Source: Alloascoidea hylecoeti (Eukaryota). From it: a stretch of 64,000 nucleotides of DNA. Location: the NCBI GenBank assembly GCA_001600815.1, contig BCKZ01000002.1:889725-953724 (forward strand), written 5' to 3'. The position numbers and the translations under genes were made by a program. Positions 1-64,000 of the stretch are shown piece after piece (the first letter of the stretch is position 1; each line of letters begins with the position of its first letter). A model generated the notes under the pieces. It had not been told where the DNA came from. It did not search any database and saw only the letters and a list, made by a program, of their open reading frames with translations.

Positions 1-3000
1 ATGATGATGCTCCTCTTTATATTCTCTCTTAGCCGGTCTTTCTATAATTGGGGTTTCAAGATCATCGATAGAACTTTCATCGGAATCTGGAAGGGAAGTC
101 GTTAAATCATAATCATTCACTTTTTCAATTTCAATTGCAACTTCAGGTTGAATATTATGATGTTCTTCCCCAAATTCTCTCACAGCTGGTTTTTCTATAA
201 TTGGGGTTTCAAGACCGTTAATAGAACTTCCTTCGGAATCTGGAAGGGGAATTGTAAATTCATAATCATTCACATTTTCATTTTCATTTGTGACCTCAGG
301 TTGAACAATGCTTTGCTCATCATTATAGAGATTATCATCCATAATTGGTAATTTAAACCTACCAGGAGAACTTTCCTCTGATTCAGGAAGAGGAGATTTT
401 AGACAAAGATCCACACTTTTAACTTTTTCTTCGTTATCTATATTAGTAAAACCTTCAACGGGATTTTCTTTAAATGATGTTTCAATACCATCTATAGAAC
501 TACTTTTGGAAAATGGAAGAGGAGTGTTTGAATCTAGACCTTTCAGACTATCAATTTTATTTTCAATAGTAGGATCGCGCTGAATATCATCTTTTTCTTT
601 CATGAAATTTTTAAGATGGACATCCATAGTCAGTGCTCCAGACTCAATAATGGAATTAGTTTCAGAAACTGGAAGAGGAGTAGTTAGAGCAAAATCTTTT
701 GAAATATCTGAAAATTCTGGAAGTGTATTATTAAAGCGTTGTGAAATGTTACTATAATGGTGGGTTACAGATGATATTGATGAGGCATTTGAAGATGGGG
801 GCAATTTATAGAATTCAGCGTATTGAGAACCCTCCTCATTCATGTTTGAATCCATCTCTGATAAAGGAGAATCAAATTGATTAGGCGACTGTCCGATCGA
901 AATGATACTATGTTCAATTTGTGGTGATCTATCAAGGCTGGTTTCTTCGTAAGGGTCAAGATCATCGTCAGATAAAAAATTGGAATTCGATTTACTACCG
1001 CCCTTTGACTGGTTGCTTCTCAACCTTAGAACAGTATTCTTCTCAACCTTGGATGAATCCACATTGATTATAATTGCACTTCCTGCTGTTGATTTACTGA
1101 TGTTGACTGGCGTATTAGGTTGCCTTTCAGAAAACATTGCAGGATTTTCAGATAAATCGCAGCTATCAGAATTATATTCACTAGAAGACAACGAAACATT
1201 TTCAATTGGAGTACTTGAGTTAGTTGAAGTAATTGAGGGTGGTAAAGGTAAAGATTCTGCTGGAAAATCAGTGTCCTCAATCCTAGCATTGTTTATACGA
1301 TCGAAAATGTCTTTGACTGCTATGGGCTCTGCCAGTGGCATTGGTTTTCTTCTCAGAATTTTTGGTCTGGTTATTATTTTGTGTACAGCGACAGGTGTTG
1401 TGTTTGATCTATTGTAAGCATCCACTGGAAAAGATTCAGAATCAAAACATTTTAAATGTGAAAAGGACTTTTCGGAATGAGATCTCGTTGGATGAGATTT
1501 TGATGGATGTCGTTTAGAGCGTGCTTTATGATCTGAAAGCCTAGCAAACCTTGCGCTTATTTCATCCCTACTCCTTTTCTTTGATGAGTTAGGTTTTTCT
1601 TTCAGAGTATCAAAGTTAGAAGTAGAATTCAAAGGTTTTTCATTTTTGTTGCCTGTGTCAATAGAAATCGGTCTGGGGCGAACGTTGGGATTTAGGGTTT
1701 CTACGAAATTTGTTTTTCTTCGTTTACTCGAACTTTGCTTACAGCTGTTGTTATCGGGGTCGTTGTGATGCTCTAAAACCGGAAACTCTCCTTCCCGCTT
1801 CTTGATATCTGTAGTATTTGGATAATCTTCGCACTTATCTAATATCAGAGCACCAGTAGAATTAGAGGACACTGAGACATAATCAGAACTATCAGAATTC
1901 GAGGCAGGAAGTGATATACGTTCAGCACCTATATATTCATATTGAGGTTCTTCCAATGAATCGCTAAGACTACCAAGGCTATCCTTCGAGTGTGTAGGAT
2001 TTTCTGTTTGAAAAATTATTGAACCCTCGTCTGATGGAGGAAGGCATATAGAACTTGGAATCAAATTAACATCTCTGGGGACAGTAGTATTAACTATTTC
2101 TTCTTCAACATTTACATTGAGATGAGTGATTTTAGTTTCATTTGAATTCGATTCTGTAGGTTGCAAATTCTTGTTAGACAATAAACTACCAGGAGCAGGC
2201 CAAGCATCCATATACTCTGAGTTATTTTCAATATCCCTAATAAGCGAGCTTGTTTTGGATGATGGCAGATTAAAGTCCTCAGCATTCTCGGTTTTTTCTT
2301 CTTTATTAATTAGTTCAATCACCTTTCTTTCATTGGACACTGAGGTTATGTCCCTTTCTGAGCCATTACTCATTAAATCTGAAGGTGGTAAAGGAAAGCG
2401 TTCTGCAACTTCATTTTCATACAAATTCATAGATTTAGAGTTATCTTCAATATCACCTACAAGCGAGCTTGTGTTAGAGGGTGGCAGATTAAAGTCCTCA
2501 GCATTCTCGGGTTTTTCTTCCTCTTCATTAATTAGTTCAATCACATTTCTTTCATTGGACACTGAGGTTATGTCCCTTTCTGAACCATTACTCATTAAAT
2601 CTGAAGGTAGCAAGGGAAAGCATTCTGAATTAATAATCTCAATTTTATCTTTAGTTGAACCTAGATTGTCCTCAAGATGTTGACTCAAACTAGATGGTGG
2701 TAAGGAGACATTTTCAGCGTTGACTTCATTTATCTTCTCATAATAATATTCGATGCCACTAAAGGTTTTGTTTCTTGGAATACTGGGACTTTCAATCCCA
2801 GGTAATACACCAACATGTTTATTTTGGGGATCATGACCCACTGCAGAAATTGAGTCTGAGCCAGAGGGAGGCAAAATAAAATCTTCCGCATTTAATCCAT
2901 CTACTGCATTAGTAGTCTTATTTATATAAAAAACTGAAGATAAAGACAAATATTCTGAATTTGAAGACGACTCATTTTTTTGAAAATTGATGGGCATATC

Positions 3001-6000
3001 AATGATGTTTTCCTCTGAATTTATACTAACATTTGAGCTTGGTAAAGGAATATCACTAGGATCGAGGGATGCATCTACACTTTTAATTCGTTCTTCAATA
3101 TTATCTTCAACTATTGTACTAGCAATTGATGGAGGCAAAACAATGTTTTCAGCACCATTGTTTCTGATACTATTAAAAGGAATCAAGCTATCAAATCCTT
3201 CTGGATTTGTCTCTGGACTTATATCATCCGTAATTTCTTTTGATATCGTATCAGATTTTGACAATGACAGAACATGATTATCGACATTAATTAAATCTTT
3301 GTCATTATCATGTTCAAAAGTAAGAGTCGTGTCAATATCTTTATCAAATTTAGGACTTTGAATCAAGCCATCTGACCCATGAAGAACCTCCTCATATCCA
3401 TGTGGTACGTTATTTAATGAACTTTCTTCGACTTGCAACTGCGGTTCAAATTCTGAAGGTTCTACTGAAATTGTTGAACGAGAGTCATTGCCCGAACTAC
3501 TAGGTCCCGATGATGGAAGATCCATCATGCTTGCAGTTAGATTTTTGAGATCCAACTCAATGCGCTTCATATCTTTTTTTGAATAAAAGAGTAGAGGTTG
3601 ACGTGAGGAAATCTCTTTACGGAGGGTGTTTTCATTCGTTTGTAAATCTTCATTTTCGGTATGAGATATAGTAGAGGCTTTGTTGGAATATCTATCAGTC
3701 ATACTGGATTCAATACCTTGATAAACAGGGGTTGCAGTTAATTGATCCGGAGCTCTATTTCCCGTCTCCATGATGTTAGATAAATCAGAGCGATTATCTA
3801 TATTCCACTCATCATCTCTCGATAATGGAAGTGCAACAAGACTTGGGTCAAAAAAGGGGAGTACTTCGTCATATGGATGCGAATATTCAGTTGGACCCAC
3901 ACTTCTAACGGATTCTATTTCAGAGCATGGAAGTAAGATAAAACTAGGATCAATATCCGGCAATGAATATGATAAATATTCACTTGTATCGGTGGCTGTG
4001 GTTCTAACAGATTCGAATTCTGAAGATGGAAGCCTGATAAAACTAGGGTCAATATCAGGTAATAAATATGGTGGTGAAAAATATCCAGTCCTATCGGTAT
4101 TTCTAACAAGCTCAAATTCTGAAGAGGGAAGTGAAATAAGATTGGGATCAATATCAGAACCAGCCGTTTCATTTGACGATCTACTGATATTATTCATTAT
4201 AGATTCATACATCACTAATTCTTCATTTGATGGCTGTAATTGCGAATTTAACTGATCTGACTCTGAATCTGGTGGAAGTTCGATCATTTCGGGTTTAATA
4301 TCATACACATCTTGATCTTGATTATGATGTTCTTCATCAGATATAAGAATCCTTTCTATGTGTTGTTCTTTTAACTTTTCTTCTTTATTTTTCTCATACT
4401 GAGGTTCGTTTATAATAATTGATTCATTTGATTCTGATCTAGATGAGGTTGGTAACTCATATGTTTCTGGCTTTATATCATCAATTAATGGAATAGTGAA
4501 AACAAAACCTTCTTTTGACGTGGGTAAACTAATACCAAATTGTGGTTTAACAGTAACCACCCCAACCTTAAAATCCAAATCATCATCGCCAATTTCGGAG
4601 CCTGTAGGTGATCTAGTTTTGTTTCTTCTGCTTTTCACATCAATGTCAACTTTCAAGCTAACAGAAGAATTTAAACTTTCTTGAGAACCAGGAAGGCCAA
4701 CATGAAATGGTAAAACTCCGGATATATTATCAAACAAAGGAATACTAAAGGACAAGCTGTCTGATGAAGATGATAAAGAGATATTTTCTGGCAACAAGAA
4801 TTTTTGAACATTATGATAATGATTAGAATTAGAATCGAGTGAATATTTATCATTACTATCAGAATCTGAATTCGAATGATCGGTGCCAATTGAAAACTTA
4901 TTTTGTATGAATTCGGGATGCTTCGCGTTTGGATATAAATAAGATCTGAGCTTAACATCATTCAATTTAATATCACAATCATTATAATCATATGATGTAC
5001 CATCATCAAGATAATTACTATTATCCCATTGCATTGCCGAAGAATAAGTAGTTGTAGGGCGTTCTGGCACTTGAATAGATTGTTCGGCTAAATTCGACGA
5101 TAAGAGACCACAATTGCAATTACAAGAAGGTTGATGTTTATGACTAGTTGTGAATGTTCCTTCATTAACATTCTCTTCTAAACTTGATTGCGAACGGTAA
5201 ATCATATTTGCTCTAGGTAAGGTAAATAATGATGCTGATCTTCGGTGTCGTGTCTTACTCCCCCCAAATAGGTGTTCTCTAATGGCAGTTCTTGTACTAA
5301 TAGTTTGAAGATCAGTCATCTCATCACGTAGAGAATTAAAAGAAGTCTGTGATGCACCAATTGTAAACGACCTTTCCCTCATAGGAATAGGTGATGATAA
5401 CTGCACCTGGGTATTGGAATCCGAGGAACCTTGTTGATAAGGTGATGGAAATAAATCTTCCTGTGGATAAGCCACTCTGCCAGTGCTGGGCGGTGTTTCA
5501 ACACTATTAAAAGTATCGACTCTAGATAAATCGAATGGTCTTAGAGCTATAGGATGTGATAATGGTGTTTGTAGATGAGGTTTGAACGAGGATCTAGAAT
5601 AATTTGCTAGAATGCTTGCTGTTGGCGATGCAACAGGTGAATCACTACCGTTGGATGGTGTAGGATTGGATTCCAATTCGTAATCATAAGTTGGAGTGGT
5701 GATATACTTTGGTTTATAATCATCGGACAGGTTAACTGTTGGGATCGGAACTTTACTTGAAGATTGAATATTGCTAGTCGATACAAATTTTAAATTTGGC
5801 GTTGAGATTTGAACACTTAATTTTCTTTTTCCCTTTCCAAAGTTTGGTTTTATCCTTTGTTTTCTTACGTTCAATGATCGCGGATGATAAGTTGGTATGG
5901 TTGGACTATTAGTATTAAAGCGGTTTAATTTTAGTTTACCTTTCAGTTCTTTGTTATTGTTAAGTATGCTTTGTTCATTATGATTGTTTTCATCAGGTTG

Positions 6001-7642
6001 AAATTCAGGCTTTCGTTCGTTTTCATTTTCACTTTCATTCTCACTTTCGATTTCGTAATCTTCAATAAAACTTGCTGTTGGTGAAATAAGAGAAACATCT
6101 TCCATGTCTTTAAACTTGTCTTTTATTATATTACTCATTGTTACTTTAGGTGTAGTTGTCGACTGATTATGAATTGTAAACTCTTGACTTTTATTTTTAT
6201 TCACTGCAGCCGAAGAACGCAGCATACCCTCAAAGTTTGATAAATAATTAGAGTTTGATCTTGGGTTATCATCGTGTTTTTTTGTGACCTGTTCATGGTC
6301 ATTTTCTTCAGAAGTAGGACCTGGAGAAATCAAATTTTGTTCAAAAGTTAAAGATTCAGTTGATTTGCCGGGGATCGAGATCGAAACCAACTGTGGAGCG
6401 GTTTGGATGGGACTCGTACCAACAACAGGAGGAGATGTAGTTAAGCTTAATGGATTGGTTAATAGAGACCGAGGTTGTTGGGGTTTCTCATGAGCTTCAT
6501 AATTAAGTCTATTATCCAAAATAGTCCCAACAATTATATTTCTATTTTTTGATATTTGATCATTAGGTAAAGATGTTGAAATATCCAAGTATTCAAGCTG
6601 GGATAATTTGTTTTCTTCTTTTGGATTAGGTAAGATTAACGAAAGATGTTTTGTTTTTGAAGTTTGTCTTCTGTTCACCTCTGTAAAATTGGATTAGTTT
6701 GGAGTATTTTTTTAAATATATATAAGCTCAAACATACCTTTATGTTCGGTGTTAGATTGATCTTGTTTTTCGAGCAGAGTATCCAAATCGACACCCATTT
6801 TTGCAAGATGTGCTCTCAACTTAGCAGAGGCCGGTGTTATGTTAGAATTTGGACGACTATTGCTAGTATTAGTAATAAGATTGGATATCTCTTCGTGTGT
6901 AGAAGGGACTTTGGTAGATTTGTTAGTAATTAAGTAAATACAGCTATCAGTGTATATATTTATCAGAAAAGATGTTGTTTACAATATCGTATGAAGGAAA
7001 TTGCAAGTTGCAAAGAAATAAACAAATAATATGTGAGGTGGGTCCTAGCATAATTCATACTATATTCGGTCATTCTCTGTAAAGATTTAAACACATACCT
7101 TCGGCAAATCTGACAGATTTCTTTGCTCTGTCTTTTAACGGTGAGTGCAGTTTCTGATGGGAAGATGAAAAAGAGGTTTGACAACCTGTAGGAAAAGTTC
7201 TTATCGAATTCGCGTGTATAGTGTTGAATTGGCTGGGCGACTGTTTTATGGATCCAGAACAATTCAATGCATCATTTGCTAGTTCACCTGCACCTTTGCG
7301 TCCAGCTCCTGTTGCGGCGTCTGGCTCTAACGGGGACGGCGTGGGCAAACCGGTTTCTGTACCCAACTCACTGGTTCTTGAGATTCCGGAGGTGGGGTGG
7401 AACGATGAATCCACTCCAACTGGTAGCTTTATGTTTTTCATGACTGTGTCTATAAACTTTTCTTCTGTAACCTCCTTGTCCTGAAACTTATAAATATTTT
7501 GTTCCACTTTGTTTTGCGCCATAGGGATGCCTTCGTTTATATAGCTTAAAACCAAGTAACCAATAATTACATTTACTGTTCCAACTATGACAATCACCAC
7601 TATGACAGAGATCAACAAAAGAGATTGCAAAAACATGACCAT
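1..7642 (-). CDS. Giant (>=2465 aa, 3' end beyond the window) low-complexity protein with N-terminal transmembrane segment; exons 7642-7099, 6908-6738, 6680-<1
   Basis: ATG at 7642 (MVMFLQSLLLISVIVVIVIVGTVNVIIGYLVL). Intron 7098-6909 is GTATGT..TACTAAC..AAG and intron 6737-6681 is GTATGT..ACTAAT..CAG; both are phase 1 and join in frame. The frame read at 6678 is the same as at position 1. The ORF track lists no stop-terminated ORF in this frame, and six + strand shadow ORFs (980, 2126, 2987, 3770, 4496, 6284) share one register. Confidence 0.85.
41..305. repeat. Imperfect 153-bp (51-aa) tandem repeat inside the giant ORF
   Basis: tctataattggggtttcaag occurs at 41 and 194. The protein units are VNDYDLTTSLPDSDESSIDDLETPIIE and VNDYEFTIPLPDSEGSSINGLETPIIE. 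Confidence 0.9.
2242..2627. repeat. 219-bp (73-aa) direct repeat inside the giant ORF
   Basis: aagcgagctt...ggcagattaaagtcctcagcattctcgg...cattggacactgaggttatgtccctttctga starts at both 2242 and 2461. Confidence 0.9.
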
Positions 7643-9114
7643 CTTATCAGCACCTGTTGGAAGTGTGCATATGGATTCCAACGGCAATTAATATTGAATA
7701 TATATTAGTTATCTTAATAGATAAATATATGTTGAAGCAGATATTGATGACTATGGTGCCTGACATAATTAAGTTGAACATAGCGAACTGAACCATGAAA
7801 AAGGCAAATATTTTTAATTATTTTCATGATTCTTCCGCATGTAACCAAGAAGAACTGATCATACAAATTGGATTTCAAATGGTGTAATTAATTACTAAAT
7901 TAACCATTTCTAATACTACTGATCTAACATACTTATGTGTGATAATTCAATTATAATTTTTTCCAGAACAATGAATACCTATTACATGTACCTACTTCAT
8001 GTAGATTATGTAGCATTAGTGGTCGGTAAGCTTATAAACACTAAATATATAAGGTTTCTAAAGTATTACTAAACCGGTTTAAAGTTTTTTGAAATCTGAA
8101 ATTGTTATTTTAAATTATAAATTTAAATTTTTATAAGCTTAAGCTGAAGGTATTATTATTAACATGACAATATAGAAACATGAAACAAATATTAACACAA
8201 TGTTAAGCTGTAAACTATATAATATAAGATCTTATATGAAATCTAAAGTTCGTTGTTGATTTTCCTACATATTTTTGGCCTATATTTCGATTTAAGATAA
8301 AAATAAAGTAATGCCATTATTGATTTATATAATGTAATTATTCACATATAAAATAGACTGTGAACCGGTATATATTCAATCTTAAAATTGCAAAACTTTC
8401 AGATGTAGGGTTCAACTCCACAACACACAGCTTATATGTAATCAGTAGACGTTGGACATTCCCAGTGTGGATTTTGAAGTAAAAGTTGATTCGATATTAG
8501 TTTTTTTGATACACGAGTACTGCTACGTGTACAATTGTGGTTAATTCATGTCCAGAACGTTGTTATCATATTACCAGCTTTCCGCAGTCTCTGAATCGTG
8601 TCGAATTCGGTCTCAATATTAAGTAAGGTACTTTAAAGCAATTTTGTAATGGGAAATAACTATAGTCAACTTCTCTATAAATTGAGCATTACTTGTTCGA
8701 TGGTATCTGTTTACAATTGATATGGGTAGTCATTTATCTTTTTCGAATGAACATGGCATTTTAGAAAAATACTTCCAAATATTTTGGTCAACTGTATCAT
8801 TTCAAAATATGTAGTCCTCAAACCAAAATTGATTCATGTAGATTTACGAAATATGAGCCAAAGAAAGGTATTCAAAAATCATTTTCTAATAATTAAATTC
8901 TCCAGTTAGCGTTAAATAATGGGAGAGCTTCCTCAAACCAGGTATTGTAATTGAGTGAATTTCCACATAAAAGGTTCTATCACAAGTCCACCTATTCAAT
9001 CACAATTGATAAAACATCCTAAGAATTATTCTGATATTGGTGCTTTAAGTGCTTATTTAGTGGATCTATGTCCAATAATATAGTATTTTGATACTCATGA
9101 AGAATTTATAGACA

Positions 9115-9975
9115 TTTTTGTTGTTTTTTGAAATTTTTTTCATACTTGTGTTCTTAGAAATTGGGGAGCTTGTTGGCCTAGGATTATTTATGCAATTGTA
9201 CAAATATTACCTTAGTGGGAAATATAATGGAGTGCATGTGTATGCATACATCCATATAAGGTAAGCGATATTGTTTTAAGCACACGATACGCCTGATGCC
9301 GGCAGGATTCTATGCATATTAAAGGAGGAAGATAACAGTGTGACTACTCACCCTTCTCCCTACAAATCTAATATTTTTTCTTAGCTCTAGAGCCTTTTTG
9401 ATAAAAGCCCCATTTTTTTTTATATTACTCTCTTTTGTATTTATGATCAATAATTTGATCCCTATTCTTTCTCTTCTCAACATCATCTTCTTTAGTATTC
9501 TTATTGTTGAGCAATCTTCAAATAGATGTAATATGTCGTCTTTACCTTGTTGACATAAAATACAAATATCAGATTTTTGCCACCATTGTTTTGCATTTTT
9601 ATTATGATGTAGCATATGAGTAACATATCCCAAGCTGAGCAAATGTATCCATGGTGTCTCCTCATGGTGTTCCTTATATGTTTCTTTGATAAATCCCCAC
9701 TATTTCTTCCAATTTTCATCTTTTAGTTCCGGAATTAACTGCATCAATTTGTTTGGTTTCAATATAATTTTGTTTTTATTATACCACTTGTGGCTTATTG
9801 ATTTAATCGGGTATTTGGATATGTTTTTTTCTTCTACGTCTTTTATTCTTTTTTCGATATCTTCTCCTGCTGGGGTTTCCACCAGTTTTTGTAACGCTTC
9901 ATTTGTCAATTTTGGTACCATTTCAGTAGTTGCTATATTTTTTATTTTTGTGTTATTTATGGATATACATGTATT
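9115..9975 (-). mobile_element. 5'-truncated non-LTR retrotransposon (L1-clade-like) remnant: ORF2 C-terminus with zf-RVT-like knuckle, 3' UTR and A-rich tail
   Basis: ORFs 9700-9921 and 9319-9642 are in one frame, split by a single TAG. The motif CILCQQGKDDILHLFEDC (CxxC-x8-H-x4-C) is typical of L1-type ORF2 ends. An A-rich tail lies on the minus strand at 9115-9140. Confidence 0.75.
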
Positions 9976-10304
9976 TCAATGCTACTTCCTGAAAATTTTA
10001 TTCGGATAGGAGCTTAATCAAGAGGAATTCAAGTAATTAATCTATTAGAAAACCAAGACTAAGACAGCAAAAAACGAGTGTTTATATAGTTCTAAGCTAA
10101 GTCCGGGCTATATAGAAACATGAGGTTATATCAGTATGGAATAAGAATAATCATGAAGATTATCTAGAGGTGTGTATGGCACAATAGCGGTGGCATGAAT
10201 AGTATAACGGCAAGGCATAATGGCATAAAGTACATAACGACAGGGGTATAATAATAAGAACAAAATAGGAGAGGGTAACGGTTATGTCATAAGACACTCA
10301 TCAG

Positions 10305-10378
10305 GACTTCGTGGCCAAGCTGGTTAAGGCGTGCGACTGTTAATCGCAAGATCGAGAGTTCAATCCTCTCCGAGGTCG
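10305..10378 (+). tRNA. tRNA-Asn(GTT)
   Basis: Acceptor stem GACTTCG/CGAGGTC, D arm GTGGCCAAGCTGGTTAAGGC, anticodon arm TGCGA-CTGTTAA-TCGCA, T arm GAGAG-TTCAATC-CTCTC, followed by a T6 terminator. Confidence 0.97.
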
Positions 10379-11172
10379 AATATTTTTTAATTATCTTAAA
10401 AGATAAATATGATATTCCGAAAAAAAATCCAAGATACAACTGCAAAACTAAAACGGCACTATTTTACTACTTCTTATGAAAAAATATCAATCTGGAAGAC
10501 TTAATATGTCCAACACATAAAAACACAAAACCTAATTTCAGAGATCATATGGCAAATTCGGGTTCATAGAAGATTCAACTCTTGTGAATTAAAAAATGAC
10601 TCTGAGTCCATCATAGCAAATATTGAGCGGCGAAAGCTGATTATAAGATACAAATAAATATATAATTCAGAAATGGTTATACCGTCAGGGTATAACAAAT
10701 GTTTTAAATAATTCTCATAGTTTTAATCCTCTTATCGATTAGTATAATTTATAATAAGCGATAAAGTATAAAAAAAAAAGATTTAGATTCAGAGTCGAGA
10801 TATGCAATATATAGGCGAGCAATTTTACATCACAAATGTGATGAAAGAACTAGGTTACTTACTACTTAGTAATAAGGAAAAAGTATCCGATCTATTGATT
10901 GATTTTAATTGACAATACCTCAGGTTCTACCATTTGTGTGGGAAAGAGATGAAGATATTAATACATTCCTTGAAAAGGATAAAAAGAAAGTTTAAGAAAT
11001 GTCTCAAGTTCATAATCAGACCATAGTTCTAGATCTACTAATAGATTGTATACCAGAAGGGATACATAGCTAATATACGTACATGTACTACATACACATA
11101 TAATATATGAACAATCATTCCTTAACTTATCTCATAATTTTGTTAGGTTAAATTAAAAATCAGTTATATCAA

Positions 11173-12231
11173 TTAGTATAAATTTCGAGGTTTAAACCTA
11201 GTTTGGGTATTAAATATAGGGAATTGTAAATCATAACTTTGAAATCTTAAATCATTATTACTATTTGAAGATGTATTGCGACCAGAGTTTTTTATATTCG
11301 CATCTGAACATTTTTCTCTTCTTTTAGCCCTTTTGGATTTGTAAATGGTATCAATACTGTCTTGACATTTTGTTCCAGATGATAGTTTTCTCTTGCTACT
11401 TATTGAGTTATTTCCGTTATTAGGTATATACTCTAAACTATTAGAGGTTGGAAAATTTGATGTATTCTTATAGGTTATAATGTTAGCATCTCCAAAGTCT
11501 GATATGTTTATAGTTATAATTGAGCTATCTTTGTTGCTTTCCAAATTACTTTCCAAATTACTTTTCAAATTACCTTCCAAATCATGGGTTTCAAGTTCAT
11601 TATTAATTGACAAACGGTTGATAAAATTATCACTCGTAAAAGTTTCATCATATATAGGGTATGATTTGTTAATGTGAATGCTTGATAAAACATCTACTCC
11701 TTCTAAACCCCTGATATTTTCATTTGATGATGTTTCCTCTATATTTAATATAGAACTATCAATATCAATATCCATATTAATAGCTGTGTCATTATTTGAT
11801 TGATTTCTATTCTTCATCACACGATACGTATTATCATTCAAGCCAATTTGGGTATCAATAATATTCTCCCCGACTCTCATATGTAATAAAGACCCTGAAA
11901 TATCATGCTGAATTACCCTTTCCCATATCGTAATTTCTTCAGGTTTTGGATCAATTTCAGTGGCATCACCTTGATTAGCATAATCATCTTTACACAATAA
12001 AAGCTGAATTCTTCTTTCCTGTAAATTATTCCTAGGTTCCCAACAATGACATGAACTTGTAGGATTTAGTTCTGATTCCTGATGCTGTTGCCGTAAGAAA
12101 CCTTTTTGTTCCCTGAAGCACTGCTTTTGAAGTAAATGAAGGGATTCTTTTGATAATATCTGATTAGAATTCATTAAATAGTTTGATTGTGTATGTTTTA
12201 TGATTTTCAGTGTTTGTGTTTCATGGTTCAT
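11173..12231 (-). CDS. Hypothetical 352-aa protein, N/S-rich, with a basic C-terminal patch
   Basis: Long ATG-initiated ORF in AT-rich DNA, head-to-head with MRP2 (104 bp apart). No family recognised. Confidence 0.65.
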   Translation of the reverse strand: MNHETQTLKIIKHTQSNYLMNSNQILSKESLHLLQKQCFREQKGFLRQQHQESELNPTSSCHCWEPRNNLQERRIQLLLCKDDYANQGDATEIDPKPEEITIWERVIQHDISGSLLHMRVGENIIDTQIGLNDNTYRVMKNRNQSNNDTAINMDIDIDSSILNIEETSSNENIRGLEGVDVLSSIHINKSYPIYDETFTSDNFINRLSINNELETHDLEGNLKSNLESNLESNKDSSIITINISDFGDANIITYKNTSNFPTSNSLEYIPNNGNNSISSKRKLSSGTKCQDSIDTIYKSKRAKRREKCSDANIKNSGRNTSSNSNNDLRFQSYDLQFPIFNTQTRFKPRNLY

Positions 12232-12335
12232 ACTGAAATATACTCACTTTCAGCGTTTAATTCATCACAGACCATTTTTTGAAACCTCTTTTTCCATTGG
12301 TTCAACATCAAATCTCTCAATAAGAAAAAGCAAAA

Positions 12336-12739
12336 ATGTTACCAGGATGGAAAAAGATCCCACTCCCCACTGGATGGGTTAATGCACGAATGATTAAAGA
12401 TAATTATAAACGACAAATGGCAGCTGAAAATGAAGTTACAATTAGAGCATTAAAATATATTGCAAGAAATACAACGTTACCACAAAAGGTTAGAATTGAA
12501 GCACAATTACAATTAGCAACTATGCCACATTATACACATTTAAATTTAGTTAAGAATAGATGTGTTCAGACTGGTAAAGGAAGAGGTATTTTGAGGGATT
12601 TTAGATTATCTCGTGTATGTATTTTTTTCTAAACAATGCTATAGCTATATTATATTTACTAACTTGATAAAAATAGTACAATTTTAGAATGAACGCTTTA
12701 CAAGGTCTACTTCCTGGTGTTAAGAAGGGTGTCTGGTAA
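12336..12739 (+). CDS. MRP2: Mitochondrial ribosomal protein uS14m; exons 12336-12614 and 12677-12739
   Basis: S14 signature VKNRCVQTGKGRGILRDFRLSR. Intron 12615-12676 (GTATGT..TACTAAC..TAG, phase 0). Exon 2 gives YNFRMNALQGLLPGVKKGVW*. Confidence 0.93.
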
Positions 12740-13637
12740 ATTATTTTCTTATCAATCATTATCATTAACGATTACAATTGTATATATATGTTTCATGATT
12801 ATTATTCTATGTTAATTATATAAATATAACATGAATCAGCATTATTGTTAACCTATGTATTTATAAAAATAAGATCATAAAGAAGAACATTTTTTAATCT
12901 ACAACCAATTATAAATTTTAAATATCATCTCAGTATAATTAAGATAAAGGTATAAAACTTTAACTACGAGACTCGTTCCAGTCATGAGAATAATAGATAA
13001 TCCTACTTAAAATAATAATCTCAATTGAAATTTTATGAAAATCTAGTTGCGTATTACTCGTAGGTGAAATATAGAAACTCATGATTATAATTATAAATCA
13101 TCATTCCTAATTATATTGTAAAACAGAGATAGAAATCTCAAAGCTAAAATATTATTATAAGGTGATCGGCATTGTTAATAAATCAATTGAATGAATCGAT
13201 GGTATAATTATAAACTAAAAAAGAGTGAAGAAACATTTAAAGGAAAAATAAAAAAAAAACACAAAACATGATTAAACATGATAAATCAAAACAAAAAAAG
13301 AAGGTTATACAAATCCCCAGTTTATAACAAAATAAATAATAAATAATAAATAAAAATAAAAGAAAGTAAATAGAAATATTAATATTTTGAAGAAAAGATT
13401 GAATAAAAATAAAAATAAGAATAAAAATAAAAATTTAAAGCAATGATTAAAAAGTAAAAACCCTTATAGTATTTAAAATCCTTTACAATTCATTCGTACC
13501 ATCATTATATATTATTATGAATTGTAATTGCCAAATACAAAAAATTAAAAATAAAAAAAAAAAAAAATATATTTATCAAAAATAGTTTTCTCTCTATTTC
13601 CCTCGTCCCCCTTACATTTAAATTAAATTAAATTAAT

Positions 13638-13763
13638 NNNNNNNNNNNNNNNNNNNNNNNNNNNNNNNNNNNNNNNNNNNNNNNNNNNNNNNNNNNNNNN
13701 NNNNNNNNNNNNNNNNNNNNNNNNNNNNNNNNNNNNNNNNNNNNNNNNNNNNNNNNNNNNNNN
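13638..13763. other. Assembly gap (126 N)
   Basis: Run of N flanked by A/T homopolymer-rich sequence. Confidence 1.
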
Positions 13764-13788
13764 TTTTTTTTTTTTTTTTTTTTTCTAA

Positions 13789-16700
13789 TTATTGTTCGGA
13801 TCTAGTTTCAACTTCAACATGTGTTCCAATAACAGCATGAGGAATTTCATTTTCATCAATTGTTGTTATAGTTTTTTTTAATGAATTTGAACCAGATGTA
13901 GTTGTGTTTATACTTGAAGTTGTACTTGTATTTCCATTCATATTTGTATTTGTAGGTGAATTTAATTTCGTACATGAAGAGATTGATTTAGTTTTATCAT
14001 TATTAATCTTTAATTGTTTAGTCACTTGTGTTTGAGTTGGACTATTTGAAGAAATACTAGAAGTTGTTCCAAAAGGAGTTGAAAATAAATGAGGAGTTGA
14101 AATTTCTTGTGATGTATCAAATAAATGAGTTGTTGAAGAACGATTATTTAAATTTGATGATGAACCAATTGATTGTGAATTTGAACCAGAAGTTAATGAT
14201 TGAATTGAATTTGAACCTGTTGGTGTTAAAGATGTACCACTTGATTTTGCAGTTTCATTTCCATAACTTTCTTTTTCTTTAATTTTATTAGTAGAATTAT
14301 TATTATTAAAAAAATCATTATTATATTGAGGTTGATTTAAAAGTTCAAATTCTCTTTGTTTTCTTAACATTTCTTTTGCTTTTGCTAAACTAACAGTTGG
14401 AGTAACACAACTTGTTAAAGAAGTTGATTCATCAACTTCAATAGTAACTTTCATTAAAGCTTTCATCCAACTTCTCATTTCTTCTTGTGAAGAAACACCA
14501 AAATAATGAGTTTTTGGTTCAGTAAAACAAACACCTTTTTTAAAACCTTTACTAGGTGGTACTAATTTAAAAATATAAGGATGTGATATATTTAATGAAG
14601 CTAAATTTGTTAATAAATTATCATTTTCATTTGAAGAAATTGGTAAAACTTTATGACCAATTATATCAATTAAACCTTTTTCTTTTGAATCTTTTAATGA
14701 AGTAAAATAACTTAATCTTGTTGAATGTAATGTAAAGAAACGATTTTTCCAAGTTGTTATTTTACCAGAACCTTTTTTTGCCATCCAACCACTAAAATCT
14801 GAATTTTTAATAGCATCCATTGGTTTTATTATTCTTAAACCTTTATTAAAAGCAGAACTTGTATTTTTATTATTTGAAATTGAAGAATTAATATTTTTTG
14901 AATTTAATTTTTTTAAATTTAATGATTTTTTACGAATTAAACTTGATTTTGATGTAGAATTTGAATTTAATATTTCATTTGGTAATTCATTAATATTAAA
15001 ACGAGTTTTTTCTTTTGCAGATTGTGGATAATTTTTAGATAATTGAATTTGTTTTTTAGGTGGAACAGGGATTGAATGACGTACAGGACTTACACTTCTT
15101 GACCTTTGATGATTATTTTTTGTTGGAGATAAATCAAATTTTAAACCGATTAAACTTGCACCTCTCATATGATTAATTTTTTCAAAATTTCGATCTTTTG
15201 AAATATCACTTGTTGATCTTGTATGATTAATTTTATAGGAATCAATAGGTTTTGAAGATTTAATTAATGAAGGTTGATTTAAATTATTTGAATAATCTGA
15301 ATTTGGAGTTGAACCATCATTATTTATTAAAAAACTACTTTGTGGTGGAGTAATACTTTCATCTTCATCTAAATTATCTTCATAAATTAAATTTGTATTA
15401 ATTTTTAAAGAAGGATTTGAAGATTTTTTCAAATTTTGGTTTGAACTTGGAGAAGTATTATTACAAGAATAATAAGTTCCAATAGTTGCAATACTTTCTC
15501 TTTGATTATGATTATGATTATGATTATGATTATAATTATAATTATAATCATTTAATTTTTTTGGAGTTGTTGTTGTTGTTGTTAAAGGAGGAGGCATTTG
15601 CATTTTATTGAAAAAAGTATTAATGGGAGCACCTAATGTTTTTATATTACCATTAGTATTACTTGTAGATCTGTTGCTTGTTACAATAGTGTTATTTTCA
15701 CGTGTATTTGTTTTGAAGCTGGAGTTGTTTATGTTTGAATCTGAGTCAACATTAATAATAGAAGGATTATCAATATTATTATTCATGGGTTTTTCATTAT
15801 AATTAATTTGTTGATCATGAACATCGGTTAAACAGATATTTTCACCATCTTGTGAATCTGTTTGATTAATTAAATTTTCAAGTTCTTTTGAAAGACGTCT
15901 CCAACCAGCAGCAGGAGATGATGGCATGTGCGGATTTGCATCAACATCCTGTGGTGTCTCAAAAGTTTCGGAAGTTGTTACCATTGAAAATCGAGAGCGT
16001 ACAGGTGATGAGTTATATTGTATCGGATCCCTGAAATTGTCGTTTTCATCATCATAATTATTTGGATTTTGCTGGGAATAAGTATAAGAATATTTAATAG
16101 TCAAATCTCTTAACAGTTCAATTTCTTTATAAATTTCAAATCTATCACCAAATTTTTCAACGTCTAATTCTTTTATATCGGATAGTTCTAATTCTAATAA
16201 GATTTTACCAGAAATTTTATGTTGTAAAAACTTTGAGCAAATATTTGAAGAAAACCCACGTAATTTGAAAAAAGATTCAACGGTTGAAGGAGGCCATTTG
16301 AAGATGTTTTGATTTTCACGATTTAGAAAGGAGAGAATTTCAGGATCAGATTCCAAATGATTTAAAGAAGCATTTGAGCTATAGTCGTTGATAGATTGCT
16401 GATTGTCAATGGAATATAATACTTTATCGATATCCAATAAAGTTTTTTTGAGTTGACTTGATTCGACAGGGGATGTTTTAGCTGGAGTGGAAGGAGAGGA
16501 TGGATTTGAGTTCATTGTTCGATGAGTTCTTGTTCTTGAGCGTAATAACGGTCTTTGTTGGGAATCGGCAGTGATGAGTTCAACGTATTCTTTTGGAAAG
16601 AGACCGATCTGGTTTGTTCTCAAGTTTTGGCCCTAGAGTGATAAATGTCAGGTTCGGATTCGAGATTAGTCAAATTTAGCCAAATTTAGTTTCAAATTTA

Positions 16701-16860
16701 GTTTCCATTTTAGCTGGAGGAAGGATGAACATACCATATACCATCCATCGCCAAACTCACTATCGTTTGCTATCAATTGGACCTTATCGTCCAGCATCAG
16801 CGACACCTCGTCCACCAAGGTCGCGGCGTACGGGCGGGTTGTGATGTAAAAGGCGGACAT
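13789..16860 (-). CDS. BOI2: Boi1/Boi2/Pob1-type polarity scaffold (SH3-SAM-PH); exons 16860-16735 and 16632-13789
   Basis: Splicing out 16734-16633 (GTATGT..GACTAAT..TAG) rebuilds an SH3 domain: ...DSEFGDGWYM|GQNLRTNQIGLFPKEYV. SAM: FLQHKISGKILLELELSDIKELDV. PH: SGWMAKKGSGKITTWKNRFFTLHSTRLSYF. The BOI1 versus BOI2 naming is arbitrary. Confidence 0.9.
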
Positions 16861-17146
16861 GGCTCGACAAAGTACGGCGATCGGGGGGATTGTCTCAGGT
16901 CGCTGTGGATTCTGTTGAGGAGCTAGAAAGGAAGCTAGAGAGAATCTACAAACCACGGCGGGTGTGTGGGTGTCCGCCGCTGCACCCGCGCGTCGTGGCG
17001 CATGACGTGTGGTCACGTGTGCCGCCCTGTGCATGGACGAACGGCTGGGCTGCCACTGCCGCATCCGGAAGGTGGGGCGCCGGACTCCGCGGCAGGGAAT
17101 GCGGGGTTGGTTTAGACTACATCTGATAATGGCAGAATTATGCTGC

Positions 17147-17179
<33 letters not shown>

Positions 17180-17224
17180 TCCCAGCCACTCCCACTCCCA
17201 CTCCCACTCCCACTCCCAGCACCA
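16861..17224. promoter_or_regulatory. GC-rich bidirectional promoter with a GTCACGTG E-box (17012-17019) and (CTG)n and (CCACTC)n microsatellites
   Basis: 364 bp between the divergent ATGs at 16860 and 17225. RTCACGTG is the Cbf1/Tye7-type bHLH site. Microsatellites at about 17141-17218. Confidence 0.6.
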
Positions 17225-20200
17225 ATGGGCCCCGTCAAGAAGTACGTCTGCCCGCTGTGCCACAGGGCCTTCAGCAGGGCAGAGCATTGCAACCGCCACC
17301 AGCTGTCCCACTCCAACGAAAAGGCCTTCCGCTGCGACCAGTGCAAGTCTGCGTTCGTCAGAAAAGACCTGTTGGTCCGCCATGTGCGCACCGTCCACGC
17401 CAAAAAGTCCGCCCACGCCGTGTCCGTCGCCACTCCGGCTGCCACTCCGGCTGCCCTCCCCGCCAGTCCCTCCGCCGCCACCGCCATCGACATCTCAACC
17501 CCCTACTACCTCCATTTCATCTCCTTCGTCTCGGGCTGGCTCTGCAAATCCCCCTTCATACCCATCTCCGCCGTTATCCCGGACTCAGATCTATACTATG
17601 CCTGCTGCTGTTTAGGGGCCATCTCAAATTCATCCTTTTCAACCGCAAACCTCCTGAAACTGAAACTGGACGGCTCCATGGCCTCCAGCTCCCTTTTCCA
17701 TGCCCCTTTGCCCAACTCCCCTGTTAGCCTGCACCGGATAAACCTATCAATCCTATATACTTGGATTAATTTTCATATGGATATCCCTATAAATGATGAA
17801 ATTTATAATTTTCTATCTTCTTCGTTATCTCAATTATTAAACTCAATAATCCCTAAAAATGTAAACTCTTTGGATTGGAAAAAGTTCAAGTCTTGGCAAG
17901 TTTATGAATCGTCAAAAAGATCAATTCTTATTCTACATTTAACAATTTTAAAAATAAACAATGACATTCAAAATAAAAACTCAAACTCAAAGTTGAATGT
18001 AAATGTAAATACAAATGAAATCAATAATATAAATTCTATAATTCTTCAATTATTAATACCAAGTTCTGAATTATTATTTGAAAATTTCAATAATCAACAA
18101 TTTTGGTTAATGAATTTTCAAAATGAATCACTCATTTCATTTAATAATTTATTAGACACTTTTCAAAATCAAAAAAAAGAAGTCAAAATTACTGAATTTA
18201 CAATTAGTTATTTATCTCAATTATCACAACTATCATCCAATTATAATAATCAACAACAATTATCATCATCTGATTTATTAAAATTATTAAATATGCCAAT
18301 CATAAACAACAATGATAATTCAATTTCACAATTGCAACAACAAAACATTTTATTAAATATTAATACTTTAGATCCATTAATGAAATGTTCTTTTATATTA
18401 AAAACAATTTTACAAAATTCTTTTTTAACAAATATTGATCAAAATAATAATACAAACAATGATATTGATAATTTAAAATTATGTTTATTAAATTTTGAAA
18501 ATTATCCAATAATTAATTTTTTTAATTTATTTAAAAAAAATGAATTAATTTTAAATTCTTTTTTAATTATTATTAAATTATCAATTAATGAATTATTAAC
18601 TAATAATTTACAAAATAATTTACAAAATAATTTACAAAATAATCAAATTATTGATTATGATTATTTTAAAAATAAATCAATTAATGAAATTTATTCAAAC
18701 ATTTTATCAAATTTTAATAAAATTTCTTCAAATTTAAATATAAAATTTTCATCATCAACAACAAAAAATAATTTAACATTTAATAAATTATTTAAATTTA
18801 TTATAAATTCTCCATTATTTTTACATTTAATTTTATTCTTATTATTACCTAAAAATCATTTATTATCTTTATTACAATATTTTAAAATTAATTATTTAGA
18901 ATCTTTAATTCAATTTGGATTACTTGTTACAATTTTATGTTATAATTTTGAATCAATTAATCTTTTAAATAAAACTAAAAATTTAAATTCAAATGATACT
19001 AGAAATAATGATTTTATGATATTTATTTCAAATTTATTAAAAATTAATAAAATTGTTTATAATGATACATCAAATTATAATGATAATGAATTTATTACAA
19101 TACAATTTATAACTTCATTACTTGATTTTTTAAATTCAATTGTTATACAAAATGATAATATTAATATTAATTGTAATTCTAATTATAATGAAGGAAAAGA
19201 ATTTATAAAATTAATAAAAGCATTAAGTTTATTTAAAAATAGTATATTAATACAATTAAATTTTCAAAAAAATGAAAATGAAAATGAAAATGAAAATGAA
19301 AATGATTTACAAATAGATGAAAATGAAAAAGAAAATTTAAACACAAATGAATACAAAAATTTTGAAGAAAAAGAATTAAAACAGTTCAAAAAACATCAAC
19401 CAAATGTATATGAAAATTTACAATCAAGTTTTAAAATTATTGATTTTGATTTAAATAAATCAAATCAAAATTTAAATCAAAATTTAAATCAAAATTTAAA
19501 TCAAAATTTAAATCAAAATTTAAATCAAAATTCAAATCGTTCACATAGTTTTGGTTCATCAAATTCAATTTCAATTTCTACAAAAGATATTAATAAATCT
19601 TTAAAAAGAAGATCTTCTTCAATTTCTCAAAATGAACTACAAAAAATGAATTATTATTCAACTTTAAATTTTAATATTAATAAAAATAAAAATAAAAATT
19701 CTTCATTATTGAATAATAATAATAATAAAAGAACAGTAAAATCATTAAAAGTTGATTCATTAATTGATTCTGTTTCTGTTAAATTAAAATCATCATCATC
19801 TAACACTATACCTTCATTAAATAATAATTATAGTAATATTTTACCACCTCCAATTACGATTACAAATACAAAATTTATACCAAATACATACACTCCAACA
19901 ACAACATTACCTTCTCTTTCATCAATAATTGCTACTTCAAATTCAACTCAAACTTCATCACAACCAAAAATTCATATTTTATCATCAAATTCAGATCCAT
20001 CATCTCCAATATCAAATTTAACTTCGTTACATATTAGTAATTTACAACCTTCAATTTCAATTAGTAGCACTAGTTGTAATAGTCCATATTCACCTGTTTC
20101 TTCCATTTTAAGTTCAACTACAAATTCTCCTAAAATTCAACAATCACAATCTCAATCACAATCTCAATCACAATCACGTATAATGCAATTGCAACAAATG

Positions 20201-20440
20201 ATTTGTAACGATAATGATAATCAAAATACTAATTCAATTATAAATACTTCACAACAAAAAGAAGAACAGAAAAAACAGAAAGAAATAATTAATATTAATG
20301 ATGATGATAATGGTAATGATAATGATAATGATAATGATAATGATATTGATAATGATATTGATATGATTGATTTAGAAAAAGATGGTGCTATTTCATTAAG
20401 TATGATGGCTAGAAATAATGTTAATACCACGATTATGTAA
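17225..20440 (+). CDS. C2H2 zinc-finger transcription factor (two N-terminal fingers, long N-rich body)
   Basis: YVCPLCHRAFSRAEHCNRHQLSH and FRCDQCKSAFVRKDLLVRHVRTVH. The ATG at 17225 is preferred because the upstream in-frame extension is translated microsatellite. Confidence 0.88.
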   Translation: MGPVKKYVCPLCHRAFSRAEHCNRHQLSHSNEKAFRCDQCKSAFVRKDLLVRHVRTVHAKKSAHAVSVATPAATPAALPASPSAATAIDISTPYYLHFISFVSGWLCKSPFIPISAVIPDSDLYYACCCLGAISNSSFSTANLLKLKLDGSMASSSLFHAPLPNSPVSLHRINLSILYTWINFHMDIPINDEIYNFLSSSLSQLLNSIIPKNVNSLDWKKFKSWQVYESSKRSILILHLTILKINNDIQNKNSNSKLNVNVNTNEINNINSIILQLLIPSSELLFENFNNQQFWLMNFQNESLISFNNLLDTFQNQKKEVKITEFTISYLSQLSQLSSNYNNQQQLSSSDLLKLLNMPIINNNDNSISQLQQQNILLNINTLDPLMKCSFILKTILQNSFLTNIDQNNNTNNDIDNLKLCLLNFENYPIINFFNLFKKNELILNSFLIIIKLSINELLTNNLQNNLQNNLQNNQIIDYDYFKNKSINEIYSNILSNFNKISSNLNIKFSSSTTKNNLTFNKLFKFIINSPLFLHLILFLLLPKNHLLSLLQYFKINYLESLIQFGLLVTILCYNFESINLLNKTKNLNSNDTRNNDFMIFISNLLKINKIVYNDTSNYNDNEFITIQFITSLLDFLNSIVIQNDNININCNSNYNEGKEFIKLIKALSLFKNSILIQLNFQKNENENENENENDLQIDENEKENLNTNEYKNFEEKELKQFKKHQPNVYENLQSSFKIIDFDLNKSNQNLNQNLNQNLNQNLNQNLNQNSNRSHSFGSSNSISISTKDINKSLKRRSSSISQNELQKMNYYSTLNFNINKNKNKNSSLLNNNNNKRTVKSLKVDSLIDSVSVKLKSSSSNTIPSLNNNYSNILPPPITITNTKFIPNTYTPTTTLPSLSSIIATSNSTQTSSQPKIHILSSNSDPSSPISNLTSLHISNLQPSISISSTSCNSPYSPVSSILSSTTNSPKIQQSQSQSQSQSQSRIMQLQQMICNDNDNQNTNSIINTSQQKEEQKKQKEIININDDDNGNDNDNDNDNDIDNDIDMIDLEKDGAISLSMMARNNVNTTIM

Positions 20441-21244
20441 TAAATTACATATATGTCAATATTAATTTGATTTGGAATGCATTTATAAAATTATATACAT
20501 GTTTATTTTATTTGTTATTATTCATTTACTTTATGTAACGTTAATGTTAGAAGATCTAACACGTAAATTCTAGGAAAGCATATCTTGGTAACATAATAAT
20601 TTGGTGTATAATGGACGATGATAACACTAAATCGAGAATACCAATCTGGGTTCAGACCCTGCAGGATGGGATCATTCGCATATGTCACTGTCACTGTCAC
20701 TGTCACTGTGATTTATAAATTTAAAATGACGATTTGTAACATAATAAGTTCTTCTTAATCCTTTAATACAACCAATATAAACATTCTCAATTTTTAATGT
20801 TATACACAAAGAAGAATAATGGATCATGTATAGATCTTTAAATTCTCCCTATTTTTGTTAATTTAAACTTTAAACCGTTGATGCCTATAAACATTTCAAA
20901 ATTTTAACTTAATTTTAAGTTATCTCTCTTATGTAAGCAATTATTCATCTATTTAAAAGTCTAGAATTATCAATCCAAACTATATCATACCCTGGGAGGG
21001 GCATACATTACATTATTACATTACAGTTGGATCGTAAATAAATGTTTAATACTCTGTTGTGTTATATTGAAACATTCTAGGAAATAAACTCTCCATAAAA
21101 TGGAATTGAAAGCCTTCTTTTAGCCCTACGTATATCTTTTGCTTTTGGCTATTTGGATCGTATATATATTTTTTAGTCTTTAGTTTATTTTTCAATGGCA
21201 ACCAGCAGCCATATATATAAGATCAACATTAAATTAAAAAATTA

Positions 21245-22121
21245 TATTGTGATAGATCTAACGTCGATTTCGTTTGATATTCAATTTCTTTTGTAAACTC
21301 GATAGGAATGATTATTAATTATCAGAAAACTTGTTTGTAAGCCATTACATGAGCTTCTTCTTTTGTAGTTGGAATAATATCACTTCTCTCATTCCAAGTG
21401 CCATAATCTCAACTATTCTCCTGTCAATATGATAATGATTACATATCTGATCTATCCTCAATTAAATTATTCTTATGAAGAAATCTAACCACTTCTTTTA
21501 AAGTGATGATTCCTTATCAATGGTTATTGAATGTGAGTAATTAGATGGTTTAGAAACCAATTAACTGATTTTCTATTGAGTGGAATTGTAATGTTATCTC
21601 CTCGTAAGAAGTGGTGGAATAAGAAGGAGTTTGCATTAGAGACTTCTTAACATTAACATTTATATTTGGGTATAAATATTTAGAAATTGTTTCTTTAGTG
21701 GATTCGAAACGTCTAGGATTGATAATAGGATAATGAGAATTCATTGTACAAGTGAATTCATATGATTCATAACCACATTTCCCAAAGATATTGTTAATGG
21801 AGAGTTTAGAAACAACAGTGAATGGCTTGGAATCAATATTGGGAAAAGCCGGAGCAATGGGGAATAATTTGCCATGAACATCGGGATACTTATGAATAAT
21901 GGTAAATGGTTTAACACATTAGGAAATTTAGAAACAATGGTGAATGATTTTGCATAGATATTGGGGTATTTAAGAGCCATAGCAAATGATTTAGCCTTAA
22001 ATTTTGGCAAGTAGAAGTCATTATAAATGTAATATTGATATTGATCGATATGTTTTTATAATTCGAGAAATGGTACTAATACTATGGATATTTTCTAAAA
22101 TGCTTCTGTTGAAGATGGCAT
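21245..22121 (-). pseudogene. Decayed gene containing 14-aa tandem repeats
   Basis: ATG at 22121 is in frame with ORF 21741-22010 but has two intervening stops. A 4-nt deletion in repeat 2 shifts into the frame of ORF 21550-21744. A coding-like, stop-interrupted frame continues to about 21245. Confidence 0.55.
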
Positions 22122-23311
22122 AAAAAAAAAAAAATTTCATAAAGAGAGGAGAAAACAGCATAAACTTCTCCTCTTATTTGACTGACTATTTGCAGTCCGA
22201 ATAAGAAATAGGCATGTCCTATATTTTTGTTATTTGAAAAAAATCTTCCCCTTTTGATTACGTCGTCTAAATAAGGAATATTCGATTAAGTTCCAGAATC
22301 AGAGTAACCATCCTAGTTTTATGAAATGATTCTATAGACAGTGGAATCGCTGTCATAACGTTTGTGAGAATCATGTTGATCATAAATAATAGAATAAAGG
22401 GAAGAAGGTTGAACGGCTGAGACATGCATAAAACTCATATAATAATAATAACTTATTTAATAAATCAATCACTCTACAAATTAACAATCCAATAACTAAT
22501 ATCTCTACTAGACTACTAGTAGGCCCCTGGCTTGATATATTTTTGATTTGCAATTATTAATACAAATAGAATATTAATGTACGCTTCGCTTACTAGTCAT
22601 TTGAATATTATAATCATTCACTTTAAACTTATAATCATATGGCAAATTATTCTTGAGATATTGCAATATTAAAATTTCTTCAGCTAACCAGCTATATGTC
22701 AATAGGCATCTTTTAAAATATCCTGGTTGAAGCCCTATTCATCCTACCCTTTTATTTTTTTTTTACTTATTCGTCTTCTATGCCTTTACATTTATATTAT
22801 ATGCACATGTAATCTATATTTAACACAATTGGAAGTTTTCATACATAAAGCTAGCGCTGATGTTGAAATCACATTTTCTGCAACTGGAATGAAGTCATTA
22901 GATAGAAGTTCGGTCAAAAAATCATAATGTCAAGTCATAATGAATAAATTTATGATTATTGAAACAATTATCATTTAAAATTTTAATGGCAGCCTTCCAG
23001 TTGCATTAATGCATTAATATTTGATATCTTCGATGGAGCCGAACTATTATTATAATCAGTGATTGACAGCTGCAAAAACAAATGCACAGAAGCTTTATAA
23101 TTTTAATTATTTCCTTAATTTATTTATTTCAAAACAACTCCATCTCATACAAAATTGTGAATATTTATGGAAGTCATAACATATTTAAGATTTAAGATTT
23201 AAGATTAATATTTGATGGGTGTGCACGTGTTTTGTACCCCGTACAGATAAATATAAAAACTTCTGCTTCTTCACACAAATACATTTAAAGCGCCACTCCC
23301 ATACCAAAAAA

Positions 23312-23872
23312 ATGAAAGATCAAAATCGCTTTTCGATTTCCATTACAATGAAAGATAATAATAATGATCCCATTCATTATGAATACTCTCCTCCTCATCA
23401 TCATAGCACGGGCACAGGCACCGATCCAGAGCCTGAAGAGGTTCCTGACAAAAATACCAGACGTGCACCACATACCAGAAGTAATGATGTATTTTCTGCT
23501 ACTATAGAGAGCATTGAGCGGTTGAATATATTCAATATTACTAGGTATCGACATTATTACAAATTCTCAATTTCTATGCCTTATACATTTATTGATAAGC
23601 TTCATTTCTATTCTACATATGAACGAAGAGTCTTGATGCTAAGTGCCGAAGCTACGGAATACTCTGGGGATTATCGCCGTGATAAACTAATTACTAATAA
23701 GCTGTTTAATATTGAGATACCTAGTTTTTTGAAAGGAAAAGTCATGTATGGGAATTCTTTGAGATATAAATTGACAAGTGGATTTCTTCACATTTATTTA
23801 AAGCAAACAGATCCTGAAGATTCTGATTATACCAGGAATAAACCTAAACATAACCCAAGGTATGAATACTAA
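23312..23872 (+). CDS. Divergent Hsp20/alpha-crystallin-like protein, paralog A (186 aa)
   Basis: TATAAAAA at about 23252 and AAAAATG context. Aligns with the ORFs at 26222 and 31268. Pattern YYKFSISMP...FNIEIP...YKLTSGFLHIYLK resembles alpha-crystallin strands. Confidence 0.65.
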   Translation: MKDQNRFSISITMKDNNNDPIHYEYSPPHHHSTGTGTDPEPEEVPDKNTRRAPHTRSNDVFSATIESIERLNIFNITRYRHYYKFSISMPYTFIDKLHFYSTYERRVLMLSAEATEYSGDYRRDKLITNKLFNIEIPSFLKGKVMYGNSLRYKLTSGFLHIYLKQTDPEDSDYTRNKPKHNPRYEY

Positions 23873-24186
23873 TACTACGATGGTATATTTAAAGAAAAAA
23901 AAAAAAAAGGGTACCTGTAACCTACAGGCTACAGCTTATATTTGCGGTTATTGATTTTAGTCAAGAATCAGATCTTTGTTTGGTCAATGTAATTCAAATT
24001 ATCATAGAAGAAGTTTGTCATTGAATGTCCCAAAGTGTCTATTCATATTCTGATTATATTTTTATTTTATTTTGTTATTTTTTCTATATTTATATTTATT
24101 TGTATTCAATATTTATTTATTATACTACTTCCTTGCACCCACCCCCTGAAAATGGAATCTTATTTCTTTAATCGACGTAAAATATA

Positions 24187-25050
24187 ATGGTAGATACAGC
24201 TAATCAACGTCCTTACTCCAACCAAGATCTTGAAGATGCTATAAATGACGTTATAATGTATGGCGTTCCCAAAAAACGAGCAGCTAGAGAGAGAAATATT
24301 CCAATTTCCACCCTAAGAAGCAGACTTAGACGACGATCGAGAACAGAATCATTGACACCAATTACAACAAGAAATACGCATCTTCATGGTCCTTTCCATA
24401 GTCTGAATATTGAATCAGAAAGAATTCCTCGGTCTTTCACTGCACAACAATTGTTAACAGATGATGAAGAACAAAGTCTTATATTAAGAATTCTTTCATT
24501 ATGTGACGCAGGTGAATGTCCAACTAAAAATGGGATTGAACAAATGGCTGAACAAATTCTAAAAATTAGATATCAAGAATTACAAAAAACCGGTATTAAT
24601 ATTCCAGTGGCAATTGAAGATTATACTAAAATTGGTAAAACTTGGATTTATAGCTTCTTTAAAAGACATCGCAATGTTCGATATCAGAATGGGTTAACAA
24701 TTCAAGCTTATATTCGAAAACATGGGGTTAGAAGAAATATAGCAAATAGCGAACAAATGTTTGTTCATGAAAATCCTACTCCTTTATCTACAATACCCCA
24801 GGTACCTATACAAGACCCTGTACCCGACAGTAACAGTAGCAACAACATTAATAGCATTGATTACACTAATTCTGACGATGCCAATAGCTATGATCCCCCA
24901 AGTACTAATCCAGCTGGAAATAGAGAGGAAAGTTTACAAGATATTAGAAAAAGATTAAAAGATCTTTCTGATTTGCGAACAAGAATTGATACGGAGATTG
25001 AAAGATTAACCGATTTAGCGTTTGATAAAGCTGCTGCAACTGTTCGGTAA
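24187..25050 (+). CDS. CENP-B/pogo-derived DNA-binding protein (psq-type HTH plus Tc5-type HTH, no DDE domain)
   Basis: YSNQDLEDAINDV...RAARERNIPISTLRSRL; QQLLTDDEEQSLILRI...GECPTKNGIEQMAEQIL...IGKTWIYSFFKRH; C-terminal coiled-coil-like tail. Confidence 0.85.
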   Translation: MVDTANQRPYSNQDLEDAINDVIMYGVPKKRAARERNIPISTLRSRLRRRSRTESLTPITTRNTHLHGPFHSLNIESERIPRSFTAQQLLTDDEEQSLILRILSLCDAGECPTKNGIEQMAEQILKIRYQELQKTGINIPVAIEDYTKIGKTWIYSFFKRHRNVRYQNGLTIQAYIRKHGVRRNIANSEQMFVHENPTPLSTIPQVPIQDPVPDSNSSNNINSIDYTNSDDANSYDPPSTNPAGNREESLQDIRKRLKDLSDLRTRIDTEIERLTDLAFDKAAATVR

Positions 25051-25148
25051 ATATTATGGTGATGATGTAAAATACGCTTGTAGGATGTAAATTACACACA
25101 CACAACAAACACACCTCAACTAACTGTACATCTTGATCATATGGTACC

Positions 25149-25993
25149 ATGCCTTTAAACATCCTTCATCATAAATCTTATCATGTTTATAATCGCAAAA
25201 ATATTGAAAAAGTGAAAAGAGATGAAAATCAAGCAAAAATTTATGAGAATGAGAAACGATCATTGCGTGAAAAGTTACAACGAGAGCAAAGGTTAAGATT
25301 GTTAAGAAACAGTAATGAAGAAGGCCAGGATGAGTTAAAACACGAGAATGATGTTATGATTGAGCCAATAAAACATGTTAACTTTTTTGAAGATGTTGAG
25401 GTAATTTTTATTTTCTAACAGCATTTCGTTCCATTATTATATATAATATCTAACCAAATATTTATAACTTTTAGAATCCGAGAAGTAAAGCGGCTAAAAA
25501 TATTGTACATGAAGAGAAATCACCATTCGCCAAACAGCGTAAGTAATAATTGTTTTATTATTTAATAAGAGAAAGACCTCTAAAGATTATAAATATAGCT
25601 GCTCCTTGGTATGAAAAGTCGAAAGTTAATAAGGAAGATTCAACGAAAAAATTTAGATATAAAAAAGTTGATCCTGAATTAGCAAAATCATTGCATGACC
25701 CATTAAATGAGATGAATAAATTTATACAACAGACAAAGCAGTATAGAATAAAACAAGAGGCTTTAGAAAGACAATTTGGGGTTACTAATAATATTGAAAC
25801 TTCATCTTCAAGTACTCATAATACTATGCAGCCAACTAATGATAAGTCTGGGTCTATTAAAAGAGATAAATCTCATAAAAAATCTATACACAAAATCCAT
25901 AAAGACGAACATCATTATAGGCATAATCACAGGCATGATCGTAGGCATCATACGCATCATCATAGACATTACAAAAAACAACTCAAGGAATAA
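25149..25993 (+). CDS. Cir_N-domain LENG1-like protein; exons 25149-25400, 25475-25538, 25599-25993
   Basis: MPLNILHHKSYHVYNRKNIEKVKRDE N-terminus plus HVNFFED, PWY and DPLNEM motifs. Introns GTAATT..CTAAC..TAG (phase 0) and GTAAGT..TAG (phase 1) join in frame. Confidence 0.8.
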
Positions 25994-26221
25994 ATATCTT
26001 TTATAAAATGAATATTTAAAAGAACAGAATACATATACCATATATTCCAATTAATGTAATAATATGAATTTACCACCAATGGTAAACATCAAAAATCAAC
26101 AACTTAATAATAAATAAAACAAAAGTCAATGTATAATAAACATACAGATTATAAAACAAAATTCAAAATATAATAAACATACAGATAATAAAACAATTCA
26201 ACTATATTACACCAAATTAAT

Positions 26222-26632
26222 TTATCTTGACTCTAGTAATGCATCATAATGTTTTTTTTCATCTCCTGACCTGATATATCTCTTAGGCAGCAACACAATT
26301 ATAGTGTTCTCGAGTTGTTCATATGGAACAACCCCTCCATCACTTTTCCAAGTTATATGATGAGGTAAATTTATCTGGTACCATTTAATAATAGATGATC
26401 TTTTTAAAAAAATAAAATGATCTCTGACTTCCAAAACCCGAACTTTCATTAATATAATTCTTGCATGTGGAATTGAATGAATCTCCAAGTTTCCAACATG
26501 ATCTGGCGGAAGTTGAATTGTTAATTTATAATAATAAGCATGTGATTCAATATCTATTACTCTTAAAGTTTCTATTGGTATTTTTGTACGGGTTGTATTT
26601 GAACTTGGGGATCTTGTGAGTGGTACAGCCAT
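26222..26632 (-). CDS. Divergent Hsp20/alpha-crystallin-like protein, paralog B (136 aa)
   Basis: CAAAATGG start context and TATAAAAAG about 110 bp upstream. IDIESHAYYYKLTIQLP...WYQINLP...NTIIVLLPK. Confidence 0.7.
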   Translation of the reverse strand: MAVPLTRSPSSNTTRTKIPIETLRVIDIESHAYYYKLTIQLPPDHVGNLEIHSIPHARIILMKVRVLEVRDHFIFLKRSSIIKWYQINLPHHITWKSDGGVVPYEQLENTIIVLLPKRYIRSGDEKKHYDALLESR

Positions 26633-29600
26633 TTTGAAAACAGTGTATCTTGGTGTTTTTTTTTTTCAATAAAGTAAAGATTATAAATTGGAAGGAAATA
26701 AAATGGCGAGAAAAGAGTAAGAATAAAGAGAGGAAGGAGACTTTTTATATTTACCAATCTTTTAGGTCATATACACATTTTTAGTCATTTTACTTCTTCT
26801 TCACCTTTCAGCATTCAAAAACAACCAATGATATACTTTTCTTACAGGACTTAATTTGGTCATTAAAAATAACTATCTGTTGCTGAGTATTGTTGTATCA
26901 ATCAGATGTGTCAAGGCAGTAAACTTCTGGTTGAAGTTAGCTTTACCCGATTTATCCTTCATTTCGGGTCGGCGGATCTTGCGATTGGATTCACATTCAA
27001 CCAAATACAATCCAAGGACCCATTATGGGTTCTTTTAAAACCTTAAATCTTAGTAATGTTCCAAAGCATCTTAGATTTCATCACTTTCAATCTCCTCTCT
27101 CTTGAAATACTTAAATATAATTCATGCTGTATAAAAAACCTTTCTCTTTGGTTCTTGTATTTCAAATTATGAGCTAGAAAACTTAAGATTTTTTAATGCA
27201 TACCACTATATTCTTCGAACAATTTTATTGTGATGATATAGTTATATATACACTGTTTCTTTATTAACTAATAAATTTTGGCCTAAATAATCGAATGATT
27301 TCCCATTTGGTTTTAACTACTAAATTAAAACGTCAAGTTTCTAAAATTTGAAATTCGTATTTTTAATTAATTAATGGTAGAGCTATTGATTAGACAATTA
27401 CAATATTAATTCATTCCAATTATCTGAAAATAGAATTTGCTGTCCCAAGAAGTCATGGATTATTTCTTTGTGAACTCTTTTCTAGGTATTCAAAAAAAAA
27501 AACTTATAATTATAATTATAATTAGTCATATTAAAGAAAAACGTCTATATATAATTAAATATATAATATTATTTACTGGGCAAAATGCATACAAAAGTTA
27601 ATTTATAATCTGAAGGATTGTATAGACTATTAACTAGCAATAAGAACAATGCCATAGCCACGTAAATAAAGGATTTTTTAATAGACTTCATGATTAAAGG
27701 TATTAATATTGGTCATACTTATTTCTATTCAAATGACTATGGCTATGCTCTTCTATATATATATATATATATATAGTTCAAAAAACTATTCTCGGAGAGT
27801 AATAATAAGATATCGATATAGTCTGGGAAAATACAATTAATGTAAACACGTACGATTGAATGAGTGATCCTTTTAAAATTAGTGAGGAATTATAAGAGTT
27901 ACAAACGGTCGTTACCTATATATGCCATGATTAGCAGGTTATCCTGATAAGAAGCTTATTCATCCTACAATCAATATCTTTCGATATTGCAATTGACAGT
28001 TAATGTTGCAATCTTTAAGTGACAAATAGACTAAACTTTATATTGTTGCACTATCGATGTGATGACAGTTGGGTGGGTATAATGCACTTTTTTTATCTCT
28101 ATACTATGGAAAAAATCTTTTCCAAGTATAATCGCAAAATCTTGAACATAAAGATATTTCTATAGCTCTATTATTGGTTTTAAGTGCTATGATCATATGC
28201 ATGATAGATAGGTAGACAGTCAACGGTTATATGTAACTATAATTCTAAAATTAGTACCAAACTTGTCAGTTATAGGTTTCTGCAAGTGAGTTCATTTTCA
28301 GGAACATAGTCAAATAGATATATTATTATAATGAGATTTTAACGTTAGGACAATTTAAAATCAAATTTTAATACTTGATTAATGTTCAATTTTCTCTATT
28401 ATCTTATAATCAGCATGCATATGGTTATATTATAATTGGCTTGTCTGCAACTGATAGCTAGTGATGACAGTTCTGACTTTTTCGGATACCAATATCGATT
28501 TTCAGTAATCATTAATTCGTTTTAGATCCAACTAATTAAAAGATAATCCAAAATAGTCATATATGGTTATATACAAGACTCTAGAGCTAAAATATAATTA
28601 TAGCTATTAATGTTGTCATTCGTGATTTCGTGATCATTTGCAAAATCTATATAAAATCCAAATATTAATAGACTCAAATAATACCCTCGCTAGACGTCTT
28701 TAAACTTTTTAAAAAATGGAATTGCAAGGCTCTAATTCCAACTCTAAATATTACAGTATTAATTTCAGTTGTAACCCACATTTACATGAAGTTTTAGTTA
28801 TAGCTATGAGTTTTTGACTAGCGGCAATAATAAGTTATAGCGATCTTAAAGATTGTAACTAATATTGTAGTGGTGGGTTCGAATGGCGGGGAACAGAAAA
28901 TATATATAGTATATCTCATGATTCAGACCCACATCATTTTCTAGAAGCTTAGATATAAGACTATATAATAGATAAGCCATTCATTATAATAAAGTTAACT
29001 ATAATAATATTGCACTTGCTTTTTAACTGGTATTTATAACCTTATATAATAGTTATATAATTATAGGCCTATAATATTTGATCTAAACTATCAGAGTATC
29101 TTACAGATGCATAAATATATAATGGCTACATAATATCCATCATGTTATTAAATTTCCATACTTCATCTTAAACATATACGTACATTATATTACTATCAAT
29201 CTAGATTTTTAAAAGTTATGTTTATATATATATATATATATCAGTTACTTTAATCGCTGTAGTCATGTTTTATTCACTATATATCAATATATATTTAATG
29301 GGTCATCAGTTAGAGTGCAAAGTCGTTCCAGTCAGAAAATTTTTGAGAGCATTCGAAATTCGAAATTTGAAATTCGATTTATAAATGGCTATGGAGAAAA
29401 GGTAAAACCTCGCCCATTTGGTCGGAGTAGGTCACACCTCTGCTTACACTGGGTTTGTAATGAAGCCATATGTGGACTAAGAGACGAGTCTGGATTCATT
29501 ACAGAATCTTCATTCAAGCTTTTGAAGGCTAGGTGGTGTTCTTCAGTATGACACTGTCACAATCCATAAATCAAAAGAAAAAAAAGAAGAAAAACAGGAG

Positions 29601-31267
29601 GAGGAGGAGGAAATTCAAATGGGACAATTGCGATGGCCTGTGTGCTTCATGGGCCTGATTCCCATTGAAAAACGTGTGGCACAAGATAGGAGACATGCAA
29701 TCATAGTATGGCGTCAAATAGATCAGGAATCGTCTTTAAAAACTATTTTCAATCCGCTAGATCAATCGCTTTTTGATCGGCTCATCACACCCCAAAGCAA
29801 TTACAGCGAGTTGACGCAACAAAAGAAGACGATATTTATCACTAGATTTTCCTCTAGTGATACTTAGGTAGGCTAAGGAACGTGATATCTATTTTGTTTG
29901 ATAATATTTCCTTGAGAATTGGTTCTTTAATCAAGATTTTATGTTTATAAACTGTATCAATATGTTTTTCAGAGTAAAACAAAATGACCTTATAACTAAC
30001 TACGGATGACTGTATATTATAAATGTATCCTTTGCCAGTTTTTATACCAGTATGCTGCATATAAATTTGTTCTTTGTTCTTCAATGTCATTGTACCGGCT
30101 GCCTCAAGATTTTGCAATACTGTTCCTTAAAATTATTGCTTTACATAATATATATTAATTACGTAATACTTCCATATCTATATTTTCTGGTTTAAAATGA
30201 AAGTTTGCAATTGATTAATAGGGTTGTGATGTGTAGGCCTTACATATATGTAATAATTATGTATTACCAAATAGCCTCCAACATGGTGTCAATATTAGAG
30301 TTATATTTAGGCTCCCAATACTATACTATATTTAAATTTCTATAGGGTACTAAGTAGTCTCTGTGTTTGTGCCAGTACAAACTTAAATAATCATAGAATC
30401 CCCCAATCAATCTCATTTAATATTCGTAATGTAACCCTACTAGTAGAAGTTGAATAGTGGCCTGTTACAAGTTTAAATTCGTTCCACTGTACACCGTACT
30501 TCGCTTTTTTTCCGGCATAATGAAAAGGTGGAACATTACGCTACTTATTATTATTATTTTTACACATACACAGTTAGCCGAAAACTATGTATTTACAAAA
30601 TTTTCAAACAGATGAGCTCAGAAACTTATATATAGAAATGTACAGTATGATTGTATCTTTTCTTTAATCAATAAATCTAAAGTAGGCCTAGGGATTATTT
30701 GTGACAGTGACCATTTTTAATATATTGCAAACTATTCATGTCATTATTAAGCGAGTTAGATAACGAATTAATTTAAAAGATTTCTGCCAATTAAAGTGCT
30801 TTCAGGGGTCTTTTCTTATCAAGTGCCTTCCGTACGATTCTCAACTTGTCATTTGTGACGAACTTCGCATTCTGTAACCAATTTCCTCCCCAAAAGGAAA
30901 TAAAGATGGTAGTTGCGTTTTTACTCATTATATAATCGTATATTAGTCCTCAAAAAAGACAATACCGATAATACGACTACTCCTAGAAACTCCCTTCATC
31001 AAATAAATTTTTACATTTGAAATCAGAGTAAAAAAACATATAATTCACACATATATGGTATAAGACCATGGGGAACAAGCCATGACTTATTAATATTATA
31101 ATAAATAGTATAATCCACAACTATTAACACGTTGTAAATTGGAATTTAAATAAATAGATCCACAGTATCAGTAATACTCTCATTGTGATCGTGTAATCAT
31201 AATTATAATCAATAGAACTAATTATAACAGCTACCTATATCTAGTATACCGAGAAAAGCGCGTTCAC

Positions 31268-31624
31268 TTATAGCATAAATTCTTTCAACAAAAACACGTT
31301 TAAAATATCTCCGAATTTTGTAAATTCGTAAGAAATTGGATTTATTTTTGGGTCATCATCCCATGACATATCTTCTGGTAGTTGGACCAGGAACCATTTA
31401 ACTTTCCCGATTTTATTTAAAGATATGAACTCATCCATATATTCGATGATTATCCCCCTTATGAAAAGTGTGCTTGTGTATGTGTTTAGATAAATTTCCA
31501 ACTTATCTAACAGAATATAGGGAAATGGGATTGAAAATCTGTAGTACTCTGGATATGGTTCAATCTTAGAGACTTTAAGGGGTTGAATGGTGGATTTTCT
31601 GGAGCGTACAATTGGAATTGCCAT
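31268..31624 (-). CDS. Divergent Hsp20/alpha-crystallin-like protein, paralog C (118 aa)
   Basis: CAAAATGG start (MAIPIVRS, compare MAVPLTRS in B). KIEPYPEYYRFSIPFP...LFIRG...WFLVQLPEDM...GDILNVFLLK. Confidence 0.7.
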   Translation of the reverse strand: MAIPIVRSRKSTIQPLKVSKIEPYPEYYRFSIPFPYILLDKLEIYLNTYTSTLFIRGIIIEYMDEFISLNKIGKVKWFLVQLPEDMSWDDDPKINPISYEFTKFGDILNVFLLKEFML

Positions 31625-32715
31625 TTTGTGATTATAACTAACTCCACTCTTTTTATATTGTAAGGTGTAATATAATGAGAGATAGAAATGCAAACAAAAT
31701 TAGTTAAGAAATTTCTGGTTGTTTTTATAGTTTTTGAAATCTTATTATATGACATTAAATATTATAATTGAAGATCTATTGAAGATTATAATTTTTATAG
31801 ATCTAAAACACTTTCATGAGTGGAAACAGTGTATATTGGTTTGCAGAATAATAAAAATTTTGAAAATTTAATATTAACTGTCATCTGATTATTATTTTTG
31901 TGGGGATATATTGATTGAGCCATTTCATACATATGATCATGATGGAAATAGGTTGAATGGTCATGATAATGTTCCATAATTATATAAATTCATTGGCCTA
32001 ACGCTTATAATTAACAATATATTTATTTATATATATTTATTTTTAAATTTTGAAGTAAAGTCTTGAGATCTATATTTATATAATAACCTATAATAGGCAT
32101 TTTCATATAAATGATTATAATTAATGATAATATTGTGCGGCATGTTCTTATGTTCTATACCAGTACAATTTTTTTTTCACCTATTGTTAGGGATATTCTT
32201 AAGCAAAGGGTATGTGAATTAAATGGTGATCTATGCTTTAATTAATTAGCGAATCATCCAAAATTCTTCGATGACCTCTACACACCTTAATTGACACCTA
32301 AGTAAAAACTAGTAGTGATTTGTAAGAGAAGAGTTTGGTGATTGAATTATTCCATACACTCGGCGAATTAGATTAATAATTTTAAGCCAATTTCCCTAAC
32401 ATTAATCAGCGGATATACAAGATAATAATTAGTGTATTTAGTGGTTTCTCAGAATAGTTGTTAATCATAGTTCAAAACAATAACTAGCGATTTAACTAAA
32501 AGTTATATCGGATAATTTGCTAATTAATTTTCAATATTTTCACTAATAGGTCTTGACACTACTGCTACCAATTTTGAAAAAACTGTTATTATTTAGAACA
32601 TAAAAATATATCCATTCTGCACACTATGATTATGCATATAACTTTCATGACTATCGAATTTATTATAACTTAGAAAATAGAAAAGGGGGATTTAGATATT
32701 TCAAAAGTCAGATAC

Positions 32716-32956
32716 TAGGCCGCGCATCACCGAAACTCGAACACCAAACAAACACATTTTGGCGAACAGTATCGAAGCGGATTTTGACGATTACAAGGCA
32801 AACCCAAAGCTTTTCTTGACTGGCAAATAGGCGAGTCGTGGAGAGCTCATGAACAATCCAGGCGATATATATGATAATTTTTAGTAAAAACACGAGCAAA
32901 AAAGTACAGAAAGAATATATATAAAAACGCCAAATTTTTTGTCGATGCGTGGCCTA
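32716..32956. mobile_element. 241-bp non-autonomous hAT-type element (MITE)
   Basis: TIRs TAGGCCGCGCATC and (reverse complement) TAGGCCACGCATC match 12/13. Flanking 8-bp direct repeat tcagatac / ccagatac. Subterminal TTTGGCG / CGCCAAA. Confidence 0.8.
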
Positions 32957-34934
32957 CCAGATACAAGCATGTATAATCATTAATTAAAATGAAGTCAATA
33001 ATATTGGTGCAAAAGAAGAGAATTATTTTGTCACTTAAAACAAATTACAAAATGGCTATAACTAATTTTATAGTACAATTAGTAATTTGTTGGTTTCTAT
33101 AATTAACTAACCATGTCGATTAAGCAGTGAATAAAAAACATCTACCAGTGGAATATGTAGAGCTTGGATATTTACTAAAAGAAAGAAATTTCAAAAGGTA
33201 GAAAAGAAAATGGCACCTTTATTTCCTTTTTGGTAAAATGGTTACGGCGGGATGTCTCGAAATTCGCTCTCAGGCTAAACTCCAACTTCTGTTTTAGTAA
33301 TGGACAAGGGAAAATAAAGCTTTTCCTTGCTCTCTTTTCTATAGTTTAGTGTGTGGTATGTGTTGATTATAAGAAAGAGGTAACCTCCAATTGCAATATA
33401 ACGAATTATGCAGCGAATTATTATTTAAAAACAGGCCAATTGTACAGCTTACTGTGAGTGGCGAAAGAATCTTGTATTTTGGCTGTAACGGTGGTTCCAC
33501 TGGTATCATATTCTTATTATAATTAGTTGAAAGTATATCATCACAATAATAGCGCTATTAAATATTGTAGATAAATTGATATATATGTATATTATAAGGT
33601 TATATTGATGTGAATAAGAATATATATATATATGCAAAGACAAATTATCGGAATAATTATGAGGTTATATCGGCACACCTTCCGACAGAAGTCTATATTA
33701 TACTATTGTAATTTAATCAACAATTACAAGAGTTATAAATCTAGATAAATTGACTCCCATAAGCTTATGTATACGGATCTCCGAAAACAGCATGATCATG
33801 TTTATTCACTATGACCAATACCATCACTATATAAAAAAAGATATAATAGCCATTCATAATATATAGTGAGCTCCTGATGGAGAAAGCTAAAACAGGAATT
33901 GGGATATATAATATTAATGTATGCAGCACGTAACCTAATATTAATTAATATCTTATACATATAGTTAAGATCATATTAACCTTGATCCTTCCACTATAAA
34001 CTAATTTAGGTTCTGAATTGGTACTATTTATTAATTGAAATTTCAAGCTTAATTATAATTAATCTTAAAAGTAATAGTTAACCATGAACTTTCCACATCA
34101 ATGGCCAACTCAATTATTTGCTGCTTCCCATTGTAAGTTGCATTTTTCTATAAACATGTATGTAGTAAATATGGTTATAAGAATACACTATTAACAATCA
34201 TTTGAATTCATATGTCAAATAAATGGTACATCTCTAACCGTGTTTCCGGACAGTAAATACGAACAGAAATCTCATTGCATTAATTGCAATTGGTCCCGAT
34301 TGGGAAACATAATATTATTGGATAAAATTTAGAGATAAAATATTATTATATTCTCACAATTAATATCGAAAATGCAATATAATGCTAACAAAAAATAGGG
34401 GAACCTTCGAGTGGCCATTTGGATTTGTTATATTTTAAGCCTTTGGATGACATTAGTACTAGATAGTAGGTATACTTAAAGAAAAAAAGTTTTATTTGGC
34501 ACCATATACTGAAATATATGTTATATTATGATTGCAAACATGTATACCAGTACGTCCTATAAGTATATTTATTTATATAAGATACGTGTAAGTCCAAGTG
34601 TAATATTTAATAGTTGTTCATATTCATAAAGTTAATTAATGTCATAATAATTATATATAATGTTACAATTTATATACATCTGGCTTACAATATTGATAAA
34701 TTTTACGAAGAAGGTTGAACGTTAATAGGCTTCGAAATATTCCTGATATTATGAAGTAGTAAATATCTTTTGATAGATTTTGAGTTAGCTATAGCTATAT
34801 GGGACCAATATAATAGCAAGATATACAAAAGCTATAATTAACTATTACTACGGTTCAGGAGAATGTTAATTATAGCAAAAGGATGGTCACCCCCATAACC
34901 CTATAAACGACACTTACTATTATTATGGGTCTGC

Positions 34935-35132
34935 TAAATAAAGGGTAAGTTACGCACCAACCGCCAGTTCAGAAAATCATCTCGAAATTTCATGCCCGGT
35001 AAAACTTTTTAAAATACCCAGATCCATACCAAAATGGCGTATAGCAAAACAAACCCCATCCCCCTGACCCATAAACTGAGAAATGCTCAAAATTTAGAAG
35101 ACCCAGTTGGTAAACCACGAACCCTTTACCTA
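34935..35132. mobile_element. Possible old MITE with degenerate TIRs
   Basis: taaataaagggtaagttacgcaccaac versus the reverse complement of the right end, taggtaaagggttcgtggtttaccaac. The interior is GC-richer than the flanks. Confidence 0.35.
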
Positions 35133-37013
35133 CATAATATATATATCATATTAATTAATTGGTTGCAGTTGAATATTAGATTTAAAATGATTATGGATTC
35201 TGATATATATCTAATATCCATAATTCTAAACTAGATCTAGAGCTCGATAGGACCATGTGTTGTGTTGTCATTTTATAAATTTTTTTTTTAGATTTACTTA
35301 TAATAAATATAATTACTGTTAAGACATATAGATATGAATATATTAATATTCAAATGCAAATATATCTGAAAAGTCTGAATCAGATTCGAAATTATCAATT
35401 ATTTTTCTAGAAGCTACAACAGCAAAATGTTGCGATTATATACGTTTATGTATAGATTCACACAGTGCACACATGAGCAGATACGCTGTAGTACACCATA
35501 TTTGGAAATTGATACAGGATCCTGATCAATATTGAACCCGTAGTAGATTTTGCAACTTTGTAATTGTTATACCTAAATATATTCTTCACCTATACTAATT
35601 TCTTATATACTTATATCTAAAATATACATGTAGTGTAGTGTTATCCGTGTAATTCTACCAATAAGCCTACACTTGTACGCCGTAACTAATTAATCATAAT
35701 ATAAATGTAACTGGTGACTTTAATTTTCACTGTGTCTATATTATGCATACCTAACTTGCAACTTTGTCGCTAGAGTACATTTATTATAATTAAGATATAC
35801 TACAATGGAATGGCTGACTACATTCATTTTTGTCATAAAAATCTAAAATAAATCTGCTTTTCTGAAGTACTAAGGTGTCAAATAAGGTGAAGTGCGACCA
35901 AGAAATATGTTCATTTAAATATACTAAGGTTAAGATAAATAGTTTTAGGTTCGTGCTTACACAAGTAGCTCATATAAGCTAAAGTTATAGATATTCATAG
36001 CACCACTTGTTTAGGTACCCAGATTTAATATATATATTCTTATTTTTATTCCTATGACCATATATAAAACACACAGCTGTGTTCTTGGGTTAATAAATCA
36101 TTAACCTTAAGCCCAGGAATATGTAATGGAATTCAATTAAGTCAATGATACAATAAGCACGACCCAACCGAATGGGAGTGTGGTGAGCTACAAACAATGT
36201 TCTATATAATCCATAATTGTGAGATATAAAATGAAGCTAGAATAGCGAGTGGTGTCTCAAATTACTACCGGTATATATGAAAGACAGACTGTTTGCACTA
36301 CAGCGGTCAATGTTTATTCACAGAAAAGACATAGATGATGTGCAATAAAATTGCAAAACTAGATCAGAAGTTTAAGTGCTCAAGTGAACTCCATTGAAGC
36401 ATCTAACATTCAGTAGAAGCCTGTCATACGTGATCAATCAATATATGCGAAAAAAAAGCAAAACAAACAAACAAACAAACAGGAGATAGGCCTCCAGCAG
36501 GAGTGAAACGAGTACTAAATAACGAGGTGTGACCAAATTCAATCTCTATTACTGTACGAAATACAGCCATAGGCAATCTATCCGTGGCTCATATTACATG
36601 TAAGTAGATAAATAAGCATATTCATATTCTAAGTTTACATTATCTGACCTTCTCTAGGTCTGGTCTGCTTTGTATAAAGCGTCTCTGTGCACCGCTTATT
36701 TCATACTTCCAAGCTTGATTGCGGCATTAAATCTGCCATATCAGTTTTTTTGAAGATTTTGATCATGATAATTTATAATAACATGATAGTGTTACCACTT
36801 TATACGAGCTCGAGTTTCACCTGGAACCACACTTCAACAGCTGAGGTAGTGTACAAATTGGAGAGCTAGGTTCAAGGATTCTGTCTTCAACATCAATTAG
36901 TGTAGGGTCTGTGGACTGTATTGTAAAAATTGAAATTGAAATTGATCTTGAGATAATAGTGCTATTGTAAGTATGCATATGCGTCATCGTATAAATGCCG
37001 TTTACGATTACAA

Positions 37014-37465
37014 TACATATACTGCGCGTCACTGAAAATAAACAACTTTTAGGAAAATCAAAAAAGTTTTAATACCCCTCGCGGAAAATGTGACCACGGC
37101 ACCAAAATTACTTCATTTATATATATTAAAGACGACAGAAGGTAAATAAGTGGCACATATCAATCTTATCATTTCAAATTAATTTTTGCATCTTTTGCCA
37201 AATATTTTATATATCTCTATCCCTTAACTATGTAGGCCTCCAGGTTTCGAGGCCATTCAAATAATTATATAAGAGGCATTGTAATGTTTGCATATAATCA
37301 TGTGCATTAAAACAATATGAACTTACCTTATCCGGGTGAGTAAATGCATATGCATGATGATATATTTCCTCATGGCGTATAGTATGTACCATTACATGCA
37401 TATTGATGAAGAAAAATTCGCGAGAAAAAAAAGTTGTTCATTTTCAGTGACGCCCATCATATGTA
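37014..37465. mobile_element. ~450-bp MITE with TA-bounded TIRs (Tc1/mariner-superfamily-like)
   Basis: gcgtcactgaaaataaacaactttt (37026-37050) versus the reverse complement of 37429-37453 matches 24/25. The outer tacatat also pairs. Confidence 0.7.
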
Positions 37466-38915
37466 GAGTATAGTATTAAATGGAAGTTTATGAATTGAAA
37501 CATTATTAACGCATATATATATGATAATTATAAGATCATATTTAATATTAATTATGTTACTCTATACTAGCGTATACAGATTATTATTGTATTTACGCAC
37601 ATAGAGCTCTAGATCTTGATCCATATAATTGCTAGCACCCCCGATTGATTGACTTCATTGTTTTGGAAGTTCTTTTTCTCCTCTATAAAACAGGGGAAGA
37701 ATTGTCTAGATTTCTTCATAATTTTATAACTCTCATGATTCCTATCTAATATCTATCATGATTTATATCTCCGCTGATTTTGGGTTATTGACATTAACAC
37801 CATGTACAGCAAATCATTTGCCATAACCAAAAATTAATTCCCTCTAAACACAATTATAGTAGCTTTATTGCCAAATAGCCATATATCGAAAACTTCTCCC
37901 TTAAATTATACTCGGCTTAAAGGAGTGAGTACTAGCACTGGCTTAGATAATTTCATTTAGAGCCCCGCGCATCTGCTTCAATGTGGTAGATAATTATATT
38001 GTATAAAAGGGATTACCAATGAGTTTTCCGGTAATTTTTGGCCAATAGAACAAATGAATTTAGAATCATCTTTGGTGCAAGGATAATAGAGTGTCAAGTT
38101 GTTAACACATGACAGAAACTCCTTCGTGAAATTTTGTACTAAGCGCAAGAATATATAGAGGATTGTAATTGAGTGACATCATTATATGATTATCTTATAA
38201 ACGATCCGCCATTATAATATTATAACTCCACCGACTGGTCCTATAATAAACTATAGATCAAGCTGAAAATAGTAATCTATAACAACAGTTAGCTATAGTT
38301 ATAATTATTTATTTATCAACGCGTTCACATAAGGTTATGCATGAGCAACATTGAAGACATATTCCTATAGCTGTAGCTACCACCAGTTGAAGTTTATATA
38401 TAATTAGTTGTATATATATGAAGAATATCTATTAATTGTATTCATTGGAAATATAATTGGCCATGGGTTTAGAACTTCATCATTAGTCAATTAACTTCAT
38501 ATAGCTAGGATCTACAAAATACTTTCTTGAAGTTGAAAGTTTAAATTAAAGGAATGCAATAACTATAACCAACATTAAACATTAAACGATAACCAATACA
38601 AAGTCTTAAATAACAATCTAAATTTAAATGGCAGATAACAAACAACAAACAACAATTAAAAAATAACAAATAACAAATAACGAATAACAAATAAACAAAT
38701 ATGAATACTAACTCGACAAATATTAATAAGATGTTTTAAAGAAAAACAAAATATTTTAACCGATAATAAAAATTTCTTTAAAAAATGCTATTTTGTCTAT
38801 AAATAATACATGATTGCATATACAATATAGGCACCATAACCCAATTTCACCTTGTTTTTTAGTCTTTTGATTAAAATTTACAACATTAGGTAACTCAGTA
38901 ATAGGATCAATTTCC

Positions 38916-41807
38916 TTAAACCATTAGAGATGATTCATCTCCGGTATCTAAAAACATAAATAAATCTAAATCCATTCTATCCAATTCCCAAGGATTAAAA
39001 TCAATATTTGAACTATTTGATAGATTTTGATCTTGATATTGAAAATTATTACTATTATGACATTTTGATGTTTCCAATGTTATTTGTTGGGAATTGGTGA
39101 AGGAAGGTATTAAAGGAGGTGGTGGCATATTAATATTAATGTTAGAATGCATTTCTGGAAGATATGGAGGAATAGTGGTGTTGAGATTTAAAGTTGATGA
39201 GTTCGTGCATGGGAATAAATTCATGCATTTTGGTATTGTTGTTGGTGTCGGATTAGAGAATTGAGTTGAAGAAGTTGATGTTGCTGAGATATTCATTGGT
39301 AATTGGGATGAAGAACTTGTCATTAGGGTTTGATTTAAATTAAAAGTATGATTTTGATTTTGGCTAGATAATGTGTTCATAATAGGAATAGATGGATTGT
39401 TTATTGATGGAATTGAAGATGTAAAAGGTCTCAATGTTGGTTGAGGTAAATGATTTAAAGGTCTATTGTTAAAAGTTCCTTCTCCAGTAGCAGTTGTAGT
39501 AGGAGTAATAGTTTGACATAATGAATCAGGAACATGCCTTTGCATACATGTACTTGTTTCATTATAATTGGGGGAACCATTAAGTAATATTTGTGATGGA
39601 GGAGGAAGATTTGTTGTAACTTTACTAATTGATCCATATGTATTGTTGTTATTCTCATTGTCAGTAATTGAATGTGCTAATGGAGAAGATGTATAGCCAG
39701 TTGGTATTATTCGATTGGAAGATGGTAAAGGAAGGCTATTTTTATTTGTAATGATTGAATTTAAAGAATCGCCATTTTCATTATTTGAAGTAGAAGATGT
39801 GATTAAAGTTGAAGCATAATTTGTGCAAGAATTTGAATTTGAATTTGCATAGGCATTTGAATTTGCATTCGCACAAGAATTTCCATTTGAATTTACAGAA
39901 GAATTAATATTTGGGTTCGCACAAGAATGGATATTTGAATTTCCATCAGAATTTGAATTTGAAGGGTTATTACCATTATCATTATTAGTACCATTCCAAA
40001 TTTTTAATTTAAAATTTATTTTATTAAAAATATTTGGTAAAACTTTTTGTAATAATTTTAAATAATCATCACAAACTTTTCTTGGTGCATTCCAATCTTT
40101 TCCAAAAATATTTAAAACTTGTAAACCTAATTCTAAATTTTTAATATAAAAATCAATTTTTTCATTAAATATATGAGAATATTTATGAGTTCTATAATAT
40201 GATATTATAGCAGCAATGAAAACATAAATTGATGCAGATACACAACATGTCCAAACTGGATCTTGTTGTGTTAAATTTGAAATTAATGTTAAATCAGCTA
40301 ATAATTTAATAATTGATTCTGCTGCTTCAACTGCTCTTTTTGTTGAAATTATTTTTGTATAATTTGATAAATCATATATTTTAGTACCATGAGGTATTAA
40401 TCTTTTTTTAACAGCATCTTCAAATATATTTTGTGAAGTTGATGATTGAGGTTGAGGACCAGTTTTTAAAACACTTGGATGTCTTGATAAATGTTCAGTA
40501 ACTAATAAAGATTGAGGATAACTTAATAATATAATAGCATAATTTAAATCTAAAATTGCTTGTACAACACCAGCATTTAATTGGGCATCTGCACCAAACA
40601 TTGTATATTCTGGAGAATCTGATCTAGTTAGATTTAATTTTAAAGAAGCTGATTGTATAAGAACTTGTGTACATAATTCTTTAGCATCTTTGGGCATTTC
40701 TATACCAGATTTTGAAGAAGAAGAAGAAGGTAAAGATAAATTTAATGGAGCTTCTAATAAATGTTGATAATATTGTACCATTTCATCAATAATTAAGGTT
40801 GCTTCACTTTTAGCAATATAAGAATGACCTTTTAAAATTGGATATTTTATTTTGATTTGTTTTAAAACTAATTTACTTCTTTTTAATTGATTTGAATTCA
40901 TTGCAATATCTAAACAATAACTTTCCCAAAATGATCTTCTTGATAATTCTAAAATTAAATTAAAATTAGTTTTTGAAATTAAATTAATTATTCTTTTTGA
41001 TTGAAATAATTTTAAATTTGATTGTTGTGTTGATGTAAAAGAATCTAATTGATGTAGATTTGAATCTAATAATAATGAAACAGCCATTTCTCTAATAATA
41101 ATTGATTTTGTTGGATCATATAAATGAATATATAATGATAATAAAATTATTGATTGTAATCGGATTAAATCAAAAGGACCAGTTTCGAATTCTGAACGAC
41201 ATTTCTTATATATGGTTTCTCTAGCTGATTGGTTGTTAACATAAGTAGTTGAAGTATTAGAATTTGTATTTGTATTCGTATTTGCATTAACATTTGTTTT
41301 TGTATTAGTTTTTGATGTAGAATCAGGTAAAGTTTTCAAAAAATAAAGTTGTAAAACAGAAAATAAATCAGGAATCTCTGCAATTTCGGGTAATAATTCT
41401 CTTTCGAATAATATTGGATGAAACTTGTGAAACCTAGCATAGAATGTTGGTATAACTTGATCAAGTGGTGCTGAATCTTGATCAGCTCGACTTAAGTAAA
41501 TAACATTACACGGAGAGAAAGTCTCTCTTATTTCTCTTTCATCATGTACATTAGTATTTAATTTAATTTGTTCTTGTTCTTCTTCTTTTGGTTGTTTATT
41601 TTCATTTTCATTTTCATTTTCATTTTCATTTTCAAGTTTCATTTGAGCCTGTTTTAAAGTTGTAATAATCCGTTTTTTGACTTTCTTTGCCTTATGAGAG
41701 GCTCTTTTTGGATATACACATTCGAGGTTGTGTAATCTACATCGACGGCAAGGCTGTTGACCTCCACATCTATAGTGTTTTTCCTTACAATTTGTACAGG
41801 CAGCCAT
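38916..41807 (-). CDS. Zn(II)2Cys6 transcription factor with fungal middle homology region
   Basis: ACTNCKEKHYRCGGQQPCRRCRLHNLECVY; FYARFHKFHPIL; ELSRRSFWESYCLD. Confidence 0.92.
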   Translation of the reverse strand: MAACTNCKEKHYRCGGQQPCRRCRLHNLECVYPKRASHKAKKVKKRIITTLKQAQMKLENENENENENENKQPKEEEQEQIKLNTNVHDEREIRETFSPCNVIYLSRADQDSAPLDQVIPTFYARFHKFHPILFERELLPEIAEIPDLFSVLQLYFLKTLPDSTSKTNTKTNVNANTNTNTNSNTSTTYVNNQSARETIYKKCRSEFETGPFDLIRLQSIILLSLYIHLYDPTKSIIIREMAVSLLLDSNLHQLDSFTSTQQSNLKLFQSKRIINLISKTNFNLILELSRRSFWESYCLDIAMNSNQLKRSKLVLKQIKIKYPILKGHSYIAKSEATLIIDEMVQYYQHLLEAPLNLSLPSSSSSKSGIEMPKDAKELCTQVLIQSASLKLNLTRSDSPEYTMFGADAQLNAGVVQAILDLNYAIILLSYPQSLLVTEHLSRHPSVLKTGPQPQSSTSQNIFEDAVKKRLIPHGTKIYDLSNYTKIISTKRAVEAAESIIKLLADLTLISNLTQQDPVWTCCVSASIYVFIAAIISYYRTHKYSHIFNEKIDFYIKNLELGLQVLNIFGKDWNAPRKVCDDYLKLLQKVLPNIFNKINFKLKIWNGTNNDNGNNPSNSNSDGNSNIHSCANPNINSSVNSNGNSCANANSNAYANSNSNSCTNYASTLITSSTSNNENGDSLNSIITNKNSLPLPSSNRIIPTGYTSSPLAHSITDNENNNNTYGSISKVTTNLPPPSQILLNGSPNYNETSTCMQRHVPDSLCQTITPTTTATGEGTFNNRPLNHLPQPTLRPFTSSIPSINNPSIPIMNTLSSQNQNHTFNLNQTLMTSSSSQLPMNISATSTSSTQFSNPTPTTIPKCMNLFPCTNSSTLNLNTTIPPYLPEMHSNININMPPPPLIPSFTNSQQITLETSKCHNSNNFQYQDQNLSNSSNIDFNPWELDRMDLDLFMFLDTGDESSLMV

Positions 41808-42153
41808 TTCACCTGCTTAAGTTTTTTTGAATATTTAATAAGAGGCCATGTGATTCGGGAGGGTGTGTTTTACATTGCTATCTCTCGGGTGTCCGGATGT
41901 TGGGTTTTTGATGCGTCACGCATTAAATATTCGCAAAACTGGTGAATAATATTCGGGGGTATTAGTATAGAGTAATTAACGTACTATAAGAGTGAGATCT
42001 TTCCAGGATAAGGAGGATAATTATCTGCCATGTAATTCTTAAGAAATTCAAAACCAAACAGATAAAAAGATCGCGATCTTTGAGGCGTAAGGGTGTTACA
42101 TCCAACGAAACTAACTTTACAATTACAGAAATGAAAACATCAAATTGGAGAAA

Positions 42154-43347
42154 ATGAATCTTTTAATTGATAAACATGAACGATTTTTTAAATTTGCATT
42201 AACAGTTCTTCCAGATTATGTAACATCATTAGATTCATCATTGATTGGAATTGCATATTTTTCACTTTGCGGATTAGATTTGATTAAAACACCTATTGAA
42301 AAAATTTATAAAGATCGATTAGAATGGGTTTATAAATTATTAGTTCCATCAAAGGAAGGTTTTAGAGGATCATTAACACATGAGTATGAAGAAGATCCTC
42401 CTCATATTGCAGCTACATATTTTGGATTATGTATATTGGCTACTCTAAAAGATACAGAAATGATTTCAAAGTTAGATCGATATGCAATGGTTAAATATTT
42501 GAAGAAATGCCAAAGAAAGGACGGAAGTTTTGCACCAATTTATATCAATGGAGAACCAAGTGGGGAAGAAGATACAAGATATTCATTATGTGCGGTTTCG
42601 ATTAGGTCAATGTTATTTATGAATGAGCCGCCACCAAAGGAAATTGATATAAATGTTGAAAAGGCAATTGAATTTGTTAAAAGTGTTAAGACTATTGACG
42701 GTGGGTATGCAATGAATGAACTAGGAGAATCGCATGCGGGACTCACATTTTGTTCCATTGTGACATTAAGTTTATTAGGAGCTATTGGTATAGATGATGA
42801 GGCGAATGAAGATACGGTAAGATGGTTGGTTCATAGACAAATAGGGCCGAGGTGTGGTATAGACGAAATTAGCGTTGGCAAATGCCTTGAAGATGGGATC
42901 GATGTGTACGATATTGGAGGGTTCAATGGAAGGACGAGCAAGATTGCAGACACATGTTACTCGTTTTGGGTCTTGGGAGCGCTATCGGTGTTGAAACCCC
43001 AAAGCTACTCAACGCTGATTGATGTTGGTCTGCTGGAGAGATACATGCTGCTTGAAACGCAGCAGCCGATTATCGGAGGATTTTCGAAAAACCGGGCGAA
43101 AGCCGAAGACGAGGAAGAAGAGCCCACGTTTGCCTTTGACAGGTTCTGGACGAACAATGGGAACCGGATCGACAACACCCCGGACGTGTACCACAGCTTC
43201 CTGGGGCTTGCTGCGTGTGGCCTGGCGAAGAGCGAGCATCTCCGTGGGCTTCTCAACGATTTCGATGGCCGTCTGTGCATTTCAACGGCCGCCGTGCTGT
43301 TTCTGCGAGGGTTGGGTTGGGACGCGGCGTCACGTGCGCGCGAGTGA
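42154..43347 (+). CDS. CDC43: Geranylgeranyltransferase type I beta subunit
   Basis: KHERFFKFALTVLP, EEDTRYSLCA, GESHAGLTFC, GGFNGRTSKIADTCYSFWV, PDVYHSFLGLA. The first in-frame ATG is at 42154. Confidence 0.9.
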   Translation: MNLLIDKHERFFKFALTVLPDYVTSLDSSLIGIAYFSLCGLDLIKTPIEKIYKDRLEWVYKLLVPSKEGFRGSLTHEYEEDPPHIAATYFGLCILATLKDTEMISKLDRYAMVKYLKKCQRKDGSFAPIYINGEPSGEEDTRYSLCAVSIRSMLFMNEPPPKEIDINVEKAIEFVKSVKTIDGGYAMNELGESHAGLTFCSIVTLSLLGAIGIDDEANEDTVRWLVHRQIGPRCGIDEISVGKCLEDGIDVYDIGGFNGRTSKIADTCYSFWVLGALSVLKPQSYSTLIDVGLLERYMLLETQQPIIGGFSKNRAKAEDEEEEPTFAFDRFWTNNGNRIDNTPDVYHSFLGLAACGLAKSEHLRGLLNDFDGRLCISTAAVLFLRGLGWDAASRARE

Positions 43348-43508
43348 GTGTGAAAAGCGGGCTCGGCTAAGCCAGCGGCTAATGGGCAGCTCCTTCCACC
43401 CCGAGCGGCCCCACTTTTTGTAGCTTAATACACATGAATACTTAAACCCCCAGTGTCCCCCGTGTTTAGTGAGCTTTCCAAATTAGTAACCCCAGTTGTG
43501 CGACTTTT

Positions 43509-45041
43509 ATGATGCTCAGATTGTCTTCTGCTTCTTTTGCTGCTGTTAACTTCTCTTCTCCCCTCAAACTGAAACTGCTGACCAGCACCCTCAAAATGTC
43601 CACTGCAGCAATCATCACCGACAACGCAAAGCCCAAGCCTGACACAGTCATTTCCGACATTTCAAGTTACACCCACAATTACAAAGTGGACTCTCAATTG
43701 GCCTTCAAAACTGCTCACTACTGCTTTTTGGACTCCCTTGGTTGCGCTCTGGCTGCCCTCAAATATCCACAAGCCACCAGCATCATTGGCCCTGTTGTCC
43801 CCATGACCGTCCCGCACGGTGCTAGGGTAATTGGTACTTCTTTCGAATTGGACCCTGTACAGGCTGCTTTCAGCAATACTGCTTTGATCCGCTGGTTGGA
43901 TTATAATGATTGTTGGTTAGCTGCTGAATGGGGTCATCCTTCTGACAATTTAGGATCCATCATTTCTGTTGCTGACTATTTAAACAGAACTGGCCAGGCT
44001 AAATTCACTGTTAATGATGTTTTGGAAGGTTTGATTAAATGCCATGAAATTCAAGGTTGTCTTGCTCTTGAAAATTCCTTCAATGCTGTTGGTCTTGACC
44101 ATGTTTTATTAGTTAAAGTTGCTTCAACTGCTGTCGTTTCAAAAATGTTGGGTTTAACTGAAGATCAAACAATTGATGCCTTATCTCAAGCTTTTGTTGA
44201 TGGCCAAGCCTTAAGAACTTATCGTCATGCTCCAAATACAATGTCTCGTAAATCTTGGGCTGCTGCAGATGCCGTTGCTCGTGCTGTTAATTTAGCTTAT
44301 CTTGTTAAAAAAGGTCAAGGTGGTATGCCTTCTATTTTAACTGCAAAAACTTGGGGTTTCTACGATGTTTTATTTAAAGGTAAAGAATTCAAATTTCAAA
44401 GACCTTATGGTTCTTATGTTATGGAAAATGTTTTGTTTAAAATTTCTTTCCCTGCTGAATTTCATGCTCAAACTGCTGTTGAAGCTGCATTAACTGTTAA
44501 CAAGACTTTAGCCTCAAAAAATTTAACTTATAAAGATATTAAATCAATTCGTATTAGAACTCAAAATGCTGGTATGAGAATTATTGATAAAAAAGGTCCT
44601 TTACATAATTATGCTGATCGTGATCATTGTATTCAATATATGGTTGCAATTCCTTTAATTTATGGTAGATTAACTGCTGATGATTATTCTGATTCAATTG
44701 CTTCAAATCCTGATATTGATGCATTACGTGAAAAAATGTATTGTGTTGAAGATGAAAAATTCACAACTGAATATCATGAACCTGAAAAGAGATATATTGG
44801 TAATGCAATTCAAGTTACTTTAAATGATGGTCAAGTTTTAGATGATGTTGTTGTTGATTTCCCAATTGGTCATAAAAATAGAAGAGAAGAAGGTATTCCT
44901 GTTTTAATGGAAAAATTTAAAAGACATTTGAATGAACAATTTAAACCTGATCAAGTTGAAAAGATTTTAAAAGTTAGTGAAGATTATGATACTTTAAAAG
45001 ATTTAAATATCAGTGATTATTTAGCTTTATATAAAAAATAA
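43509..45041 (+). CDS. PDH1: 2-methylcitrate dehydratase (PrpD family), with mitochondrial-type presequence
   Basis: IRWLDYNDCWLAAEWGHPSDNLG, RTYRHAPNTMSRKSWAA, FKISFPAEFHAQTA, NYADRDHCIQYM. Confidence 0.96.
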   Translation: MMLRLSSASFAAVNFSSPLKLKLLTSTLKMSTAAIITDNAKPKPDTVISDISSYTHNYKVDSQLAFKTAHYCFLDSLGCALAALKYPQATSIIGPVVPMTVPHGARVIGTSFELDPVQAAFSNTALIRWLDYNDCWLAAEWGHPSDNLGSIISVADYLNRTGQAKFTVNDVLEGLIKCHEIQGCLALENSFNAVGLDHVLLVKVASTAVVSKMLGLTEDQTIDALSQAFVDGQALRTYRHAPNTMSRKSWAAADAVARAVNLAYLVKKGQGGMPSILTAKTWGFYDVLFKGKEFKFQRPYGSYVMENVLFKISFPAEFHAQTAVEAALTVNKTLASKNLTYKDIKSIRIRTQNAGMRIIDKKGPLHNYADRDHCIQYMVAIPLIYGRLTADDYSDSIASNPDIDALREKMYCVEDEKFTTEYHEPEKRYIGNAIQVTLNDGQVLDDVVVDFPIGHKNRREEGIPVLMEKFKRHLNEQFKPDQVEKILKVSEDYDTLKDLNISDYLALYKK

Positions 45042-45576
45042 ACAATAACATAGTTATAGTTTTAAATAAATGAGAAAAATTACTTGTGATTATACTAATT
45101 TATTTGTGACAATTGCACCTATCTTGTGGTAGTTTAGCTACCAGTACTACAGTAGTAACACTAAACATTGCGTAGAAATAAAACAACTTTTTTAAAATTT
45201 AACAAAAATTATTTACTGTCTAGCTATAATATTTTAATGAGTCCTTCTTATATAATAGTTATAATTTCAATCGGTTTAACTGTGCATTTTCCATCACTGA
45301 ACTTCCTCAATATTAATATAGATGTGTTTTTGAAACTAGAAGTTATGATTTTGGCCTTGAATACCTGGATTTGACGTTTATCATATAACTTCAGGAAGTC
45401 AGCTTACTGGGTATGAGGTGAGGTGGACTATCTTTTTGTTATATTTCCTGAAAGCAGACTTTAAACTACTGTAACAAGTGGAACACCTACTGAGACACCT
45501 TCTTGTTGGCGTTGGTACTAACACATTAGCTAATTCATTTACCTTACTGAGAATCCTGTTTCATTTGTGTTCCAAA

Positions 45577-45851
45577 TATTCGGGAACAGGATTCGTACTG
45601 ATCTAGAACGTCTAGAGGGACGGCAGTGGGTTCTGGGTTCCGTTTTTGTAAAGTTTCTGCTGAATTTGGAATTGGCTTGGCATCCACTTCTACCAGTTTG
45701 AACCATCATAATGAATAATCCTCTCTTCCCAACGAGTGTTGTTGATGCCAAGCCAATTCCAAATTCAGCAGAAACTTTACAAAAACGGAACCCAGAACCC
45801 ACTGCCGTCCCTCTAGACGTTCTAGATCAGTAAGAATCCTGTTCCCGAATA
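45577..45851. repeat. Long inverted repeat: 108-bp arms (45577-45684 and 45744-45851) with a 59-bp spacer
   Basis: The arms are reverse complements with one mismatch that I could find (attcGtactg vs attcTtactg). Confidence 0.95.
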
Positions 45852-47238
45852 AGAAAGGGAAGAGATGTTGTGTATGAGTGTACTATAGTACTCATATTGA
45901 ATTTGCAGAAAGCAGATTTTTTTTAATCAACTTTGAATTTTAAGAGGACAACACCGTGAATCTTCATATTTAAATTTGTTAATGAGACAAGTGATTCAAG
46001 GTTATATCCAGTACTCTACTATGGAAGTGTGATTTGGTACGCAATAAATAAATACATGTTGGAAAAAATCACTAGTTTACATAATTGACGTATTAGAAAT
46101 ACGTTAAATTCTTCATGCTGAAAAAATGTTTTTTTTTTTACTGACGAATTCAATTCTATGAATGGAAAAATTCATCTTGGATAAATCCTTGTCCTGGCAC
46201 ATGGGAATGAAATTAATAATAACTTAATATCCTATAAAATCATAACCAAATGGCAAACTCATTACAATTGCAAATTTAAAGGTTTAGCCGGCAAATAAAG
46301 TGTTACGAAATGCGAATAACGTTAGCAAGAACGACCATTAATTGTAACTAGAAGATCTAGATAAGCTGATAACTGTTGGCTATAGTAAACACACAAGAAT
46401 ACTCGAGAAACTCGTAGAAGATAATAAAGGCAGACTAAGAAGATTAGTAAACTCACAACAAGAATAAGGTTGTTCACAGGTTCTTTGCATATGCATATCG
46501 AATGATGCATAGAATCAGGTACACACGATCAATAGACACTAATAAGCAATTACCTTATATTGATTATTGATAATCGTTACTGAAGTTCATTTTTCTTACC
46601 ATAATTTTCGCGATAATAATTAATATTAATATATGCATCTAAAGTTAAAGAAATAGATTGGATATAACAATAGTTGTAAGGTTAGTGTAGCAAGGGTATG
46701 TACTATCTATATAATTTATTAATTAATTGATCCTACAATTTCATTTAATATATAAATCAATTGTCATCTTTATATTTATTAAATTGGATCCACAACAATT
46801 TAACAAAGAAAAGAAATCAAAAAAGTAATATTAAAATTAAAAATTTAAAAAGTTTTTTTTTTTTTACTGGGGTACATAATATATAACAACTTAATTAAAA
46901 TGTTATAAGCTAAATATTTTTTTATAGATCAATATTCTTGAAAAATATTGATAAATATATAGATAATAAAAACAATTTTTTTTAAAAAACAAATATAAAA
47001 ACAATATTTCAATTTGCAAAGATATTTAAAAAGTTTAATAGTTAACCAACCAAAAAAACTGCCTGCAGAATTATATGTAAAAGTTTAATCAAATTTAAAT
47101 TGTTAAAATTAAAAATTGCAAAGGAAAGTTACATAGGAAAAAGCTTCAATGACTTTCAATAGATTTTTTTAGATACTTGGGGAGATAATAGAGGTTAATA
47201 GGTGTAATAAGGGGAATAAAATGAAATTGCTAAAGATA

Positions 47239-48555
47239 TCAGTTATACAATACAAATTTGGCTTTACCGGTGGTAACACCAACAGTACAACCATCAGTAC
47301 CATCACCATTATAAGTACCATCTTTATAAACACAAGTACCACTAATAGTTGCATCATCACCATAAGCAACAATTTTGACGTTATAATTCATAGCGTCATA
47401 GTTATTTGGATTTGGAATCAAGGATAAGTAAGAAACACCATCAGTGTAACCAGCACCAAAATTTAAAGGAGACCAATTACCTAAACCTGAACCAGAAGTA
47501 CCCCAAACACAACCTTTTGTCCAACTAATACCAGCATTATTAACGTAATATTGAGCAGATGTTGGTAATCCTTGCCATTGATAATAAGTTTCCTGATTAA
47601 CAGTTGTTAAAGGTAATTCACCACCAGCTTCAACATAAGTTGGAATAACCATATTTTCGGTACCGGGGTAATCAGTTCTACAAACAGCAACATCATCAGA
47701 GATTTCAGAAACAACATAAGCAACATCAACACCCCATTCACATAAGTAATCAGTATCAGTGTTTGATCTATATAAATAACCATCTTTACATAATAAACCA
47801 CCAACGGAAACACCATTTGAAGGTTGAGCAGAAGGCCATTGAGTCTTTGACATACCAGGTTGACAAGCATAAGAACAATAAGAACCATCTTCACAAGTAC
47901 CACCAGTTGAAGTATCGTCATTTTCGATACCTGACCAACCACCAAAACCTAAATGGTCTAAAGCAATAACACCATTTCCTTCTGGGAAAGAATCACAACT
48001 TATAGTTCCATCTTCGAATTTTTCGGTTGGATCAACATAAGAGTCTAAATCGCCGTAAATACTACCTGAAGAGGTTGAAGTTGAAGAAGCAGTTGAAGTA
48101 GTACGTGTACTTGAGGAAGAAGCTTTTGAAGTAGATGAAAGTTTTGAGCTTGTAGAAAGAGTTGAGCTTGTGACAACACTTGAGCTTGAACTTGAACTTG
48201 AAGTGGAGGAAGGAACAGCAGATGATATAGCACTAGAAATTTCACTCAAGAGATCGACAGTCGAGGAAGAAGCTAGAAATGAAGAGGCGGCGGCGGTGAA
48301 AGAGGCAGAGTCCACAACTTCTTTGGCGCCAGCGGACAAAGAAGCGTAAGAATCTGAAGTAGCTTCAGAAATTGTTGAGAATTCAGCTGAAGGAACGACG
48401 GTGGCTCCACTACCATCAACAGTGACCGTAACGTAAACATATTCAACAGCGACAGCACGTTTATGTTTATGATGGGCATGAGCCATACCAGCTGGAGAGG
48501 CTAAAGTAAGAGCAGCCATATAGGCCGAAATGAGAGATATAGTTGATAATTTCAT
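47239..48555 (-). CDS. SUN-family (GH132; Sim1/Uth1/Nca3/Sun4-like) secreted beta-glucanase
   Basis: Signal peptide, HKHKR processing site, S/T-rich linker, [41 protein letters not shown]. Confidence 0.95.
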
Positions 48556-50046
48556 GTTAGGCAGACCTATTGGTTCATCGAATAGAAAGAGTTAGAAGGA
48601 GCGACAATAAATGTAAAGAGAAGAATGAGAAATCAGAAGAAAAAGGTGGGCGGCCAAGGATCAAGATATATAAAAGTTGAAACAGGAGGTGTTTCACTTT
48701 TTAGAAATCTGCAATTGCACAAAATATTGAGATCGCCTGCAGAGTATACGTACCTAATACAAGAAACAACCAAGGAGAATGAAAGTTAAGAGGTAAAAAA
48801 GTTCAAAGGAGCGACTAAGGTGAGAAACAGGAAACAGAGGAATCGAAGGAAAACGGCAGGAGTTGAGGTTTAAAAGGACCAGTATTAATAGCAGATTTGG
48901 GCTGTTTATAAGCCCTCAGCAGCAGTAGGAGAGCCACGCCTGTGCCTGACAGCAAGAAGCATTCCAGAGTTATTGCTAGCTGCTCCCATTCTGGATTTAA
49001 TTCCATACCTGTTCATACCTGTTTATGTGTGTCTTGTATAAATTGCATACATAATTATGGGAATTATAATTATAGGCATGACACATGCCTTGCAAGCATG
49101 GCACTTCAAATATATTCGTTTTATGGCCACCCAGGCTCTGTCGCTGTCCCGGAAAAAATCTCCAGCCATCGGGTTGCGCAGGGAAAAGCCCCATCGGCTC
49201 GTTGCTGACCATGGCAAGCCCCCATTTATTATTATGCCATGCTATACACCTTCGCATGGCTTCCATCTTGAGGAAAGGCAACCATCGCCAGGGGCTCTCC
49301 TCTTGGAGAACTTCCCATCCCAAAGTTTCACTCACGTTTTTATGTAGGTAATATAATAGGTGTTGAGTTGCATATGCTCGCTCTGAGCTGAATATTATTA
49401 TTATAATCACATCATATATAATAAAGTTGGGCTTAACTAGTATTTCAACACTGATTTGTCTTACTTGCAACATTTTCTCATAAAACCTACTGAGACCTCC
49501 CTTAACATTTACTAATTTTGAAGATTGATCCTGATCCACATGTGTTCATGGGAATATTCATGTACTACTTTTCCTACTCAAATATAACGTTAATTGTATA
49601 TAGCTACACTGGTGTACTTGTGATAAATCGGCTCATTTTCAATTGGTGTATAGGGATATCAGATTCGAGATGATGTTTTACAGGTATTAGTGTTGTTCTT
49701 TGATTCTAATTATCGCCAGTAATCAATACTATAATAAATATATCATATAGCTACGGAAAAAGATCGTTTGATTTCAGAACTTGGTGCGAGAGTCTTCAAA
49801 CTTTACAAATCAGCTTCTCCCATCTATTCGTTCCCTAAACTTTAATAACAAGTATTTTATCCAAGGTATCAATATTTGCATAGACATTATAGTAATACGA
49901 TACCAATTGATTATTAATATCAAGAAACTTGCCATAATCATAGATTTATATCGATATCTCAAGGATATATTCTTATATCAACACCACGTGCGCAGCTGTA
50001 TTTATTTATCTCCTCATCTCCTCTTTCTTCTCGCCACGTAACTGAC

Positions 50047-53000
50047 ATGTCCTACTCAGTTCTGAATAATACTCCTGTGCCTCACAAAGTGGACTCAATC
50101 TACGAAAACAGATTGAGGCAATTCACCGACGAGGGCGAGTATCGCAATGTTAGTCTCCCCAAATTCTATGATAAAGCCCGTATAGACAATCAATCTCCAA
50201 AAAATGATTCCGACGGTTTTATAAAATTGGAGGTTTATTCCGTCCCTGGTTTAGATAGACCTTTATTTAAAGAGGCTATCAAAAATGCCACTTGGAGAGA
50301 TACACATAAAGGTGAATCTTTTGGTCCTTCTTGGTCTACCCATTGGTTCCGGATCCACGTTAAAATACCGGATTCTTGGTCCAAGGAAAAACAGATTCTA
50401 TTAAATTGGGATTGTAATAATGAAGGTCTCATTTTTACAAAAACTGGTCTTGCTTTGCAAGCTTTTACTGGTGGGAATGAAAGATCTGAATGGATTGTCC
50501 CTGAAGAATGGAGAGATGGTGATGTTCATCAATTTTATATTGAAACTAGTTGCAATGGTATGTTTGGAAATGCCAATGGAAGCACAATTCAACCACCTGA
50601 CCCTAATCGTTACTTTACTTTGAGTAAAGCTGATTTGGTGGTTCCTAATCTTGAAGCCCGTGCTTTACATATTGACTTTTGGATGCTTGGTGATGCTGCA
50701 AGGGAGTTCCCTGGAAATACATGGCAAAAACATAAAGCACGTCAAGTAGCTACTGACATTATGGATGCTTTTGATCCAAATGATGTTGAATCGGTTGCAA
50801 AATGTAGAGAAATTGCCAAAACTTATATAGGTTCGGAAATTGATTCTGACAAAGTTTACGATTCTAAACGTGCTATAAATCAACCAATTGAAGTTTATGC
50901 GCTTGGTAATTGTCATATTGATACCGCTTGGCTTTGGCCTTTTGCTGAAACTCGTCGTAAGATTGGAAGATCTTGGGTTACTCAATTGGATTTAATTGAA
51001 AGATATCCTGAATATCAATTTGTAACTTCTCAAGCGCAACAATATAAATGGTTACAACAAGATTATCCTGATATATTCGAAAGAGTTAAACAACAAGTTC
51101 AAACTGGTAGATTTATCCCCGTTGGAGGTTCATGGGTTGAAAATGATACTAATATGCCATCTGGTGAATCTATATCAAGACAATTCTTATTAGGTCAACG
51201 ATTTTTTGAACATTATTTTGGTAAAAAAAGTGATATCTTTTGGCTTCCTGATACTTTCGGTTATTCTGCTCAAATCCCACAATTATGTCGTTTAGCTGGA
51301 ATGGATAAATTTTTAACTCAAAAATTATCATGGAATAATATTAATAAATTCCCAAATACTACTTTTAATTGGGTTGCTTTAGATGGATCTCAAGTATTAT
51401 GTCATATGCCTCCATGTGATACTTATACAGCTTCTGCTCATTTTGGTGATGTTTCAAGATCTTTACATAATCATAAAAATTTAGCTGAAGATCAAACTGG
51501 TTTAATGGTATTTGGTCATGGTGATGGTGGTGGTGGTCCAACTCCTGAAATGTTAGAAAAATTAAGAAGGTTAAGAGGTATTTCAAATACTGTTGGTTTA
51601 TTACCAACTGTTGAATTAAAAACTAATGTGGATGAATTTTATAATAATATTTTAAAAAATTCAAATAATGGTGAAAAATTAGTTTCATGGATTGGTGAAT
51701 TATATTTTGAATTTCATAGAGGTACTTATACAACTCAAGCAAATACTAAAAAAGGTAATAGAGTTTCTGAAGTTTTAATCCATGATTTAGAATTTTTAGC
51801 TACATTGGCTTCAATTTCATCATCAACTTCAACTTCAACTTCAACTTCATCTAAAAAATATAAATATCCTAAAAAGGAAATCGATGCTTTATGGGAAGAT
51901 ATATGTTTATGTCAATTTCATGATGTTTTACCAGGTTCATGTATTGAAATGGTTTATGATGATGCTAAAAAAATTTATGCCCATTTACATGATAGATTAT
52001 CAACCTTAATTGATGATGCTTTAATTAATTTAGGTTTATTAAAACCTTCATCAATTGAATTTTCTGATCCAAATAAAAAAAAATTAATTGCTTCATGTGT
52101 TAATACTTATCCATGGCCAAGATCTGATATTTTAGAAATTCAACCTGAACAAGATTTTATAAATGAATCAAAATTTAAAATTCAAAATACAAAAAATGGT
52201 AAAAAATTAATTCATGTTTCAAGTAAATCATCAGGTATTATGAAAACAAGTAATTCTTCATTTAAAGGAAATGCATTAGTTTCAAAAATTGATGATAAAA
52301 CTTTTGTTTTACAAAATGGAAAATTAAAAGCAACTATTATTGGTGGTTTAGTAACAAGCTTATATGATCTAATTAATGATAGAGAAGTATTTGTTAAATC
52401 TGGTAAAACTAAAGGTGGTAATCAATTTGTTTTATTTGAAGATCAACCTTTAAGTTGGCAAGCATGGGATACTGAAGTTTATTCATTAGAAAAATATAAA
52501 TTAATTGAACAAGGTGATATCTCAATTTATGAAGATGGTCCATTACGTGCTTCAGTTATTGTTAATCAAAAAATTAGTGATGTTTCATCAATTAAAACAA
52601 TTATTTCATTAAAAGCATCACAAGAAGGTTCATTAGATGATGATTCTTCATATTTAGAATTTACAACTGAAGTTATTTGGCATGAATCTTGTAAATTTTT
52701 AAAAGTTGAATTTCCTGTTGATATTCATAATGATTATGCCTTATATGAATGTCAATTTGGTGCTGTGAGACGTCCAACTCATTATAATACATCATGGGAT
52801 GTTGCAAAATTTGAAGTTTGTTCTCATAAATGGGCAGATTATTCTGATTATAGTTATGGTGTTACAGTTTTAAATAATTGTAAATATGGGTTTTCAACAC
52901 ATGGAAATATAATGAGATTATCATTATTAAGATCACCAAAAGCTCCAGATGCAAATGCTGATATGGGAACACATACTTTTAAGTATGCAGTCTTACCCCA

Positions 53001-53499
53001 TAAAAATGGAATTACACCTAGTATTATTAAAACCGCTCATAATTTTAATCATCCATTACATGTTGTTTACACTAAACCTAGTGAAACTATCGAAGAAGAG
53101 GATGATGATGATGATGATGAAGGATTTAATCCAGTTTCAAAATTTGATGTTTTGAACTGGGTATCAATAAAAGGTGATGATAATTTAATCCTTTCAAATA
53201 TTAAAAGAGCAGAAGATGATTTTGAATTTTCGACATTGGAAGAAATTAAAAGTTCAAATCCTGGAATTATTGTTCGTGTTTATGAACCTTTGGGTGGTAG
53301 AGCTTCAGGATCTTTAGTAATTGATCAAACACATGGTCTTCCTAAAATTAGTAAAGTCACAAAGGTTAATATATTAGAAGATGATTTAGAAACCTTGGAA
53401 TTTTATGTCGATATTGAAGAGAAAGGTAAAGATAATATCATTATTCCGATCACTTTAAGAGCTTTTGAAGTAGCAACTTATAAACTTCTCATTGAGTAA
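50047..53499 (+). CDS. AMS1: Alpha-mannosidase (GH38, vacuolar/cytosolic)
   Basis: FGPSWSTHWF, GNCHIDTAWLWP, FWLPDTFGYS, GELYFEFHRGTYT, QFHDVLPGS. Confidence 0.97.
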   Translation: MSYSVLNNTPVPHKVDSIYENRLRQFTDEGEYRNVSLPKFYDKARIDNQSPKNDSDGFIKLEVYSVPGLDRPLFKEAIKNATWRDTHKGESFGPSWSTHWFRIHVKIPDSWSKEKQILLNWDCNNEGLIFTKTGLALQAFTGGNERSEWIVPEEWRDGDVHQFYIETSCNGMFGNANGSTIQPPDPNRYFTLSKADLVVPNLEARALHIDFWMLGDAAREFPGNTWQKHKARQVATDIMDAFDPNDVESVAKCREIAKTYIGSEIDSDKVYDSKRAINQPIEVYALGNCHIDTAWLWPFAETRRKIGRSWVTQLDLIERYPEYQFVTSQAQQYKWLQQDYPDIFERVKQQVQTGRFIPVGGSWVENDTNMPSGESISRQFLLGQRFFEHYFGKKSDIFWLPDTFGYSAQIPQLCRLAGMDKFLTQKLSWNNINKFPNTTFNWVALDGSQVLCHMPPCDTYTASAHFGDVSRSLHNHKNLAEDQTGLMVFGHGDGGGGPTPEMLEKLRRLRGISNTVGLLPTVELKTNVDEFYNNILKNSNNGEKLVSWIGELYFEFHRGTYTTQANTKKGNRVSEVLIHDLEFLATLASISSSTSTSTSTSSKKYKYPKKEIDALWEDICLCQFHDVLPGSCIEMVYDDAKKIYAHLHDRLSTLIDDALINLGLLKPSSIEFSDPNKKKLIASCVNTYPWPRSDILEIQPEQDFINESKFKIQNTKNGKKLIHVSSKSSGIMKTSNSSFKGNALVSKIDDKTFVLQNGKLKATIIGGLVTSLYDLINDREVFVKSGKTKGGNQFVLFEDQPLSWQAWDTEVYSLEKYKLIEQGDISIYEDGPLRASVIVNQKISDVSSIKTIISLKASQEGSLDDDSSYLEFTTEVIWHESCKFLKVEFPVDIHNDYALYECQFGAVRRPTHYNTSWDVAKFEVCSHKWADYSDYSYGVTVLNNCKYGFSTHGNIMRLSLLRSPKAPDANADMGTHTFKYAVLPHKNGITPSIIKTAHNFNHPLHVVYTKPSETIEEEDDDDDDEGFNPVSKFDVLNWVSIKGDDNLILSNIKRAEDDFEFSTLEEIKSSNPGIIVRVYEPLGGRASGSLVIDQTHGLPKISKVTKVNILEDDLETLEFYVDIEEKGKDNIIIPITLRAFEVATYKLLIE

Positions 53500-53673
53500 T
53501 TTTTACTCGATTTTTATGAATGATACGAAGGATTTGGGATTATGAAATAAGTGCAATGGTTTTTTTTAACACTTTAGGGGGATATGGATATATAAAAATA
53601 CTAATAAAATTAAAAGACTTTCGCTAAATTTAATACTATGAACTTTATATTTACCTATAAGGGATTATTATTA

Positions 53674-56600
53674 TTAATAATCCTTTAGATATTGTGCTAT
53701 TCTATCACTTAACAATAAAATAGATCGTAATTGTAAGTCTTGGTTTAAATTTAAATGCTCACTCTCTTTCCTTATGTCATGGCATAATAAATAATCATCT
53801 TTAATTGTAATTAAACATTTAATAAGATAAGTATCCTTACGTCGTAATGAATTTTCTTTTGTATATGATTCGAACCAATCGTTGTCATATTTATTTGGAT
53901 TAGAGCTTTCAGTATCCCCAATTAATTCATTAATATAATGTTCCTTTATACTAATGCCATCCTCCATACTATCATTATCCCTATTGTCATCATCATATTT
54001 AAAATCAAAGGTGATTATTAATGTTGTAATTATATTTAGTGTACAGTCTAAAACAATATTATTGTGATTAATATTTGTGTTTTCGTTATTTATTGATTGT
54101 AAATTATAAATTGTTGAAAGATAATATAAAACGACTTGTTTTGCACCAAGGTATTCAACCAAATCACTTAACGCATCATCATAAAACGGTAATTCAACTG
54201 ATGTTTCAGAATCATTTCCCTGTAAATCTCTCGCACTTGATACTCTTATTTGTGGTACTTGTAATTGTGATACTTCTAGATTCCATCTAACCAAAGAAGT
54301 TAATTGAACCCCTAAAACACTTAATATACCACTATCAGTATCATTAATTTGTCCTCCAATTATACCGATTCCCCCATCATTTGAATAATTTGGAGTTATC
54401 TTATGAGTATTTAGGAAATCAAATATTGAATTACTATTTATTGATCTTATACCAAAAGTATAATTTTTCGATACCGATGAACCAGGTACATATGGTTTAA
54501 AAACGTTCATTAATGAATCATCAATGATATTTGTGATTGAAGATGAAGATTGTGAATTAGGTGCTTCATTAGTACTATCGACTTGTGGTGATATATATTC
54601 AGACAATGCATTATAAATTTTTGGACCACAAATTGATATAACAAGTTTATGAATGTGTGGCGCTTCACCTGATAAATCAACTGGTTTAACTAAAGTTTTT
54701 ATAACTTGAACAACTAATTCTAAATCACTGTCATTTTCATTATTGTTGTTGTTGATGTTATTTTCAACCATTCCCGTATTTCCTTCATTATCATTATCAT
54801 GTAGGTTTCTGTAATTTTGCCACAGATAATTTTCTAACCATGATAACGCACCTAATATTGTACCTAACAAAAATGGTTGTAAAAAATATTCAAGACCACC
54901 TCTCAGAGTATCTAAATCTAATATTCTCCTTTTACATGCAATTAAAGCTTGTTGAAAGATAGTTGGTACTAAGGTAAAACATTGTTTTGCAGATGATAAT
55001 CTCATTAAATCATCACTTATACCACCAGCATCAAATAAAGCAGTTATCCATTCACCTAATAATTCATTGGTTGTAGAATCTAATGAATCAACTGAGTGTG
55101 TAACACTAATATTATTCATGTATTGTAAACAAAATGAAGAGGAAGATGATGTTTCGTTTTGTTTTAATTTTATATCTTCAGGTTGAATATTATATCTTCT
55201 GCAAATAAAAATTAATAATAAAAATATGCACCCAAAATCGGTATAAGTATCTTGAAAATTCATTTCTTCTTCATCATTTTTCCAATCATCTAAATATTTT
55301 ATAATTGGTTGTATTATTAATTGTGGAGAAACTTGTAAAACAATATAATCTAATGCTATTGGATTTAACCCAATTGCAAGACATAATTGTCGTAAATGAG
55401 AACTATCATCTCTAATAATAAATTCTTCAATTAAAGAAATAATTAATGTTGCAATTTCTAAATGTTTTGTACCTTCCATTTTTTCAATTAAACCGAAAAA
55501 AGTCATCAATCCGCTATCTTCCAAAGGTATAAATTCGGGATTAACATCAGAAGCAACTCTTAACATTTCATTAACAATTACAACATTACCATTATCATCA
55601 TAAAGCATATCATCTGTTTTGATTGATGAAGGATCAATACCAGCAGCATCTTTATCAAGGCATTCAATAATTGCCTTGGGTTCAATCAATTTTAAAGAAA
55701 TACATGCTTTTAAAAAATCATGTCTTATATCAGTAACTGTTGAAGGGAAAGCAGAAAACATTTCATCCAAATCATCACCACCCGCATTAACTCTTATGAG
55801 GTTTAAACTAATTGGATTTAAATTTGATATTGGTTTACATATAACAGATTTATAATTATCAGGTTTCAATTGAATTAATAATAGCGGCAACTTTTTCAGT
55901 ATGAAACCTTTCCATAAATTAAGTGATACAGTTGAGTTATTTTGATTTGATAATATTAATGTTAGGCAGTCAAATGAAGATATAACTAATTCAGTTGCAA
56001 TGATTTGATTATTTGCACCTTTTAAAAATAATTTAAAATGTTTTAAAAAATCATCATCATGAATATTCCACGAATACATTTGATTTAACATATAGATTAG
56101 TCTAGTTGCTCTTGTTGAATTTGAAGATTGTTGTTGTTGTTGTTGAGTCTTTGAGCTGTTTAAATTTAAACCAATTAAAGATGAAGTTGATGTTGAAGAG
56201 GAATTTGGAATTAAGTTATTTAATTCATTTTCTAATAAATAAGGTAGTGTATGATTTTTAGATTTCACTAATTGTAAGATTTTTGACAAATTGACAATAA
56301 ACTCATTGAATACATCATTTTGTAATTTATTTTCATTTTGCTGATATACAATTGTAGTAGATGAAGAAGATTCAGAGTTTTCATTATATAATTTAAATGA
56401 TTTAGCTAATTCTTGTAAATAAGTTGATATTGACATTATTAATGATTCAGACATAACGGAATGTAATGAGATCATGGTTTTGATATATGAATTTGTTGAA
56501 GATATAATTGCTTGGAAGTTATTAATTATTGGTGCTTGTAATAACGATTGAGTCGGTTCATTTGTATCAGATCCTTGCAAGCTTTGGTGTTGTTCTAAAG

Positions 56601-56916
56601 CAATTGTGAAGTTTCTAGATAAAGCCAATATGGCATTACTATGAGTTTGTTGAGATAACTTGGGTAATATTGTTAAAACAGACGGAAGTCCACATGATGA
56701 ATGGAATTCATATATTGATAACTCGGAAATATATAACAGTTGTAAAGGATCAAATATACCTGAATTATCAGCAGAGAATAAGATCTGGAACACAGAATCT
56801 TTTGTAATTGGCTCTTTCTGATCTAATTGATGGAATAGTTGACGAAATAAGGTGGTTGAGGTTCTTCTTTCCAGACATGTTCGTAATAATAAACGTAGAG
56901 TTCCATCGGAGTTCAT
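53674..56916 (-). CDS. NUT1: Mediator tail subunit Med5
   Basis: WKGFILKKLP, DEMFSAFPSTVTDIRHDFLKAC, QDTYTDFGCIFLL, WITALFDAGGISDDLM, TLRGGLEYFLQPFL. Confidence 0.88.
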   Translation of the reverse strand: MNSDGTLRLLLRTCLERRTSTTLFRQLFHQLDQKEPITKDSVFQILFSADNSGIFDPLQLLYISELSIYEFHSSCGLPSVLTILPKLSQQTHSNAILALSRNFTIALEQHQSLQGSDTNEPTQSLLQAPIINNFQAIISSTNSYIKTMISLHSVMSESLIMSISTYLQELAKSFKLYNENSESSSSTTIVYQQNENKLQNDVFNEFIVNLSKILQLVKSKNHTLPYLLENELNNLIPNSSSTSTSSLIGLNLNSSKTQQQQQQSSNSTRATRLIYMLNQMYSWNIHDDDFLKHFKLFLKGANNQIIATELVISSFDCLTLILSNQNNSTVSLNLWKGFILKKLPLLLIQLKPDNYKSVICKPISNLNPISLNLIRVNAGGDDLDEMFSAFPSTVTDIRHDFLKACISLKLIEPKAIIECLDKDAAGIDPSSIKTDDMLYDDNGNVVIVNEMLRVASDVNPEFIPLEDSGLMTFFGLIEKMEGTKHLEIATLIISLIEEFIIRDDSSHLRQLCLAIGLNPIALDYIVLQVSPQLIIQPIIKYLDDWKNDEEEMNFQDTYTDFGCIFLLLIFICRRYNIQPEDIKLKQNETSSSSSFCLQYMNNISVTHSVDSLDSTTNELLGEWITALFDAGGISDDLMRLSSAKQCFTLVPTIFQQALIACKRRILDLDTLRGGLEYFLQPFLLGTILGALSWLENYLWQNYRNLHDNDNEGNTGMVENNINNNNNENDSDLELVVQVIKTLVKPVDLSGEAPHIHKLVISICGPKIYNALSEYISPQVDSTNEAPNSQSSSSITNIIDDSLMNVFKPYVPGSSVSKNYTFGIRSINSNSIFDFLNTHKITPNYSNDGGIGIIGGQINDTDSGILSVLGVQLTSLVRWNLEVSQLQVPQIRVSSARDLQGNDSETSVELPFYDDALSDLVEYLGAKQVVLYYLSTIYNLQSINNENTNINHNNIVLDCTLNIITTLIITFDFKYDDDNRDNDSMEDGISIKEHYINELIGDTESSNPNKYDNDWFESYTKENSLRRKDTYLIKCLITIKDDYLLCHDIRKESEHLNLNQDLQLRSILLLSDRIAQYLKDY

Positions 56917-57157
56917 TCTTTATTTTATAACTATATTACTATGCTTTATGGTGAAGTGTTAACGTTGTTTTGTTGGAAATAAATGCATACAACTCCACGG
57001 CATTTAAGCTGAAATATGAAGTTTGAATGAAAAAGTATAAGATTAAATTATCAAATTTCGATATTTTTATGTTTATATTTTGTATTGTATATACTTATTA
57101 ATATTTGTATTTACATTTATAATCTATATACATATGCTCCAAACATAGACATCAACA

Positions 57158-58104
57158 ATGGTTTACTATGAATTCGAATATGACCGGACACAAACACAAA
57201 CACAGACTTTGAACAAAAATAGTCAATTATCATGTATACACAACAAAAATCAGAGAAATGTTAACAGAAACCGTGTTTTCAGTTCCGTGTCACACAAAGA
57301 CTCCGAGGAATCTCATCCTTTTGGGTTTCAACTTGAATGTACGACAGATTTAGAACTTTTCACTTAACATAAAAAAAAACTTAATTTTTTTAACTAACTT
57401 TCCTATATTCAGCGGTTGAAAAGGCTATCAATGATTTCTCTAGAAATTCACATGTCCACGCTTATCATAAAAGAACAAATAAACAAAGTAAGTGATAATA
57501 TATAAAAATATAAATATCTATAGATTTTGAGTCATATTTATAACTTTTATTAGACCAATTTAGGGGTAATAATCGAAAATTTCATCCACAGCCTTTTCTC
57601 ATGAATAGCAGAAATCAAATGAATAATGTTAACGGTAAAAACGACCTAAACTTGCAACTGAATTCAAATATCAAATTAAATATGATGAGTACGAAATTTA
57701 TACCATTTCAACCAATTACAACTTCATCTTTAACCCCAACCTCAATATCTTCTTCTGATTTTCAAAATGATTCCTTTTTAAGCAGCCTGTTTGACACCCA
57801 AGTTTCAAGTACTGGTGTTAATGGTATAAATGCAATTACCACAACATTTTCAGGGTTTCCAGTTCACAAATTTACTTCACCGTTACAAGAAAGTGATGCA
57901 CCACAGAAAAATTTATCAACTTCATCATTATTGTCTTCTATTTCTGGACCATTGACTGGACCATCGACTAGACGTGAAATATTAGATAATGGGAATATGT
58001 ATACGCAAAGTTTATCATTTTCCATGGAATCTGATGCTTCAATTTGGGGATTTAAAAGTGGTAATAACAATAGCGCAAGAACTAGAAGTGTTCATTTGTT
58101 TTAA
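57158..58104 (+). CDS. Hypothetical low-complexity protein; exons 57158-57338, 57413-57487, 57554-58104
   Basis: Introns GTACGA..ACTAAC..CAG and GTAAGT..TAG, both phase 1, fuse ORFs 57158 and 57601 into one frame. Confidence 0.65.
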
Positions 58105-58285
58105 TAGTTATGGTATTATTTATTTTGATGGTTAGTATAAAATAGAATTAAATGTGTATACTGATGTCTTTCTGTTATTATTTGTTTATAGTTGCCTAAG
58201 TTAACTACCAGCCACACATCCACACACCTTTCGAATAAAAACGCAAACCTCCGCTATTACTCCCCCCTTCATAAGAGTCGACAAA

Positions 58286-59308
58286 ATGGATGTCCGTGAA
58301 GAACTTGTTGAGTCCGCTGTCTCGTTCCTTGAGGACCCACAGGTCTCAGTGGCTCCTCTAGCTAAAAGAATAGAATTCCTAAAGTCCAAGGAACTTACTC
58401 AGCCGGAGATTGACGAGGCGTTGAAGAGAGCTTCTCAAGAAAGGAACCAAAATCAAAGACAAATAAATGCGTCATCATCATCATCCTCTTCACCATCTTT
58501 ACCTCCTCTACCTTCGTACGTAGACAATTATGGCTATCAAACTATGTCTCCTCCTCCTCCAACTGCTCAAAAATGGAAAGATCTATTCTTAATGGGTGCT
58601 GCGACTGTAGGTGTTGCTTATGGTTTATTCACAATCGTCAAAAATTATATAGCTCCTGCCATAATTCCTCCTTCAAAAGCTGCTATTGAATTAGATAAAG
58701 AATCGATCGATGAAGAATTCAGAAAAGTTGAAGCAATATTATATGAAATGAAAGAAGAATCGAATGAGATGAAAGAAGCAAGCGATAAAAGGGGTATGGA
58801 AGTGGATAAAACAATAAAAACTGTCGATAAAATAATTGATAGGGTTCAAGAAAAACATCAAAAGCAAGAAGACGATATGAAATTAGTGAAATCTGAAGTT
58901 GAAAATATTAAGACAACTTTAAGAACAACAACTGAACAACATCAAGATTTAATTACACATGAAATGAATTCTTTAAGATATGAGTTACAGACTTTAAAAT
59001 CCATTGTTGAACAAAAGGCTCGTGTTGCTGCTTCAAATCCTGGTATGGGTATGAATATGAGTATGCAGGGGAATTATCCAGGTGGCGGAGCCACCAGACC
59101 TATGGCAAGAAGTGTACCTTCTGTCGCTTCGATACCATCGGCAAGTGATATCCTAAACCGTAATAAGAATCCAACTGCCGCACCAATAACAACCTCTCCT
59201 GCTGTTGGAACGATAGTGACTGGTCCTAATACTCTATCCGCTACCCCACAAACTAATGCTCCCGCGGATGATGGCATCCCCGCTTGGCAAAAAGCTCTTA
59301 AAAAGTAG
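58286..59308 (+). CDS. PEX14: Peroxisomal docking protein Pex14
   Basis: REELVESAVSFLEDPQVSVAPLAKRIEFLKSKELTQPEIDEAL, PxLP, hydrophobic segment, coiled coil, C-terminal GIPAWQ. Confidence 0.95.
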   Translation: MDVREELVESAVSFLEDPQVSVAPLAKRIEFLKSKELTQPEIDEALKRASQERNQNQRQINASSSSSSSPSLPPLPSYVDNYGYQTMSPPPPTAQKWKDLFLMGAATVGVAYGLFTIVKNYIAPAIIPPSKAAIELDKESIDEEFRKVEAILYEMKEESNEMKEASDKRGMEVDKTIKTVDKIIDRVQEKHQKQEDDMKLVKSEVENIKTTLRTTTEQHQDLITHEMNSLRYELQTLKSIVEQKARVAASNPGMGMNMSMQGNYPGGGATRPMARSVPSVASIPSASDILNRNKNPTAAPITTSPAVGTIVTGPNTLSATPQTNAPADDGIPAWQKALKK

Positions 59309-60280
59309 AGCTCTTGATGTTGTTACTGTTATTTGTTGTCTATTGTTCATTACTTGTTTCATCAGTAATTTAAATCATTTATTGTGAAACTAATCCATTC
59401 TACATTTTATATAAATTGTAATCCTTATTATGCATATTAATCTCAATATTACTATAACCCCTTATAACCACTTTCATATTTGTCTCACTTACAAATATTA
59501 AACATTTGTAAACCTTCAATTGCAAAGATATACGTGAACATATTCAACGCAGATGTAAGATCTCACATTTTGCTTCCCTTTTATTGGCAACTGCCATTAA
59601 AGTTTTCGAAAACTCGATACTCGTTTGGGATTTTGCTAGGAACAAAGTCGATCGCAACTCTACTACCTCCACAACTAAAGTAGACTATTAATCTCATGGG
59701 AATTACTGGTAATATTAATAAGATACAAGATCTTAGATTGAATGACAAAGTCCACCAAGCTTTAGCTTATCTTTCAAAAAGTGATAAATTCTACTTAGTA
59801 GAAGAAGACTAAATTGTTAATCCATCTGTGTATTAATCAGACATATTCCAATTGAGGTCTTGCTAGGTGGAATAAGCGCTGTCAATGAAGTTTATATATT
59901 ATTAAACGATAATAAAGTTTCCAACCAAAAGATGGCTTTCAGATCATCCGAAACCAAATAAATCGATTCTGGTTGAATTTTTCGGATTGATTGGAATATA
60001 TGAATTGATCTTGATATAGAATAGATTAATTGTTATAATCTTAAGCTGAACTCACAATAATATGATACTTAATTATAAATGATTCAGATTGGTCCTATAT
60101 GAACATACAGTGAATTAAGAAAGCAATATAATTGAAGAATAAATCTAAAGAATACTATAACTGGAACTAATGTTTTCAACCTTCAGCTTCTTACAACTGC
60201 GTAACTAAATGTATGACAGCGTATATTTCAGCACACTACCATTTTTCACTGAAAATTCAAAATCTAAACCTCCTCCAACA

Positions 60281-61117
60281 ATGTCGTTAAAACAGATTTT
60301 TCAGTCACATACGCTGACTTCTCTAATACGACCTAGGGCCATTGTTCCCAAGGTATATTCACGTTCCATTCATCTTCCCCCTAAACTTCATAATCAAAGT
60401 AGTATGGAACAAAATGGTATTCCTGGTCTTTATTCCCCAAAAGGTTTTAAAACAGCTTGGACTGATTATCAAAATTATTTAACTTTCAAACTTACTCAAT
60501 TAACTGCTGATACTGAGAATGAAACTCGACATCCCTTTGCAATTGTCCTTAATACGGCCAAGAAGCAAACGCATACAACTGTTTTCAATATAGCATCACA
60601 GGCTCATAATAATCATTTATTCTTCGGATCTTTAACTTCACCAGAAACAAATGGAACCAAACCACACGGTGCTTTGTTATCTAGAATTACATCTACATTT
60701 GGTTCAGTTGAAGAATTTAGAACTGCTTTTTTACTTCAAGCAGATATTATGTTTGGAAATGGTTGGGTTTTTCTAGTTGAAGATAGCAGGAAAGCATTAG
60801 GCATAATGCCTTGTAATAATGCTGGAACCCCATATGATTTCGCAAGAAATCAATCGATTGATTTTAATGGTCCTATCAGTGATGTTGAAGCAAATCATTT
60901 TGCCTATTTATCTAAGGCCGTAAATGATCCAAATGTTAAAGATTGGACAATTCCATTATTAGCTGTAAACGTTTGGCAACATGCTTTTATGGACGATTAT
61001 GGATTTTCGCATGATGATAAAGGATATTCTGGGAAAAGCGAATATTTAAAAAACTGGTGGGATTCTATTAATTGGGATATTGTTGGAAATAGATTATACA
61101 CTCCAAAGGTTAAATAG
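60281..61117 (+). CDS. RSM26: Mitochondrial ribosomal protein mS42 (Fe/Mn-SOD-like fold)
   Basis: SIHLPPKL...QNGIPGLYSPKGFKTAWTDYQNYL, FNIASQAHNNHLFF, PLLAVNVWQHAFMDDYG. The ATG at 60281 gives a presequence-like start; an upstream in-frame ATG lies at 60209. Confidence 0.8.
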   Translation: MSLKQIFQSHTLTSLIRPRAIVPKVYSRSIHLPPKLHNQSSMEQNGIPGLYSPKGFKTAWTDYQNYLTFKLTQLTADTENETRHPFAIVLNTAKKQTHTTVFNIASQAHNNHLFFGSLTSPETNGTKPHGALLSRITSTFGSVEEFRTAFLLQADIMFGNGWVFLVEDSRKALGIMPCNNAGTPYDFARNQSIDFNGPISDVEANHFAYLSKAVNDPNVKDWTIPLLAVNVWQHAFMDDYGFSHDDKGYSGKSEYLKNWWDSINWDIVGNRLYTPKVK

Positions 61118-61461
61118 AAAACCAAAAATGCAAAATTATTGTAAATAGCTATATGTAGATAAATAGTACGAGCTGGAGTGTTTGTGTATGGTATAAGATC
61201 TTATATTAGATGAGTTCTATACACATTCTCAATTGATGTATTTAATGATGGTTTCTTCGTCATTACAAAATTAATATAAATTAAGGATATTCATAGCTAT
61301 ACCTAACGTAATATAATTATATTTGAATAGCGAAATTTTATAGATAAAATTTAAAATAATACAGTTATAATAAATTAATAATTAATAATAGCTAATTACA
61401 AAAGTATAGCAAGCATATAATCAATGTAGTTCTCTAGTTGGTATCATAAGTTAGCTGACAA

Positions 61462-64000
61462 TCAAGATAACGGGTGATAAGAATGAATATTAATCCCACT
61501 AATAGATATAGAACCTTCACTATTCTCAAGATTCGCGGGTGTTCCCACACTTCCACTCCCATTTCTTTCATTATATAGAGGGCACGCTTTATTAGTACGA
61601 ATATGACCAAGTTCACCACAAGTAGCACATCTTCTTGTAGTTGATTTACCTTTACCAATACCTTTACCGGATAATGGAACTGCTGGATCTTTATTATCTT
61701 TTGTTGCTTTTCTTGCATTTCTTCTTTCTTTATTTCTTTGTAATTTTTGTAGTTTTTCTTCAAGCATTTTGAGTCGTCTTTTATTTGTAACCTCATCATC
61801 GGTTGGAGCAATTGTCTCAGGTTCCAATTCAGCATCTTCCATTGTTTGTCGCCTTTTAATATAGGTTCTAATAACCTTCGGATCTCTAACAATTTCAGTT
61901 GTTCTTTGAATAATGTTGTTTTCGTCACGTATTCTTCTTGTGATTTTAAGAACTTTTTGACTTTGACCAGCTGATGTACTTAAATGTGAAAAAACAGATG
62001 CCGAGTCATCATCAATAGCACTTGTAGGTACTGGTGTAGATGAACCAAAGTCATCATTATTATCTTTTGATTGCCTTTCCTCTCGTTCGTTTTCCATTTC
62101 TTCCCATTTTAATTCCGAAGTATCAGTAATACTTAAACTTTTCATTTGTGCATACCAGGTTCGTGCAATTTCTTCATCATATGCTTTCTGTTGCAAAGCA
62201 ACATTATAACTATGACCACCAAATTTAGATTTATCTAATTTTTCATCAATTGATTCCCCAACTGCTTTGAAGCCACCTTTCATAGAAATTTTTAAGAAAC
62301 TAAAAGCTTCACCTCTACCCGACGGATCACCTTCACCATGTAATTGTAGCATTGCCTGACCTTGGGTTGCTTTGATAAAATTTTTTGATGTATTCCATGG
62401 CGCTAATTCTTCTTCGATACTCATTCCATCGTTATTATCTTCATCTTCAACAGTTTTACCATACCCGGCATCTTCTAAATGTTGTTGTCCAACCTGTGTA
62501 GATTCCAATAGGGTGATATCTTCAGGTGTTAACATCGACCTAATTGCTTCTTCATCTGGAAGGGGAGCTGGAGGTTTTATTTTCCAATAACCTCGATCCT
62601 CACCATTATGTTGAAATTCCATGAATTCTTTTAATCTTTGACGGTTTTGCATATCATTTTGATCGGGAAAGTGTGATGAAATATCTTTAACTAGTAACCT
62701 CTGTCTTTGACTATGATTTAAAACTCGATAAACAATCATTTTTAATCTATTTTTACTTGCAGTTGTAACTCTTCTTGAATGTGGACCTGGTATTTCAACA
62801 ACAGGGTATGTTTGGCCAACCACAAAAAGATTGCTAATCGATCTTAAGAAATACTTTTGACTCTGATTACCACCAGTACTTCTAATGAGTAAGAAATCTG
62901 TATTTTTAACATCATGTTTGATCACAGGTGCTCTTATTAAATTATTATAAAATGTTGGGACGATATTACCAGGCTCAACAAATCCAAAATTCCAAAATGG
63001 ACTTCTATCTTGAACACCTAAAACATGGGTTTCACCTAGATATAATTTGGGTCTTGATGTATCTTCTTCATTTTTTTTTCTATAATAATTAATTAATTTA
63101 CTACCCATACCAAAATTTGATAAAACAGGTGGGAATTCTTCGGAGTATTCAAATAAAAATAAATGACCTGTGTCACCTAATGTCAAATCATTAGTTCTAT
63201 TAAATACTTCAGAAATTTCTTTACCTCTATCTCTTTTTCTTTTTCTTGTTTTTATTTTTGAAAATGAAAACTTGGTACCAGGTCTAACGATAAATGAAGG
63301 TCTGTGGAATGAACGCATTTGAGCTTTTGATAATTTTACTTTATAATAAGGAGTTTGTAATCTTCTTGCAGGCATAGTATGATCAATACTTAAATTACCA
63401 ATAGTTGCACGAACTTTGGATTGATAATTTTCTTTTAAGAGATCATAAGCAGTATCATTTGATATATTGAACTTTCTCATTAATGCCTTTTCAGTTTGTG
63501 GTATTGAAGCAGTTATTTTATCATTTGAAATCTTTGTTTTCCTTTGTTCAATATTAAACAAAAGTTCCGGATCGTTTAAATTGAACTGTAATTTTGTTGA
63601 AAGTTGACCTTCTAAAATCATATCATCATCCATGGACCATTTATCGTCATCCATTAGTTTTGCTCTCTTATGCCGTGTTTCTGGGTATTCTTCTTTGTTG
63701 TGTGTGTCACTATCATCACCAGCATTTAGTATTTGATCATAACTCCACTCTATCGACGCAAGAGCTAAATCATTTGCTCGTATATTTCCAAAGAGCTCCG
63801 TTTGATCATCCTCACCGGTCACTTTTGAATTTTTTGGTTCTAAGACCTTGGGGTCAATGTAAATTATCCTTTGACCGGCTACTCGTTCCTGTGATTTTAT
63901 TGGTTTGTTTATACTTTGTTTAAAAGCTTTTCTATCATCAATTTCCGGTTCTAGTTCAAGTTTTGTGGGATGAAGTGGTCTAATGGTTTTTGGTTTTTGA
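61462..64000 (-). CDS. TAF1: TFIID subunit Taf1 (5' end outside the window)
   Basis: EYSEEFPPVLSNFGMGSKLINYYRK, EIPGPHSRRVT, LHGEGDPSGRGEAFSF, and zinc knuckle CATCGELGHIRTNKACP. Confidence 0.96.
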   Translation of the reverse strand, partial: QKPKTIRPLHPTKLELEPEIDDRKAFKQSINKPIKSQERVAGQRIIYIDPKVLEPKNSKVTGEDDQTELFGNIRANDLALASIEWSYDQILNAGDDSDTHNKEEYPETRHKRAKLMDDDKWSMDDDMILEGQLSTKLQFNLNDPELLFNIEQRKTKISNDKITASIPQTEKALMRKFNISNDTAYDLLKENYQSKVRATIGNLSIDHTMPARRLQTPYYKVKLSKAQMRSFHRPSFIVRPGTKFSFSKIKTRKRKRDRGKEISEVFNRTNDLTLGDTGHLFLFEYSEEFPPVLSNFGMGSKLINYYRKKNEEDTSRPKLYLGETHVLGVQDRSPFWNFGFVEPGNIVPTFYNNLIRAPVIKHDVKNTDFLLIRSTGGNQSQKYFLRSISNLFVVGQTYPVVEIPGPHSRRVTTASKNRLKMIVYRVLNHSQRQRLLVKDISSHFPDQNDMQNRQRLKEFMEFQHNGEDRGYWKIKPPAPLPDEEAIRSMLTPEDITLLESTQVGQQHLEDAGYGKTVEDEDNNDGMSIEEELAPWNTSKNFIKATQGQAMLQLHGEGDPSGRGEAFSFLKISMKGGFKAVGESIDEKLDKSKFGGHSYNVALQQKAYDEEIARTWYAQMKSLSITDTSELKWEEMENEREERQSKDNNDDFGSSTPVPTSAIDDDSASVFSHLSTSAGQSQKVLKITRRIRDENNIIQRTTEIVRDPKVIRTYIKRRQTMEDAELEPETIAPTDDEVTNKRRLKMLEEKLQKLQRNKERRNARKATKDNKDPAVPLSGKGIGKGKSTTRRCATCGELGHIRTNKACPLYNERNGSGSVGTPANLENSEGSISISGINIHSYHPLS

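Follow-up and report, generated by a model that had tools for sequence, protein, structure and literature searches.

Three small genes of Alloascoidea hylecoeti, here called A, B and C, are best explained as protein genes of a fungal, budding-yeast-like chromosome that belong to a small, fast-evolving, unnamed family, whose only folded domain is remotely related to the alpha-crystallin domain (ACD); we put the probability of this reading at about 0.65. The window, i.e., the whole stretch of DNA that was analysed, comprises 64,000 nucleotides of contig BCKZ01000002.1, and positions are counted from its first letter. An earlier note on this stretch had described three small open reading frames as divergent Hsp20-like genes. 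All three are present where it placed them, including the peptides quoted there, and the motifs K[LW][FY]xxx[IL]P and Y..strand..K are found in A, B and C. The genes and their parts are:

23312-23872, + strand: gene A, 186 aa (P0001), long form; based on ORF and translation
26222-26632, - strand: gene B, 136 aa (P0002), short form; based on ORF and translation
31268-31624, - strand: gene C, 118 aa (P0003), short form; based on ORF and translation
23507..23809, + strand: predicted ACD-like beta-sandwich domain of A, residues ~66-166; based on AF2 strands and alignments
26279..26581, - strand: predicted ACD-like domain of B, residues ~18-118; based on AF2 strands and the conservation table
31277..31588, - strand: putative ACD-like domain of C, residues ~13-116; based on alignments and homology to A and B as modelled by AF2
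23459..23482, + strand: motif R-R-A-P-H-T-R-S of A, residues 50-57, aligned to the N-terminal peptides of B and C
26609..26632, - strand: N-terminal peptide M-A-V-P-L-T-R-S of B, with IXI-like V-P-L followed by R-S; based on translation and trio alignment
31601..31624, - strand: N-terminal peptide M-A-I-P-I-V-R-S of C, with I-P-I followed by R-S; based on translation and trio alignment

All three genes end with the stop codon TAA and carry AAA immediately 5' of the ATG, and TATAAA is found upstream at -60 (A), -117 (B) and -33/-105 (C). In the trio alignment, columns P4, R7 and S8 of the N-terminal motif are invariant. The AF2 model of A has a low-confidence N-terminal region of ~65 residues ahead of the ACD-like domain. 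The long N-terminal arm is missing from B and C, as the earlier note had it, with ~17 and ~12 residues, respectively, before the domain. Protein C terminates three residues past the last strand, and it was also found in a public assembly collection (P0004). The CTG codons (4 in the trio and 20 in nine long genes) stand in hydrophobic or Leu-like contexts, and therefore the standard Leu was used in the translations. A CTG-as-Ser code would alter just one or two residues per protein.

Judged by their sequences, A, B and C are real paralogs. BLASTP aligned B and C with 27% identity over 124 columns (6e-16), A and C with 31% over 72 columns (9e-9), and A and B with 24% over 80 columns (6e-4). The similarity survives shuffling, a control proposed in the earlier note: when one partner of each pair was shuffled 2000 times, the observed Smith-Waterman score was reached by 0/2000 shuffles in each pair (z values of 22.0 for B/C, 13.0 for A/C and 10.8 for A/B). 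At the DNA level no similarity was detected among the three loci, neither in the coding regions nor in the flanks; the best blastn match (E 0.015) was among short low-complexity matches. Within the trio, nucleotide identity was higher at codon position 2 (0.55-0.68) than at position 3 (0.30-0.41). The view of the trio as an old, constrained paralog family is supported. The dN/dS ratio of the trio is uninformative because dS is saturated (1.63, undefined and 1.69). By tblastn, no fourth copy or decayed fragment was found in the window, and hmmsearch with the family profile against six-frame window pieces of at least 25 aa returned only A, B and C at E < 0.5.

A search of 1.84 billion representative proteins yielded five relatives outside the window, and the family is thus very small. 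These relatives could be further paralogs of the same genome. The trio profile matched them in hhalign with a probability of 99.3% (E 4.3e-20), while a word-indexed protein search with the trio and family alignments returned the window proteins and P0008 only. Long disordered stretches at the N-terminus are a feature of two relatives, P0008 and P0009. In a tree of the eight domains these two form the sole supported group (95/93); A joins them weakly (65/65), and the other branches are unsupported. The best-conserved columns are the strand-core hydrophobics together with P42, L89-P90, W95, L111 and L115 (B numbering). W95, which follows the L-P motif, is specific to the family and present in 7/8 members. 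Within the search terms used, no literature on such a yeast family was found.

How does this family relate to known ACD proteins? None of the 8 members matches Pfam HSP20 (PF00011) at E <= 1, nor any other Pfam family at this threshold, apart from one chance-level PTP2 match of P0008, and a family-profile search of PDB sequences gave 0 matches at E <= 10. The family alignment was compared by hhalign with an IbpA-class ACD alignment of 10 sequences (six plasmid Hsp20 loci, E. coli IbpA and IbpB, and two others), a narrow reference of proteobacterial sHSPs only, which resulted in a probability of 55.6%, an E value of 1.2e-4 and a score of 34.0 over 121 columns in the ACD register. In the column-shuffle control, 0/120 shuffles reached 34 (maximum 15.3), and the reversed profile scored 11.1. 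The five outside relatives alone scored 34.9 against the ACD profile (0/150 shuffles, maximum 16.5), and the trio alone 16.6 with a probability of 0.8%, which is noise level. As far as profiles go, the link of the trio to ACDs runs through the five outside relatives. An earlier, narrow reference of near-identical IbpA orthologs had given a probability of 7.5%, and IbpA alone 3%.

In the hhalign register, the Y-Y-K-x-S-I strand lies on H-Y-R-I-x-I, the L-P turn on L-A/L-P, and G-x-L-x-I-x-L on N-G-L-L-x-I-D-L. The superfamily-conserved arginine is described as sitting in strand beta7 of sHSPs (PMC6119766). Opposite the E-R of the sHSP F-E-R-x-F strand, where this arginine sits, the family has a two-residue gap, in an alignment that is uncertain at this identity. 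The family has a basic residue (K/R/H, 7/8) two positions ahead of the conserved aromatic.

For the ~100-residue domain shared by the trio, the predicted fold is an ACD-type beta-sandwich. AF2 models of A and B, both built on one shallow 8-sequence alignment, show the same strand order. The model of B (mean pLDDT 76.0, pTM 0.62) is an eight-strand beta-sandwich with strands at E20-23, 25-30, 34-40, 47-54, 59-71, 74-88, 104-107 and 110-117. The model of A has a mean pLDDT of 69.3, with blocks of 81-94 in the domain, and strands at E68-71, 73-78, 82-88, 93-102, 107-118, 124-135, 151-155 and 158-165. Foldseek searches of the PDB returned sHSPs as 38/39 of the matches listed for B, the remaining one being the Sgt1 CS domain, and as 34/34 of those listed for A. 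The best match was S. pombe Hsp16.0 (3w1z_B) for both models, with E values of 3.4e-4 (B) and 5.0e-4 (A); 4 matches of B and 2 of A reached E <= 1e-3. These matches are modest, with query TM-scores of 0.31-0.47, target TM-scores of 0.35-0.61 and an rmsd of 4-12 A. Among the best 11 matches in BFVD, 7 were HSP20/SHSP, 3 CS/SGS and 1 unnamed. In the ESM Atlas, B led to SHSP/HSP20 clusters at 0.89, which we take as a lead only, and for C there was no usable match among the named clusters. The ACD identity put forward in the earlier note thus stands in part: the predicted sandwich, the sHSP-dominated Foldseek matches of A and B and the full-domain register support it, while membership in PF00011 does not hold for any of the 8 members.

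The domain might also be merely ACD-like, a beta-sandwich of the CS/p23 type or an independent invention, belonging to an adaptor that is no chaperone and has nothing to do with sHSP biology. This is the alternative that survives best, and we grant it a minor but appreciable probability. It would fit the failure of the HSP20 profile to match any member, the modest TM-scores, the unaligned beta7 arginine, the family-specific W95 and the occurrence of CS/SGS proteins among the fold matches (1/39 PDB rows listed and 3 of the best 11 in BFVD). Against it, sHSPs dominate the PDB matches listed for both models, no member has a Pfam CS match, and the hhalign score to the true ACD profile extends over the whole domain and lies about 2x above all 120 and 150 shuffles.

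A, B and C are not canonical sHSPs. It seems improbable that they encode ordinary stress-induced sHSP chaperones of very divergent sequence, assembling into large oligomers and holding clients as they unfold. The ACD-type fold and the profile similarity would be expected in this case as well, and the long disordered N-terminal regions of A, P0008 and P0009 resemble those of sHSPs. However, B and C have hardly any residues before the domain, the I/V-x-I/V motif past the last strand is absent in A, B and C, with C ending almost directly after that strand, and the conserved arginine is unaligned. The promoters also argue against it: three-unit heat-shock elements, by the S. cerevisiae definition, were not found (0 in 3 x 800 nt upstream), and just one STRE, defined as in the same yeast, lies at -788 of A (background 0.46 per 800 nt). 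Codon bias is low in addition, with log-odds of 0.109 (A), 0.134 (B) and -0.046 (C) compared to 0.038-0.444 for 13 long training genes.

The 18.5 kb block in which the genes lie (20441-38915) is unusually gene-poor. A scan for a point centromere (CDEI-AT-CDEIII) found none, and Rfam gave 0 matches at E <= 1 over 20400-39000.

We consider it very unlikely that A, B and C came with a mobile element, as its cargo or its remnants, and that they are not host genes serving the cell. The gene-poor surroundings would suit such an origin, as would an ORF of 287 aa at 24187-25050 with sub-threshold matches to HTH_psq and HTH_Tnp_Tc5 (CENP-B/pogo-type HTH). On the other hand, the genes are not flanked by terminal repeats or by long inverted or direct ones, the repeat search found no repeat common to the three loci, and the 82 stop-to-stop ORFs of 50 aa or more in the block showed no domain of a transposase, integrase or reverse transcriptase. 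Since the loci have no similarity in their DNA, no recent transposition has taken place. It is extremely unlikely that A, B and C are open by chance or are pseudogenes in decay: weak codon bias, most of all in C, and the lack of a Pfam family would agree with it, but frames of this length greatly exceed what chance would give in DNA of 30% GC (4 ATG-to-stop ORFs with 118 aa or more in the block versus 0.036 per base shuffle, with 3.6% of 500 shuffles having any), the three-way protein similarity is significant without DNA similarity, relatives exist elsewhere and a confident beta-sandwich is predicted.

Under the preferred reading of a family remotely related to ACDs, the proteins would act as ATP-independent binding modules and not as enzymes. 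Dimers or small homo- or hetero-oligomers would be likelier than 12-32-mers, since a long hydrophobic N-terminal region and a C-terminal IXI/V tail are missing. Regulation would probably be developmental or constitutive rather than a classic heat-shock response, because the promoters are devoid of heat-shock elements. The IXI-like [VI]-P-[LI] peptide at the N-terminus of B and C, a three-residue motif in two proteins, suggests by analogy N-terminal pocket docking. This peptide, followed by R-S, may fill the beta4/beta8 pocket of a partner ACD, which could be of its own kind or one of the canonical sHSPs of the host, and the adjacent R-S site could make docking phosphorylation-sensitive.

A more far-reaching version, which we regard as doubtful, describes a yeast-lineage-specific family of minimal ACDs that lost their oligomer-building arms and moved the pocket-filling IXI-type peptide to the extreme N-terminus, with genes kept together in the 18.5 kb gene-poor block. 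B and C would then be phosphorylation-switchable caps or adaptors that tune sHSP oligomers and do not hold clients. They might plug into beta4/beta8 pockets, or offer empty ones, to sHSP oligomers or to each other, and by this tune the size and activity of the host sHSP oligomers.

If confirmed, the family would add an unnamed, very rare branch to the HSP20-like superfamily, consisting of ACD-only proteins of 118-136 residues and longer siblings, all members of which are missed by current family libraries. As natural minimal ACDs they might serve as small models of the beta4/beta8 pocket and of the control of assembly by an N-terminal docking peptide, and the family is a possible case of re-use of an sHSP-like domain outside the classic heat-shock response. 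The finding is a tidy yet modest extension that by itself opens no long-standing question.

Among known systems, the sHSPs (HSP20, PF00011) are closest, with the predicted eight-strand ACD-type sandwich of ~100 residues and the full-domain register in common; S. pombe Hsp16.0 (3w1z), Xanthomonas HspA (3gla) and wheat Hsp16.9 (1gme) are the best structural matches among those listed. The family differs from them in having no PF00011 match, no aligned beta7 arginine, no C-terminal IXI/V tail and no heat-shock promoter elements, in the family-specific Trp after L-P, and in the near lack of an N-terminal region in B and C. CS/p23 proteins (Sgt1 CS, 2jki; viral CS and SGS proteins) share the HSP20-like sandwich superfold and are among the fold matches, but they rank below the sHSPs there, and none of the 8 members matches Pfam CS. 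The kinetoplastid 'ACDp', described as an ACD-bearing protein outside the classical sHSPs (PMC6197667), is similar in concept, by its description only, and belongs to a different lineage. For B and C, a further parallel is HspB6, which is reported to be phosphorylated by PKA and then to bind 14-3-3 (PMC6802120; PMC6119766). These facts pertain to HspB6 only; B and C have in common with it a basic-Ser site after the motif. According to PMC6119766, N-terminal IXI/V motifs of HspB6 and Tsp36 fill beta4/beta8 pockets, and in HspB6, where the C-terminal IXI/V is described as missing, an N-terminal V-P-V fills these pockets of the partner chain. B and C begin with [VI]-P-[LI], which is a motif of the same kind as V-P-V and resembles it over three residues.

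Three small ORFs (A, B and C; the trio) are spread over 8.3 kb inside a block poor in genes. An earlier note had taken them for divergent Hsp20/alpha-crystallin-like genes, and the positions and peptides it quoted were all correct.

Genes of the trio
23312-23872, + strand, A, 186 aa
26222-26632, - strand, B, 136 aa
31268-31624, - strand, C, 118 aa

Each protein carries a single predicted sandwich of the alpha-crystallin domain (ACD) type without enzyme-like features, and the three are diverged copies. The model of B, based on an alignment of eight sequences (the trio and five relatives from outside the window, P0007 to P0011), has a mean pLDDT of 76.0 and a pTM of 0.62 and shows eight strands and then a short helix at the C-terminus. 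The strands of model A (mean pLDDT 69.3) come in the order found in B, at residues 68-165, after an N-terminal region of low confidence; both models share this one shallow alignment. When model B was compared to the PDB by Foldseek, 38 of the 39 matches listed were small heat-shock proteins (sHSPs) or alpha-crystallins, the remaining one being the CS domain of Sgt1, while for model A all 34 matches listed were sHSPs. Among those listed, S. pombe Hsp16.0 was the best match of both (E 3.4e-4 for B, 5.0e-4 for A). The best 11 matches in the viral library comprised 7 HSP20/SHSP, 3 CS/SGS and 1 unnamed protein. The fold similarity is modest in absolute terms (TM 0.35-0.61 on target, rmsd 4-12 A). 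ESM Atlas placed B with SHSP clusters at 0.89, which serves as a lead only, and returned nothing usable for C.

Apart from one chance-level match, the family of eight had no Pfam family match at E <= 1; HSP20 was matched by 0/8 members, and the family falls outside its curated sequence model. The family profile had no match among PDB sequences at E <= 10. Alignment by hhalign to a reference ACD alignment (E. coli IbpA and IbpB, six plasmid Hsp20 genes, two IbpA homologs) resulted in a probability of 55.6%, an E value of 1.2e-4 and a score of 34.0 over 121 columns, compared to 15.3 for the best of 120 column shuffles and 11.1 for the reversed alignment. It reproduced the ACD register proposed in the earlier note, with Y-Y-K-x-S-I on H-Y-R-I-x-I, the L-P turn on L-A, and G-x-L-x-I-x-L on N-G-L-L-x-I-D-L. 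P0007 to P0011 alone scored 34.9 (0/150 shuffles above 16.5) and the trio alone only 16.6; the ACD link therefore passes through the wider family. The proposed ACD identity is supported by the predicted fold of A and B and by the family profile, but not by Pfam HSP20 or by the trio alone. Very probably, the domain belongs to the HSP20-like superfamily as a remote member. A sandwich that only resembles the ACD, of CS type (compare the Sgt1 and CS/SGS matches) or of independent origin, and that serves as an adaptor in some unrelated role, is the foremost alternative, if an improbable one.

Searching 1.84 billion representative proteins with the trio profile yielded eight proteins at E <= 1e-3, namely B, A, a 56-aa fragment of C, and P0007 to P0011 (141-397 aa), and hhalign related the trio to the latter five with 99.3% probability (E 4.3e-20). 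Among 5.8 billion proteins in a word-indexed search, the window proteins and P0008 were the sole matches. P0007 to P0011 could represent either orthologs from related yeasts or more paralogs of the same genome. The tree of the eight domains gave almost no resolution (terminal branches are 0.7-1.75 changes per site long): P0008 and P0009 form the sole supported group, which the long-form A joins weakly.

The family is not a canonical sHSP. According to PMC6119766, an arginine in beta7 is conserved across the sHSP superfamily, whereas a gap stands opposite this residue in our hhalign alignment. In its place the family keeps a basic residue two positions before a conserved aromatic, and a Trp after the L-P motif (7/8 members) is its own signature. 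A, B and C lack the sHSP-type I/V-x-I/V after the last strand, and C stops three residues past this strand. Only ~17 residues in B and ~12 in C precede the domain, which bears out the view that both nearly lack an N-terminal arm. By S. cerevisiae motif definitions applied to the Alloascoidea hylecoeti promoters, the 800 nt upstream of each gene hold no three-unit heat-shock element and a single STRE (-788 of A), not above background. Protein architecture and promoters thus leave little probability for a classical heat-inducible chaperone.

The window is AT-rich (~30% GC), and its ORFs are long, mostly without introns, and show fungal hallmarks (Zn(2)-Cys(6) cluster protein, SUN-family protein, Med5, Pex14, Ams1-like GH38 mannosidase, MmgE/PrpD, prenyltransferase beta subunit, TAF1-type DUF3591). 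We take it for part of a chromosome from an ascomycete resembling the budding yeasts. The block at 20441-38915 (18.5 kb), with a transcription-factor gene on either side, is unusually short of ORFs; its ATG-to-stop ORFs that reach 118 aa number only four, the trio and a 287-aa HTH protein.

Neighbours of the trio and borders of the block
End at 20440, C2H2 zinc-finger gene, left border
24187-25050, + strand, 287-aa ORF between A and B, sub-threshold HTH matches
25149-25993, + strand, split ORF, weak Cir_N-like N-terminus (E 0.09)
Start at 41807, running down to 38916, Zn-cluster gene, right border

The 287-aa ORF has a good codon score (0.253) and corresponds to a CENP-B/pogo-type DNA-binding half without transposase catalytic domain; HTH_psq (16.9 bits, cut-off 20.4) and HTH_Tnp_Tc5 (17.7 bits, cut-off 22.2) both stay below threshold, and a PDB sequence search gave no meaningful match. 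This gene is the sole point in favour of the trio being mobile-element cargo, against which stands the absence of bracketing repeats and of transposase domains. Two short introns, read by eye from GTAAT or GTAAGT donors and branch sites of the CTAAC type, seem to break up the split ORF, so some genes of this genome are apparently spliced.

Pfam (82 stop-to-stop ORFs), Rfam (E <= 1) and a point-centromere scan returned nothing from the block, which may be a regional centromere, consist of decayed repeats or hold a set of small genes that lack annotation. C is the sole long ORF in 27000-38900 (~11 kb). This stretch includes a GC island at 29300-29900 (39-41% versus 21-33% GC around it) with two adjoining frames, 112 and 113 codons long and out of phase with each other; it has no Pfam or Rfam match, and a pseudogene with a frameshift or an RNA gene that escaped recognition would be candidates. 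An inverted repeat (37009-37050/37429-37470; 42 nt, 86% complementary, 378 nt between arms) also lies here. Along 16001-20440, one 1135-aa C2H2 zinc-finger ORF, GC drops from 45% at 16-18 kb to 15% at 18-20 kb; in the GC-rich part, Cys, Leu and Pro-Thr form homopolymer runs, and long ORFs overlap on the two strands (16666-17493, -; 17140-17727, +). The 3' portion of the prenyltransferase beta-subunit gene (42154-43347, +) falls in a stretch of 43% GC; of the 20 CTG codons counted across nine long genes, it contains 9. A tRNA-Asn (GTT) at 10305-10378 (+) is the window's only Rfam or ARAGORN match.

Similarity within the trio was clear by BLASTP (B/C 6e-16, A/C 9e-9, A/B 6e-4) and Smith-Waterman comparison (z = 22.0, 13.0 and 10.8, respectively), and it survived shuffling, since 0/2000 shuffles reached the observed score in any pair. 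The four ORFs of at least 118 aa in the block compare with 0.036 per shuffle of the same composition. DNA similarity between the loci, coding sequence and flanks, was undetectable; at aligned codons, identity was higher at the second (0.55-0.68) than at the third position (0.30-0.41), and dS is saturated, which makes a formal dN/dS meaningless. Each gene ends in TAA, carries AAA directly in front of its ATG and has TATAAA at most 120 nt upstream. Codon bias is weak (A 0.109, B 0.134, C -0.046, versus 0.038-0.444 in the long training genes), and no fourth copy or decayed fragment was found in the window. Taken together, similarity, ORF lengths, codon-position pattern, gene signals and DNA-level divergence indicate, from sequence, old duplicates with frames kept open by protein-level selection, as the earlier note had suggested; chance ORFs are excluded for practical purposes.

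The trio proteins would be binding modules; since the long N-terminal region and the C-terminal IXI/V motif, builders of 12-32-mers, are missing, they would form dimers or small assemblies. B and C begin with M-A-[VI]-P-[LI]-x-R-S, in which [VI]-P-[LI] is a motif of the IXI/V type; A has A-P-H-T-R-S at the aligned place, with P, R and S shared by all three proteins. The beta4 [LI]-E-[IVL]-[YF]-S and beta8 [YF]-x-[FL] segments are among the better conserved of the family. In HspB6 and Tsp36, as described in PMC6119766, IXI/V-type motifs of the N-terminal region fill the beta4/beta8 pockets of partner chains. Because of these N-termini, this precedent and the conserved beta4 and beta8 segments, we hypothesize docking in trans of the N-terminal peptide into the pocket of a partner, either a paralog or a canonical sHSP; the hypothesis draws on a short motif that two proteins share. 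The adjacent R-S could render such docking phosphorylation-sensitive.

Within the terms used, our literature search retrieved no description of such a yeast family. Its fold and superfamily are already well known, and the novelty lies in a very rare branch, as yet unnamed, of minimal architecture that may carry an N-terminal docking motif. B and C are HspB6-like in having an N-terminal IXI/V-type motif and no C-terminal one, which HspB6 also lacks according to PMC6119766.
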